A DNA stretch of 38,459 nt, taken from Natronincola sp. GTDB taxonomy: Bacteria; Bacillota; Limnochordia; Darwinibacteriales; Darwinibacteriaceae. Positions 1 through 38,459 of the stretch are shown one piece after another. Location: assembly GCA_012838515.1 (NCBI GenBank), contig DUPA01000012.1, forward strand, positions 1 to 38,459, written 5' to 3'. The position numbers were made by a program, and so were the translations under genes. How positions within the stretch are numbered: position 1 is the stretch's first letter; each line of letters starts with the position of its first letter. The notes below the pieces were generated by a model, which saw only the letters and a list, made by a program, of their open reading frames with translations, made no database searches and was not told the origin of the DNA.

Positions 1-645
1 AGCACCATAGGCTTGCAATCTATTTAATAGAGAAGGAATAAATTTTAGATGGGTTTCCACGCTTCCCACCACTCCATGCTTGGTTAACCCTTCACCACCT
101 GTTTCGAATTGTGGCTTTATCAAGGCAACGATGTGACCTTGTGGTTTAAGAACATCAACGACAAAAGGCATTACTTTTTCCAATGATATGAAAGAAACAT
201 CAATGGTGGCGAATTCGACGAGTTCTCCTAATAATTTAGGGGTCACATCACGAACATCGGTCTGCTCAAAAACAATAACACGGGGATCTTGCCGCAATTC
301 GGGTACAAGTTGATCCTTTCCGACGTCAATTGCATAGATCCTTTTAGCGCCGTTTTCAAGCAAGCACGCGGTGAAACCCCCGGTGGAAGCCCCCACATCT
401 AAACCGATCTTATTTTGAACATCAATATTAAATACCTTCAGGGCCTTTTCTAATTTAAGCCCGGCCCTACTGGGGTAAGCCAATATTTCGCCCTCGATCT
501 CTATCTGAGCATCTATTGCCACTTTTAGACCCGGCTTGGTCACTTTTTTCTGTTCAACAAAAATTTGACCTTGTAAAATAGCTTCTTTAGCCTTTTGTCT
601 CGAAGGAAACAATCCCCTTTTGGCCATCAACACATCTAAACGCAT
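1..645 (-). CDS. tlyA: TlyA-family rRNA (cytidine-2'-O)-methyltransferase; 3' end cut by window edge (first 215 codons present)
   Basis: Absent from the ORF track because it runs off the edge. My minus-strand translation from the ATG at 643-645 gives MRLDVLMAKRGLFPSRQKAKEAILQGQIFVEQKKVTKPGLKV (S4-like N-terminus). In-frame VQNKIGLDVGASTGGFTACL at ~361-420 is the SAM-binding motif of TlyA/FtsJ-type enzymes. It starts 6 nt after the dxs stop, the usual dxs-tlyA order. Confidence 0.8.
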   Translation of the reverse strand, partial: MRLDVLMAKRGLFPSRQKAKEAILQGQIFVEQKKVTKPGLKVAIDAQIEIEGEILAYPSRAGLKLEKALKVFNIDVQNKIGLDVGASTGGFTACLLENGAKRIYAIDVGKDQLVPELRQDPRVIVFEQTDVRDVTPKLLGELVEFATIDVSFISLEKVMPFVVDVLKPQGHIVALIKPQFETGGEGLTKHGVVGSVETHLKFIPSLLNRLQAYGA

Positions 646-651
646 CTTAAA

Positions 652-2538
652 TCATTTATCCTTTCGCGCAACAAGTCTATAAGCCTGGCCTGACAAGGTT
701 TGCCTAACCCTTTGCGCAATATGCTGCGAGGTTATACCATATTCTTCATATAATTGCTCAATATTTCCCTGCGGTATGAAGGTATCGGGATAACCGATTC
801 GGTCAACCCTAACCCTAGGTACAGTGCTCAATAATTCAAGTACACTGCTGCCAAAGCCCCCTGCTAATACATGATCTTCGATGGTTAAGACATAGTTCGA
901 TGCTTTTGCTAGTTTTAAGATCATGGCTTCATCGAGGGGTTTAAGGGATCTCACATTTACAACCGCCAAATTGTATTCAGAAGCCAGTATCCCCGCGGCG
1001 TCCTGTGCTATTTCCACTAGAGGACCGGGCGCAAGAATAACTCCATCCCTTCCGTTACGGATTTGAGATGCGGTAATGGGCGCACTCTCATCAAAAACTA
1101 GTGCCTCACCACTTTCAATGGAAGTATTGGCCCGCGGATAGCGAATGATTACAGGACCATTTTGCCTAATTGCCCAAGTTAGCATTGCAGATAATTCTTC
1201 TCCATTACAGGGAGCCAAAATAACTAAGTTAGGTACAGTTCTTAAAAAGCTTATGTCGAAAACACCCTGGTGAGTCGGTCCATCATCCCCCACAACGCCT
1301 GCACGGTCAATTGCGAGTACAACCGGTAATCTTTGCAAGGCTAAATCATGAATGATTTGATCGTAACTTCTCTGGGCGAAAGTTGAATAAAGAGCCACAA
1401 CCGGACGCAATCCGTCCTTAGCCATTCCCGCAGCTAAGGTAACTGCGTGTTGTTCGGCGATTCCCACGTCGAAGAAGCGCTTAGGAAAAGTCTTGGCAAA
1501 CTTCCCCAGACCCGTTCCATCGCGCATGGCTGCGGTAATTGCAACTATTTTCGAATTTTCTTTCGCTAACTCAACAAGGGAGTTTCCGAATACTTTACTA
1601 TAGGAAATCTCCTGTCGCCGCTTAACCACTGATAGTGGACCCACACCATGATAACGATGGGGACTTTCTTCAGCTAGGGCATGTCCTCGGCCTTTTTGGG
1701 TGTTAACATGAATAAGAACGGGGCCGCCACGCTGTAAACCTGAGCGAATGGCCTTTCTCAATTGCGGTATATTATGACCATCAAAAGGACCAAAATAAGC
1801 AAAGCCTAATTCCTCAAATAATTGACCCGGCAGAATAGTTTTTAGTGTTCTCTTAAATTTGTGTGCAACTTTTGACACGGGGGAACCAACAACCGGAACA
1901 CGTCTTAAAAAAGAAGATAAATCTTCGCGCGCCTTGTATAGCGTGCTATCTGCACGAATTCTACCCAAATAATCACTAAGGGCCCCAACATTATTGGTTA
2001 TGGACATGTCATTATCATTTAAAATAACCACAATATCCTTGCCCAAAGTACCTATATGGTTCAGTGCCTCAAAAGCCATACCACCGGTGAGAGCCCCATC
2101 GCCGATGACCGCCACTACCTTATAATCATCGCCTTGTAAATCGCGGGCTATGGCCATGCCTGCAGCGGCGGAAATGGATGTGGAACTATGTCCCACTCCA
2201 AAATGATCGTGTTCGCTTTCGTTGGGGCAAGGAAACCCCGACAAACCTTGCCACTGACGAAGTGTGCTAAATTGATCTTTACGACCGGTAATTAATTTAT
2301 GAGGGTAACATTGATGACCTACATCCCAAATAATCCGATCTTTAGGACTGTTGAGCTCACTATGTAAAGCCAAAGTAAGTTCAACCACGCCAAGATTTGC
2401 ACCTAAATGTCCACCTGTCTTTTCAATGGTAGAAATGATGTAACTCCGAATTTCTTCAGAGAGCAATTTTAGTTGGTGAATATCCAAGTCTTTAATATCC
2501 TGTGGCGAATTTACTTTCTGTAACAAAGTACCATACAT
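652..2538 (-). CDS. dxs: 1-deoxy-D-xylulose-5-phosphate synthase
   Basis: 628-aa ORF. It has the GHQCYPHKLITGR and GDGALTGGMAFEALN thiamine-diphosphate motifs and a transketolase-like C-terminal half. ATG start at 2536-2538. Confidence 0.95.
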   Translation of the reverse strand: MYGTLLQKVNSPQDIKDLDIHQLKLLSEEIRSYIISTIEKTGGHLGANLGVVELTLALHSELNSPKDRIIWDVGHQCYPHKLITGRKDQFSTLRQWQGLSGFPCPNESEHDHFGVGHSSTSISAAAGMAIARDLQGDDYKVVAVIGDGALTGGMAFEALNHIGTLGKDIVVILNDNDMSITNNVGALSDYLGRIRADSTLYKAREDLSSFLRRVPVVGSPVSKVAHKFKRTLKTILPGQLFEELGFAYFGPFDGHNIPQLRKAIRSGLQRGGPVLIHVNTQKGRGHALAEESPHRYHGVGPLSVVKRRQEISYSKVFGNSLVELAKENSKIVAITAAMRDGTGLGKFAKTFPKRFFDVGIAEQHAVTLAAGMAKDGLRPVVALYSTFAQRSYDQIIHDLALQRLPVVLAIDRAGVVGDDGPTHQGVFDISFLRTVPNLVILAPCNGEELSAMLTWAIRQNGPVIIRYPRANTSIESGEALVFDESAPITASQIRNGRDGVILAPGPLVEIAQDAAGILASEYNLAVVNVRSLKPLDEAMILKLAKASNYVLTIEDHVLAGGFGSSVLELLSTVPRVRVDRIGYPDTFIPQGNIEQLYEEYGITSQHIAQRVRQTLSGQAYRLVARKDK

Positions 2539-2549
2539 AAATTAAACCT

Positions 2550-3116
2550 CTATTTCTTCTTATTTTTTACCGAATTTGGTTCAAACTTTACGCCTATTTT
2601 CTCCAAGGAGTTAAGAACCCATCCGGTCATCATCAAAATCTTGGTCGAATTTGAAATAGCATAATTCTTGCCCAATGCTTTTCCACCAACGGTTAAAGCC
2701 GCCACTAGTGCGACCATCAAGGTGGAAGTTAGTGCTTCACTTAATTCCGGCGAAGAACCAGCTATTCTAAAGATAACCGCCACACCTATGGCACCACTTA
2801 GGGTACCTGCAACATCACCTACGAGATCGTTACAGAAAGTGGATACCCCGTCTGCATTCCTAACAAGCCAGATTGCCTGTTTAGCCCCTGATACTTTATT
2901 TGAGGCCATGGCATGAAACGGTGCTTCGTTGCCTGCAGTGGCCGCCACACCAATAATATCAAAAAGTACACCAATAAGTATAACAAAAAGTAGTAACATA
3001 AAGCTTAATGTCAACGGTAAAAACGACAATACGCTGTTACTACCAAAGTTAAGTACCACGGAAAGAAAAAAGGTTATTAAAATCAATGAAAATAGCGTTT
3101 TCCAACGTCTTTGCAT
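2550..3116 (-). CDS. oapA: Small ~4-TM membrane protein, candidate OLE-associated protein A
   Basis: 188-aa ORF with about four hydrophobic segments (approx. residues 7-25, 33-58, 100-118, 128-148) and a lysine-rich tail. It lies immediately downstream of the large non-coding gene and immediately upstream of dxs (11-nt gap), the known position of oapA. An AAGGA SD lies 9 nt before the ATG at 3114-3116. Confidence 0.7.
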   Translation of the reverse strand: MQRRWKTLFSLILITFFLSVVLNFGSNSVLSFLPLTLSFMLLLFVILIGVLFDIIGVAATAGNEAPFHAMASNKVSGAKQAIWLVRNADGVSTFCNDLVGDVAGTLSGAIGVAVIFRIAGSSPELSEALTSTLMVALVAALTVGGKALGKNYAISNSTKILMMTGWVLNSLEKIGVKFEPNSVKNKKK

Positions 3117-3141
3117 TTTTATACATCCTTAAAAAAATACC

Positions 3142-3772
3142 GAGGTGAGTGGCAGTGATATGAGTAAAGATTGTGGCTTAGGTCCAGCAGGTTTTCCCAA
3201 AGATCTTCCAATTCGTCACCGTAACTGGCGGTTTCCCCTTTCTGATCTCTTCGCTTGTCACCAAAAACGAGGCTGGATTACCACTTAGACCACACCGTAA
3301 TCCCCATTTCACCATCTGAAAAAGATACAGTCTAGGAGTTTTCCTCGACACGGTTCACACTCTCTAGTCTCTTTTGCAGTAAAGGTTTCAAGGGTTTCCA
3401 CCAAGGTGGAGAGCAAAACGCTTCGGCCGAAAGCTTTTTTGCTTTTTATCCCTATCCCCCAATTACCACTCAAGACAGGCTACACTGCACCCAACACTGA
3501 TATGTGTATAAGCTACAATTTGGTATCGCGTGCAGGTTTAATCCCAAACCGTAAAAATGCGATCATCGCATTTCCACAGAAATGGGTCTCCGTGGGGGTG
3601 GGTCAACGCCTGCATGCCCTTGCAGATCGCCCTACCCCCTTAACCCCCAGCAGCAACCCATGACTGGGCGTCACAAGCCACCACCAGAGACTTCATCGAT
3701 GTGCCCTTAACGGATTTTTAGGCCCGCTTTCAAGAATGAGACCAGTGACTAGAATACTGCGCCACTCACCTC
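3142..3772 (-). ncRNA. ole: OLE (ornate, large, extremophilic) RNA candidate, ~631 nt
   Basis: A 703-bp gap with no credible ORF in an otherwise gap-free operon. GAGGTGAGTGGC (3142-3153) is the perfect reverse complement of GCCACTCACCTC (3761-3772), closing ~631 nt. Nested helices include 3594-3599/3634-3639 enclosing hairpin 3610-3614/3621-3625, an 8-bp hairpin at 3555-3573, and the GCAAAA...TTTTGC hairpin at 3413-3442. The synteny ispA-[RNA]-small TM protein-dxs-tlyA matches the published OLE context. Strand is inferred from the flanking operon and the upstream promoter. Confidence 0.78.
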
Positions 3773-3784
3773 TAAGTCTGTCTA

Positions 3785-3814
3785 ATTATACCATAGCCTC
3801 TGAATTAAGTGCAA
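3785..3814 (-). promoter_or_regulatory. SigA-type promoter with extended -10, directly upstream of the OLE candidate
   Basis: The minus strand reads TTGCAC (3814-3809) - 18 nt - TGG TATAAT (3793-3785). The -10 lies ~12 nt upstream of the 5' arm of the closing helix. The promoter begins 6 nt after the ispA stop. Confidence 0.5.
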
Positions 3815-3819
3815 GTAAA

Positions 3820-4713
3820 CTAATGGTCTCTCTGGATGATAAAGGTGGCTAAATATCTCAGTATATTTGCCTTACAAGTAAAACCTTTTAGTGCATCTAA
3901 ACATTCCGCAACACAGGCTTCAGCCAATTCTATAGATTTTTCAAGACCATATAGCCGCGGATAGGTCTGTTTACCTTTGTCCCGGTCTGCCCCTATGGCC
4001 TTGCCTAGTTGATCTGCGTGGCCAATCTCATCTAGAATATCATCGGTTATTTGGAAAGCCATCCCTAAGGATTCGCCGTAGGACGTTAGAAGTTCTAATT
4101 CTTTCCCACTGGCACCGCCTATTAATGCCCCACCGCGTAAAGCTGCTTTAATAAGAGCACCTGTTTTATGCTTGTGAATGTAGTCCAATGTTTGAGGTGT
4201 TAGCTTTTTTCCTTCCGAACTAATGTCGATCACTTGTCCACCTACCATCCCCTGAGAACCTGCTCCGGTAGATAACTCTGCGATCACTTTGATGGCAACA
4301 CTCGGACAGATACCGTAATCCTCGGGCATTTGCGCCAAAATTTCAAATGCTAGAGTTAGTAAGGCGTCACCTGCCAATACGGCCATTGCATCGCCATACA
4401 CCCTATGGTTAGACGGTTTACCGCGCCTTAAATCATCATCATCCATGCACGGCAAATCATCGTGTATCAAAGAGTAGGCATGAACCATCTCCACTGCGGC
4501 AGCAAGGCCGTCTGTCTGTTTTACATCTCCGCCCACCGCTTCGCAGGCAGCCATAACCAACATTCCTCTTAACCGTTTACCCCCGCCTAAAGTTGAATAA
4601 CGCATTGCTTCGTGGATCAACTCGGGCATTACTTGAACTCCGGGTAGTTTTTCTTCCAAGATATTCTCTATTTTCTCAGCAGTCGTATCCCAGTATGTTA
4701 AAAAGTTCTCCAT
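3820..4713 (-). CDS. ispA: Farnesyl/geranyl diphosphate synthase (polyprenyl synthetase family)
   Basis: 297 aa. First aspartate-rich motif LIHDDLPCMDDDDLRRG and second motif FQITDDILD. Overlaps the xseB stop by 1 nt. Confidence 0.9.
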   Translation of the reverse strand: MENFLTYWDTTAEKIENILEEKLPGVQVMPELIHEAMRYSTLGGGKRLRGMLVMAACEAVGGDVKQTDGLAAAVEMVHAYSLIHDDLPCMDDDDLRRGKPSNHRVYGDAMAVLAGDALLTLAFEILAQMPEDYGICPSVAIKVIAELSTGAGSQGMVGGQVIDISSEGKKLTPQTLDYIHKHKTGALIKAALRGGALIGGASGKELELLTSYGESLGMAFQITDDILDEIGHADQLGKAIGADRDKGKQTYPRLYGLEKSIELAEACVAECLDALKGFTCKANILRYLATFIIQRDH

Positions 4714-4928
4714 TAATCCTTCACCTCGATTGGTTCAATCCGTTCATCCTCAAGCATAACCTCGATTTTGCCTTCCGCATCGTCTAGTTTTTTATTACAT
4801 AGTCTGGCAAGCTTCACCCCTTCTTCAAATAAGCTTAAGGACTCATCTAAAGAGGATTCTCCTTGCTCGAGTTTCCTAACGATTTCTTCTAACCGAATTA
4901 GTGCTATTTCAAAGTTTAATTCACTCAT
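4713..4928 (-). CDS. xseB: Exodeoxyribonuclease VII small subunit
   Basis: The track ORF (to 4997) is over-extended. MSELNFEIALIRLEEIVRKLEQGESSLDESLSLFEEG is a typical XseB N-terminus starting at the ATG at 4926-4928. This overlaps the xseA stop (ATGAGTTGA-type 8-nt overlap). Confidence 0.88.
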   Translation of the reverse strand: MSELNFEIALIRLEEIVRKLEQGESSLDESLSLFEEGVKLARLCNKKLDDAEGKIEVMLEDERIEPIEVKD

Positions 4929-6123
4929 GAGTTGTACTCCCTTCCACCTTGCACAAAAGATCGCCGCGATGCAACCGTACTCTAAGCGATGAACCAACAG
5001 CTACGTTTTTAGCATCACGTACAATTTTCCCATTATGATCTTGGCAAATCGAATAACCCCTACCAAGAGTCTCTAGGGGACTAAGAGTATTAAGTTTCCC
5101 CACATGTGTTTCTAATTTAGAACGTAGCAATATTAAATTATGACGATTATGTCTTACAATTGCTGACCATTGCTCATCGACTTTTTGCCTTAATTGTCCG
5201 ATGGCTTGCGCCGGTTGTAATAGCACGGGGCTTTGGGTTAGCTGCTTTAAATACCGCCGTTCGGAATTAATCTTCTGGGTCACCGCTATTTTCATCCGCT
5301 CTTCCGAATTAGCGATAGATTCTACAAGATCTTTTTTAACAGGCACGACCAATTCTGCCGCGGCCGATGGTGTAGGGGCACGTAAATCCGCAACAAAATC
5401 TGCTATTGTAAAATCTGTTTCGTGACCTACCGCAGATATAATCGGAATCTTAGATCTTGCTATTGCTCTAGCAAGATGTTCATCATTAAAGGCGCCCAGC
5501 TCTTCAAAAGATCCACCGCCCCTTCCCATTATAATTACGTCTACATTTGTTTTTTGAGACATTGCTAAGGCCTCCAGTAGACTTTTGGGGGCTCCATCTC
5601 CTTGTACAAGGGCGGGGAAAATTAATACATCAACCCCGCCGTGGCGTCTTTTTAGAACATTAAGAATGTCACGCAGCGCCGCGCCGGAGGGCGAAGTTAT
5701 TACTCCGATTCTTGTGGGCAAATATGGTAAGGAAATTTTATTCGCTGGGTCAAAAAGTCCTTCCCTTTGTAATTTCTCTTTCAGTTGCTCAAAAGCTAAA
5801 TGCAGATCCCCCACTCCCTGTGGTAGCAATAATTCAACATAGAGCTGATATTCTCCATTTGGTTCATAAACGCCAAGTGACCCTATTGCGATTAAAGTGT
5901 CACCGTTTTTAGGCGGAAAATTCAAATGCTGATTATGTCCTCTGAACATAACTGCTTTAATGCGACTATTTTGATCTTTTAAAGAGAAATACATATGCCC
6001 GGATCTATGATGTATAAAATTGGAGATTTCCCCCTGTACAGCCAAATCCTGAAAAGGAGGGTTGTTAAATACCTGTTTTATTTGTTTTGTCAGTTCGCTT
6101 ACTGAAATAGGTTCCACCAGCAT
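4921..6123 (-). CDS. xseA: Exodeoxyribonuclease VII large subunit
   Basis: 400 aa with an N-terminal OB-fold-like region followed by the catalytic region (GRGGGS motif). Canonical xseA-xseB pairing. Confidence 0.92.
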   Translation of the reverse strand: MLVEPISVSELTKQIKQVFNNPPFQDLAVQGEISNFIHHRSGHMYFSLKDQNSRIKAVMFRGHNQHLNFPPKNGDTLIAIGSLGVYEPNGEYQLYVELLLPQGVGDLHLAFEQLKEKLQREGLFDPANKISLPYLPTRIGVITSPSGAALRDILNVLKRRHGGVDVLIFPALVQGDGAPKSLLEALAMSQKTNVDVIIMGRGGGSFEELGAFNDEHLARAIARSKIPIISAVGHETDFTIADFVADLRAPTPSAAAELVVPVKKDLVESIANSEERMKIAVTQKINSERRYLKQLTQSPVLLQPAQAIGQLRQKVDEQWSAIVRHNRHNLILLRSKLETHVGKLNTLSPLETLGRGYSICQDHNGKIVRDAKNVAVGSSLRVRLHRGDLLCKVEGSTTHE

Positions 6124-6143
6124 CCCCTTTCCTTATGGTTAAA

Positions 6144-7097
6144 TCAAGATATTGTAATGATACCCGCCCGCAGTGCACCGTAGTATGCTGCACCATAAGC
6201 GTTATCAACACTATATTTCGGAGACGCGAAGAATAGTTTCCAATCAGGTAATGACTTCTCCAGTTGTTCCCTGATTAATAAATTAGCGGCCACTCCACCA
6301 ATAACCAATATTTCGCGGCAATCCGTTTTACTTTCGGTGAAGCGAATCCACTTAATTAGTGTTCTAGCAATAACATCAAGGCAAGTTCTTGCCAAGATTT
6401 CGGGTTCGACTTGTCCAACAATCCGCTCTAGAGCAGTTAAAGGTCCGGAAAAACTAATTTTTCCATTACGATGAAAGGTACTTATTGGCACTGTTTCGAG
6501 AGTTTTGTTCGCTAGGTTTTCCAATAATGGTCCGGCCGGAAAAGGTAGTCCAAGTTTAACCCCCAGACGATCCACTAATTGACCCGCATGTAAGTCTAAC
6601 GTGCAGCCTAAAGATTCAACTGCCAATCGAAAATCATTGCTATATCTTTTTACCTCCGTTAGTTCAGTTGTCCCCCCTGATAGATGAAGTGCTAAAAAGC
6701 GGGATTCTTTAAGCCCCCCGGAGCTAGCCACTCCGCTCCATATATGTGTTTCTTGATGAGTGGTTTCATAAACGGGGATGCCTAGGATATGACCTAAGGA
6801 ACTCGCGAAACTAGTTCCCGGTATGAAAACAGGCATGTATGAGTCGTCGCGGGGTCGAGGTTTAGCTGAAACTCCTATGGCGGTCAAAGTGTTAGTGTTA
6901 AAATGATTTTGAATATTAGCGGTTAACTCAGGCAAATTTTTCACATGTTGAAATAAGGCTTCCGATTGCCGTAATCCACGGGCACCGGAAGCCACATTTA
7001 AAATTTTTCGTTGGTCGGCGACCACTTTTCCATCTTCACCAACTAAACATATTGATGTTGTATAATTACTGGTATCAATCCCCAATACAAGCTTCAT
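6144..7097 (-). CDS. Kae1/TsaD-like ASKHA-fold protein (peptidase M22 family paralog), function unknown
   Basis: 317 aa. The N-terminal GIDTSNYTTS resembles the GIETSCDET phosphate-1 motif of TsaD, and a His pair HQETH aligns with the metal-binding HxxxH. The C-terminal GGVAAN motif is present. ATGA overlap with the nusB stop. Confidence 0.6.
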   Translation of the reverse strand: MKLVLGIDTSNYTTSICLVGEDGKVVADQRKILNVASGARGLRQSEALFQHVKNLPELTANIQNHFNTNTLTAIGVSAKPRPRDDSYMPVFIPGTSFASSLGHILGIPVYETTHQETHIWSGVASSGGLKESRFLALHLSGGTTELTEVKRYSNDFRLAVESLGCTLDLHAGQLVDRLGVKLGLPFPAGPLLENLANKTLETVPISTFHRNGKISFSGPLTALERIVGQVEPEILARTCLDVIARTLIKWIRFTESKTDCREILVIGGVAANLLIREQLEKSLPDWKLFFASPKYSVDNAYGAAYYGALRAGIITIS

Positions 7098-7501
7098 TGA
7101 AACCCGCCTTCTCGTATCACAGTGCCCAATAAACCATTAATGAAGCGCGATGCTTCATCATCTCCAAAACTTTTGGCTAGCTCTACCGCCTCGTTTACGG
7201 AGACTCCTATGGGTATCTCATCCATAAAAACAATCTCATAAATTGCTAAACGCAGAATGTTGCGTTCTATAAATCCAAGACGATGGACATCCCAGTCTAC
7301 GGATACGGCTTTTATTTGAGTATCAAGGGCGGTTATGTGCTGCATAACACCACGTACCGCCCTTTTAACATATTCTTGGTTCTCTGCACCTAAAGCAACT
7401 TCGCTCAATCTTTGCATCAGAGCATTCTCAACTTCGCCTTTAGCTAGGTCAATTTGAAACAATGTTTGAAAGGCTACTTGTCGCGCCAAACGTCTACTCA
7501 A
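7094..7501 (-). CDS. nusB: Transcription antitermination factor NusB
   Basis: 135 aa: SRRLARQVAFQTLFQ ... ERNILRLAIYEI ... AVELAK. TTG start with a GAGGTG SD upstream. Confidence 0.92.
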   Translation of the reverse strand: MSRRLARQVAFQTLFQIDLAKGEVENALMQRLSEVALGAENQEYVKRAVRGVMQHITALDTQIKAVSVDWDVHRLGFIERNILRLAIYEIVFMDEIPIGVSVNEAVELAKSFGDDEASRFINGLLGTVIREGGFQ

Positions 7502-7507
7502 CTGAAA

Positions 7508-7717
7508 TCACCTCAAGAACCTAGTAAAAACATTCTCTTCGCTATTGGGCGAGTCGAAACGTGCACCTAAATAAAAACCTGCTCCAATACAAAGCACCAC
7601 AAAAACACCTTTAACTATTCCGTAACGGATAATAATCCAGCCTACCACCAAACCGATGATTGAGCCCAAAATTTTACCCAAGTGTGTGGTTAGCTTATCA
7701 AGCAATTTTTCCACCAT
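7508..7717 (-). CDS. Small integral membrane protein (DUF2273-like)
   Basis: 69 aa with two hydrophobic helices (GKILGSIIGLVVGWIII, VFVVLCIGAGFYLG). Conserved position after amaP/asp23. Confidence 0.6.
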   Translation of the reverse strand: MVEKLLDKLTTHLGKILGSIIGLVVGWIIIRYGIVKGVFVVLCIGAGFYLGARFDSPNSEENVFTRFLR

Positions 7718-7731
7718 TTATTACACCCCTT

Positions 7732-8268
7732 TTAAATCTCAACATCGACCTCGCCGAGTTCGGCGTCGCCTTTTGTTGATATTCCCACTACAAATACTTC
7801 TACCTCTGTAAGCGCGACCCCTAAGGTACTTTCCACGTATTCTTTAACTTTTTCTTGGAGTCTCTCGGACAATTGGGGAATATTGTATCCGGGGTAAACT
7901 TGAACTTTTAATACTACTTTAGGATCTTCCACATTTGAGATGGAAGCTTTTATCTGTTCTAATCCTTGAACCTGGTTAGCTGCTTCAACCACAAGGGTTT
8001 CTACACAAACTGAACCGATTTTCACTAAACCGTGTTCGCTTCGGTAAATCATGTACTTCTTTTTATCTCTTCGAGTAACGAGAATCAAAAGGTAAACGCC
8101 TAACAAAATTAAAAGCAGCGCCACAACTCCACCATCGAACATAAGGTTAGAAGAATTGAGCCAAAATAGCACGAGATTATTACCCCAAATTGTAAGGCAT
8201 AGCAAAGCAGACAATCCTAGCAAGAGCAGGGCAATAATGGCTAGAAAAACACGATCCAAAAGTGTCAT
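7732..8268 (-). CDS. amaP: Alkaline shock response membrane anchor protein AmaP-like
   Basis: 178 aa with two N-terminal TM helices followed by an Asp23-like soluble domain. Lies immediately downstream of the Asp23 gene. Confidence 0.65.
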   Translation of the reverse strand: MTLLDRVFLAIIALLLLGLSALLCLTIWGNNLVLFWLNSSNLMFDGGVVALLLILLGVYLLILVTRRDKKKYMIYRSEHGLVKIGSVCVETLVVEAANQVQGLEQIKASISNVEDPKVVLKVQVYPGYNIPQLSERLQEKVKEYVESTLGVALTEVEVFVVGISTKGDAELGEVDVEI

Positions 8269-8269
8269 T

Positions 8270-8674
8270 TTACTTCCTCCTAGGAGCTGGTGTTGCCGGA
8301 GCTTCTTCCGTCTTTTTCTCTTGAGGAAAATGAACGCCTAAGACATGAAGATTCACTTCCTGCACATCTAGACCAGTCATTACTTCAATCGTTCGTTTAA
8401 CATTCTCCTGTATTTGTTCGGCAACCTCAGGAATATGGTAACCATATTCGATTATAACGAAGAGGTCAACCACACATTCATGTTCGCCTACTTCTACTTT
8501 TACACCCTTTGCAAGATTACGGTGCCCTAGCATTTCGGCGATTCCACCTGCAATACCCCCACTCATACCTGCTACACCCGGGATTTCTGTTGCAGCCAGA
8601 CCCGCAATAATTCCTACAACATCATTGGCAATTTTCAATTCTCCTATTTCGTTACGGTTTTCCTTTTCTGCCAT
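8270..8674 (-). CDS. Asp23/Gls24-family envelope stress protein
   Basis: 134 aa. IANDVVGIIAGLAATEIPGVAGM and a VKVEVGE...V.L. pattern typical of Asp23 (YqhY-like), located after accC as in Bacillus. Confidence 0.85.
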   Translation of the reverse strand: MAEKENRNEIGELKIANDVVGIIAGLAATEIPGVAGMSGGIAGGIAEMLGHRNLAKGVKVEVGEHECVVDLFVIIEYGYHIPEVAEQIQENVKRTIEVMTGLDVQEVNLHVLGVHFPQEKKTEEAPATPAPRRK

Positions 8675-8707
8675 TTTTACACACCTCCTATAGATTATTA
8701 TATCAGA

Positions 8708-10072
8708 CTATTTCTTATCAGACAATTTACGTTCTTCGAGCCATTGTTCTACAAAATCTGTGGTGAAATCAGCGTTACGGAATCTCTCATCACCCATCAT
8801 CTCTCGATGGAAAGGAATAGATGTTTCGATACCCTCCACAACCAGTTCTTGAAGACTTCTTTGCATGCGTTGAATGGCTTCTTCCCTATCCGGGGCCCAA
8901 GCAATAATCTTTGCAAACATGGAATCATAAAATGGCGAAATAACGTAACCTGTATGTGCGTGGCTATCCCAGCGCACGCCATTTCCACCCGGTACAAATA
9001 AAGTTTCGATCTTTCCAGGAGACGGTCTCGAGCCGACCCTTACTTCCTCTGCATTAATTCTGCATTCAATGGCATGACCGGAGGGCACTAAATCTTCTTG
9101 CCCATAGCCAAGTAACTCACCTGAAGCTAACCTAATCTGCTCTTTTACTAAATCAATACCGTAAACCATCTCAGTTACAGGATGCTCCACCTGTATTCTC
9201 GTATTCATCTCCATAAAATAAAAATTATTATGTTTATCAAGCAAAAACTCCATGGTGCCGGCATTTCGATAGTTAACGGCCTTGGCTCCTAAAACAGCCT
9301 TTTCACCCATATTCGCCCGTAAATCTTCACTCACCGCGGGGGAAGGGCACTCCTCTATAAGCTTCTGATGGCGACGCTGCAAAGAACATTCTCGTTCTCC
9401 GAAATGAACAACGTTACCAAAATTGTCCCCTAAAAGTTGCACTTCAATGTGTCTGGGGCCCTCAATAAATTTCTCCAAATAAACCGCATCATTATTAAAT
9501 GCGGCCGCGGCTTCGGCCCTTGCTGTACTAAAACCATGGAGAAGCTCTTCTTTATTTCTTGCTAAGCGCATACCTTTTCCTCCACCACCGGCACTGGCTT
9601 TAACTATTACCGGATACCCCAGCTTATCCGCTAACTCAACCAAAGATTTTTCATTGGTTACCTCACCGTCACTACCGGGAATAACGGGCACCCCTGCCGC
9701 TTTCATTGTGGCTTTTGCTTTTGTTTTATCGCCAAGAAGTTCAATTTGTTCTGCAGTCGGGCCTATAAAAACAATATTATGCGCTTCACACATTTCCGCG
9801 AACAGGGCCTGTTCACTTAGATAACCATATCCCGGATGGATACCTTCGGCCCCGTGGGCAACTGCCGCGGCCATTATATTTTGTAAATTCAAATAGCTTT
9901 CTTGGGAGGAAGCGGGACCTACGCAAACTGCTATATCTGCCATTTGCACATGAAGAGAATCACGATCCGCCTCCGAATAAACTGCAATAGTTTCTATGTT
10001 TAATTCGCGGCAAGCGCGAATAATGCGCACAGCTATTTCTCCTCTGTTCGCTATTAAAATTCTCCGTAACAT
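8708..10072 (-). CDS. accC: Acetyl-CoA carboxylase biotin carboxylase subunit
   Basis: 454 aa with ILIANRGEIAVRIIRAC, an ATP-grasp glycine loop GGGGKGMR, and EMNTRIQVEHPVTE. Confidence 0.95.
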   Translation of the reverse strand: MLRRILIANRGEIAVRIIRACRELNIETIAVYSEADRDSLHVQMADIAVCVGPASSQESYLNLQNIMAAAVAHGAEGIHPGYGYLSEQALFAEMCEAHNIVFIGPTAEQIELLGDKTKAKATMKAAGVPVIPGSDGEVTNEKSLVELADKLGYPVIVKASAGGGGKGMRLARNKEELLHGFSTARAEAAAAFNNDAVYLEKFIEGPRHIEVQLLGDNFGNVVHFGERECSLQRRHQKLIEECPSPAVSEDLRANMGEKAVLGAKAVNYRNAGTMEFLLDKHNNFYFMEMNTRIQVEHPVTEMVYGIDLVKEQIRLASGELLGYGQEDLVPSGHAIECRINAEEVRVGSRPSPGKIETLFVPGGNGVRWDSHAHTGYVISPFYDSMFAKIIAWAPDREEAIQRMQRSLQELVVEGIETSIPFHREMMGDERFRNADFTTDFVEQWLEERKLSDKK

Positions 10073-10082
10073 GGAGCACCTC

Positions 10083-10547
10083 CTAGGCTTTAGGGTCGAT
10101 TAAAACTAGCGGCTGCCCGAATTCGACTGCCTCACCGTTCTCAACAAGCACCTCTTTAACTACACCCTTTACCTCCGATTCGATTTCATTCATCATTTTC
10201 ATTGCTTCGATAATAAACAAAATCTGACCCTCACTTACGCTATCTCCCACTTGAATATAGGGGGCCGCATCGGGGGACGGAGCTCGATAAAAAGTGCCTA
10301 CCATAGGTGCTACCACTTCTATGTAACAGTGATCATTTTTTACACCGGCTTCGGGGCCGGGTTGAGAAACATTGACAACTGGTGAAGCCGCCGGTGTTGC
10401 CAGCACTTTCTCCACTATTTGCACTGGGGCTTCGGCTTTTTCTTCTTTTCTGATTCTTATTCGAAATCCTTCGTTTTCTATTTCTAACTCCACTATATCA
10501 GTGGAATCAACTAGCGTTGCTAGCTCTTTAATTTGCTTAAATTCCAT
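10083..10547 (-). CDS. accB: Acetyl-CoA carboxylase biotin carboxyl carrier protein
   Basis: EAMKMMNEI biotinylation motif. I chose the internal ATG (MEFKQIKEL...) at 10545-10547 because AGAGGTG lies 9 nt upstream. The track start at 10574 is the alternative. Confidence 0.88.
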   Translation of the reverse strand: MEFKQIKELATLVDSTDIVELEIENEGFRIRIRKEEKAEAPVQIVEKVLATPAASPVVNVSQPGPEAGVKNDHCYIEVVAPMVGTFYRAPSPDAAPYIQVGDSVSEGQILFIIEAMKMMNEIESEVKGVVKEVLVENGEAVEFGQPLVLIDPKA

Positions 10548-10610
10548 TAAAGTATACACCTCTTTCTGTTTCATTCTTGATTACTTTCGCTAATTTTCAT
10601 TCTTTTCCTC

Positions 10611-10639
10611 TAAAAAAGAAGCCTCCTTTTAGAGGCTTC
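10611..10639 (-). terminator. Rho-independent terminator after spoIIIAH
   Basis: GAAGCCTC (10632-10639 on the minus strand) pairs with GAGGCTTC across a 6-nt loop and is followed by T6 on the minus strand (plus-strand A-run 10612-10617). It lies 15 nt past the spoIIIAH stop. Confidence 0.7.
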
Positions 10640-10653
10640 CGCAAAAAAATATT

Positions 10654-11202
10654 CTAAACACCTAGCGTTTCATCGACGATTGTTATCCGGTCTAGTCTTA
10701 CATCGCACAATCTTTGCACTAGTTCACCTATTCGTGCCGCCTCTTCTTGACTGAGAGTAACAGGTACCACCACCGTAACAACATGGTGATCGATTATTGC
10801 TAACGCATCAACGTAACCCTTTGCTTTTAAAAGGCTTTCTATTTCCGTTTCCCGACTCATTTTTTCTATGAGCTTCCGAAGGTCCTCTTGTGCTTGCACT
10901 CTTCTTTGGCTGTCACTATGAGAATCGTAGGCTAGATTTTGTAACAATTCTGTTTGCCTGCTTCGAATCCTTTCTCTTTCCAATTTATATTCTGCAAATT
11001 TAGTTGGAATTGGGCGTACTGTCACAGGTTCTACAGATAACAAATTTTCCGAGATCCATTCGGCTTCTAGATCGACTACTTCATCTCGCTTTGCACTTCG
11101 ATCATCCTTAAACACAAAAACCAAGGCCAAGATCACCACAACAATAATTAAAACATTCCAAAAAAGCTTTTTCCACTTGACCACATAAAAATTAGCCATC
11201 AT
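10654..11202 (-). CDS. spoIIIAH: Stage III sporulation protein AH
   Basis: 182 aa with one N-terminal TM helix, a charged coiled region and a C-terminal YscJ-like domain. It is the last gene of an eight-gene spoIIIA array. Confidence 0.8.
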   Translation of the reverse strand: MMANFYVVKWKKLFWNVLIIVVVILALVFVFKDDRSAKRDEVVDLEAEWISENLLSVEPVTVRPIPTKFAEYKLERERIRSRQTELLQNLAYDSHSDSQRRVQAQEDLRKLIEKMSRETEIESLLKAKGYVDALAIIDHHVVTVVVPVTLSQEEAARIGELVQRLCDVRLDRITIVDETLGV

Positions 11203-11213
11203 TCCCCTCCTCC

Positions 11214-11750
11214 CTATTTTTTGAAAAGAACCTCTATACGATGCATGGGCAATTGTAAGGCGGTTGACACCGCCCGGGCTATTTCTAAGCGCAATTCCGC
11301 TTGCGGCTCATATTCCACTACAATCAATACTCCCCTAACAATTGGCTCTGACTCATCTAAAATTAAGGGCATTTCCTTACGTGATTCGTCATTGCGTAAT
11401 ATTACCGGCGTAGATGTCCATCTTCTTTCAACGGATCCATCAGATAAAGTACGTTCTTCTTCCGTCTCATTGCGCGCAATGTTAATCTGTGGACCGCGCT
11501 CCAATGTCAAAAATACTTGGCTTCTCTTTCCGCCTAATAAGGCATTTAAGATCTGGGTTAATTCTTTTTCCCAAGAACACTCATCTATATTTATATTTAC
11601 AGGAGCCGCTTGTTTAGAACCGGAATCTTGTATCTGAGTAACTTGCGTAGGGCTCAAAAGTAACACGGCAATCCCGATAATTGTTGCGATGGCAAGCCAA
11701 CCAATGATTTTACGTTGCTTTTCATTTAATCTGCTCCACAGCTCTCCCAC
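11214..11750 (-). CDS. spoIIIAG: Stage III sporulation protein AG
   Basis: 178 aa with an N-terminal TM helix and the C-terminal motif RGVLIVVEYEP...HRIEVLFKK typical of SpoIIIAG. GTG start with a GGGGGA SD. Confidence 0.8.
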   Translation of the reverse strand: MGELWSRLNEKQRKIIGWLAIATIIGIAVLLLSPTQVTQIQDSGSKQAAPVNINIDECSWEKELTQILNALLGGKRSQVFLTLERGPQINIARNETEEERTLSDGSVERRWTSTPVILRNDESRKEMPLILDESEPIVRGVLIVVEYEPQAELRLEIARAVSTALQLPMHRIEVLFKK

Positions 11751-11760
11751 GGAAATCCCC

Positions 11761-12249
11761 CTATTCCATGTACATTTCTACTATTGATATTTGACTTGAT
11801 GAAATATTTAAAGACCTTTCAACAATGGCCATAACCCTGTTTTCTATTTCCGATGTTAATGGCTTAAGCTTAATAAGTATGTGAGCATCTTCGTTAATGA
11901 TAACTTCGATATCTTCAATTGCTTCAAGCGTTAGAAGTAATCCTTCGATTTGCTTAGAAGCATTAAATTTTTCATTTTTTAAAAAGGGCTGCATAGCAAC
12001 TGTTCGAAGTTGATCACTGTCTTCGGCTAACCGTGTTTGAGGGTATTTCTGATCTAGTATGGTCATGGTATATTTCTCTGGATTGAGGTCAAAAAGTATG
12101 GTAAAAGGTTGTAATATGGCTAACATGAGCACTAGCCCCAGTACCAATCTGGAAAATTTACTTAAATTTCCCTCTGGGAGTAAAAGTTCTAAGATGCCCA
12201 TAACGGTTGTTAATCCTAATAGCATTTTTAACCATTGTTTCCAATACAT
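11761..12249 (-). CDS. spoIIIAF: Stage III sporulation protein AF
   Basis: The start is trimmed to the ATG at 12247-12249 (MYWKQWLKMLLGL...ELLLPEG), 5 nt past the spoIIIAE stop. The longer track ORF would overlap spoIIIAE by ~150 nt. Confidence 0.75.
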   Translation of the reverse strand: MYWKQWLKMLLGLTTVMGILELLLPEGNLSKFSRLVLGLVLMLAILQPFTILFDLNPEKYTMTILDQKYPQTRLAEDSDQLRTVAMQPFLKNEKFNASKQIEGLLLTLEAIEDIEVIINEDAHILIKLKPLTSEIENRVMAIVERSLNISSSQISIVEMYME

Positions 12250-12254
12250 CTTGT

Positions 12255-13424
12255 TCACCTCAAGAAAACAGCCAAATTGCCCAAACCGACTAAAATACTT
12301 ATGCATAAAAGAAACATTAGCGTAACGGCGCACAAGGAAATAAGAACTAAGGACAAGGAGCTTTCCATAATACTTAAGGCTTCTACCATACGAAAATCGC
12401 ATATGGGTTCTAACAAAACACCCACTATTTTATAAATAAAAATTGATGCAAGCATTTTTAAGACCGGTGTCAGCAAAATTAAAATTAGCATGACTAAGCC
12501 AAATACCCCGATCCCGTTTTTAATTAAAAGGGAGCCGCCTACTACCACTTCGACGGTATCGGCGAACACGCCGCCAACAATAGGTATGAAGGTTCTTGTA
12601 AAATATTTCGCGGCCCGTAAGGTTACCCCATCGGCCACGGGAGCAATTGCACCTTTAACGACCATGAAGCCGGAGAAAACAATAAAGAAAAAACTAAGTA
12701 TTGTTGTTACGCTCTGCCGGATTAAATCGCCTAATTTTGAAAAGGGCAAATCGGGAGTAAAGTGGGCAACTAAGCGAAACACTGTACTAAAAAGGATTAA
12801 AGGAAATATAAGATAATGAACTAAATTGGCAATTCCCCCCACTAGCCCCCAAAGAATGGGATGAAAGATAGTTGCGGAGGTAATGCCACCAACAGCCATT
12901 AGCAAGGTTGATAACATTGGCAAAATAGCTTGCATAAACGATACCATTTTGTCGACCGTTGCAGTTGCCAAAGCTAAAATAATTTGGAAACTTTGTAACC
13001 CCACTACTATAAAAATTAGAAAGCAAACTCCAAAAGCAAGATTTACCATGGATTTAGTTCCAAAAGAAGCAGATAATCGCTGAAGTAGGCTTGCTAAAAT
13101 TCCCAATACAATAAGTTGACGTAAAAAATGTACATTTAGATAAAGCTCCCGCAGAAAATTACTTATTAGCAACTGCAATAATTCTCCCGGTGAAGTACGA
13201 TTATCTTTTGAAAGTAGATCTCTCCAATTTAGACCCGGCAAGAAGTCTTGATATTCCCTTTCAAGAAGTTCAGCAAAGCGCAGCAAATTCCCCAAGTCCA
13301 ATGCATCAAGCTGGGCCTGGACAGACTCTTCAAGGGGTTGCAAATCAACTGTGTTATGTGCTTGGATGGTGAATGGCGGAAAAAGAAGCATAAAAATGAT
13401 CGTGTAAAGAATCTTTTGTTTCAT
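12255..13424 (-). CDS. spoIIIAE: Stage III sporulation protein AE
   Basis: 389 aa with a signal-like N-terminus and then a polytopic membrane protein. Position and size match SpoIIIAE. Confidence 0.9.
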   Translation of the reverse strand: MKQKILYTIIFMLLFPPFTIQAHNTVDLQPLEESVQAQLDALDLGNLLRFAELLEREYQDFLPGLNWRDLLSKDNRTSPGELLQLLISNFLRELYLNVHFLRQLIVLGILASLLQRLSASFGTKSMVNLAFGVCFLIFIVVGLQSFQIILALATATVDKMVSFMQAILPMLSTLLMAVGGITSATIFHPILWGLVGGIANLVHYLIFPLILFSTVFRLVAHFTPDLPFSKLGDLIRQSVTTILSFFFIVFSGFMVVKGAIAPVADGVTLRAAKYFTRTFIPIVGGVFADTVEVVVGGSLLIKNGIGVFGLVMLILILLTPVLKMLASIFIYKIVGVLLEPICDFRMVEALSIMESSLSLVLISLCAVTLMFLLCISILVGLGNLAVFLR

Positions 13425-13435
13425 GTCATCACCTA

Positions 13436-13831
13436 CTAAAATCCAAGTATTCCGAATAAGATATGAAGAATTGCCTGTAATACCGGTAAAGCGATCAATA
13501 AAATTACCAATTTACCCGCTAACTCCACAACTTTAGATATGGCTTCTTCCCCTGCCTCGCGGCAAACTTCCACGCCGAATGAAGTTATATAGGCTACACC
13601 GATCGTTTTCAGAACCGGGTTTAAATATAACGAACTAACAGACGCTTCCCTTGCTAATACGGTGAGGGTCTGTAAAGCAGTGGAAAAATGAGTGAGCAAA
13701 CTTCCGAGTACTATTACAACAAACGCCATTGATAAAAGAACCGCCCATGAAGGTTGCTCTTCCCTAAGCTGACTTTGAAAAACGGTTAAAACCAAGCCTA
13801 ATCCGATTACTAATGGCAACCAAAGCAACAT
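13436..13831 (-). CDS. spoIIIAD: Stage III sporulation protein AD
   Basis: The start is trimmed to the ATG at 13829-13831 (MLLWLPLVIGLG...), preceded by an AGGTGGTG SD. 131-aa membrane protein. Confidence 0.85.
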   Translation of the reverse strand: MLLWLPLVIGLGLVLTVFQSQLREEQPSWAVLLSMAFVVIVLGSLLTHFSTALQTLTVLAREASVSSLYLNPVLKTIGVAYITSFGVEVCREAGEEAISKVVELAGKLVILLIALPVLQAILHILFGILGF

Positions 13832-13835
13832 TGCT

Positions 13836-14033
13836 TCACCACCTAAAGACCGCTTCCACACTTGAGAAAAGCTGTCCAACCATTTGAACAAGCCATAAAA
13901 GAACAATGATTACCCCCGCCAAACTTAGCATCTGGGCCTGCTCTTTACGATCAGCTTGGACAAGAAAGATATTTAAAACAGCTATTAAGATTCCGAGGCC
14001 TGCAATCCGATAAATTGGAGATAAATCCGTCAA
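13836..14033 (-). CDS. spoIIIAC: Stage III sporulation protein AC
   Basis: 65-aa two-TM protein (..IYRIAGLGILIAVLNIFL..KEQAQML..), similar as I recall it to B. subtilis SpoIIIAC (FQIAGVGIVVAFLHTIL..KEYAQWV). I propose the TTG start at 14031-14033, downstream of a G6 run and of the spoIIIAB stop. The track start at 14099 would overlap spoIIIAB. Confidence 0.78.
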   Translation of the reverse strand: MTDLSPIYRIAGLGILIAVLNIFLVQADRKEQAQMLSLAGVIIVLLWLVQMVGQLFSSVEAVFRW

Positions 14034-14044
14034 TTGAACCCCCC

Positions 14045-14557
14045 CTAAAACAACAATAATACAATGAGAAGACCGGCGGAAAAGCCCATATATTGCCACA
14101 ACCTTGTATGTTTTTCTTGTTCACTTTTGGCTTCTTGTAGGGCTTGTTCCAATCTAATCAAAGTTTTCTTAATGTGTTTGGTTTGTTCAGACACATCATT
14201 AATGCCTAACACACGACCCAGTTCTTGCATGTCGCCCAGAACCTGGGACGGAAAACCCTCTTCACCTAGATTTATAATTCCATGCGCCCATACTTTGCTA
14301 AACTCTTCTCCCTCTTCGTTTTGTAGAGCATCATCCAATATCCGTAGAAATTCTGCTATTACACCGGAGTACTCGTTTTTTTGAATGGAAATGATATCCG
14401 GCAAAGTGGTACGGGCAAAATGAATTTCGGACTCTAAAATCTGAATGAACGATATTAATTGTCGCAAATTATACACGCGTTTCCCGTAGCTACCGGCGAC
14501 AATTAAGCCCATCATGCCACAAGAGAAAACGATTAATGCCGTGCCTATTAAGCGCAT
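14045..14557 (-). CDS. spoIIIAB: Stage III sporulation protein AB
   Basis: 170 aa with N- and C-terminal TM helices flanking a GspF-like soluble domain. It is the second gene of the array. Confidence 0.8.
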   Translation of the reverse strand: MRLIGTALIVFSCGMMGLIVAGSYGKRVYNLRQLISFIQILESEIHFARTTLPDIISIQKNEYSGVIAEFLRILDDALQNEEGEEFSKVWAHGIINLGEEGFPSQVLGDMQELGRVLGINDVSEQTKHIKKTLIRLEQALQEAKSEQEKHTRLWQYMGFSAGLLIVLLLF

Positions 14558-14581
14558 TACTTCACCCCTGTCCTAATAGTT

Positions 14582-15478
14582 TTATGCTCTTCCATCTATC
14601 CTTAGAACCGATTCAATTGTGCCGGGACCCAATCTTCGAGACAAAATTATGACAAGTTCAAATACGTATAGACTGTCCTTGGCCCAACGTCGAGTTTTTA
14701 GTTGCTCCCATGAATCACCATGACATGTGGCCATCACTTTAACTCCACTACGGGCTAGTTCCGCAAGGATCTCCGCATCTTGTCCGTGGCCTATTTCATC
14801 GGTAACAACAATTTCAGGGGCTAGACCCCTAATTGCATGGTGTATGCCGATTTCCTTGTTATACCCATCTAGAACATCTGTCTGTAAACCCACATCTAGC
14901 TGAGGGACACCCTTAAAGCTTGCAGCTATCTCCGATCTTTCATCAACGACAACCACTTGAAATCCTTTATTAGCAAGTTGTCTAGTTAGATCTCTCAATA
15001 GTGTTGTTTTACCGCAACCCGGAGGCGAAACAATCAAAGAAGATAAAAGGGATTTTCTCGTATCGGAGTAGACCCTATTTATTATTGAATTGGCAGCCCC
15101 CACCACTGCTTTGGCGTTTCTAAAATTTAAAGATGATATGTATTTAATGGTTTTTAAACTTCCGGCTTCAAATACTGCTTGACCGCATATGCCCACACGG
15201 TGACCGCCGGGCAAGGTTAAGTATCCTCCTTGTATTTCCTGTTCCCATGCGTACCAAGAATTTTTAGTAATAATCTGTAAAGTGCGCTCAAGATCGTCTT
15301 GAGAAACGAAATAGGCGTGTTCTTGTCTGCATGGTTCACCACCATGGGAAACATAAAAATAACCCTGTCTGTTTTTTATCATCAAAGGCCTGAAAAGACG
15401 GAGTCGTATTTCCTCCAAATCCTTTGAATCAATCTTTTGTAACCGTGTTCGCAAATTAGGCGCCAGAAAAGCTATCAA
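14582..15478 (-). CDS. spoIIIAA: Stage III sporulation protein AA (secretion-type ATPase)
   Basis: 298 aa with Walker A SPPGCGKTTLLRD and Walker B VVVVDE. TTG start with a GAGGGGTGG SD. Confidence 0.9.
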   Translation of the reverse strand: MIAFLAPNLRTRLQKIDSKDLEEIRLRLFRPLMIKNRQGYFYVSHGGEPCRQEHAYFVSQDDLERTLQIITKNSWYAWEQEIQGGYLTLPGGHRVGICGQAVFEAGSLKTIKYISSLNFRNAKAVVGAANSIINRVYSDTRKSLLSSLIVSPPGCGKTTLLRDLTRQLANKGFQVVVVDERSEIAASFKGVPQLDVGLQTDVLDGYNKEIGIHHAIRGLAPEIVVTDEIGHGQDAEILAELARSGVKVMATCHGDSWEQLKTRRWAKDSLYVFELVIILSRRLGPGTIESVLRIDGRA

Positions 15479-15497
15479 TTGACCACCCCTCTAACAC

Positions 15498-15527
15498 ACA
15501 CTATGCTAAGGGGGGACAAGTTATGAC
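15498..15527 (-). promoter_or_regulatory. Candidate SigE-type (mother-cell) promoter for spoIIIA
   Basis: The minus strand reads GTCATAAC (15527-15520) - 14 nt - CATAGTGT (15505-15498), resembling the B. subtilis SigE consensus (..CATA.. / CATAca.T). The leader would be very short, so this is tentative. Confidence 0.3.
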
Positions 15528-15558
15528 AAAAAAGGTTGCCCAAAATGGACAACCTTTT
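15527..15558 (-). terminator. Rho-independent terminator after the acidic zinc-ribbon gene
   Basis: The minus strand reads AAAAGGTTGTCC-ATTTTG-GGCAACCTTTTTTG: a stem with one mismatch followed by T6. Confidence 0.65.
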
Positions 15559-15597
15559 AGATGAAGCACTACTTAATAAAAAACAAGTCGTATTTAT

Positions 15598-16083
15598 TTA
15601 ATTATCATCGCCGGATTCATCGTCTTCATAGTCTCCGTCTTCGAAAAATAAATCGTGTTCCTCAAAATCATCGGTTTCAAACACAACTGCATCACAATGG
15701 GGGCAACATATTTGGACACCTTCGTCAAATAAGAAATCCTCATCAAAGGTAACTACTGCCCGACAATTCGGACAATCAACTTCCACTAAAGGATCATGCG
15801 AGTCATCCCAATCATCGAAAGTACAGTCACAGTCATCGTCTTCATCATCTTGAGAAAAAAGCTCGTCTTCCAAATCGGCTAAATCAAAATCAATCTCTTC
15901 CATGTACTCCTCTAAGTCGCATTGGGCTTCAATTAATTCGTCAACTTCAATGGCTAATTCGCCCACCACCTCGAGGATTTTTCCTAACAGAATCCCCACT
16001 TGTCCGTCTATAATGGATTCCTCCGCATCTACCAAACCACGCAAATAAGCCACTTTCTCGCGAATCGTTTCCAAAAAATCCAC
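15598..16083 (-). CDS. Highly acidic zinc-ribbon protein (uncharacterised; CD1247-N-like family as I recall)
   Basis: 161 aa, of which I count 59 D/E and about 5 K/R. It has a helical N-terminal third and then CPNC...x22...CPHC (a 4-Cys ribbon). Lies between efp and spoIIIAA. Confidence 0.6.
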   Translation of the reverse strand: MDFLETIREKVAYLRGLVDAEESIIDGQVGILLGKILEVVGELAIEVDELIEAQCDLEEYMEEIDFDLADLEDELFSQDDEDDDCDCTFDDWDDSHDPLVEVDCPNCRAVVTFDEDFLFDEGVQICCPHCDAVVFETDDFEEHDLFFEDGDYEDDESGDDN

Positions 16084-16100
16084 CTCCCATTTTTATGTTC

Positions 16101-16658
16101 CTAGGCTCTAGAAAGATATTCACCCGTCCTTGTATCAACCTTAACTTTCTCACCTTGTTCTACGAATAGGGGCACCTGCACTAATATACCCGTTTCTAAA
16201 GTTGCAGGTTTAGTGGCACCTTGGGCAGTATCCCCGCGAAACCCGGGCTCGGTTTCGGTTACCTCTAATATTACAGTTGTGGGCAAATCAACACCTATGG
16301 CTTGACCTTCATAAAACTGGATGCCAATAGTCATATTCTCCAGTAAATAATTGGGTGCATCGCCCAAGTCATCTTTGTTTAGAGAAAGCTGATCATAGGA
16401 TTCCGTATCCATGAAAAAATATTCTGAATCCGAGCTATATAGGTATTGCATTTGCTTGGTTTCAATATGGGCGCGTTCTATTTTTTCACCTGCACGGAAA
16501 GTTTTTTCTATGGTGGCACCTGTCCGAATGTTTTTTAATTTCGTTCTTACAAAGGCGGCTCCTTTACCGGGCTTAACATGTAAAAAATCTACAACGCTAA
16601 AAATAGCCCCCTCATATTCAATGGTAAGTCCCGTTCGTAAATCATTAACTGATATCAT
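16101..16658 (-). CDS. efp: Translation elongation factor P
   Basis: 185 aa: [17 protein letters not shown]...[16 protein letters not shown] (containing the conserved modified Lys). Confidence 0.95.
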
Positions 16659-16670
16659 TGCAAATTCCTC

Positions 16671-17732
16671 CTATTCTACTACATACAATTCCTTAAAGGT
16701 AGATGTTAAAACATCGCATCCCTCATCGGTCACCACGACCATGTCTTCTATTCTTACCCCACCGAAATCGGGCAAATAAATACCCGGTTCAACCGTTACA
16801 ACCATTCCCGGTTCTAAAACAGTGTCATCCCTTCTGGAAAGACGTGGATTCTCATGAATCTCCAAACCAACCCCGTGACCTAAACCATGACCAAAATATT
16901 CACCGTAACCGGCATCGCTAATTATTTCGCGGGCGACCGCGTCAATTTCCGCTCCTGTTTTGCCCGGGGCAATGGCAGCTAACGATTCTTTTTGCGCCTT
17001 AAGAACGAGATCATAAATCAGCATATGCCTTTCTTCAGGCTCTCCAATTACTATCGTACGGGTCATATCGGAACAATACCCATTCACAATGCAACCAAAG
17101 TCAAATACAACAAAATCACCAACCGACAAAACCCGTTCCCCCGGTCGCGCATGGGGTAGTGCACTTCTAGGACCGGAAGCAACTATTGGATCAAAGGACA
17201 TGCCTTCTGCTCCCATTTTTCGTACAATATATTCGAGTTCTATGGCAAGTTCGCTCTCAGTTATTCCCGAATTGATAGTTGGTAATAGCTTTGCGAAAGC
17301 CCGATCACCTATTTGAGCCGCCTGCCGAATAAATTCAATTTCTTCGGACTTTTTAATAATGCGCATCTCTTGAACCCAACCGCCGATCGGCACAAATTTA
17401 GCGTTTAGATTCTTTTCCCATTCTTCTAAGAGCCCTACTGTAACAAAGTCCTTCTCGTAAACAATCTTCTTCACATTTTGATCATCAATTAAAGTTTTTA
17501 AAGATGTATTTACGTCTTCGATCTCAATTAACTCCCAATCGGGACATTGCTCCTTCACTTGCTCAACATAGCGAAAATCTGTTAAGATAGCCTGCTTATC
17601 AGCGGAAATCCAGACCGTGCCCGCGGAACCGGTAAACCCCGTTAAATACCTTCTATTAATCGGACTCGTAACTAAAAATACATCTGCTTCTTGAGCGCGC
17701 AGTTTATCTCTAATGCTATCTAATCGACGCAT
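16671..17732 (-). CDS. Xaa-Pro aminopeptidase/dipeptidase, M24B family
   Basis: 353 aa with a creatinase-like N-terminal domain. Metal ligands are seen in DFGC..GYCSDMTRT, HGLGHGVGLEIHE and VTVEPGIY...RIED. It lies upstream of efp as in Bacillus (yqhT-efp). Confidence 0.9.
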   Translation of the reverse strand: MRRLDSIRDKLRAQEADVFLVTSPINRRYLTGFTGSAGTVWISADKQAILTDFRYVEQVKEQCPDWELIEIEDVNTSLKTLIDDQNVKKIVYEKDFVTVGLLEEWEKNLNAKFVPIGGWVQEMRIIKKSEEIEFIRQAAQIGDRAFAKLLPTINSGITESELAIELEYIVRKMGAEGMSFDPIVASGPRSALPHARPGERVLSVGDFVVFDFGCIVNGYCSDMTRTIVIGEPEERHMLIYDLVLKAQKESLAAIAPGKTGAEIDAVAREIISDAGYGEYFGHGLGHGVGLEIHENPRLSRRDDTVLEPGMVVTVEPGIYLPDFGGVRIEDMVVVTDEGCDVLTSTFKELYVVE

Positions 17733-17810
17733 ATTTGCCCTCCTATTAATTCCATTAACACTATACTTTTCTAGTCGTTAATTAAAATCTCCTGCCAACT
17801 ACGTCCCTAA

Positions 17811-17839
17811 GAAAAAGAAAAACCCCGATATATGGGGTT
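17811..17839 (-). terminator. Rho-independent terminator after the 62-aa ORF
   Basis: The minus strand reads AACCCCATATATCGGGGTT followed by TTTCTTTTTC. The stem overlaps the TAA stop at 17838-17840. Confidence 0.6.
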
Positions 17840-18026
17840 AGGTTTGCTGAAAACTCAAGGTTACTTGAAGTGCGGCCGGCGTTTTATCAAGACTTAAATC
17901 AATTAAGGAACAGTCTTCTAATTCGGGATGCACCCTTCTCAAATCTTTAATTGTTTCGCGAACATCCTCAAGTAATTGCTGGGCAGAATTATAACCAACC
18001 GCCGTTTTATAAACAAATGATGTCAT
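17838..18026 (-). CDS. Hypothetical 62-aa protein
   Basis: ORF with a GGGGGAGGAG SD upstream of its ATG and its own terminator. I recognise no family. Confidence 0.4.
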   Translation of the reverse strand: MTSFVYKTAVGYNSAQQLLEDVRETIKDLRRVHPELEDCSLIDLSLDKTPAALQVTLSFQQT

Positions 18027-18099
18027 TTTATCTCCTCCCCCATAAAATCTTCATATACTAGTATGTGCAAAAGGGACGAGCTTTATTCCTAAAATAACA

Positions 18100-19179
18100 T
18101 TATTTTTTTCTGCCAATAAGATTTGGTCTAGTAAATAGCTTTACACCTGTTGGAAGATGAACATTTAATTTATAGGCGGACTTGCGGGCAGAAACCCAAC
18201 CCAAACCACTTATGGTGAGATCCTCGCGAGGTTGTAACTCAATAAAGCTTTGTTCCCACGAAGAAATTTCACTATCCTTTTGGAGCCATTTTTCTAGGTG
18301 TTTTGTAGTAGACTTCTGCCAAGCGACTCCAGATCCGGTAAAAGCGAGCAATACACCTTCATCTTTACTTTCAATACATTCTATTGCACATAAACCGGGA
18401 ATCAGAATAAGGTCATCTGGCTTGATAGGATACAAGTGGGAGGTTAACTTCTTATGGGGAATGATCTTTTCGGCAAGTTCAGGACTTACTAGGTCACTTA
18501 TCCGACCTTGGGGAACATAGCCCGGAGAATCTGCCAAAATAAGGCCTCGGGGGAATTCCCAGTGAGACATGCCCACGGTTGTGCCAGGATAGGGGGAAAC
18601 AGTAGGCTCATTTTTTTGTTTCTGACCCCCAAAGATTGGCATCTTTATCAATCGCTGCAATACACTTGACTTACCAACATTGGTTACTCCCATAAAGAGA
18701 ACTTTCTTACCCAAAAATCTAATTTCATTAGCTAACTGCTGGAAACCATGACCGGTATTGGCACTCACGAGAATGAATTTTGGCGCCGACAAATTAAATT
18801 CGCTTAAACGACCTTCAGCCCATCTTTTTAATTCCTCAAGAGAAGTCTCATCGGGCACCAAATCTATTTTGTTTAGTGCTAAAACTACATCCTTTTTTCC
18901 AATCAATTCAAGCAATTCGTGCGGTAACCCGGCTTCGAAATCTAAGATATCCACCACTAAAACCACGCCTGTACTCCAACGAATTCCCATATTAATTTCA
19001 TCTAAGGACCGGTCAGCTTGGACAGGTCCTATTTCGTCTTTTCCGTAATGATTAATTCTAAAGCATCTTCTACAAAGCTGCGACCCTTGTGTATATTGGT
19101 TTTCCGGTATATAACCAAACTTATCCGCATCAATAATCTGTAAAAGGGCACCACAACCCCGGCACTTTCTTTCCACCAC
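18100..19179 (-). CDS. yqeH: Ribosome biogenesis GTPase YqeH (circularly permuted GTPase)
   Basis: N-terminal Zn finger CRGC...CRRC. The permuted G motifs run NKIDL (G4) ... GVTNVGKSS (G1) ... DSPG (G3). I propose the GTG start at 19177-19179, one nt after the yqeG TAA, with an AAGGAG SD. The track ATG at 19218 is the alternative. Confidence 0.85.
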   Translation of the reverse strand: MVERKCRGCGALLQIIDADKFGYIPENQYTQGSQLCRRCFRINHYGKDEIGPVQADRSLDEINMGIRWSTGVVLVVDILDFEAGLPHELLELIGKKDVVLALNKIDLVPDETSLEELKRWAEGRLSEFNLSAPKFILVSANTGHGFQQLANEIRFLGKKVLFMGVTNVGKSSVLQRLIKMPIFGGQKQKNEPTVSPYPGTTVGMSHWEFPRGLILADSPGYVPQGRISDLVSPELAEKIIPHKKLTSHLYPIKPDDLILIPGLCAIECIESKDEGVLLAFTGSGVAWQKSTTKHLEKWLQKDSEISSWEQSFIELQPREDLTISGLGWVSARKSAYKLNVHLPTGVKLFTRPNLIGRKK

Positions 19180-19180
19180 T

Positions 19181-19717
19181 TTATTCTCCTTTTCCTCGCA
19201 TATGTAATAATTCAGCATTCACTAATCCCTTTTTTGCAAAATGTTTCAAAATTTTTGTTTCAAGTTTACGAACTAACTTAGTAATGCCCAATTCGTTTGT
19301 ACTCAAAGGGTTAACTAAAATCGAATAAAGATTTAATCGATTAGCCCCAAAAATATCCGTTAACACTTGATCACCAACAAACGCCACTTCTTGAGGCGGC
19401 AGATCAAGCATCCGCAATCCTTTTAAGAACGCCCTTTTCATGGGTTTCATTGCTCGTCCCACAACCGGTACCTCCAAGATCGCGCCAAGTTCTTCTGCGC
19501 GATTTTTCAAAGCATTAGAAACTAGACAAACTACAAACCCCTGTTCTTTAGCGTCCTTAACCCAGGTTTTTAGTCCCTTTTGTATTTTAGTTTCACCCCA
19601 AGGAACTATGGTGTTGTCAATATCAATTAGTAGCCCGCTAATGTTACGTTTTCGCAATTTGTCCAAATCTATTGTGGATATTTCTTCAATAATTAAATCA
19701 GGTACAAATACTTTCAT
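19181..19717 (-). CDS. yqeG: YqeG-family HAD-IIIA phosphatase
   Basis: 178 aa with HAD motifs LLIDIDNT, VSN, and GDQVLTD. Conserved yqeG-yqeH pair. Confidence 0.85.
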   Translation of the reverse strand: MKVFVPDLIIEEISTIDLDKLRKRNISGLLIDIDNTIVPWGETKIQKGLKTWVKDAKEQGFVVCLVSNALKNRAEELGAILEVPVVGRAMKPMKRAFLKGLRMLDLPPQEVAFVGDQVLTDIFGANRLNLYSILVNPLSTNELGITKLVRKLETKILKHFAKKGLVNAELLHMRGKGE

Positions 19718-19746
19718 AACAACTCCACTTTCATCTGTGATGACTA

Positions 19747-19755
19747 ATTATAGCA
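19747..19755 (-). promoter_or_regulatory. Candidate extended -10 element (TGCTATAAT) for yqeG-yqeH
   Basis: The minus strand reads TGC TATAAT about 30 nt upstream of the yqeG ATG. The -35 (TTCTAT/TTTCTA) is weak. Confidence 0.35.
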
Positions 19756-19779
19756 TAGATTTTATTTAATAGAAAATAC

Positions 19780-19814
19780 TAGCAACAAACTAGGTCCCCC
19801 CTTTAGGAGGGACC
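19780..19814 (-). terminator. Candidate terminator overlapping the sigK stop
   Basis: The minus strand reads GGTCCCTCC-TAAA-GGGGGGACC (a 9-bp stem including one G-U pair) followed by a T-rich but interrupted tract, TAGTTTGTTG. Confidence 0.45.
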
Positions 19815-20504
19815 CATTGCACTTAATAGTTTTCCTAAAGCCCTCTTTTCAATACGGGAGACATAAGAACGGGAAATGCCTAAAAGTTTACCTATTTGCC
19901 GTTGTGTCTGCTGTTCTTGACGACCTAATCCATATCTCAGTTCTAAAACCTTTTGTTCCCGCTTTGATAAACAATGAAATGTTTCTGCTAAACGCCCACA
20001 GTCGAGATTTAAAACTACCTCATCCAAAACAACGTCACCCTCTGAGCTGAGAATATCTATGAGGGTGATCTCGTTCCCATCCCTATCCGAGCCGATGGGA
20101 TCGTATAGCATTACTTCTTGACGAATCCTTTTTGTTGAACGAAGATGCATCAAAATTTCATTTTCGATGCATCTTGCCGCGTAAGTAGCTAAACGTGTTT
20201 TCTTTTGTGGATTAAATGTGTTAATAGCTTTGATTAAACCAATAACACCTATGGATATTAAATCTTCTGTATCTTCCCCCGTATTATCAAACTTTTTAAC
20301 CATATGTGCTACGAGGCGAAGATTGCGTTCGATGAGAATGTTTCGCGCTCCGTCATCACCTGCTTCTTTTTGTGCCAATAATCGTTGTTCTTCCTCCGGA
20401 CGCAGAGGTTTGGGAAAAGCACTTCCGCTCGTGACGAATGAAGCAAGAACCCCCACTCCCTGGAATAGCCACAAACTTAACGCACTTAACAAAGAAGAAA
20501 ACAC
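19803..20504 (-). CDS. sigK: RNA polymerase sporulation sigma factor SigK (pro-sigma-K), uninterrupted
   Basis: 233 aa. SAFPKPLRPEEE, NLRLVAHMVKKFDNTGEDTEDLISIG, ATYAARCIENEILMHLR and GISRSYVSRIEKRAL closely follow B. subtilis SigK as I recall it. A ~22-aa hydrophobic pro-sequence is present. GTG start. Confidence 0.85.
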   Translation of the reverse strand: MFSSLLSALSLWLFQGVGVLASFVTSGSAFPKPLRPEEEQRLLAQKEAGDDGARNILIERNLRLVAHMVKKFDNTGEDTEDLISIGVIGLIKAINTFNPQKKTRLATYAARCIENEILMHLRSTKRIRQEVMLYDPIGSDRDGNEITLIDILSSEGDVVLDEVVLNLDCGRLAETFHCLSKREQKVLELRYGLGRQEQQTQRQIGKLLGISRSYVSRIEKRALGKLLSAMGPS

Positions 20505-20542
20505 CCTTCGGTACCCCCTTTTTTTAAACGATCAAGTGTTGC

Positions 20543-20571
20543 ATTCTATGATCGAGGGATACAGAATGTGC
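20543..20571 (-). promoter_or_regulatory. Candidate SigE/SigK-type promoter for sigK
   Basis: The minus strand reads gcACat (AC at 20569-20568) - 17 nt - CATAGAAT (20550-20543), matching the AC-N17-CATAnnnT pattern of mother-cell late promoters. Confidence 0.35.
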
Positions 20572-20577
20572 CTGTTC

Positions 20578-21060
20578 TTATTTTTTTAATTTGAGATATT
20601 TTCGAAGAGGGTTAACTAAAACCAAGGCTAGTAACATGCTTACCCCACCTTGTAGAAGGTCCCCCGGAACAGATGTTAATGCCGGCGCCCAACCGTAATA
20701 TAAGATACCCACCAAAAAGTAACCCATAACCATGACCAAGGCACCGAGTAGTACGCCGCCCGCTTCGGCTTTACGGCCTTTCCACGCAAGCCAGCCCGCG
20801 AAAAAACCTTCTGCACCTTTAATGAAAAACGTCCATGGTGCCCAATGCGCATAGCCTAAAAGTAAATCGGCCAGTGCAGAGCCGAAAGCACCTGAAATTG
20901 CACCCACCACCGGACCAAACATAAGCCCCGCCAAAAACACAATAGCGTCTCCCACATTGACATAACCCTTAACGCCGGGCAAAGGTATATTCACCACCAT
21001 TGTTGCTACGGCCACTAATGCTACTAATAAAGCTGTCTGTATCATCCTTTTTGAATTCAT
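20578..21060 (-). CDS. ECF-transporter S-component-like membrane protein (substrate unknown)
   Basis: 160 aa with ~5-6 TM helices. The glycine-rich pattern LAGLMFGPVVGAISGAFGSALADLLLG is typical of ECF S components. No EcfA/T genes are nearby. Confidence 0.6.
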   Translation of the reverse strand: MNSKRMIQTALLVALVAVATMVVNIPLPGVKGYVNVGDAIVFLAGLMFGPVVGAISGAFGSALADLLLGYAHWAPWTFFIKGAEGFFAGWLAWKGRKAEAGGVLLGALVMVMGYFLVGILYYGWAPALTSVPGDLLQGGVSMLLALVLVNPLRKYLKLKK

Positions 21061-21174
21061 TTAATTCATTTCCCTTCCCCAAGAAATTAAATTAGATTTA
21101 AAGTAATTGAGCATAATAATTCTTCAACTACTCTCAAGATCCCTTTACTTATCTACATCTGTGTTTCTACTCGA

Positions 21175-21200
21175 ATAAAAAAAGCCACTTTCGTGGCTTC
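21175..21200 (-). terminator. Rho-independent terminator after the ArsR/coiled-coil pair
   Basis: The minus strand reads GAAGCCAC-GAAA-GTGGCTT followed by TTTTTTATT. Confidence 0.7.
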
Positions 21201-21223
21201 AAAACTTATGATTTTTGCGGTTC

Positions 21224-21532
21224 TCATTTTTTGAGCTTAAAAATCTCCTCTTTCAACCATTTATTCTCGATACGTAGTGCACGGTAGGCCCGTTCATATT
21301 CTTCGTTCTGTCGTTTAAAATCCTGTGCTTCACGAACAGCATTATGTATTTTGGTCTCATAGTCATGCACCAAGCGGGAAAGCTCTAAAAATGCTTCCTC
21401 ATTATGTTTAATTTTAGCTTCTAATTCTTTTACAGTAATATTGTCTTTAAAAGACTGAAGTCCGGCCCGCCAAACCATGGGAATCGCTTTCCAAATAGAT
21501 GAGGCCTTAGTTATTTCCTTGATTTTTTTCAT
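21224..21532 (-). CDS. Hypothetical 102-aa coiled-coil protein
   Basis: ORF with a GGGAGG SD. A heptad-like charged helix runs from ~residue 35 to the end. Lies 44 nt downstream of the ArsR gene. Confidence 0.45.
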   Translation of the reverse strand: MKKIKEITKASSIWKAIPMVWRAGLQSFKDNITVKELEAKIKHNEEAFLELSRLVHDYETKIHNAVREAQDFKRQNEEYERAYRALRIENKWLKEEIFKLKK

Positions 21533-21575
21533 TAAAGCCTCCCACTTAAAAAGGAAAAATTTTGATAGTCCAAAA

Positions 21576-21872
21576 TCACTCTGCCTTAGCTAAAGGTTTT
21601 GCTTGGAGAAAACAATCGATCTCGTTATTTACCCAACTACGAAGATCAGTTGATAAAGAATAATAACTCCAAGTATATTCCGTACGCTTTTTAATTAAAC
21701 CTTCGTCATGCAATCGTTTAAGATGATAAGATACTTTGGGTTGATTAATCCCTAAAGCTTGCGCCAAGTGCCCCACGCACATTTCCTTCTTCTTCAACAA
21801 AAGGATTATTTGCAAACGAATCGGGTCCGCTAGTACGTGGAAACGCCGGGCGGATTTTCTAATTTGTACCAT
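21576..21872 (-). CDS. ArsR/SmtB-family transcriptional regulator
   Basis: 98 aa. LADPIRLQIILLLKKKEMCVGHLAQALGINQPKVSYHLKRLHDEGLI is a winged-HTH of the ArsR type. Confidence 0.8.
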   Translation of the reverse strand: MVQIRKSARRFHVLADPIRLQIILLLKKKEMCVGHLAQALGINQPKVSYHLKRLHDEGLIKKRTEYTWSYYSLSTDLRSWVNNEIDCFLQAKPLAKAE

Positions 21873-21888
21873 AATCCAACCCTCCCTG

Positions 21889-21900
21889 TGAAAAGTTTCA
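21889..21900. promoter_or_regulatory. Palindrome TGAAA-AG-TTTCA, possible ArsR operator
   Basis: A perfect 5-2-5 inverted repeat lies between the predicted -10 and the ArsR SD, at about +1 to +12. Confidence 0.25.
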
Positions 21901-21907
21901 TAATCCC

Positions 21908-21936
21908 ATTGTAGCCTTATTTTACCATTAAATCAA
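21908..21936 (-). promoter_or_regulatory. SigA-type promoter of the ArsR operon
   Basis: The minus strand reads TTGATT (21936-21931) - 17 nt - TACAAT (21913-21908). Confidence 0.5.
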
Positions 21937-21966
21937 GCCCAAAAACAAAGGAAGGGAGTGAAAAAA

Positions 21967-22206
21967 TTAAAGCATGCGTTCTTCTATTTTCTTAAGTAGG
22001 TGAACGGTGCCTACTTCACGTGCCAGTCGCCTTGAAAGTTTATAACAAAATGTTGCCAATTGTTGCTCGCCCTTTTGCATATACTCATCGCCCATCCTGA
22101 GGAGTCTTTTAATCTTTCTCCGTGGTTCTAAGGGCATTTTAACAACAAAATTTATTTTTAACCTTTGCCATTGTTTAGGCGGTTCAACGTCCATCGTCAA
22201 TTTCAC
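21967..22206 (-). CDS. Hypothetical small basic protein (79 aa or shorter)
   Basis: Has an ORF only. A possible TTGCGA-17-TATTAT promoter lies upstream at ~22239-22267. No family recognised. Confidence 0.35.
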   Translation of the reverse strand: MKLTMDVEPPKQWQRLKINFVVKMPLEPRRKIKRLLRMGDEYMQKGEQQLATFCYKLSRRLAREVGTVHLLKKIEERML

Positions 22207-22302
22207 GCTCCACTAGTATACTTTAATAAAAGAAATAATAGCATAAATAAAATATTTTCGCAAGCTAAAAATGAAACGCCCAAAACACCGGTGTCAAGCT
22301 AT

Positions 22303-22833
22303 CTATTGGGCCAATCCCTTGCTATATGCTTGGTAAGCCCGATTTAACCAAAAAACTGCAATTGTGTATACAGGTATGGTGAATATCCTTGTCACCAAGC
22401 GTGTGGGAAGTAAAATAAAAAAGCCTTTTCCGTATAAAATTGTTAACCATAGAGTGTTCAAAACGACACCGGCAATCAAATCGGTTGCAAATACCGCACC
22501 CCCGATTCTCCAAATAGTGAGATTGTCCTTGCGTTTATGTAAAAAAACACCGGGCAAAAATCCCGTTATTGCTGCACTTATGGCAAAGCCGGGGAAAAAC
22601 GGGCCTCCAAACTGGTTAATAAGATATCCAATCACATCGGAGGCAATCCCTGCAATTGCCCCCGCTAATGGTCCAAACAATAAACCGGCTAAAATCAATG
22701 GAACTTCCCCAAGCGTGATGCGCAGACCGACAAAACCGGCAATAGGTATCCCTATTCCAAAAACACGCGTCAGAACAATGGACACAGCAGTTAGCAAGCC
22801 CACATTGGCGGCTTGCCTAACACTAAAATTCAT
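22303..22833 (-). CDS. folT: Folate-family ECF transporter S component
   Basis: 176 aa. VSIVLTRV...RITLGEVPLILAGLLFGPLAGAIAGIASDVIGYLI...FFPGFAISA matches the FolT family pattern. Starts 11 nt after the pmbA stop. Confidence 0.72.
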   Translation of the reverse strand: MNFSVRQAANVGLLTAVSIVLTRVFGIGIPIAGFVGLRITLGEVPLILAGLLFGPLAGAIAGIASDVIGYLINQFGGPFFPGFAISAAITGFLPGVFLHKRKDNLTIWRIGGAVFATDLIAGVVLNTLWLTILYGKGFFILLPTRLVTRIFTIPVYTIAVFWLNRAYQAYSKGLAQ

Positions 22834-22844
22834 TAATATACCTC

Positions 22845-24200
22845 CTAGTCACCTGAAACTGCCAAACTCTTAATAATTAGCGAAGGCGAGCCCATACTTC
22901 CGAAAGATCCGGGAACATCAAATTCGAGATCCGAACCAATTATCTCCACATTTTGCAAAAGTTCGAAGAAATTCCCCGCAATAGTGATCTGGTCAACTGG
23001 TTTTGAGATTTCCCCATCTTCCACGAGATATCCATAAGCACCTAATGAAAAATCCCCCGAAACGGAATCTGCACCGGAGTGGGTTCCCTGAACGCTTATG
23101 ATTATCAAACCGGTATCCAACTCGCGAACTAATTCGTTAAAATCTTTTTTACCGGGTTGAATAAAGAAATTTGTAGGTGATATGCTCACGGTCGATTTAA
23201 ATGATGGTCGCGATGCATTGCCGGTGGATTCAACGCCATCTTTTTTGGCTGTTTTTAAGTTATGAAGATACGTGGTTAATTTTCCTGAATCGATTACCTT
23301 TTTAGTTTTCGTTGCCACCCCTTCTCCGTCAAAAGGAGCAGATGCCCCCCCGTGAACAAGTAGTGGATCGTCAACTAGTGTCACTATAGGGCTGGCAATA
23401 TCAGTATTTAGCTTGTTAGCCAAAAGGGACAGACCCTTTTGGACATTTTCTGCAGAGAAAACCGAGGCGAAGGTACCTAAAAGTTCGCGAGCCACATCAT
23501 ACCTTAGCAAAATTCGGTAATCTTTCGATTTAACTGTGCCTGCATTAAGTAAGGAAATTCCTTCTTGGACAGCTTCTTCTGCAAGATATTTTGCATCGAA
23601 TTTTGACCAATCCGTGCCAAAGAAATATCGGGTTCCTGTTTTCACTTGCTCGCCTTCTTGTACAACCGCCGACACTATGCCGTAAGCACCATTACTTCTA
23701 AAAGATTGCTCCAAACCTTTGGTATTTGCGATATATACCTCGCCCTCACTATATCCCGTGGCAGCCCAATTAACCATTGAAACGCGCTCGTCTGCGGCCA
23801 AGGCGTATTTTTCTAAATCTAATGCAGACTTTATTTTTTCAGCGGTGGGAAGTTCGGCAAGAATCTCGTTAAATGCTTCTATTTTTGGATAATTAGTGGC
23901 ACCGGCAAAAAATTCTATTTCATCATCGGAATCAATTATCTGCGCATTTGCCTTTGCCTTTGCAATCAGAAAACTTACAGAATCTTCATCTAAAGTTTCG
24001 ACGTACGCATAGCCGACCTTTTGTCCGTACCTACCTCTAAAGCCTATACCCTGCACCACACTGAGACTATAATCATCAACGTCCTCTTGGTAGGCTTTAA
24101 CCCTAAAAGCTTTGGAGCGGGTCGCATATATCTCCATATCACTCAAACCTTGTTCCTTACCTGCACTAAAAACCAGTTCCTTAAATTCTTTAAAGTCCAT
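22845..24200 (-). CDS. pmbA: TldE/PmbA-family metalloprotease partner subunit
   Basis: 451 aa of the TldD/PmbA fold lacking the HExxxH motif. C-terminal GDFS.GA.G. pattern. Its start overlaps the tldD stop by 1 nt. Confidence 0.85.
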   Translation of the reverse strand: MDFKEFKELVFSAGKEQGLSDMEIYATRSKAFRVKAYQEDVDDYSLSVVQGIGFRGRYGQKVGYAYVETLDEDSVSFLIAKAKANAQIIDSDDEIEFFAGATNYPKIEAFNEILAELPTAEKIKSALDLEKYALAADERVSMVNWAATGYSEGEVYIANTKGLEQSFRSNGAYGIVSAVVQEGEQVKTGTRYFFGTDWSKFDAKYLAEEAVQEGISLLNAGTVKSKDYRILLRYDVARELLGTFASVFSAENVQKGLSLLANKLNTDIASPIVTLVDDPLLVHGGASAPFDGEGVATKTKKVIDSGKLTTYLHNLKTAKKDGVESTGNASRPSFKSTVSISPTNFFIQPGKKDFNELVRELDTGLIIISVQGTHSGADSVSGDFSLGAYGYLVEDGEISKPVDQITIAGNFFELLQNVEIIGSDLEFDVPGSFGSMGSPSLIIKSLAVSGD

Positions 24201-25591
24201 TATTCTGCCTCCTTTCGCCCACCTACTGTTAGTTCGGATACGCGAATAGTTGGTTGGCCCACATCCGCCGGAATACTACCACTTAGTGAACCACACATAC
24301 CTTGCCCGGTTGCTAAGTTCGATCCTACCATATCTATTTTCTGTAAAACATCACTTCCACGACCGATAAGAGTTGCACCTCTAACGGGTTTTTCAATTTT
24401 CCCGTTGCGCACAATATAACCTTCTGCAACCGCGAAGTTAAATTCGCCTGTGGCAGGATTTACGGATCCCCCACCTAGCTTTTTAGCATAAAGGGCGTGT
24501 TCTGTGTTGCTAATAATTTCCTCACGTGTTGACGTGCCCGCACAGATAAATGTATTAGTCATACGAGATGTAGGTGCAAATTTATATGATTGACGGCGAC
24601 CATTTCCCGTTGGATCCATGCCCATGCGTCTTGCATTAAGTTTATCGATCATATATCCCTTTAAGATACCATTTTCAATTAAAACATTTCTCTGGGTCTT
24701 CGCACCTTCATCGTCAATGTTTTGCGAACCCCAAGCATTAGGGATGGTACCGTCGTCAACCGCCGTAACCAGGTCGCTGGCAACCTTTTCTCCGATTTTA
24801 CCTGCGAAAACAGATGCACCCTTGGCGACAGCAGTCGCCTCTAGACCGTGCCCGCAAGCCTCGTGAAAGATGACTCCACCGAATTCATTTTCTATGATCA
24901 CCGGGTATTTGCCGCTGGGGGCATAATCTGCGTTTACCATGGTTACCCCGCTGCGAGAAGCATCCTCCGCATATTCTCTTACATCGATATGATCGAAAAA
25001 TTCGAATCCCATATGGGCGCCGGGTCCATTAAATCCTGATTGTTTTTCATTTCCTTTTGTGGCAATGGAGTTGATGGCTAATCGTGTTCTAACGCGGCGA
25101 TCTTCTATCATTAAACCTTCTGAATTAGCAATAAAGACCTTTTGATCTTTGTCCAGATAATTAATTATAACCTGACTAATTTGCTCATGGTAATTAGACG
25201 CCGCGTGATGGGCTTGCTTCATAACATCAACCTTGTCTTTTTCCTTAACATAATTGGGATTTAACATAATAGGGTGATGTTTATGAAAACATTCTCGTGC
25301 TAAAACAATACTTTTTATATGCGTTGTGCCTTTTAAGGCGGCTGCGGCTTCTAAAGCCACCTTCATTAAATTATCTCTGCTCGTATCATTTGTATAGGCG
25401 TAAACGCTTTTAAAGCCCAAAAAGATCCTGATTCCCAACCCATAGTCTCGACCGCTAACACCTTGTTCAATGGCTCCATCAACCATCTTTATGCTTGTAT
25501 TAAAAGTATCTTCAGCAAATATCTCAGCGAAATCGCCGCCAGAGGATAAGGCAGCAAGCAATACATCTGTAACCAACCTTTCGTTAAGCAT
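24200..25591 (-). CDS. tldD: TldD metalloprotease
   Basis: HEACGHGLE (HExxxH) and the GxC motif GMCGSLSG. The start is trimmed to the ATG at 25589-25591 (MLNERLV...), with a GGGAGGG SD 6 nt upstream. Confidence 0.88.
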   Translation of the reverse strand: MLNERLVTDVLLAALSSGGDFAEIFAEDTFNTSIKMVDGAIEQGVSGRDYGLGIRIFLGFKSVYAYTNDTSRDNLMKVALEAAAALKGTTHIKSIVLARECFHKHHPIMLNPNYVKEKDKVDVMKQAHHAASNYHEQISQVIINYLDKDQKVFIANSEGLMIEDRRVRTRLAINSIATKGNEKQSGFNGPGAHMGFEFFDHIDVREYAEDASRSGVTMVNADYAPSGKYPVIIENEFGGVIFHEACGHGLEATAVAKGASVFAGKIGEKVASDLVTAVDDGTIPNAWGSQNIDDEGAKTQRNVLIENGILKGYMIDKLNARRMGMDPTGNGRRQSYKFAPTSRMTNTFICAGTSTREEIISNTEHALYAKKLGGGSVNPATGEFNFAVAEGYIVRNGKIEKPVRGATLIGRGSDVLQKIDMVGSNLATGQGMCGSLSGSIPADVGQPTIRVSELTVGGRKEAE

Positions 25592-25659
25592 AAAAAGCCC
25601 TCCCTTTATTCTGTGATATAATAACATAACCAATCTTAATTTTAGAAAGGATATAAACT

Positions 25660-25845
25660 ATGCAACCAAATGATATTATCTGGAGATTACAAGAGCGTAT
25701 TAACGAATTACAAAATCTATGCCAAGAATCAATTAATGAGCTTCATCCTAAAAAAAATGCCGATTTAATTTCCAGCATCGAAGAGTGCGAACGTCTATGC
25801 CGAACGCAAACAAATATAATGAATAGAATCGCTAAGCGTTATTAG
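25660..25845 (+). CDS. Hypothetical 61-aa helical protein
   Basis: ORF with an AAAGGA SD 8 nt upstream. It is divergent from tldD and its 3' end overlaps the convergent DUF123 gene by 4 nt. No family recognised. Confidence 0.35.
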   Translation: MQPNDIIWRLQERINELQNLCQESINELHPKKNADLISSIEECERLCRTQTNIMNRIAKRY

Positions 25846-26273
25846 CCTTCCCCGCTTTTTATTTGAAATATGGGAACTTTAATAAAATGTGCAGGACATC
25901 TACAATCAGAAGCCCCAAAGCGGGGCACCGGGTAAAACGCGCCCGGGATTTTTAATAATTCCTGTGCTAAGCGGCACTCACCATCTTTTGGTTGATTTAA
26001 ACTGACAACAGAGCCCAAAAACGGCGCCTGTGCCCTAAAATAATCAATGTGCCAGTGCAAATTCTTCTTTACCCGTTCATGCCGCTCTAGGCGGCTATAT
26101 AAATTACGTTGTGCACTACCACAATAGGCGTAAATCCCAGGTGTAAAAGAAAAAGTTCCTAACTTACCAATTGTTATTTGTTTGCTCTCGGGAAGGTAAA
26201 ACCAAAGCACATATACTCCGCGTGCCTTTGAAAACCTATCATTATCAGTCATAGAAATAAAACCATCCTTCAC
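25842..26273 (-). CDS. DUF123 / GIY-YIG (Uri) superfamily nuclease-like protein
   Basis: 143 aa. GVYVLWFYL...GIYAYCGSA...RLERH...LHWHIDYF is the DUF123 GIY-YIG-like signature as I recall it. Confidence 0.6.
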   Translation of the reverse strand: MKDGFISMTDNDRFSKARGVYVLWFYLPESKQITIGKLGTFSFTPGIYAYCGSAQRNLYSRLERHERVKKNLHWHIDYFRAQAPFLGSVVSLNQPKDGECRLAQELLKIPGAFYPVPRFGASDCRCPAHFIKVPIFQIKSGEG

Positions 26274-26355
26274 ATTCGTATTTATTCTAGGCAGTGAAGG
26301 TTTTTCCTTTGATTATAAAGAAATAAAACTGATAAATCGCGAAGGAGGAAAGCTA

Positions 26356-27411
26356 GTGGATGTAAAACATTTTTTACGGAACTTGAGTGAAAGTTCAGGA
26401 GTATCAGGCTACGAACAAAACATTACAGAACAGATCAGCACGGCCTGTACATGGGCTGATGATATGCGGCGCGATAAACTTGGCAACCTCATTATGCTTA
26501 AAAGGGGTGAAGGTACTAAACCCAAAAAGAAAATTATGCTTGCAGCCCACATGGATGAAATCGGGCTAATTATCACAAAAGTCGAAAAAGGGGGGTTTCT
26601 TCGCTTCGGAACCATCGGTGGATTTGATCAACGGGTATTACTTGGTCAGGAGGTTATTGTTCACGGAAAAACCCCTTCATTGGGAATTATAGGAGCGAAG
26701 CCCCCCCACGTCCAAGCCCACGGAGAACAAAATAAGGCCGTCAAACTAGAAGACCTTTTTATTGACTTAGGCTATGACACAAAAGAAGATGCTGAAAAAC
26801 TAGTTCGCATAGGGGATCTAGTTACGCTAAAAAGGGAAGTAATAGATCTACAAAGCTCGTTACTTGCAGGCAAAGCATTTGATGACCGTGCGGGGGTTGC
26901 CGCTATTTTTGAATGTTTTCAAATTCTCTCCACACTTCACCATGAAGTTGATGTCTATGGTGTTGCAACGGTCCAAGAAGAAGTGGGACTAAGGGGAGCC
27001 GTCACAAGCACTTATGGTATTGTTCCTGATTTGGGCATTGCCATTGACGTTAGCTTTGGTGATCAACCTGATTTAAGAGAAAGCGAAACTATCAAACTGG
27101 GAAACGGACCGGGAATAGCCATAGGACCCCATGTGCATCCAAAAGTATATGATCGCATGGTAAAGACCGCTAAGGAATGGAATATCAAATATTCTTTAGA
27201 CCCCTCGCCATCACCCGGAGGAACAGATGCATATGCGATTCAAGTTGTGCAAGCAGGGGTTGCAACCATTTTGCTTTCAGTCCCCCTCCGTTATATGCAT
27301 ACTTCCATTGAAACAATTGACTATGACGATGTGAAATCTACAGGCAAACTCATGGCCATGTTTATAGCAGGACTTAATAATGAATTTGTGGAGGGGTTAA
27401 CATGCTTCTAG
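26356..27411 (+). CDS. M42-family metallo-aminopeptidase (paralog 1)
   Basis: 351 aa with AAHMDEIGLIIT, GKAFDDRAGVA and VQEEVGLRGA motifs. GTG start with a GAAGGAGGA SD. Confidence 0.85.
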   Translation: MDVKHFLRNLSESSGVSGYEQNITEQISTACTWADDMRRDKLGNLIMLKRGEGTKPKKKIMLAAHMDEIGLIITKVEKGGFLRFGTIGGFDQRVLLGQEVIVHGKTPSLGIIGAKPPHVQAHGEQNKAVKLEDLFIDLGYDTKEDAEKLVRIGDLVTLKREVIDLQSSLLAGKAFDDRAGVAAIFECFQILSTLHHEVDVYGVATVQEEVGLRGAVTSTYGIVPDLGIAIDVSFGDQPDLRESETIKLGNGPGIAIGPHVHPKVYDRMVKTAKEWNIKYSLDPSPSPGGTDAYAIQVVQAGVATILLSVPLRYMHTSIETIDYDDVKSTGKLMAMFIAGLNNEFVEGLTCF

Positions 27412-28427
27412 CGCAATTGACTGAAGTCAACGGAGCCCCGGGTCAAGAAGGTGAAGTGCGCAATTTGATTCGGGAACAAATTGAACCTTTCGTTGATGAA
27501 ATTAAAACAGATGCTTTAGGGAATTTAATCGCCATTAAAAACCCTCGAGCTATCGGCCCTAAAGTGATGCTCGCGGCCCATATGGATGAGGTTGCACTTA
27601 TGATAGTAGGTATTAAAAACAATGGCATGCTAGAATTTCGGCCGATAGGCGGAATCGATCCGCGTGTACTGGTGGCAAAGACAGTAATTGTGGGTAAGAA
27701 AAAGATTAATGGCGTTATCGGCGCTAAGCCAATCCATTTACAACGTCCCGATGAACGAGAAAAGGCTTTATCCATACAAGAATTATATATTGACATGGGA
27801 GTTAAAGATAAGGAAGAAGCAAAACGCTTGGTAAGTCTTGGGGAAATTGCCTATTTTACAACAAAATACGAAGAATTCGGGGAAGGAAAAGTGAAAGCGA
27901 AGGCACTCGATGATCGTGTTGGTTGTGCTCTTGCCATTAGGCTTTTGCAAGAAGATCTTTCTTTTCCTTTAATAGCGGCATTTACTGTGCAAGAAGAAGT
28001 TGGTCTCAGGGGTGCCGGTGTTGCAACTTATCAAATCAAACCCGATCTGGCATTAATTCTTGAGGGCACCACTGCCTCCGATGTTCCGGGAACCGATGAA
28101 CACAAGCACGCAACTTCGTTAGGTAAAGGTCCGGCCATTACATTTATGGATCGTGCGGTTATTACCCACCCACCTTTAGTCAAAGAACTTTTCGCCCTAG
28201 CTAATGAAAAGAATATTCCGGTTCAAGCCCGGCGTAATACCGCGGGAGGAACAGATGCAGGTCAAATACAACTAACCGAATCGGGAACAAAAGTTGCTGT
28301 TATTGCTGTACCTTGCCGCTATATTCATTCTCCCGCCTCTGTTATGAGCAAAAAAGACTACGATGGCGCATACGAACTAATCAAACACTATTTAAGATGT
28401 CTCGAAGAAAGGGAGGATTTCCAATGA
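27402..28427 (+). CDS. M42-family metallo-aminopeptidase (paralog 2)
   Basis: 341 aa with AAHMDEVALMIV, KALDDRVGCA and VQEEVGLRGA. Overlaps paralog 1 by 10 nt. Confidence 0.85.
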   Translation: MLLAQLTEVNGAPGQEGEVRNLIREQIEPFVDEIKTDALGNLIAIKNPRAIGPKVMLAAHMDEVALMIVGIKNNGMLEFRPIGGIDPRVLVAKTVIVGKKKINGVIGAKPIHLQRPDEREKALSIQELYIDMGVKDKEEAKRLVSLGEIAYFTTKYEEFGEGKVKAKALDDRVGCALAIRLLQEDLSFPLIAAFTVQEEVGLRGAGVATYQIKPDLALILEGTTASDVPGTDEHKHATSLGKGPAITFMDRAVITHPPLVKELFALANEKNIPVQARRNTAGGTDAGQIQLTESGTKVAVIAVPCRYIHSPASVMSKKDYDGAYELIKHYLRCLEEREDFQ

Positions 28428-29422
28428 AGGAAACTATCCGCCAACTAACCGAGGCCTTTGGGCCTTCCGGCTATGAAACTGAGGTCACGAGTTTAATAAA
28501 GACTATGATAACGGATTTTGTAGATGAAATAAAAACCGATGTATTAGGCAACTTAATAGCTATAAAGAAAGGTGCTTCCAATGGACATAAGATTATGTTC
28601 GCGGCACACACTGATGAAATTGGTGTTGTGGTAACCCACATAGACAAAGAGGGTTTCCTCAGATTCGCCACTGTGGGCGGTGTGGGAATATCAACCCTTG
28701 TGGGTAATCGAGTTCGTTTTCCCAACGGAATAATCGGAGTAATTTACCACGAAAAAGCTGATTGGAAAGATTTAAAAATAGATAAGCTCTACATTGATAT
28801 AGGGGCAGAATCAAAAGAAGAAGCCATGGAACAAGTGAAAATCGGGGAATTCGGGATCTTTCATCGAGAATTTTGTGACTTAGGTAATCGTTTGATTGCA
28901 AAAAGTATGGATGACCGCGTGGGCTGTGCCGTTCTTGTGGAAGCAATAAAGAAGATCAAAGAGCCAAGGAATGCCTTATATTTTGTTTTTACAACGCAAG
29001 AAGAAGTTGGTCTAAGGGGGGCTCGCACCGCCGCTTATGATCTAGAACCGGATCTTGGAATTGCCGTAGACGTTACCATTACCGGTGATATGCCTGAAGC
29101 CAGGCGCATGGAGGTTTCACTAGGCAAGGGTGCCGCCATTAAAGTAAAGGATTCCTCATTAATAGTACATCCAAAAGTAAAGCAAATATTGATGGATCTA
29201 GCAGAAAAGAATAAGATACCCTATCAAATGGAGGTTTTAGAATTCGGTGGTACTGATGCCGGGGCAATTCATCTCACTAGGTCAGGAGTACCATCGGGAG
29301 CGATCTCCATTCCCACACGTTATGTGCACTCGCCTTCGGAGATGATCGATATTCGCGATGTTGAAGCAAGTGTTGACTTAGTTGTTGCATTGGCTAACAA
29401 AGAACTTAACGAACTAAATTAA
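28424..29422 (+). CDS. M42-family metallo-aminopeptidase (paralog 3)
   Basis: The start is trimmed to the ATG at 28424 (MKETIRQLTEAFGPSG), giving an ATGA overlap with the paralog 2 stop. A GGGAGG SD lies upstream. Motifs AAHTDEIGVVVT, KSMDDRVGCA and TQEEVGLRGA. Confidence 0.85.
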   Translation: MKETIRQLTEAFGPSGYETEVTSLIKTMITDFVDEIKTDVLGNLIAIKKGASNGHKIMFAAHTDEIGVVVTHIDKEGFLRFATVGGVGISTLVGNRVRFPNGIIGVIYHEKADWKDLKIDKLYIDIGAESKEEAMEQVKIGEFGIFHREFCDLGNRLIAKSMDDRVGCAVLVEAIKKIKEPRNALYFVFTTQEEVGLRGARTAAYDLEPDLGIAVDVTITGDMPEARRMEVSLGKGAAIKVKDSSLIVHPKVKQILMDLAEKNKIPYQMEVLEFGGTDAGAIHLTRSGVPSGAISIPTRYVHSPSEMIDIRDVEASVDLVVALANKELNELN

Positions 29423-29435
29423 ATATTGAAAAATT

Positions 29436-29467
29436 AAAGCCGTCTTAAGGAACAATAAGACGGCTTT
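29436..29467. terminator. Bidirectional terminator between convergent operons
   Basis: A perfect 12-bp stem, AAAGCCGTCTTA / TAAGACGGCTTT, with an 8-nt loop. Both flanks are A/T-rich. Confidence 0.7.
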
Positions 29468-29472
29468 ACAAA

Positions 29473-29802
29473 TTAATGTTCGCAGATTACTCCGGAATTC
29501 TCCAAACTTCCCTCTAAGTATTTCTCCACAACGTCTCGCGCCTGCCCCGAAGCTCCGGCCACCACAATAATTCCATTTTCAGCGAAGATACTAACCGCTG
29601 CGCTACCGATTCCACCTGCAATCATCACATCAACTCCAAGTTCGTGAAGGAAGTTGGGTAGAAAACCCGGTTTATGTCCGGGATTAGTAATTGATTCAAC
29701 CTCGGCTATTTTTTTATCCTCAATTTTAAAGATTTCAAAAAAAGCACAGTGCCCAAAATGGCTAGCTATCACACCTTTATCTGTTGCAACTGCTATTTTC
29801 AT
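29473..29802 (-). CDS. NifB/NifX-fold (dinitrogenase FeMo-cofactor-binding domain) protein, ORP-like
   Basis: 109 aa. MKIAVATDKG.IASHFGHCAFFEIF and a GIGSAA motif typical of the NifX/NafY/orange-protein fold. Confidence 0.75.
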   Translation of the reverse strand: MKIAVATDKGVIASHFGHCAFFEIFKIEDKKIAEVESITNPGHKPGFLPNFLHELGVDVMIAGGIGSAAVSIFAENGIIVVAGASGQARDVVEKYLEGSLENSGVICEH

Positions 29803-30677
29803 TCTTTTCCTCCCCCTTTATTAAGCAAAATAGTCATGGTCTTTTGAAAAATATCTTTCGCACTTTTGCCGGCCGGACAAGGTTCATCCACAATACTAAG
29901 GCCTCGGTTTACCAGGGAGCCCGCAGTGGGATCAAAGGGAATCTTACCCACTAAAGGAATCTCCCTCTCTAGGCAAAGCGCTGCTATTTCACGGCTTATG
30001 TCCGAATTAGTATCATATTTATTGATACAAACTGCTTGTTCAATGTTAAAAAGCGAAGACGTTTCCATTATTCGCTTCAAATCACTTAATCCCGATAAAG
30101 ATGGTTCTGCAACTAACAAAACCAAATCAACTCCGCTTAAGGATGCATGCACAGGACAGCCAATTCCCGGAGAACCGTCAATAATCGAGATCCTCGCATC
30201 GTTAGCATATTCTTTTAAACCCCTTTTCACCTCTGCAACTAAAAGTCCGGAGTTTCCGCTACCCATTTTCAACTGTGCGGTAGAAAAGATTACATCATTT
30301 TTATAAAGAACGAGTTCACCGGCTACGGTCGGAACTAAGGTGATTGCCCCAAAAGGACAAACAAGCTCACATACTCCACAGCCTTCACAACTGATGGAAT
30401 TAACTGCATATATCGGCTCCTTTTGAATAGCACTAAATCTACAATGACTCCTACATAGATCACATGATGTGCAAAGATCGATATTTATTACTGCTTTATC
30501 TAAGCCAAAGTAATCGTCTATCTTGGGCTCGGGTAGATTCCCGGCGACTAAGTGAAGATTAGGGGCATCCACATCGCAATCGGCATATGCTTTGGCTTTT
30601 GCGAGCTTTATAAAGGCACTTGCAATAGTTGTTTTACCTGTTCCACCTTTGCCACTTAAGATTAATAGTTGCTTCAA
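29799..30677 (-). CDS. MinD/ParA-type P-loop ATPase with an inserted 2x[4Fe-4S] ferredoxin domain
   Basis: 292 aa with the deviant Walker A SGKGGTGKTT and Cys motifs CTSCDLCRSHC and CEGCGVCELVCP. Confidence 0.8.
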   Translation of the reverse strand: MKQLLILSGKGGTGKTTIASAFIKLAKAKAYADCDVDAPNLHLVAGNLPEPKIDDYFGLDKAVINIDLCTSCDLCRSHCRFSAIQKEPIYAVNSISCEGCGVCELVCPFGAITLVPTVAGELVLYKNDVIFSTAQLKMGSGNSGLLVAEVKRGLKEYANDARISIIDGSPGIGCPVHASLSGVDLVLLVAEPSLSGLSDLKRIMETSSLFNIEQAVCINKYDTNSDISREIAALCLEREIPLVGKIPFDPTAGSLVNRGLSIVDEPCPAGKSAKDIFQKTMTILLNKGGGKE

Positions 30678-31525
30678 TTTAACTCCCCCAAAATATCCGC
30701 TAATAGTTTCTTGAAAAGCGAAAGGTATGCCTTTTCCTGATCAATTACTAGCCGCCCTGTGCTAATTGTTTTTGCGAGTTTAAGATCATGGGGAATTCGA
30801 GCCATTATGGGAATTTGCTCCTTCATGCAAAAATCTTCTAAGGGATTAGTTTCTTTTGTGAATTTATTGATCACAACTCCGAACGGTTTTTTCAGTAAAC
30901 TGACCAACTCTAAGACCATCTGAAAGTTATGTAAGCCAAATAAGGTTGGCTCCGCTACAATTAAGCAGTAGTCGGAATAAGTTATACTTTCCAACACGGA
31001 ACAGGCAGTACCCGGCGGACAATCAATTATGGTTAGCCCGTCATTTCTTTCAACATCTTGAATCTTCTCGATCAAAGGAACACCTGATACTTCTCCTATG
31101 TTTAAGATGCCGGTAATGACAATAACATCTCCCGCACGACCTTTTTCAATTCTGCCAACCACTTTGTCCTTTTCAGTTAATGCTTCGCTCGGACAAACTA
31201 ATACACAACCCCCACAGGAATGACAAATTTCTTCAAATATTAGTAGATGACTACCGATATGTGCCAAGGCGTTAAATCTACAAAAATCCACACAAAGACC
31301 GCAAGCATCGCATTGTTCTAGATTGATTTTAGGTACTAACACGGTCACATCTTCTGATTCGATGCTTTCGGGTTTCAAAAATAAGTGCCCATTTGGCTCT
31401 TCAATATCACAATCGAGATAGTAACTTCGTCCGGCCGCGGCGGCTAAGTTTACTGACACGAAGGTCTTACCGGCCCCACCTTTTCCACTGAGCACAGCAA
31501 TTGTTGGCTTACGATCTGCGCCCAT
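30674..31525 (-). CDS. MinD/ParA-type P-loop ATPase with an inserted 2x[4Fe-4S] ferredoxin domain (paralog)
   Basis: SGKGGAGKTF, with CDACGLCVDFC and CHSCGGCVLVCP. I chose the ATG at 31523-31525 (MGADRKPTIAVL...). The track start at 31567 is the alternative. Confidence 0.8.
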   Translation of the reverse strand: MGADRKPTIAVLSGKGGAGKTFVSVNLAAAAGRSYYLDCDIEEPNGHLFLKPESIESEDVTVLVPKINLEQCDACGLCVDFCRFNALAHIGSHLLIFEEICHSCGGCVLVCPSEALTEKDKVVGRIEKGRAGDVIVITGILNIGEVSGVPLIEKIQDVERNDGLTIIDCPPGTACSVLESITYSDYCLIVAEPTLFGLHNFQMVLELVSLLKKPFGVVINKFTKETNPLEDFCMKEQIPIMARIPHDLKLAKTISTGRLVIDQEKAYLSLFKKLLADILGELN

Positions 31526-31874
31526 GTAAACCTGCTTGAATTTCGTCAAGAACCGAAAGCTTGCCATCTTTGTAAGCCAGTATATTGTCCTTTAAAGATT
31601 CACCCTCGGTTTTATAAATTTTCACCTTAGCCGCATCTAAAACCCTTAATACATTTCCACCGCAGCGCGGTGTTAAAACAACATCAATATTTGCGTTTAC
31701 CAAAGATTGACTGGCACGTACACCTGCACCGTCGGGGCTTCGAGTTGCTTCGTTTTCTAAATAAACTGTCTTATTGGTTTCTGTATCGTGAATCATAAAA
31801 TAAGGAGCCCGTCCAAAGGCATTACATACACCTGATTCCGACGATGAACCATTCGCCGGTATGGCTATTTTCAC
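31509..31874 (-). CDS. NifB/NifX-fold protein, ORP-like (paralog)
   Basis: 121 aa. MKIAIPANG...FGRAPYFMI. GTG start with an AAAGGAGG SD. Confidence 0.75.
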   Translation of the reverse strand: MKIAIPANGSSSESGVCNAFGRAPYFMIHDTETNKTVYLENEATRSPDGAGVRASQSLVNANIDVVLTPRCGGNVLRVLDAAKVKIYKTEGESLKDNILAYKDGKLSVLDEIQAGLHGRRS

Positions 31875-31949
31875 TATAATTTCCTCCTTTCTTTCCTTCT
31901 TCCATTATATACTGTTTTGGACAAAAGTCCATAACTTAGAAAAATTACA

Positions 31950-31980
31950 CAAAAAAAGGTGCTTTCTAAAGAAAGCACCT
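31950..31980 (-). terminator. Rho-independent terminator after the hydrolase gene
   Basis: The minus strand reads AGGTGCTTTC-TTTA-GAAAGCACCT followed by T7. Confidence 0.72.
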
Positions 31981-32003
31981 AACATAGCGATTGCTATTTG
32001 AGA

Positions 32004-32972
32004 TTAAAAATTATCATTCAAAAATGCTGTTACCCTTCTCATGTATTCTTGATCTTGTTCAGGATTTAAAAAGCGAGTTACGAAAAAGTGATCTCGACCA
32101 ATTCTCGTCCATGTTCTCGTATGACTAGGAGCACTTTCCACTAATCTCTTAAAATTCTCGTAGTCAAGTTCTTCGTCGAAAATGGAATGAAGTAAAAATA
32201 TTGGTCTGTCTCCTATATTCGCGATTTGCCTTTCAGGGTAAATATTTCTACTACCCCATCCAAATTTGAGTATGGAATAAAGTTTAACGAACGGCTTCAC
32301 GACCGTAATTAAAACCGGTGGGAGCTCTTTGGCTTCCATGCCTTCTGCAAATACATCTTCCCACGAAGAAAAAGAAGCAATGCTGATAACACCACTAATC
32401 TCGGGAATGACCCCAGCCGAGTTAATGGCAACGGCGCCACCCATAGATGCGCCATAAGCAATAATGGGTAATCTTGCGTATTCTGGTTGGGCTTTTATAT
32501 AGTCAACAACTGCTTGGGTATCGCGTGTTTCCAGATACCCTAAACCAATTCCTTTGCCGGAACTTTTACCGTGACCTCTCATGTCAAAAAGAATGGAAGA
32601 GTACCCAAGATCCTTAAAGGCTTTAGCGTGACCGAAAAATGCTGTCACAGAGGGATTATGTAGCCCGGAAATAAAAATCAAGACACCCCTAGGGTTTTCG
32701 GCTTGCACTTCAAAAGCAGAGATAGAATAGCCATCTGATGTTTCAAGTGTTAACTCGTTTGCAACTAAATCAAAATCTCTAGCTTTATAGATAGTTTTAA
32801 AATCCACATGTTTGTTCAGCATAGGGCCCATAATAAAAGGTGGAAAAGCCACTAGAACTGCAAGCGACAAAACTGCAACAATAATAACCAAACTGATAAA
32901 GATTTTCGCTATGCGTCTTCCTATACTAGGTCGACGACTCTCAATAGATTTCAACTTTGTTCCTCCCCACAT
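32004..32972 (-). CDS. Membrane-anchored alpha/beta-fold hydrolase
   Basis: An N-terminal TM helix (IFISLVIIVAVLSLAVLVAF), a nucleophile elbow GASMGG, and HG..S near the oxyanion region. An alternative start is the TTG at 32952-32954, which has a GGGGAGGA SD 7 nt upstream. Confidence 0.75.
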   Translation of the reverse strand: MWGGTKLKSIESRRPSIGRRIAKIFISLVIIVAVLSLAVLVAFPPFIMGPMLNKHVDFKTIYKARDFDLVANELTLETSDGYSISAFEVQAENPRGVLIFISGLHNPSVTAFFGHAKAFKDLGYSSILFDMRGHGKSSGKGIGLGYLETRDTQAVVDYIKAQPEYARLPIIAYGASMGGAVAINSAGVIPEISGVISIASFSSWEDVFAEGMEAKELPPVLITVVKPFVKLYSILKFGWGSRNIYPERQIANIGDRPIFLLHSIFDEELDYENFKRLVESAPSHTRTWTRIGRDHFFVTRFLNPEQDQEYMRRVTAFLNDNF

Positions 32973-32989
32973 TAAAAATGAATTTCACT

Positions 32990-33700
32990 TTACAACAAAT
33001 TTTGTACTTTTTCAAGCTCATTAGTTATTATACCATCAACTTCTGCCAATTTCATCCTTTCTATATCTTCAGGTCGATCAACTGTCCAAGCGGTGATCAT
33101 AAAACCATTTTGTTTTGACGCCGCAACCACCTCGGGAACAACTACGGGATAATACGGATGAATGGCATCGGCCCCGATACTTTTCGCATATATCCAAGGG
33201 TTTACCAGTGCAGCCATGTGAAGAACCCCGGTTTTAACTTCGGGCATAACTCGTTTAAAATGGACTAAAGCATAGTGATTAAAGGAAGAAATGATGGTTC
33301 TATCTTTAAGATTGTACTCGTTTAAAAAACTCGCCAGTTCTTCATTAAGATTTTCAAAACCCAATGTGCTCTTAAGTTCAATATTAAGTAAAATATCTTC
33401 TTTTTTAATCAGTTCACAAAGTTGCTGAAATGTTGGGATTTTTTCGTTTTTAAATTCTGAACTAAACCAAGAACCCGCATCTAATTTTTGTAATTCATCT
33501 AAAGTGTGTTGCGCCACATCTCCGGTACCATTCGTGGTTCTAGATAGTGTATGATCGTGTATTATGACTATCTGACCATCCTTCGTTAAATGAACATCAA
33601 GCTCAATTCCGTCACAGCCGACTTCTAAAGCTAGTTCAAAAGCTGACATGGTATTTTCAGGGGCCTTTGCTGAATAACCTCGATGACCGAGAACTTTCAC
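32990..33700 (-). CDS. glpQ: Glycerophosphodiester phosphodiesterase
   Basis: 236 aa. HRGYSAKAPENTMSAFELA...GIELDVHLTKDG is the GDPD signature. Confidence 0.88.
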   Translation of the reverse strand: MKVLGHRGYSAKAPENTMSAFELALEVGCDGIELDVHLTKDGQIVIIHDHTLSRTTNGTGDVAQHTLDELQKLDAGSWFSSEFKNEKIPTFQQLCELIKKEDILLNIELKSTLGFENLNEELASFLNEYNLKDRTIISSFNHYALVHFKRVMPEVKTGVLHMAALVNPWIYAKSIGADAIHPYYPVVVPEVVAASKQNGFMITAWTVDRPEDIERMKLAEVDGIITNELEKVQNLL

Positions 33701-33722
33701 GATTTTATCCCCCTTAAACGTT

Positions 33723-34514
33723 TTAGTTCTTTATCTTCACTGAACCTGTGAAAACCTTTGTTGCAGGACCCGCCATAAAAACACGATTATCTTCCCATTC
33801 AATTGTCAAATCACCGCCTGGCAAAGATACCTGAACAGGTGAACTAACTAAGCCACGCCTTATGGCTGCAACAGCCGCGGCACAAGCACCCGTTCCGCAC
33901 GCTAAGGTTGGACCTACACCGCGCTCCCATACTTTCACTTTTAAACGATTATCCGATATAACCTGCGTAAATTCAATATTCGCTTTTTCCGGCCATACTT
34001 CATCTTCCTCCAAACGAGGCCCCCACGTCAAAAAGTCTAGGTTATCTAAATCATCAACAAAGATTACAGCATGGGGATTCCCCATTGATACGGCATCAGC
34101 GGTCCATATTTTGCCGTGGGAATCTATCTTTACTTCATCACCCCCATTAAAAGTAAAATCAGGTTCGCCCATGTCAACAACGTATAGCCCGTCATTTACG
34201 CTTATTTTCTTAACCCCGCTTATTGTACCGATCTGTAACAAGTGGCCCTTAACTAAATTATTTCTCACCAAATAATCTGCCATGCAGCGAATTGCATTAC
34301 CACACATTTCCGCTTCGGTGCCATCGGAATTAAATATGCGCATCGTGTATATATCTTCGTTCATCGTAATAAACACTAGTCCATCTGCGCCTATACCAAA
34401 TTGACGATGACAAAGCATTTTAGCCATACTTTCTCCGTTAGATACATGCATTCCTTTAAAGTCTTCTATAAAAATAAAATCATTACCAAGCCCATGATAT
34501 TTTGTAAAGTGCAC
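33723..34514 (-). CDS. dapF: Diaminopimelate epimerase
   Basis: FTKYHGLGNDF, with catalytic Cys motifs in MCGNAIRC and ACGTGACAA. I chose the GTG at 34512-34514 (VHFTKYHG), which has a GGGGGA SD 5 nt upstream. The track TTG at 34550 would overlap the upstream gene. Confidence 0.9.
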   Translation of the reverse strand: MHFTKYHGLGNDFIFIEDFKGMHVSNGESMAKMLCHRQFGIGADGLVFITMNEDIYTMRIFNSDGTEAEMCGNAIRCMADYLVRNNLVKGHLLQIGTISGVKKISVNDGLYVVDMGEPDFTFNGGDEVKIDSHGKIWTADAVSMGNPHAVIFVDDLDNLDFLTWGPRLEEDEVWPEKANIEFTQVISDNRLKVKVWERGVGPTLACGTGACAAAVAAIRRGLVSSPVQVSLPGGDLTIEWEDNRVFMAGPATKVFTGSVKIKN

Positions 34515-34539
34515 ATTAATCCCCCTAGCTGTGCTGACA

Positions 34540-35832
34540 CTATCGTTCAAGAAAAGCGCTCACTTTGTCAACAGCAAAAATAACATCTTTAACATCCTCT
34601 TTGGTCACAAAATGATTTAGATGAATTTGGACAGCCCTACTCAATAGCTCCACCGTTTTTGGACATGTTTTTTCATTATATTCAATTATATCTTGTGAAG
34701 GATTATTATTCCACGGCAAAGATCCTCCCCACGGATCTTGCTTACGCATGAGAAACTCCCAATTTAAATAAATGTGCTGATCATTACTATTAGAATCATA
34801 CACCTGAAAAGTAGGAATTCCTTCCGCACTAAGTGCTTTGGTCATAAATCGCGCTTGTTCTTGGTTTGATGTATAAAATATTAAACTAATACCGAGATCC
34901 CTTTCAGTACCAAAGACGGAAGAAAACGTGATATTATTCCGCGCACGCAGTAATTCAACTAGATCTTTTTTTGTCTTCTTAGTATGCCCCAGGATGGCGG
35001 GCATTCTTTTTAGTTGTCCCAAAGACAAAGCTGCTTGCAATTCGGTCAAACGGTAGTTTTGGCCCGGAAAAGCGGGTATTTTACGTTCAATGAAACGAAA
35101 TTGATAACCTGCACCATCATGATAAAGGACCGCACGTTGCCACAATTCTTCAGAATTAGTAACAATCATGCCCCCTTCCCCCGTTGTAATAACCTTTGAT
35201 TGCTGAAGGCTAAAGCAACCAAGGTGCCCAATGGAACCTAACATACGCCCCTTATAGGTACCGCCGTTAGATTGAGCTGCATCTTCGATTACCATTATAT
35301 TATGTTTGCTCGCAATTGACATGATCGGGTCCATATCCGCGGAAATTCCGCGCATATGAACGACAATGACTGCTTTAGTACGTGGGGTAATGCGCTTAAT
35401 CAAATCGGTAGGATCGATAGTAAGACTATCATCTATTTCCGCTAAAATCGGAATCGCACCGACAATTGCTACGGCCGCTGCCGTAGCAACCCAAGTATAA
35501 GCAGGAATGATCACTTCATCTCCGGGTCCTACACCCGACGCTATTAAAGCGCAGATCAAAGCGGATGTACCCGAGTTTACGGCTAAAGCATGATTGGTTC
35601 CTATAAATTCTTTATACTCTTGTTCCAGTAAACTTGTTTCCGATTGTTCAAGCCCTTGGGGAAAATAACGAAAAATACGTTTTTTCTCCAGTACATTTAA
35701 AACCCGGTCTTTTTCTTCCGGACCTAATTCCTCACTACCGAGGTATTTAGAAACCCATGGTTCGGTACGGACAGGCGTACCTCCATAAAGAGCTAATTCT
35801 TCCACAAAATCTCCCCTTGCTAAGATTTCCAT
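34540..35832 (-). CDS. DegT/DnrJ/EryC1/StrS-family PLP aminotransferase (long form, ~420-430 aa)
   Basis: ALAVNSGTSAL, DEVIIPAYTW, and a PLP-lysine context FSLQQSKVITTGEGG. An alternative start is the GTG at 35803-35805, preceded by AGGGGAG. Confidence 0.8.
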   Translation of the reverse strand: MEILARGDFVEELALYGGTPVRTEPWVSKYLGSEELGPEEKDRVLNVLEKKRIFRYFPQGLEQSETSLLEQEYKEFIGTNHALAVNSGTSALICALIASGVGPGDEVIIPAYTWVATAAAVAIVGAIPILAEIDDSLTIDPTDLIKRITPRTKAVIVVHMRGISADMDPIMSIASKHNIMVIEDAAQSNGGTYKGRMLGSIGHLGCFSLQQSKVITTGEGGMIVTNSEELWQRAVLYHDGAGYQFRFIERKIPAFPGQNYRLTELQAALSLGQLKRMPAILGHTKKTKKDLVELLRARNNITFSSVFGTERDLGISLIFYTSNQEQARFMTKALSAEGIPTFQVYDSNSNDQHIYLNWEFLMRKQDPWGGSLPWNNNPSQDIIEYNEKTCPKTVELLSRAVQIHLNHFVTKEDVKDVIFAVDKVSAFLER

Positions 35833-35889
35833 CTGCTAATTAGTTTTCTTGATTAATCTAGAAATTCCTGTTTCATAGAAAATTGTGCT

Positions 35890-35917
35890 AAAACAAAACC
35901 GAGGGCTGCTCCCTCGG
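35890..35917 (-). terminator. Rho-independent terminator immediately after the fusion gene
   Basis: The minus strand reads CCGAGGG-AGCAG-CCCTCGG followed by TTTTGTTTT, starting at the nt after the TAA at 35918-35920. Confidence 0.65.
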
Positions 35918-38459
35918 TTATGCGCTACATTCTTTTCTAAGGGCCTTCACCCTATCCCAAGTTTCTGCAGGTAAAGGTCGATCAAAATTTCTATAACCAG
36001 CAAGCTCAAACCCTTGCTTGCTCGCTAATTTACGAACATATTCCAAATGCTCCAAACTTAAATCAGCCCCGATACTAATGTGCTTGTAATGCTTATCTAG
36101 GGCAAGCATTATTGTCTCGGACATACAAGCAAATGCTTCACCCTTTTCAAACCCGAAATTCCATCCTAAATCAGGCTTATTAGGTAAGGCAACGACACCC
36201 CCATCAATAACTAATACGTCCGGTCTTTTACTTAAAACCTGTTTGCTCACATTACTCGGTCTAGACATATCACACACGATTGCACCTAGCTTTAAGGTTT
36301 CGGGGGTAATCAGCACCTCAGAGCTACTTGTTGCCGTCATAATTACATCTGCACTTGGTAGGTATTTTTCAGTGTTTACGGTGATTGAAATGGGTGCACC
36401 CCGGTCCAGCAGATTCTTTGCATATTCTATCCAGGATTTCAGATCAATATCTTCCGACGGAAAACAGGTAAGCTTAGATACATAATCCCCGAGACTACCG
36501 GGGGAAAAGACCTTTCCTCGATCGCCTAATTCACGAAGGTGTTTGATCATATCAACTACGACTTTAAGAATCCTATACTCACTTTTTTCTTGTCTTGCGG
36601 GATTGCCAATTAAAATCAACTTTTGCACTTGTTCACTCAAAAGTAAAGCCAATGCTTTACCAACTGCTCCGCCGGCACCGACAACTGCCGCCGTCACAGT
36701 ATTAAGATCCATACCGATTCGCTGTGCGGCATCTAAAATGGCCTCAACACCTGTGACAACAGTATAACTATTACCTGTAGTAAGTGCCACATTGGTGTGG
36801 GGTAACAATGAACGACCACCCATGGTAACAACAGATGTATAGGCACCTAAACCTACTATTTTAGCACCTCTGTCTTCGGCAAGTCGAATGGCGGCGGCTA
36901 TTTCTTCAATGGCCTCTGCCTTCGATAACTCCCGTAACTGATCTGCGGTTTTAGGTACGCAAATGAATTCTCCATAGGCGCTTTGACCATTATTGTCAAT
37001 TATTCTGCTGCCGCTTACTACAAAAGGCTCCACTAGATCATTCCAACGAGAGCTCAAATCTGCGAGCTGATCTTCAGTTAAGTTTTTTAGACTCTCGTCA
37101 AACTCAGTGTAATTTTGCAAATCAACAGGATGAACCAAAAAGGCAAAACGACCATCATTTTTCTCAGGCGTATCATTAATTGTTTCTGTCATTCTGCTTT
37201 GTTGTCCCGGGAAAGATTTGCGACTATAGCCCACAAGGTGCCCTAAGAATGAGGCGGTATCGCGGCATTCCAATTGTTCAATGGTGCTTTTAATTGCTTT
37301 ACTTACATTTTCAATTTGTTCATCATTAATAATCAAAGGCGGTTCAATCCTTATGACGCCGGCACCATTAAGGGTTGGTGCCACCCTAACCTTTTCTACA
37401 TTTAATAAATAAGATGACACCATGGGCGTAAGCATCTCTTGCTCGGCCATGACGCCGAGAAGGCTATTGGGATAAGCATCCTTGCAATTATTAAACTCAA
37501 TGCCGAGCATCAAACCTTGGCCACGTACTCCTTTGATGATTGTGGGATGTTCTAAGGCAATTTGCTGTAAAGCACACTTCAACTTATCCCCTTTGTCAGC
37601 AATTTCCTTGACCAAAGAGGAATTATTTTCCGTTAGTAATTGCACTACCGCCAATCCTACGCGACAGGCAAGTGTGTTTCCTGCGAAAGTTGAGGAATGC
37701 TTCATGGCGAATTCTTCTGTATATACTTCATCTTTACACAAAACTGCACCAATGGGAAACAAACCGCCCCCCAGCGCTTTGGCGAGGACAAGAACATCGG
37801 GGGTAACATCTTCCTTTTCACAAGCAAACATGGTACCGGTTCTTCCGAGACCCGTTTGTATTTCATCGAAAATTGTAAGAACCCCATGTCTACCGCACAG
37901 ATCTTGAACGTCTTTCAGATAGCCATGATATGCTTCGACAATGCCGCCCTCGCCTTGTATTGGTTCCACAATGAAAGCTGCCGTTTCAGTGGCTTTTTCC
38001 TCAAGATAAACCCTTAATGCATCAATGTCGCCAAAGGGAATATGGTAAAATCCGTCGACGGGGGCCCCGAAAACCTCTTGATAATCTTTGTTGCCTGTCG
38101 CGGAAAGGGCTCCTAAAGTTTTACCATGAAAACTATTCTTAGTTGCCAAGATTGAATGTTTACCTGTTTTAGCACGAGAAAGCTTCAGTGCAGCTTCAAC
38201 AGCTTCTGCACCGCTATTGGCAAATGTAACATTTTTTAGCCCCTTAGGTGCAATGGCAATAAGGCGTGCTCCTAAATCACCGGCGGCCTCCAAAAGCGAT
38301 GGTTGAATAAAACTAGGTTCTTGATTTAGCTCAACATTATGTAAAGCGCCCCAAATCTCCGGTGGATTATAACCGAAGGGCAATGCACCATAGGCTGCTA
38401 TGCAGTCAAGATATTCTTGACCCTCAACGTCATACAAATAACATCCCAATCCACGCTTA
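35918..38459 (-). CDS. Fusion protein: class-III PLP aminotransferase (N-terminal) + acyl-ACP-reductase-like NAD(P)-binding domain (C-terminal); 5' end outside the window
   Basis: The frame stays open to the window edge (..KRG upstream of the track's TTG), so the N-terminus is missing. Aminotransferase motifs are FDEIQTGLGRTG and DVLVLAKALGGG (Lys codon 37778-37780). After a linker (~37150-37210) come FAFLVHP, GLGAYTSVV, TTGNSYT, VVGAGGAVG (~36660-36700) and FACMSE (Cys codon 36125-36127). These parallel FGLIGHL, ALGGFTSII, TTGNTHT, VVGATGDIG and FACFAE of cyanobacterial AAR as I recall it. Confidence 0.8.
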   Translation of the reverse strand, partial: KRGLGCYLYDVEGQEYLDCIAAYGALPFGYNPPEIWGALHNVELNQEPSFIQPSLLEAAGDLGARLIAIAPKGLKNVTFANSGAEAVEAALKLSRAKTGKHSILATKNSFHGKTLGALSATGNKDYQEVFGAPVDGFYHIPFGDIDALRVYLEEKATETAAFIVEPIQGEGGIVEAYHGYLKDVQDLCGRHGVLTIFDEIQTGLGRTGTMFACEKEDVTPDVLVLAKALGGGLFPIGAVLCKDEVYTEEFAMKHSSTFAGNTLACRVGLAVVQLLTENNSSLVKEIADKGDKLKCALQQIALEHPTIIKGVRGQGLMLGIEFNNCKDAYPNSLLGVMAEQEMLTPMVSSYLLNVEKVRVAPTLNGAGVIRIEPPLIINDEQIENVSKAIKSTIEQLECRDTASFLGHLVGYSRKSFPGQQSRMTETINDTPEKNDGRFAFLVHPVDLQNYTEFDESLKNLTEDQLADLSSRWNDLVEPFVVSGSRIIDNNGQSAYGEFICVPKTADQLRELSKAEAIEEIAAAIRLAEDRGAKIVGLGAYTSVVTMGGRSLLPHTNVALTTGNSYTVVTGVEAILDAAQRIGMDLNTVTAAVVGAGGAVGKALALLLSEQVQKLILIGNPARQEKSEYRILKVVVDMIKHLRELGDRGKVFSPGSLGDYVSKLTCFPSEDIDLKSWIEYAKNLLDRGAPISITVNTEKYLPSADVIMTATSSSEVLITPETLKLGAIVCDMSRPSNVSKQVLSKRPDVLVIDGGVVALPNKPDLGWNFGFEKGEAFACMSETIMLALDKHYKHISIGADLSLEHLEYVRKLASKQGFELAGYRNFDRPLPAETWDRVKALRKECSA

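Follow-up and report, generated by a model that had tools for sequence, protein, structure and literature searches.

Sequence and covariation evidence for a full-length OLE RNA gene between ispA and dxs in an uncultured spore-forming member of the Bacillota

OLE RNA and the systems closest to it

OLE RNA, reportedly the subject of a study by Puerta-Fernandez et al. in 2006, is to our knowledge one of the largest non-coding RNAs of bacteria for which no biochemical activity has been defined; a current proposal is that it spans the membrane. Its hosts are members of the Bacillota, typically anaerobic and/or extremophilic. GOLLD, ROOL and the raiA motif are likewise large, highly structured non-coding RNAs whose function is unsettled (GOLLD and ROOL self-assemble into multimers), but they occur in other hosts and gene contexts, lack a dedicated membrane-protein partner and gave no Rfam match in the present analysis. 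More than 2,800 OLE representatives have been catalogued (PMC11332333). They include the full-length type (RF01071; Fernando & Breaker 2024, PMC11332333) as well as variants 1 and 2, in which the hairpins P7, P8 and P9 are shortened or absent (PMC11332333).

The experimentally studied system is the OLE-OapA-OapB-OapC particle of Halalkalibacterium (Bacillus) halodurans, whereas the copy described here is known from sequence alone. In B. halodurans a proximal promoter was shown to be active, and 5' ends of the RNA were located close to where P1 begins (PMC3413148). Two regions of the RNA that bind OapA have been mapped, one at a CUAG palindrome and the other at the P4a palindrome (PMC12265935), and a GNRA tetraloop is required for the binding of OapB (PMC7936274). 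OLE homodimers of Clostridium acetobutylicum and C. botulinum have been solved by cryo-EM (Kretsch et al. 2025, PMC12286853; PMC12265935); the published dimer contacts include the A-rich loop of P4 (PMC12265935) and a kissing loop formed by a palindromic GGCC (PMC12286853). The nearest protein relatives of OapA are the MpfA/CorB-type CNNM (DUF21) Mg2+ transporters. The distant resemblance of OapA to CNNM has already been published, together with the DxxxD motif that separates it from true CNNM domains, which lack this motif (PMC11332333).

Identity and fold of the RNA gene

The initial annotation had placed an OLE RNA in the ispA-dxs gap of the window (the whole 38,459-nt stretch of DNA that was analysed), and the covariance-model search that it suggested showed this assignment to be right. 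The minus strand from 3781 to 3133 matched the Rfam model RF01071 (OLE) with 479.7 bits (E 6.6e-138; the gathering score is 50 bits), and the match was untruncated, covering model positions 1-616 of 616. A scan of the whole window against Rfam at a permissive threshold (E <= 0.1) detected no RNA besides OLE. The sequence retained 235 of the 249 conserved (upper-case) positions of the Rfam consensus (94%), and non-canonical pairs were found at 10 of the 156 pairs of the model. The probable hairpins P7, P8 and P9 all aligned to the Rfam model, P8 and P9 exceeding the model length; the presence of P7, P8 and a long P9 identifies this RNA as the full-length type and not as variant 1 or 2. OLE RNAs measure about 600 nt, of which about one in four is near-invariant; the Rfam match here spans 649 nt, with a P1-to-P1 length of 631 nt (the median is 602 nt), and its identity to any of 74 sampled GTDB copies was at most 71%. 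We conclude that the gap very probably contains a genuine OLE RNA gene on the minus strand, intact and of full length (Table 1), i.e. one further example of a class that is already well described.

The gap had also been singled out as the only long ORF-free stretch of the window, which is essentially so: at 703 nt it is the longest one, and the next-longest gaps (367 and 430 nt) each contain one small minus-strand ORF. The region is indeed highly structured, with a minimum free energy (MFE) of -233.7 kcal/mol as against -203.2 +/- 4.8 kcal/mol for 20 dinucleotide shuffles (z = -6.4), and P1 occurs in the MFE fold and the centroid fold alike.

Table 1. Features of the OLE locus, with positions in the window
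Feature	Position	Strand	Basis
dxs (1-deoxy-D-xylulose-5-phosphate synthase), downstream of oapA	652..2538	-	TIGR00204, 761 bits (cut-off 466)
oapA (188 aa), Shine-Dalgarno AAGGA at 3126-3130	2550..3116	-	homology to OLE-adjacent ORFs
U7 tract	3131..3137	-	sequence; 4 nt after the P1 3' arm
OLE RNA gene, full-length type (very probable)	3133..3781	-	bounds from the RF01071 match
P1, 3' arm (GCCACUCACCUC)	3142..3153	-	complement search and 75-sequence alignment
3' domain ('domain 2'), probable P10-P15	3154..3313	-	Rfam; pairing of 82-100% in helices 15-21, with extensive compensation
P3 (AGAGUG) and P3.1 (ACCGUG), 3' strand	3349..3363	-	covariation
Probable P9, long composite stem with hairpin 3413-3442 as apex	3366..3477	-	Rfam and alignment (helices 8-12)
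Probable P8 hairpin, loop 23 nt longer than in the Rfam model	3488..3536	-	Rfam insert and alignment
Probable P7 hairpin, including the 8-bp stem 3555-3573	3547..3587	-	17 pairs, 16 with compensatory change
Probable P6/P6.1, outer GGGGG(U)/(A)CCCCC around hairpin 3610-3625	3594..3639	-	81% and 98% paired
Probable P5/P5.1, long hairpin with GCCCA loop	3643..3689	-	96.6% pairing over 20 pairs, compensatory change at 15
16-mer GGGCACAUCGAUGAAG with palindrome CAUCGAUG at 3701-3694, probable P4a	3691..3706	-	upper-case Rfam consensus
Probable P4 hairpin, invariant A-rich loop CCUAAAAA	3709..3728	-	Rfam and alignment, 98% paired
P3.1 (CAC-U-GGU) and P3 (CAUUCU), 5' strand, partner 3349-3363	3733..3747	-	covariation
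Probable P2, 5' strand (CAGU..CUAG), partner 3328-3335	3749..3759	-	75-sequence alignment
P1, 5' arm (GAGGUGAGUGGC)	3761..3772	-	perfect complement of 3142-3153
Extended -10 element TGGTATAAT	3785..3793	-	sequence and cross-locus conservation
-35-like hexamer TTGCAC, weak, directly 3' of the ispA stop codon	3809..3814	-	sequence read
ispA (farnesyl diphosphate synthase), upstream neighbour	3820..4713	-	NF045485 FPPsyn, 361.9 bits (cut-off 275); PF00348

For comparison, full-length OLE sequences were taken from other Bacillota genomes (74 copies, GTDB); together with the window copy they gave a 75-sequence alignment (MAFFT; noisy in the variable stems). These relatives were retrieved using the exact 16-mer GGGCACAUCGAUGAAG (120 hits) and then filtered with nhmmer. 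About one quarter of the hits were chance occurrences in non-Bacillota genomes, which gave no OLE match by nhmmer and were dropped; all the genuine OLE loci came from Bacillota-type genomes. The invariance of the 16-mer in the alignment is due to its use as the retrieval pattern, and its conservation therefore rests on the Rfam consensus.

Over the 75 sequences the Rfam helices plus P1 were 86.3% paired, compared with 69.8% in shuffles and 40-46% when the 3' partners were slid, and compensatory changes were observed at 141 of the 168 pairs. None of 500 shuffles reached any of these pairing or compensation measures. Covariation was seen across the 21 helices scored, in agreement with the approximately 25 base-paired elements that characterize an OLE RNA. 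The nested helices listed in the initial annotation, i.e. 3594-3599/3634-3639 (ACCCCC/GGGGGT), 3610-3625, 3555-3573 (an 8-bp stem, AAAUGCGA/UCGCAUUU) and 3413-3442, were all recovered exactly where they had been placed; each corresponds to a paired element of the Rfam OLE model and is conserved and covarying in the 74 relatives.

Two long-range elements, P1 and P3/P3.1, are not annotated in the Rfam OLE model. The 12-nt complement that closes the region is perfect, as had been claimed: 3142-3153 (GAGGTGAGTGGC on the plus strand) can pair with 3761-3772 at every position. When 3117-3819 was shuffled 300 times (mononucleotide shuffles), no perfect long-range complement reached 12 nt; the longest measured 11 nt and appeared in 4 of the shuffles. 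The inner 7 bp of P1 displayed strong covariation in the 75 sequences (e.g. UA 44 / CG 19 / UG 9; GC 50 / AU 20), while the outer 5 bp, paired in just ~40-70% of the other copies, represent a lineage-specific extension. A contiguous P1 of at least 12 bp was present in only 4 of the 75 copies, the usual length being 7-11 bp.

P2 was paired in 100% of the 75 sequences yet is nearly invariant, which makes covariation uninformative for this helix; its 5' strand carries the CUAG palindrome, corresponding to the first of the two OapA-binding regions. P3 and P3.1 form a long-range stem of 6 + 6 bp around five hairpins, here called P4-P9, and the total of 12 bp agrees with the published proposed membrane-spanning stem (PMC12265935). 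Pairing reached 92.7% for P3 and 76% for P3.1, with compensatory changes at 6/6 pairs of each, and 90.6% for P2, P3 and P3.1 taken as one set; the slid controls, both for the individual stems and for the set, gave 30-45%.

The loops that make dimer contacts in the Clostridium structures were all detected in the window copy, by sequence only: (i) the A-rich P4 loop CCUAAAAA, with CCUAAAAAUCC at 3722-3712 and with A68-A71 invariant in the alignment, (ii) the GCCCA loop (within 3672-3662) and GGGC (within 3623-3612), the loop of the 3610-3625 hairpin (AAGGGCAU) being complementary to GCCCA, and (iii) the palindromic GGCC of the P9 apex loop (3428-3425). The 12 bp of P3 and P3.1 are a further shared feature. 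In contrast, the window copy differs at 3593, where a near-invariant G (72 of the 74 others) is replaced by A; this position lies in the joining region J6/7, which the cryo-EM model assigns to the k-turn.

Further deviations at near-invariant positions were found at 3461, 3296 and 3728. At 3475/3368 a C-G pair is found in 73 of the 75 sequences; in the window copy it has been turned into U-A by a compensatory double change, and this argues for ongoing selection on the structure. Two insertions set the window copy apart from other full-length OLE RNAs, namely the enlarged P8 loop, in which 8 positions of the insert are private to this copy, and a private CCAC-CUUG-GUGG mini-hairpin in P9 (~3399-3411).

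The 3' domain contains two GUGA (GNRA) tetraloops, each within GGUGAC (3257-3262 and 3215-3220), at the positions of the OapB-binding hairpins (P13 and P14.1). [quoted passage not shown] The P13-like stem seems to have a bulge of 2 nt, owing to the deletion of one model position, compared with a conserved 1 nt in H. halodurans and elsewhere.

Transcription, oapA and the gene neighbourhood

The extended -10 promoter reported in the initial annotation is present, although the notation used for it ('TTGCAC-18-TGGTATAAT') was slightly off: on the minus strand TTGCAC (3814..3809) is followed by an 18-nt spacer, which reaches as far as TATAAT (3790..3785) and includes TGG, with TG at 3793-3792. The start of the transcript is predicted at ~3779-3777, i.e. 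5-7 nt ahead of P1. No OLE promoter or terminator was listed by a scan for consensus promoters and terminators; the promoter escaped it because its -35 hexamer matches TTGACA at just 3/6 positions. The motif TGNTATAAT was found five times in the window (2.1 expected). A single occurrence is not significant, and the promoter call therefore rests on position and on conservation across loci: a perfect TATAAT was present in the same zone of 42 of the 75 OLE loci (3/75 in a control zone), and the TGn extension in 49.

The U7 tract and the Shine-Dalgarno sequence that follows it (AAGGA at 3130-3126, with the ATG of oapA at 3116, 17 nt beyond the end of the Rfam match) are likewise real, but a role of U7 as a terminator was not supported. 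Neither the terminator scan nor a local check revealed a local hairpin upstream of U7, P1 being the sole stem ahead of it. U7 as a conserved terminator was rejected, as P1 is immediately followed by a U-rich tract in only 12 of the 75 loci (16%) and by an A-rich one in 3. A separate hairpin terminator was found in 11/75 loci, and any terminator-like signal between OLE and oapA in 23/75. U7 and the Shine-Dalgarno sequence lie too close together to accommodate a promoter, and oapA must therefore be co-transcribed with OLE.

It is conceivable, if improbable, that in the window lineage the strong 12-bp P1 and U7 act together as a 'folding-completion' terminator or attenuator. P1 would form only after the entire OLE RNA had been made, and, in this equally doubtful extension of the idea, correct folding would decide between a stop of the polymerase at U7 and its continuation into oapA. 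If so, stopping at U7 would free the OLE RNA, and the ratio of RNA to OapA would thereby be set. The sole position of P1 ahead of U7, the absence of a separate oapA promoter and the excess of U-rich over A-rich tracts after P1 are compatible with such a switch. On the other hand, the U tract begins 4 nt past the stem and its counterpart is present in only 16% of the loci, and we know of no terminator with a 600-nt 'loop' that works.

In 63 of 64 other loci the ORF that comes immediately after OLE encodes a homolog (E 1e-30 to 1e-50) of the window's OapA. The DxxxD motif of the latter (D97-L-V-G-D101) has both aspartates invariant in 30 OLE-adjacent homologs. The Kyte-Doolittle plot, a measure of hydropathy and not a topology predictor, indicated about four hydrophobic segments (~4-30, 26-63, 98-120 and 125-143), and basic clusters are present at the N terminus (RR(W)K) and the C terminus (KNKKK). 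The similarity to CNNM (PF01595) was below threshold (E 1.5e-4, 21.9 bits vs the cut-off of 28.4, residues 41-174), and 20 of the 30 homologs matched CNNM; a search of PDB sequences with an OapA profile returned nothing at E <= 1. Despite this sub-threshold likeness to the MpfA/CorB-type transporters, the window OapA differs from them in consisting of the membrane domain only (188 aa), without CBS or CorC domains, and in possessing DxxxD.

The proposed gene order was confirmed as xseA-xseB-ispA-OLE-oapA-dxs. In a metagenome contig carrying the same oapA and dxs, a TlyA-like gene and an NAD kinase gene come next; this is the neighbourhood typical of OLE, with genes for isoprenoid synthesis, DNA repair and related housekeeping functions (xseA, xseB, ispA, dxs, tlyA, nadK). 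The genes oapB and oapC are normally unlinked to ole; neither was found among the annotated genes of the window (38 kb), and no KOW/SBB or L7Ae-type protein was detected in the scanned ORFs. The host is an uncultured spore-forming member of the Bacillota, seen only in metagenome assemblies: its contig carries the spoIIIAA-AH operon and typical Bacillota synteny, and Fe-S/MinD-type and FeMo-cofactor-binding-like proteins in the window hint at anaerobiosis.

The locus thus has in common with other full-length OLE RNAs the complete model with its P7-P9 hairpins and conserved nucleotides, the long-range helices P1, P2 and P3, the downstream oapA, the isoprenoid/DNA-repair operon and a Bacillota host. 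With H. halodurans it shares the proximal promoter just before P1, the ole-oapA pair, the DxxxD motif of OapA, and the CUAG and CAUCGAUG palindromes, whereas its host looks like an anaerobic spore-former and not an aerobic alkaliphile.

Alternative explanations and proposed mode of action

Mechanical ORFs of 42-85 aa occur on both strands of the region, as would be expected if it were a small-ORF or chance structured intergenic region unrelated to OLE. This explanation can be dismissed, given the E value of 6.6e-138 to the OLE model and the covariation seen in helix after helix with 74 homologs. The length of the ORFs does not exceed what 700 nt would be expected to contain, they overlap conserved RNA helices, and they were rejected as coding sequences on the RNA-level covariation. 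It is also extremely unlikely that the gene is a decaying, non-functional OLE relic. Such decay might account for the deviations at 3593, 3461 and 3296, the private insertions in P8 and P9, and the 2-nt instead of 1-nt bulge of the P13-like stem. However, the model is covered in full with 94% of the conserved positions kept, two of the near-invariant deviations are both sides of the single compensatory change at 3475/3368, and the pair involving 3728 stays a standard A-U. The promoter is intact, as is oapA with its invariant DxxxD, and the private insertions fall in the P8 loop and in P9, and natural OLE variants either lack these stems or have shorter ones (PMC11332333).

A different question is whether the structure, instead of being a free stable RNA, works mainly in cis, as an unusually long structured leader (attenuator- or riboswitch-like) at the head of the oapA-dxs mRNA. 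The transcript shared by OLE and oapA, whose Shine-Dalgarno sequence follows U7 directly with no room for a promoter, is compatible with a leader, as are the lack of a local intrinsic terminator hairpin before the U tract and the occurrence of terminator-like signals in only 23 of the 75 loci. Nevertheless, we consider a leader very unlikely. In B. halodurans OLE forms a single discrete and very abundant band with a half-life of ~3 h; OapA is bound in trans, and phenotypes are rescued when the RNA is supplied from a distal locus (PMC3413148; PMC12265935). Moreover, OLE dimers composed of RNA only form in vitro (PMC12286853), and ~250 conserved nucleotides with ~25 helices are far beyond any known leader.

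We favour a trans-acting OLE particle that would serve as a regulatory scaffold and modulate the handling of divalent cations by OapA. Transcription would start at the extended -10 promoter of the gene itself, ~5-7 nt ahead of P1, as suggested by the sequence, its conservation across loci and the B. halodurans experiments, with probable read-through from xseA-xseB-ispA. As the covariance-model score and the covariation show, the resulting ~640-nt RNA folds into the conserved architecture, a molecule closed by P1, in which the long-range stem of P2 and P3/P3.1 encloses the 5' domain (P4-P9) and the 3' domain (P10-P15) bears the two GNRA tetraloops. The spacing suggests that polymerase may pass U7 into oapA, so that the RNA and its partner protein would be produced from one transcript. 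By analogy with published work on other species, OapA, probably a four-helix CNNM-like protein with DxxxD, would bind the palindromes flanking P3 and anchor the RNA at the membrane; OLE would dimerize via the A-rich loop, the GGCC loop and the pairing of the GCCCA loop with GGGC; the ribonucleoprotein particle would be completed by OapB and OapC, whose genes lie elsewhere; and this particle may help the cell to withstand alcohol, cold and an excess of Mg2+ and to manage on poor carbon sources. For these last events the window offers the matching sequence elements and nothing beyond.

With a class that already numbers thousands, the OLE RNA of the window opens no new question. As a divergent, intact copy from an uncultured spore-former it does add some comparative data, and the analysis shows that the OLE-specific -10 promoter is maintained over a broad sample of Bacillota, as are helices P1 and P3.

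Identity and structure of the OLE RNA

The initial annotation placed a candidate OLE RNA between ispA and dxs. Scanning the whole window with Rfam 15 revealed a single match, to RF01071 (OLE), and no further one appeared when the gathering thresholds were relaxed to E ≤ 0.1. This match spans the complete covariance model and lies well above the gathering score of 50 (see table). Within this copy, 235 of the 249 highly conserved (upper-case) consensus positions are identical to the model, and non-canonical pairs account for 10 of the 156 in the Rfam structure. At 703 nt, the gap that contains the element is the longest intergenic stretch of the window, and its description as the only long ORF-free one was in essence correct; it extends from the polyprenyl synthase stop codon (3820) to the initiation codon, at 3116, of the following ORF on the minus strand. 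Small minus-strand ORFs are present in both of the gaps next in length, of 367 and 430 nt (17838-18026, 62 aa; 21967-22206, 79 aa). The predicted high degree of structure was also borne out (MFE −233.7 vs −203.2 ± 4.8 kcal/mol for shuffles, z = −6.4), and the region is closed by the 12-bp helix of the initial annotation in the MFE and centroid folds alike.

Further OLE loci were retrieved by an exact scan of bacterial and archaeal contigs (one genome per species) with the conserved 16-mer GGGCACATCGATGAAG. Of the 120 loci obtained, 88 were retained as true OLE carriers by nhmmer with the window OLE as query; the remainder, which failed this search, were chance matches in other phyla. The window copy was aligned with 74 full-length copies, and the Rfam structure plus the 12-bp helix of the initial annotation was projected onto the resulting 75 sequences. 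Standard pairs filled 86.3% of the cells; the corresponding value was 69.8% after column shuffling and 40-46% with the 3' partners slid by 1-3 columns. Both sides had changed in 141 of 168 pairs, and none of 500 shuffles equalled any of five pairing measures. The pairings listed originally are conserved and covarying in relatives, and the local hairpins among them were all located exactly and match well-supported elements; their P-numbers, derived by us from the text of PMC12265935, PMC9723947 and PMC12286853, are probable.

The 12-bp closing helix (3761-3772 with 3142-3153) is an exact complement, of a length reached in 0 of 300 shuffles, and is the published P1, whose positions are left unpaired in the Rfam model. 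Its inner 7 bp covary (UA 44/CG 19/UG 9; GC 50/AU 20; GC 42/AU 19/GU 7/UA 4). The five outermost pairs of the window version form in just 40-70% of the other copies, and contiguous P1 length is mostly 7-11 bp, with 12 reached in only 4 of 75. The P3 + P3.1 stem displayed compensatory changes in all of its pairs across the 75 sequences; P3 was paired in 92.7%, against 30-45% for slid controls on the whole helix set. Its total length equals the 12 bp described for this stem, which has been proposed to cross the membrane (PMC12265935). A P2 candidate flanking P3 (CAGU..CUAG with CUAGACUG) was 100% paired and nearly invariant, so that its covariation is uninformative.

Features of the OLE/oapA module, with positions in the window
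Feature	Position	Strand	Description
OLE RNA	3781..3133	minus	RF01071, 479.7 bits, E 6.6e-138, model 1-616 of 616, untruncated
P3 + P3.1 stem	3733-3747 with 3349-3363	minus	CAC-U-GGU/ACCGUG + CAUUCU/AGAGUG, 12 bp, encloses 5' domain
A-rich loop CCUAAAAA	hairpin 3709-3728	minus	motif of published role
Palindrome CAUCGAUG	3701-3694	minus	one of two mapped OapA-binding regions
CUAG palindrome	in P2	minus	other mapped OapA-binding region
GCCCA loop		minus	complementary GGGC in loop of next hairpin
Probable P6/P6.1	3594-3639	minus	nested helices 3594-3599/3634-3639 around hairpin 3610-3625
Probable P7 apex	3555-3573	minus	8-bp hairpin
P9 apex	3413-3442	minus	hairpin
GGCC	3428-3425, P9 apex	minus	kissing-loop palindrome
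Two GUGA tetraloops	3262-3257 and 3220-3215	minus	at hairpins of OapB GNRA requirement
oapA	2550-3116	minus	188 aa; homology to OLE-adjacent ORFs, DxxxD

All sub-motifs with published roles are present in the window sequence, including the two palindromic sites to which the OapA-binding regions were mapped (PMC12265935), the P9 kissing-loop palindrome, for which GGCC/GAUC/AGCU covariation has been reported (PMC12286853), and the hairpins at which OapB requires a GNRA loop (PMC7936274). The window OLE is at most 71% identical to any of the 74 sampled copies. Private to it among the 75 aligned sequences are an enlarged P8 loop (3498-3520) and, within the 3' strand of P9 (~3399-3411), an inserted CCAC-CUUG-GUGG mini-hairpin, together with a G to A change at 3593 (G in 72 of the 74 others), in a joining region placed in a k-turn by cryo-EM work (PMC12286853). 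A further private change is compensatory: the 3475/3368 pair, which is C-G in 73 of the 75 sequences, has switched to U-A in this copy, which argues that the structure remains under selection.

Transcription signals

The annotated extended −10 promoter was found on the minus strand as TTGCAC, an 18-nt spacer ending in TGG, and TATAAT, the −10 hexamer ending 12 nt before the 5' arm of P1. The −35 element is weak (3/6), the extended −10 perfect. A single match of the latter kind in the window is not unusual on its own. Two further perfect TGnTATAAT sequences, plausible as operon promoters, occur in short gaps between genes: one precedes the asp23/amaP gene pair (8697-8705, minus), the other the HAD-phosphatase/YqeH-type GTPase genes (19747-19755, minus). 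The location upstream of P1 proved to be conserved: within the 33 nt directly preceding this helix at 75 OLE loci, TATAAT was perfect in 42 and matched in at least 5 of 6 positions in 62, compared with perfect matches in just 3 of 75 for a zone further upstream and in ~6.5% of shuffled zones. The TGn extension was present at 49 of the 75 loci. In B. halodurans, OLE expression is raised >100-fold by a promoter at the equivalent place, and the 5' ends mapped in that species fall close to where P1 begins (PMC3413148). Given this conservation and the B. halodurans data, we consider a dedicated OLE promoter at this site well supported; such a promoter is biology already known.

Downstream, the expected U7 tract starts 4 nt past the 3' arm of P1 and is followed by the ribosome-binding site (AAGGA) and ATG of the next gene; no local hairpin was found before it. 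Since the oapA RBS starts directly after U7, oapA must, to judge from the sequence, be transcribed through OLE. A U-rich tract right after P1 was detected at only 12 of 75 loci and a separate hairpin terminator at another 11; unlike the promoter, a terminator role of U7 is not supported. In the region 5-30 nt past P1, examined at L035, L003, L073, L077, L088, L012, L048 and others of the retrieved OLE loci, some carry a classical hairpin-plus-U terminator, others a U tract directly behind P1, and most neither, indicating that 3'-end formation between OLE and oapA differs by lineage.

oapA and the gene neighbourhood

The 188-aa ORF following OLE had no NCBIfam match and a sub-threshold match to Pfam CNNM (E 1.5e-4). 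ORFs of at least 100 aa start within ~400 nt 3' of OLE at 64 of 74 loci, and in 63 of these 64 that ORF is homologous to the window protein, with phmmer E-values from 1e-30 to 1e-50. Thirty aligned homologs share 34-44% identity with it and nine invariant residues, including D97 and D101 of the DxxxD motif, which separates OapA from true CNNM domains (PMC11332333). CNNM matches at E ≤ 0.01 in 20 of these 30 agree with the published rank of OapA as next-best scorer after MpfA (PMC11332333). The window protein has approximately four membrane segments by hydropathy and a KNKKK C-terminus. Judged by its OLE-adjacent homology, DxxxD motif, membrane segments and CNNM resemblance, this gene is oapA.

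The minus-strand order in the window is spoIIIAA-AH, accB, accC, asp23/amaP-type genes, DUF2273, nusB, a TsaD-like paralog, xseA, xseB, ispA, OLE, oapA and dxs. On L121, a metagenome contig with identical oapA and dxs, a TlyA-like gene (S4 + FtsJ domains) and then NAD kinase follow downstream; the combined order is that of the canonical OLE neighbourhood (PMC12265935), in keeping with the arrangement originally recognized. From sequence, structure and synteny, the element is a complete OLE/oapA module, and the initial annotation was correct in both observation and interpretation. The sporulation genes and several Fe-S proteins encoded in the window point to an anaerobic, endospore-forming host of the Bacillota. 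Database records of the identical OapA sequence are confined to metagenome assemblies.

Other genes of the window deserve mention. The TsaD/Kae1-like protein between nusB and xseA (317 aa; 6144-7097, minus) scores far under the cut-offs (124 bits vs 207.8 for TIGR00329; 113 vs 296 for TsaD) and could be a diverged t6A-enzyme paralog serving a different role. An 843-aa protein (35918-38449, minus), whose ORF ends 10 nt short of the window edge, is a fusion: its class-III aminotransferase domain (residues 2-389) precedes an extended C-terminal portion, which gave weak Rossmann-type matches (THF dehydrogenase/shikimate dehydrogenase). The sole plus-strand block (26356-29422) consists of three successive paralogous M42 glutamyl-aminopeptidase genes and adjoins a TldD/PmbA pair and a DUF123 gene.

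Proposed function and significance

By analogy with published work on other species, the OLE RNA would be made from its own promoter and close with P1, OapA would bind at sites flanking P3, and OLE, as a dimer, would be kept at the membrane or possibly span it. With OapB and OapC as further components, the RNA would form a particle responding to stress (alcohol, cold, Mg2+, carbon source).

The window OLE belongs to a known, well-populated class, with more than 2,800 matches in GTDB (PMC11332333), and its worth is that of one further divergent sequence for comparative work. The published promoter evidence considered here comes from B. halodurans only; the −10 box just upstream of P1 is widespread in OLE genes across the Bacillota.

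Follow-up and report, generated by a model that had tools for sequence, protein, structure and literature searches.

We analysed a window of 38,459 nucleotides, the whole stretch of DNA taken from the Natronincola sp. contig DUPA01000012.1. At one end of this window, a single minus-strand open reading frame enters at the edge (38458) and ends with the TAA stop codon 35918-35920, giving a coding sequence (35918..38459, minus strand) with 846 codons plus the stop in the window. The missing 5' end was provided by a public contig (L001) that matches the window over 3272 nt with 0 mismatches. The start that fits the family pattern is an ATG at position 5824 of that contig (MHPYREF...), which places the first 25 codons beyond 38459 and yields a protein of 871 amino acids; the database gene call of 904 amino acids is over-extended relative to this family-consistent start. 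An intrinsic terminator hairpin (35897..35919, minus strand) with a 9-bp stem containing 6 GC pairs follows the stop and continues into TTGTTTT, with a T-run to ~35887. The sequence-only reading of this DNA had described a single frame with its 5' end outside the window and a terminator 3' of the gene, and both descriptions were accurate. More generally, all the features that it described are real, far beyond chance.

The genes upstream of the fusion gene, encoding a GNAT protein and a secreted protein, are divergently transcribed, and a near-consensus promoter and ribosome-binding site lie immediately before the fusion gene. On these grounds, the fusion gene looks monocistronic, and the earlier suggestion that its operon partners would lie upstream did not hold once the upstream genes were checked. 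No riboswitch or leader was detected ahead of the fusion gene when six loci were scanned with Rfam.

The N-terminal half (37283..38458, minus strand; window residues 1-392) is a class-III (omega-type) PLP aminotransferase domain, as had been proposed (PF00202, Aminotran_3, E 3e-93). In the PDB, PigE (4ppm) and the putrescine aminotransferase YgjG (4uox) match it best, both with E ~1e-85, and the Foldseek TMt is 0.83. YgjG is also the best non-fusion match (NCBIfam E 3e-101), and the domain is closest overall to putrescine, acetylornithine, ornithine, and GABA aminotransferases. The lysine of DVLVLAKALGGG is window residue K227 (codon 37778..37780, minus strand; LAKALGGG), equivalent to K252 of the 871-residue protein and K285 of P0001. 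K227 is invariant among the 51 family members in alignment A1 and aligns with chain position 300 of YgjG, the PLP lysine. An interdomain linker (37154..37282, minus strand; residues 393-435) follows; it is poorly conserved, with an A1 consensus that is mostly 'x', and is partly modelled at low confidence, with pLDDT <50 at P0001 residues 474-477 in the full-length model. As a whole, the full-length model (pLDDT 86, pTM 0.80) suggests a defined two-domain assembly.

The C-terminal half (35921..37153, minus strand; residues ~436-846) is predicted to be an NAD(P)H-dependent thioester reductase domain of the type found in cyanobacterial acyl-ACP reductase (AAR). It matches the NCBIfam model of the PigE N-terminal domain with E 8e-46, the AAR model TIGR04058 with E 2e-24, and AAR itself (PDB 6jzq) with E 1e-14. 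The dinucleotide-binding loop GAGGAVG (36659..36679, minus strand; residues 594-600) aligns with GATGDIG of AAR, and 123-124 of the 126 representative domains retain its glycines. The cysteine predicted to form the acyl-enzyme, C778 of FACMSE (codon 36125..36127, minus strand), aligns with Cys294 of AAR and Cys296 of PigE and is invariant in all 126 domains; at the position where Cys778 aligns, the entry for the AAR C294S mutant (6jzz) reads 'fas'. A TTGNS motif (36767..36781, minus strand; residues 560-564) lies at the junction of the two reductase sub-domains, with its Thr, Thr, and Gly present in 125, 88, and 126 of the 126 domains, respectively. In the structure of the TAD domain discussed below, the equivalent Thr-Thr-Gly touches the catalytic cysteine (bioRxiv 10.1101/2024.10.28.620694). 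Because transaminase hits swamped the fold search with the full-length protein, a second AF2 model was made of the reductase domain alone (pLDDT 89). Foldseek matched this model to AAR (6jzy/6jzq) with E 5e-22 and TMt 0.76-0.79, and the next unrelated folds followed at TM ~0.3. Thus, in fold and in conservation of the Cys and TTG motifs, the reductase half carries the features of the AAR-like superfamily (AAR, PigE-N, TamH-C, and TAD), which are a fold of two sub-domains, a catalytic Cys that opens a helix facing the nicotinamide site, and a TTG motif. Sequence and structure agree with the earlier assignment of an AAR-type domain with an acyl-enzyme cysteine and a dinucleotide fold.

The sequence-only reading knew of no characterised fusion of an AAR-type reductase to a transaminase, but two exist: PtTamH (PMC9594044) and PigE (PMC8341465). 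PtTamH belongs to the tambjamine YP1 pathway of Pseudoalteromonas tunicata, where it converts the TamA-bound C12 acyl-ACP to the C12 amine with glutamate as donor; the purified enzyme refuses acyl-CoA and needs its dedicated acyl-ACP partner (Richardson et al. 2022, PMC9594044). Set side by side by description, TamH and the window protein have an identical domain order, with the class-III PLP transaminase in the N-terminal half and the AAR-type reductase in the C-terminal half, and each carries a GxxGxxG motif as well as a catalytic cysteine close to the C-terminus. TamH is longer, however (941 amino acids, with ~90 extra N-terminal residues and its PLP lysine at K340 rather than K252), and is encoded in a 19-gene tam cluster with the adenylation-ACP protein TamA, whereas the window protein is solitary; neither a dedicated TamA-type adenylation-ACP partner nor a bipyrrole biosynthetic gene cluster was found within +/-10 kb at 38 loci of the fusion gene. 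PigE acts in the MAP branch of Serratia prodigiosin biosynthesis, where a thioester is reduced and the resulting aldehyde transaminated; clean NAD(P)H consumption was not seen with the purified protein (Couturier et al. 2021, PMC8341465). Each half of the fusion protein finds its top database match in PigE, which contains both domains (4ppm; E 2e-106 for the whole protein, 1e-25 when the reductase half is taken by itself). Its domains are in the reverse order, with the reductase N-terminal and the transaminase C-terminal, and no pig genes lie near the window gene. Since TamH and PigE already establish the architecture and the chemistry, the basic idea is no discovery. Their behaviour in vitro, with PtTamH refusing acyl-CoA and PigE lacking clean NAD(P)H consumption, indicates that AAR-type domains in fusions can be fastidious.

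Synechococcus elongatus AAR (PDB 6jzq/6jzy; PMC7089970) shares its fold, its Rossmann loop, and the TTGN motif with the reductase domain, and its Cys294 and H7 have equivalents there (for H7, the domain's invariant H27); from these features we infer a ping-pong acyl-enzyme mechanism for the reductase domain of the fusion. By contrast, AAR is a stand-alone enzyme of 341 amino acids that passes its aldehyde to ADO for alkane formation, and sequence identity is ~21%. None of the window ORFs scanned against Pfam gave an ADO-like match. Past the second Rossmann strand, the fusion domain contains an inserted helical segment of ~60 residues; it also lacks the 6-residue M279 loop of AAR and carries an arginine (in DMSRP) at AAR tunnel residue Y247. 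This arginine was considered as a marker of polar substrates and rejected: it is present in 102 of the 126 representative domains, across standalone domains and all fusion architectures, and is therefore common to the family at large rather than a substrate marker of one clade. The fused domain scored 86.5 bits against the AAR equivalog TIGR04058, which describes stand-alone proteins of ~340 amino acids and has a cut-off of 449.7, and the protein scored 527.9 bits in three stretches against the PigE equivalog NF053554 (cut-off 850). Both scores fall short, which places the protein in a distinct subfamily whose substrate is not transferable by homology. The TAD of CarI from the carmabin NRPS (PDB 9e4s-9e56) folds as a member of the AAR-like superfamily (Foldseek E ~1e-18 to 1e-19) and has an invariant cysteine beside the nicotinamide and the Thr-Thr-Gly motif, but it has only ~16% identity, resides at the end of NRPS modules without an aminotransferase, and is proposed to form amides, not amines (bioRxiv 10.1101/2024.10.28.620694). 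The same logic of activated carboxylate to aldehyde to amine is found in separate pairs, for example a PKS TR domain with CpkG in coelimycin biosynthesis and GluTR with GSAM in haem biosynthesis, for which aldehyde channelling is suspected (PMC8341465, PMC9594044). These pairs differ in using SDR-type TR domains or GluTR instead of an AAR-type domain, and in being two polypeptides.

The family comprises 2,844 representatives at 50% identity. In 85 of the 150 best representatives of the reductase domain at that identity, the aminotransferase lies directly upstream, and in 26 of these 85 the polypeptide additionally contains AMP-binding domains, phosphopantetheine-carrier domains, or both. Among close relatives, fusion to a transaminase predominates, and such co-fusion is Rosetta-stone evidence in favour of TamH/PigE-type chemistry. 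A fatty-acyl-AMP ligase (E 1.6e-134), a domain like long-chain acyl-CoA ligases, and one of the benzoate-CoA-ligase family are among the AMP-binding domains, and a gene for an MMPL lipid exporter follows some near relatives. The clade of the window protein contains more than 120 clusters and is found in 33 species genomes from Limnochordia, Halanaerobiales, Dethiobacteria, and Syntrophomonadaceae, with vertical conservation at 51-75% identity across several Bacillota classes. Mean column identity in alignment A1 (51 sequences) is 63%, and purifying conservation of the fusion family is strong. The host of the solitary gene studied here is an uncultured anaerobic spore-former. Public annotation names the clade proteins 'aminotransferase class III' only; the reductase half and the predicted acid-to-amine function are thus invisible in databases.

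In a search for partners, every ORF lying up to 10 kb to either side at 38 loci was clustered, and the ORFs were annotated with Pfam and NCBIfam. Two lineage-specific types of synteny emerged. In Limnochordia, an rluD-like gene, a Gate-domain gene, and a divergent gene for a secreted protein, with or without GNAT, precede the fusion gene, and a DegT-type aminotransferase, dapF, and GDPD, with or without dapB, lie on its other side. In the second type, cheR, acpS, nnr, alr, and genes for an 81-residue biotin/lipoyl protein and an SLH-like protein lie on one side, and complex-I/Mrp-like genes or GT4 and NTP-transferase genes lie on the other side. No gene within +/-10 kb of the 38 loci is common to both types, so no functional partner can be inferred. 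Two upstream genes in the genome of P0098, encoding an HTH protein and a 306-residue protein, are absent from every other locus. No ORF with an AMP-binding or PP-binding domain was present within +/-10 kb at any of the 38 loci except for one distant gene in L029. The clade therefore has no nearby adenylation enzyme, carrier protein, or biosynthetic cluster, and its neighbours are housekeeping genes.

With a probability of about 0.68, we propose that the gene encodes a bifunctional enzyme of the TamH/PigE type that converts an acyl thioester to an aldehyde and then to a primary amine. Both domains, their catalytic residues, and the fold are present in the protein, and the three chemical steps would follow those of its characterised homologues. 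The acyl group of an acyl-ACP or acyl-CoA would move onto Cys778 of the AAR-type domain; NAD(P)H, docked in the Rossmann fold that carries GAGGAVG, would reduce the acyl-enzyme thioester, releasing an aldehyde; and the aldehyde would pass to the class-III aminotransferase domain, where PMP would turn it into a primary amine, with glutamate or another amino donor restoring the PMP. This thioester-to-aldehyde-to-amine logic, already put forward in the sequence-only reading, is well supported by homology, given that TamH and PigE perform such chemistry; the fatty-acyl or amino-lipid substrate that it also suggested is a candidate. Because the gene is solitary and self-promoted, resides in a housekeeping region, and has no adenylation enzyme or carrier nearby, the thioester would most likely be drawn from a general pool, either acyl-ACP from fatty-acid synthase, as for cyanobacterial AAR, or acyl-CoA.

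A quite different view of the C-terminal domain is that it does not act on thioesters in this way and instead serves as a GluTR-like aminoacyl-tRNA reductase with a GSAM-like aminomutase, or as an oxidoreductase of the shikimate/amino-acid-dehydrogenase type. AAR has GluTR as a distant relative (PMC8341465), COG5322 carries the historical label 'predicted amino acid dehydrogenase' (JGI names), and there are weak matches in the Rossmann segment to Pfam Shikimate_DH (PF01488; 26.7 bits), THF_DHG_CYH_C (26.5 bits), and the hemA model TIGR01035. The PF01488 score lies just over the cut-off of 24.3, the match being restricted to 47 residues of the segment that binds NAD(P), and we read it as probable generic Rossmann similarity; the aroE model TIGR00507 gave E 0.022. 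Identity as a glutamyl-tRNA reductase was rejected, as TIGR01035 reached 19.8 bits (E 3e-4, 49 residues) against a cut-off of 209.55. AAR-family profiles score 20-40 orders of magnitude better (8e-46 for PigE-N and 2e-24 for AAR, versus 3e-4 for hemA and 0.02 for aroE). The same holds for the PDB (1e-14 for AAR versus 0.28 for GluTR, entry 3oj0) and for the fold, where AAR gives TM 0.76-0.79, amino-acid dehydrogenases ~0.3, and GluTR is absent from the top 50. Moreover, the best matches of the aminotransferase half are putrescine and acetylornithine aminotransferases, and the top 25 NCBIfam matches of this half include no GSAM/HemL model. In this comparison, which had been suggested from the sequence, AAR was far ahead and Cys778 aligned with its catalytic cysteine, making the GluTR or dehydrogenase identity extremely improbable.

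The remaining alternatives concern substrate and direction. The chemistry could be as proposed while the physiological substrate is a thioester from central metabolism whose acyl group is short or functionalised, such as succinyl-, malonyl-, or glutaryl-CoA/ACP, in which case the product would be an omega-amino acid or diamine precursor (GABA, beta-alanine, or 5-aminovalerate). The housekeeping surroundings (dapB/dapF, alr, acpS, nnr, and rluD-like genes, with no biosynthetic clusters), the vertical conservation, and the kinship of the transaminase with enzymes for small polar amines all fit such a role, as does the joining of some relatives to a non-fatty, benzoate-type CoA ligase, which implies a broad substrate range in the family. 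However, the closest characterised reductase domains (AAR, TamH, and PigE) all use aliphatic chains, several near relatives are joined to fatty-acyl-AMP ligases or have an MMPL lipid exporter encoded behind them, and the neighbourhood differs between sub-clades and may thus reflect inherited synteny only. We consider a short-acyl substrate unlikely. Less likely again is a catabolic direction in fermentative anaerobes, with the transaminase converting an amine to an aldehyde and the AAR-type domain serving as an acylating aldehyde dehydrogenase: Cys778 would form a thiohemiacetal, hydride would pass to NAD(P)+, and the acyl group would move to CoA with its thioester bond conserved. In CoA-acylating aldehyde dehydrogenases, the cysteine-based interconversion of thioester and aldehyde is reversible. 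The catabolic enzyme YgjG being the best non-fusion match of the transaminase, and the absence of a thioester-supplying partner within +/-10 kb at the 38 loci, would suit this direction, but all characterised members of the AAR/PigE/TamH lineage run reductively, and genes for amine uptake or downstream acyl-CoA use are not linked to the fusion gene.

The family of the window protein is much bigger than the literature suggests, with variants joined to fatty-acyl-AMP ligases, carrier domains, and aryl-CoA ligases. In the Bacillota clade, the gene is solitary and conserved without a dedicated carrier, and its product may, unlike TamH, accept free acyl-CoA or generic acyl-ACP; if so, it would be an attractive one-protein biocatalyst for fatty and speciality amines. 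We tentatively raise the possibility, which we consider rather unlikely, that in deep-branching anaerobic Bacillota (Limnochordia, Halanaerobiales, Dethiobacteria, and Syntrophomonadaceae) the solitary fusion serves primary metabolism, making amines directly from housekeeping acyl-ACP or acyl-CoA, or working in reverse. In the forward direction, its products would be free alkylamines or different primary amines destined for lipids of the membrane or envelope; in reverse, it would convert amines to acyl-thioesters with conservation of energy. Either role would be new for an architecture that has so far been met only in the secondary metabolism of pigments and alkaloids, and the clade points to a step in the physiology of these anaerobes, amine-forming or amine-consuming, that has gone unrecognised.

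The fusion gene (window 35918..38459) is one open frame on the minus strand that runs from the window's right edge to a TAA stop at 35918-35920, with 846 codons inside the window. A 9.2-kb public contig, L001, overlaps the window by 3272 nt with 0 mismatches, and we therefore used it as the missing 5' extension. Relatives of the protein are all ~871 aa with the N-terminus MHPY..., and the family-consistent start is the ATG at L001 5824, preceded by GGGAGG and a promoter-like TTGAAA-17-TATAAT with a TG extension (11/12 positions matched). The length and start of the relatives, together with this ATG and its upstream signals, argue that the true length is 871 aa and that only 25 codons lie beyond the edge. 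The public gene call P0001 (L001 5725..8439, 904 aa) has its start placed 33 codons too far upstream, crosses the gene's own promoter and reaches ≤27 nt from the divergent GNAT gene. At the other end, the stop codon overlaps a hairpin with a 9-bp stem, which is followed by a T-run. These data bear out the long ORF with its 5' end off-window and the terminator described in the sequence-only reading. Its upstream operon partners fell away, since the neighbors there in L001, a GNAT acetyltransferase and a signal-peptide protein without a Pfam match, are both divergent. Because of this divergence and the downstream terminator, the gene is most simply read as monocistronic. An Rfam scan of six fusion loci found neither a riboswitch nor a leader RNA upstream of the gene.

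Database comparisons upheld the earlier assignment of both halves, a class-III aminotransferase with its PLP lysine and an AAR-like domain with its FAC cysteine. Residues 1-392 match Pfam Aminotran_3 (E 3e-93), and among solved structures PigE (4ppm) and the E. coli putrescine aminotransferase YgjG match best (E ~1e-85). Lysine K227 in LAKALGGG (nt 37778-37780, minus strand; numbered over window-encoded residues) is aligned to YgjG chain position 300, which we take to be the PLP lysine. K227 and the motifs EPIQGEGG, DEIQTG and SSTF are invariant across 51 aligned family members.

The reductase domain (residues ~436-846) matches the PigE N-terminal domain with E 8e-46, TIGR04058, the cyanobacterial long-chain acyl-ACP reductase (AAR) model, with E 2e-24 and AAR crystal structures (6jzq) with E 1e-14. 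The cysteine of FAC, C778 (nt 36125-36127, minus strand), pairs in alignments with AAR Cys294, the bearer of the acyl-enzyme thioester (PMC7089970), and the C294S mutant entry 6jzz has its serine in exactly this column. A 1.8-billion-protein library yielded 126 near-complete representative domains, in all of which the cysteine and a following glutamate are invariant; the nucleotide-loop glycines are kept in 123-124 of them, and the residues T/T/G of the TTG(N) motif in 125/88/126. In a fold search, an AlphaFold model built from this domain only (pLDDT 89, pTM 0.88) matched AAR structures best (E 5e-22 to 1e-19, target-normalised TM 0.76-0.79), followed by the carmabin NRPS's AAR-like terminal amidation domain (E ~1e-18); the remaining matches were generic Rossmann enzymes (E ≥ 1e-5, TM ~0.3). 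By contrast, shikimate and glutamyl-tRNA reductase-type enzymes fit far worse (hemA E 3e-4, aroE 0.02, PDB GluTR 0.28), and the formal Pfam Shikimate_DH match covers 47 Rossmann residues only. A GluTR-like or amino-acid-dehydrogenase function is thus essentially excluded. We also considered an apparently invariant arginine aligned with AAR tunnel residue Y247 as a clue to a polar substrate. However, arginine occupies this position in 102 of the 126 domains, a set spanning standalone domains and all fusion architectures, and is a general family feature.

The pairing of a transaminase with an AAR-type reductase is already known from two characterized enzymes. In PtTamH, encoded in the tambjamine cluster of Pseudoalteromonas tunicata, the order is exactly that of the window protein, a class-III transaminase then an AAR-type thioester reductase, likewise with a GxxGxxG motif and a C-terminal catalytic cysteine; its conversion of TamA-bound fatty acyl-ACP to a fatty amine with glutamate as donor was demonstrated in 2022 (PMC9594044). 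The prodigiosin-pathway enzyme PigE combines these two domains in reversed order, and both thioester reduction and aldehyde transamination were demonstrated in 2021 (PMC8341465). The sequence-only reading was correct about the fusion and its meaning, although it knew of no characterized fusion of this kind. By analogy with these enzymes, the predicted thioester-to-aldehyde-to-amine chemistry is sound. The protein falls below the cut-offs of both the PigE equivalog model (528 bits; cut-off 850) and the AAR model (86 bits; cut-off 450), which sets it apart as a subfamily of its own without orthology to either.

Among 5.8 billion proteins searched, at least 120 clusters share 54-75% identity with the fusion protein; nearly all are full-length (~870 aa). 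A scan of species-representative genomes found 33 loci (51-70% identity), all in Bacillota MAGs; those with a name below the phylum are labeled Limnochordia, Dethiobacter/Dethiobacteria, Halanaerobiales/Halothermothrix, Syntrophomonadaceae or Clostridia. With the reductase domain alone as query, 2,844 representatives were found at E ≤ 1e-3, of which 643 reached E ≤ 1e-30. Among the best 150 of the 2,844, 59 were transaminase-reductase, 10 transaminase-reductase-AMP-binding, 12 AMP-binding(-carrier)-transaminase-reductase, 4 carrier-transaminase-reductase and 1 reductase-AMP-binding; the other 64 comprised fragments and stand-alone reductases. Among the fused activating domains are a fatty-acyl-AMP ligase (E 1.6e-134) and a long-chain acyl-CoA-ligase-like domain, and also one of the benzoate-CoA-ligase family that exceeds its cut-off. 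Because activating and carrier domains share polypeptides with the transaminase-reductase, they lend strong Rosetta-stone support to a predicted route from an activated carboxylate on a thioester through aldehyde to amine. The comparison shows that the predicted substrate class differs within the reductase family.

Leisingera plasmids carry relatives that are probably tri-domain proteins; an MMPL exporter follows them, and their annotation is class-III aminotransferase only. On Leisingera thetidis plasmid NZ_CP109791.1 (L048 7603..14186), a 1395-aa protein falls in size with the ~1400-aa proteins whose architecture in relatives is transaminase-AAR-reductase-AMP-binding; annotated only 'aminotransferase class III', it has an MMPL-family transporter directly downstream and a LolA-like lipoprotein-sorting protein before it. 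From its gene content, this region looks like a self-contained acid-to-amine module with exporter.

The gene content of the window (spoIIIA operon, efp, accC, xseA, ispA, OLE RNA, dxs) is that of the core chromosome of an endospore former in the Bacillota. The divergent pair upstream of the fusion gene (L001 4028..5698) comprises the 143-aa GNAT and the ~408-aa signal-peptide protein, also without an NCBIfam match. Synteny extends to 13 Limnochordia-type loci for the secreted protein and to about 4-5 for the GNAT; standing beside an amine-forming enzyme, a GNAT could N-acylate that enzyme's product. Beyond the terminator, a DegT-type aminotransferase gene overlaps dapF and is followed by genes for a glycerophosphodiester phosphodiesterase and an alpha/beta hydrolase. 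The DegT/DnrJ/EryC1-type protein (430 aa) has a ~60-aa N-terminal extension and is probably co-translated with dapF because the two genes (33723..35832, minus strand) overlap by 11 nt. Related regions are L045 10695..16659, with dapB just upstream of the DegT equivalent, and L046 10746..11483, and the enzyme may be a non-canonical diaminopimelate-pathway rather than a sugar aminotransferase. Clustering and annotating the flanking ORFs gave two lineage-specific neighborhoods with no gene common to both.

Elsewhere in the window, a full-length OLE (Ornate Large Extremophilic) RNA (3133..3781, minus strand; Rfam RF01071, 480 bits) is flanked by an ispA-like polyprenyl synthetase (3820..4713) and by a 188-aa ORF without a Pfam match (2550..3116), which probably encodes the OLE-associated protein OapA, then dxs (652..2538), the arrangement classically seen at OLE loci of anaerobic/extremophilic Firmicutes. 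Three tandem M42 glutamyl aminopeptidase-family paralogues (26356..29422, plus strand; 351, 341 and 369 aa) are syntenic in related genomes. Two successive MinD/CbiA-type P-loop proteins with inserted 4Fe-4S ferredoxin domains (29799..31874, minus strand), preceded by a 121-aa Nitro_FeMo-Co (NifB/NifX-like) protein, resemble a small Fe-S or cofactor-maturation cassette. A PmbA/TldD metallopeptidase paralogue pair (22845..25633, minus strand) has downstream two ECF-type riboflavin-transporter S-component paralogues (20578..22833, minus strand); no FMN riboswitch reached the Rfam gathering threshold.

Taken together, the TamH/PigE mechanism best explains the fusion protein, with a probability of roughly two in three. 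Within ±10 kb at 38 fusion loci, almost no AMP-binding or carrier-protein gene was found, the one exception being a distant gene in L029, and because no dedicated loader is encoded, the acyl thioester would be drawn from the general acyl-ACP or acyl-CoA pool. The housekeeping context of the gene and the affinity of its transaminase to putrescine, ornithine and GABA enzymes speak for the main rival, the same chemistry on a small central-metabolic thioester, which we consider unlikely. Less probable still is an enzyme run backwards, as an amine-catabolic module ending in an acyl-thioester; this direction is plausible in fermentative anaerobes but has no precedent in the AAR/PigE/TamH lineage. 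The interest of this enzyme lies not in its architecture itself but in its solitary, conserved, primary-metabolism-like setting.
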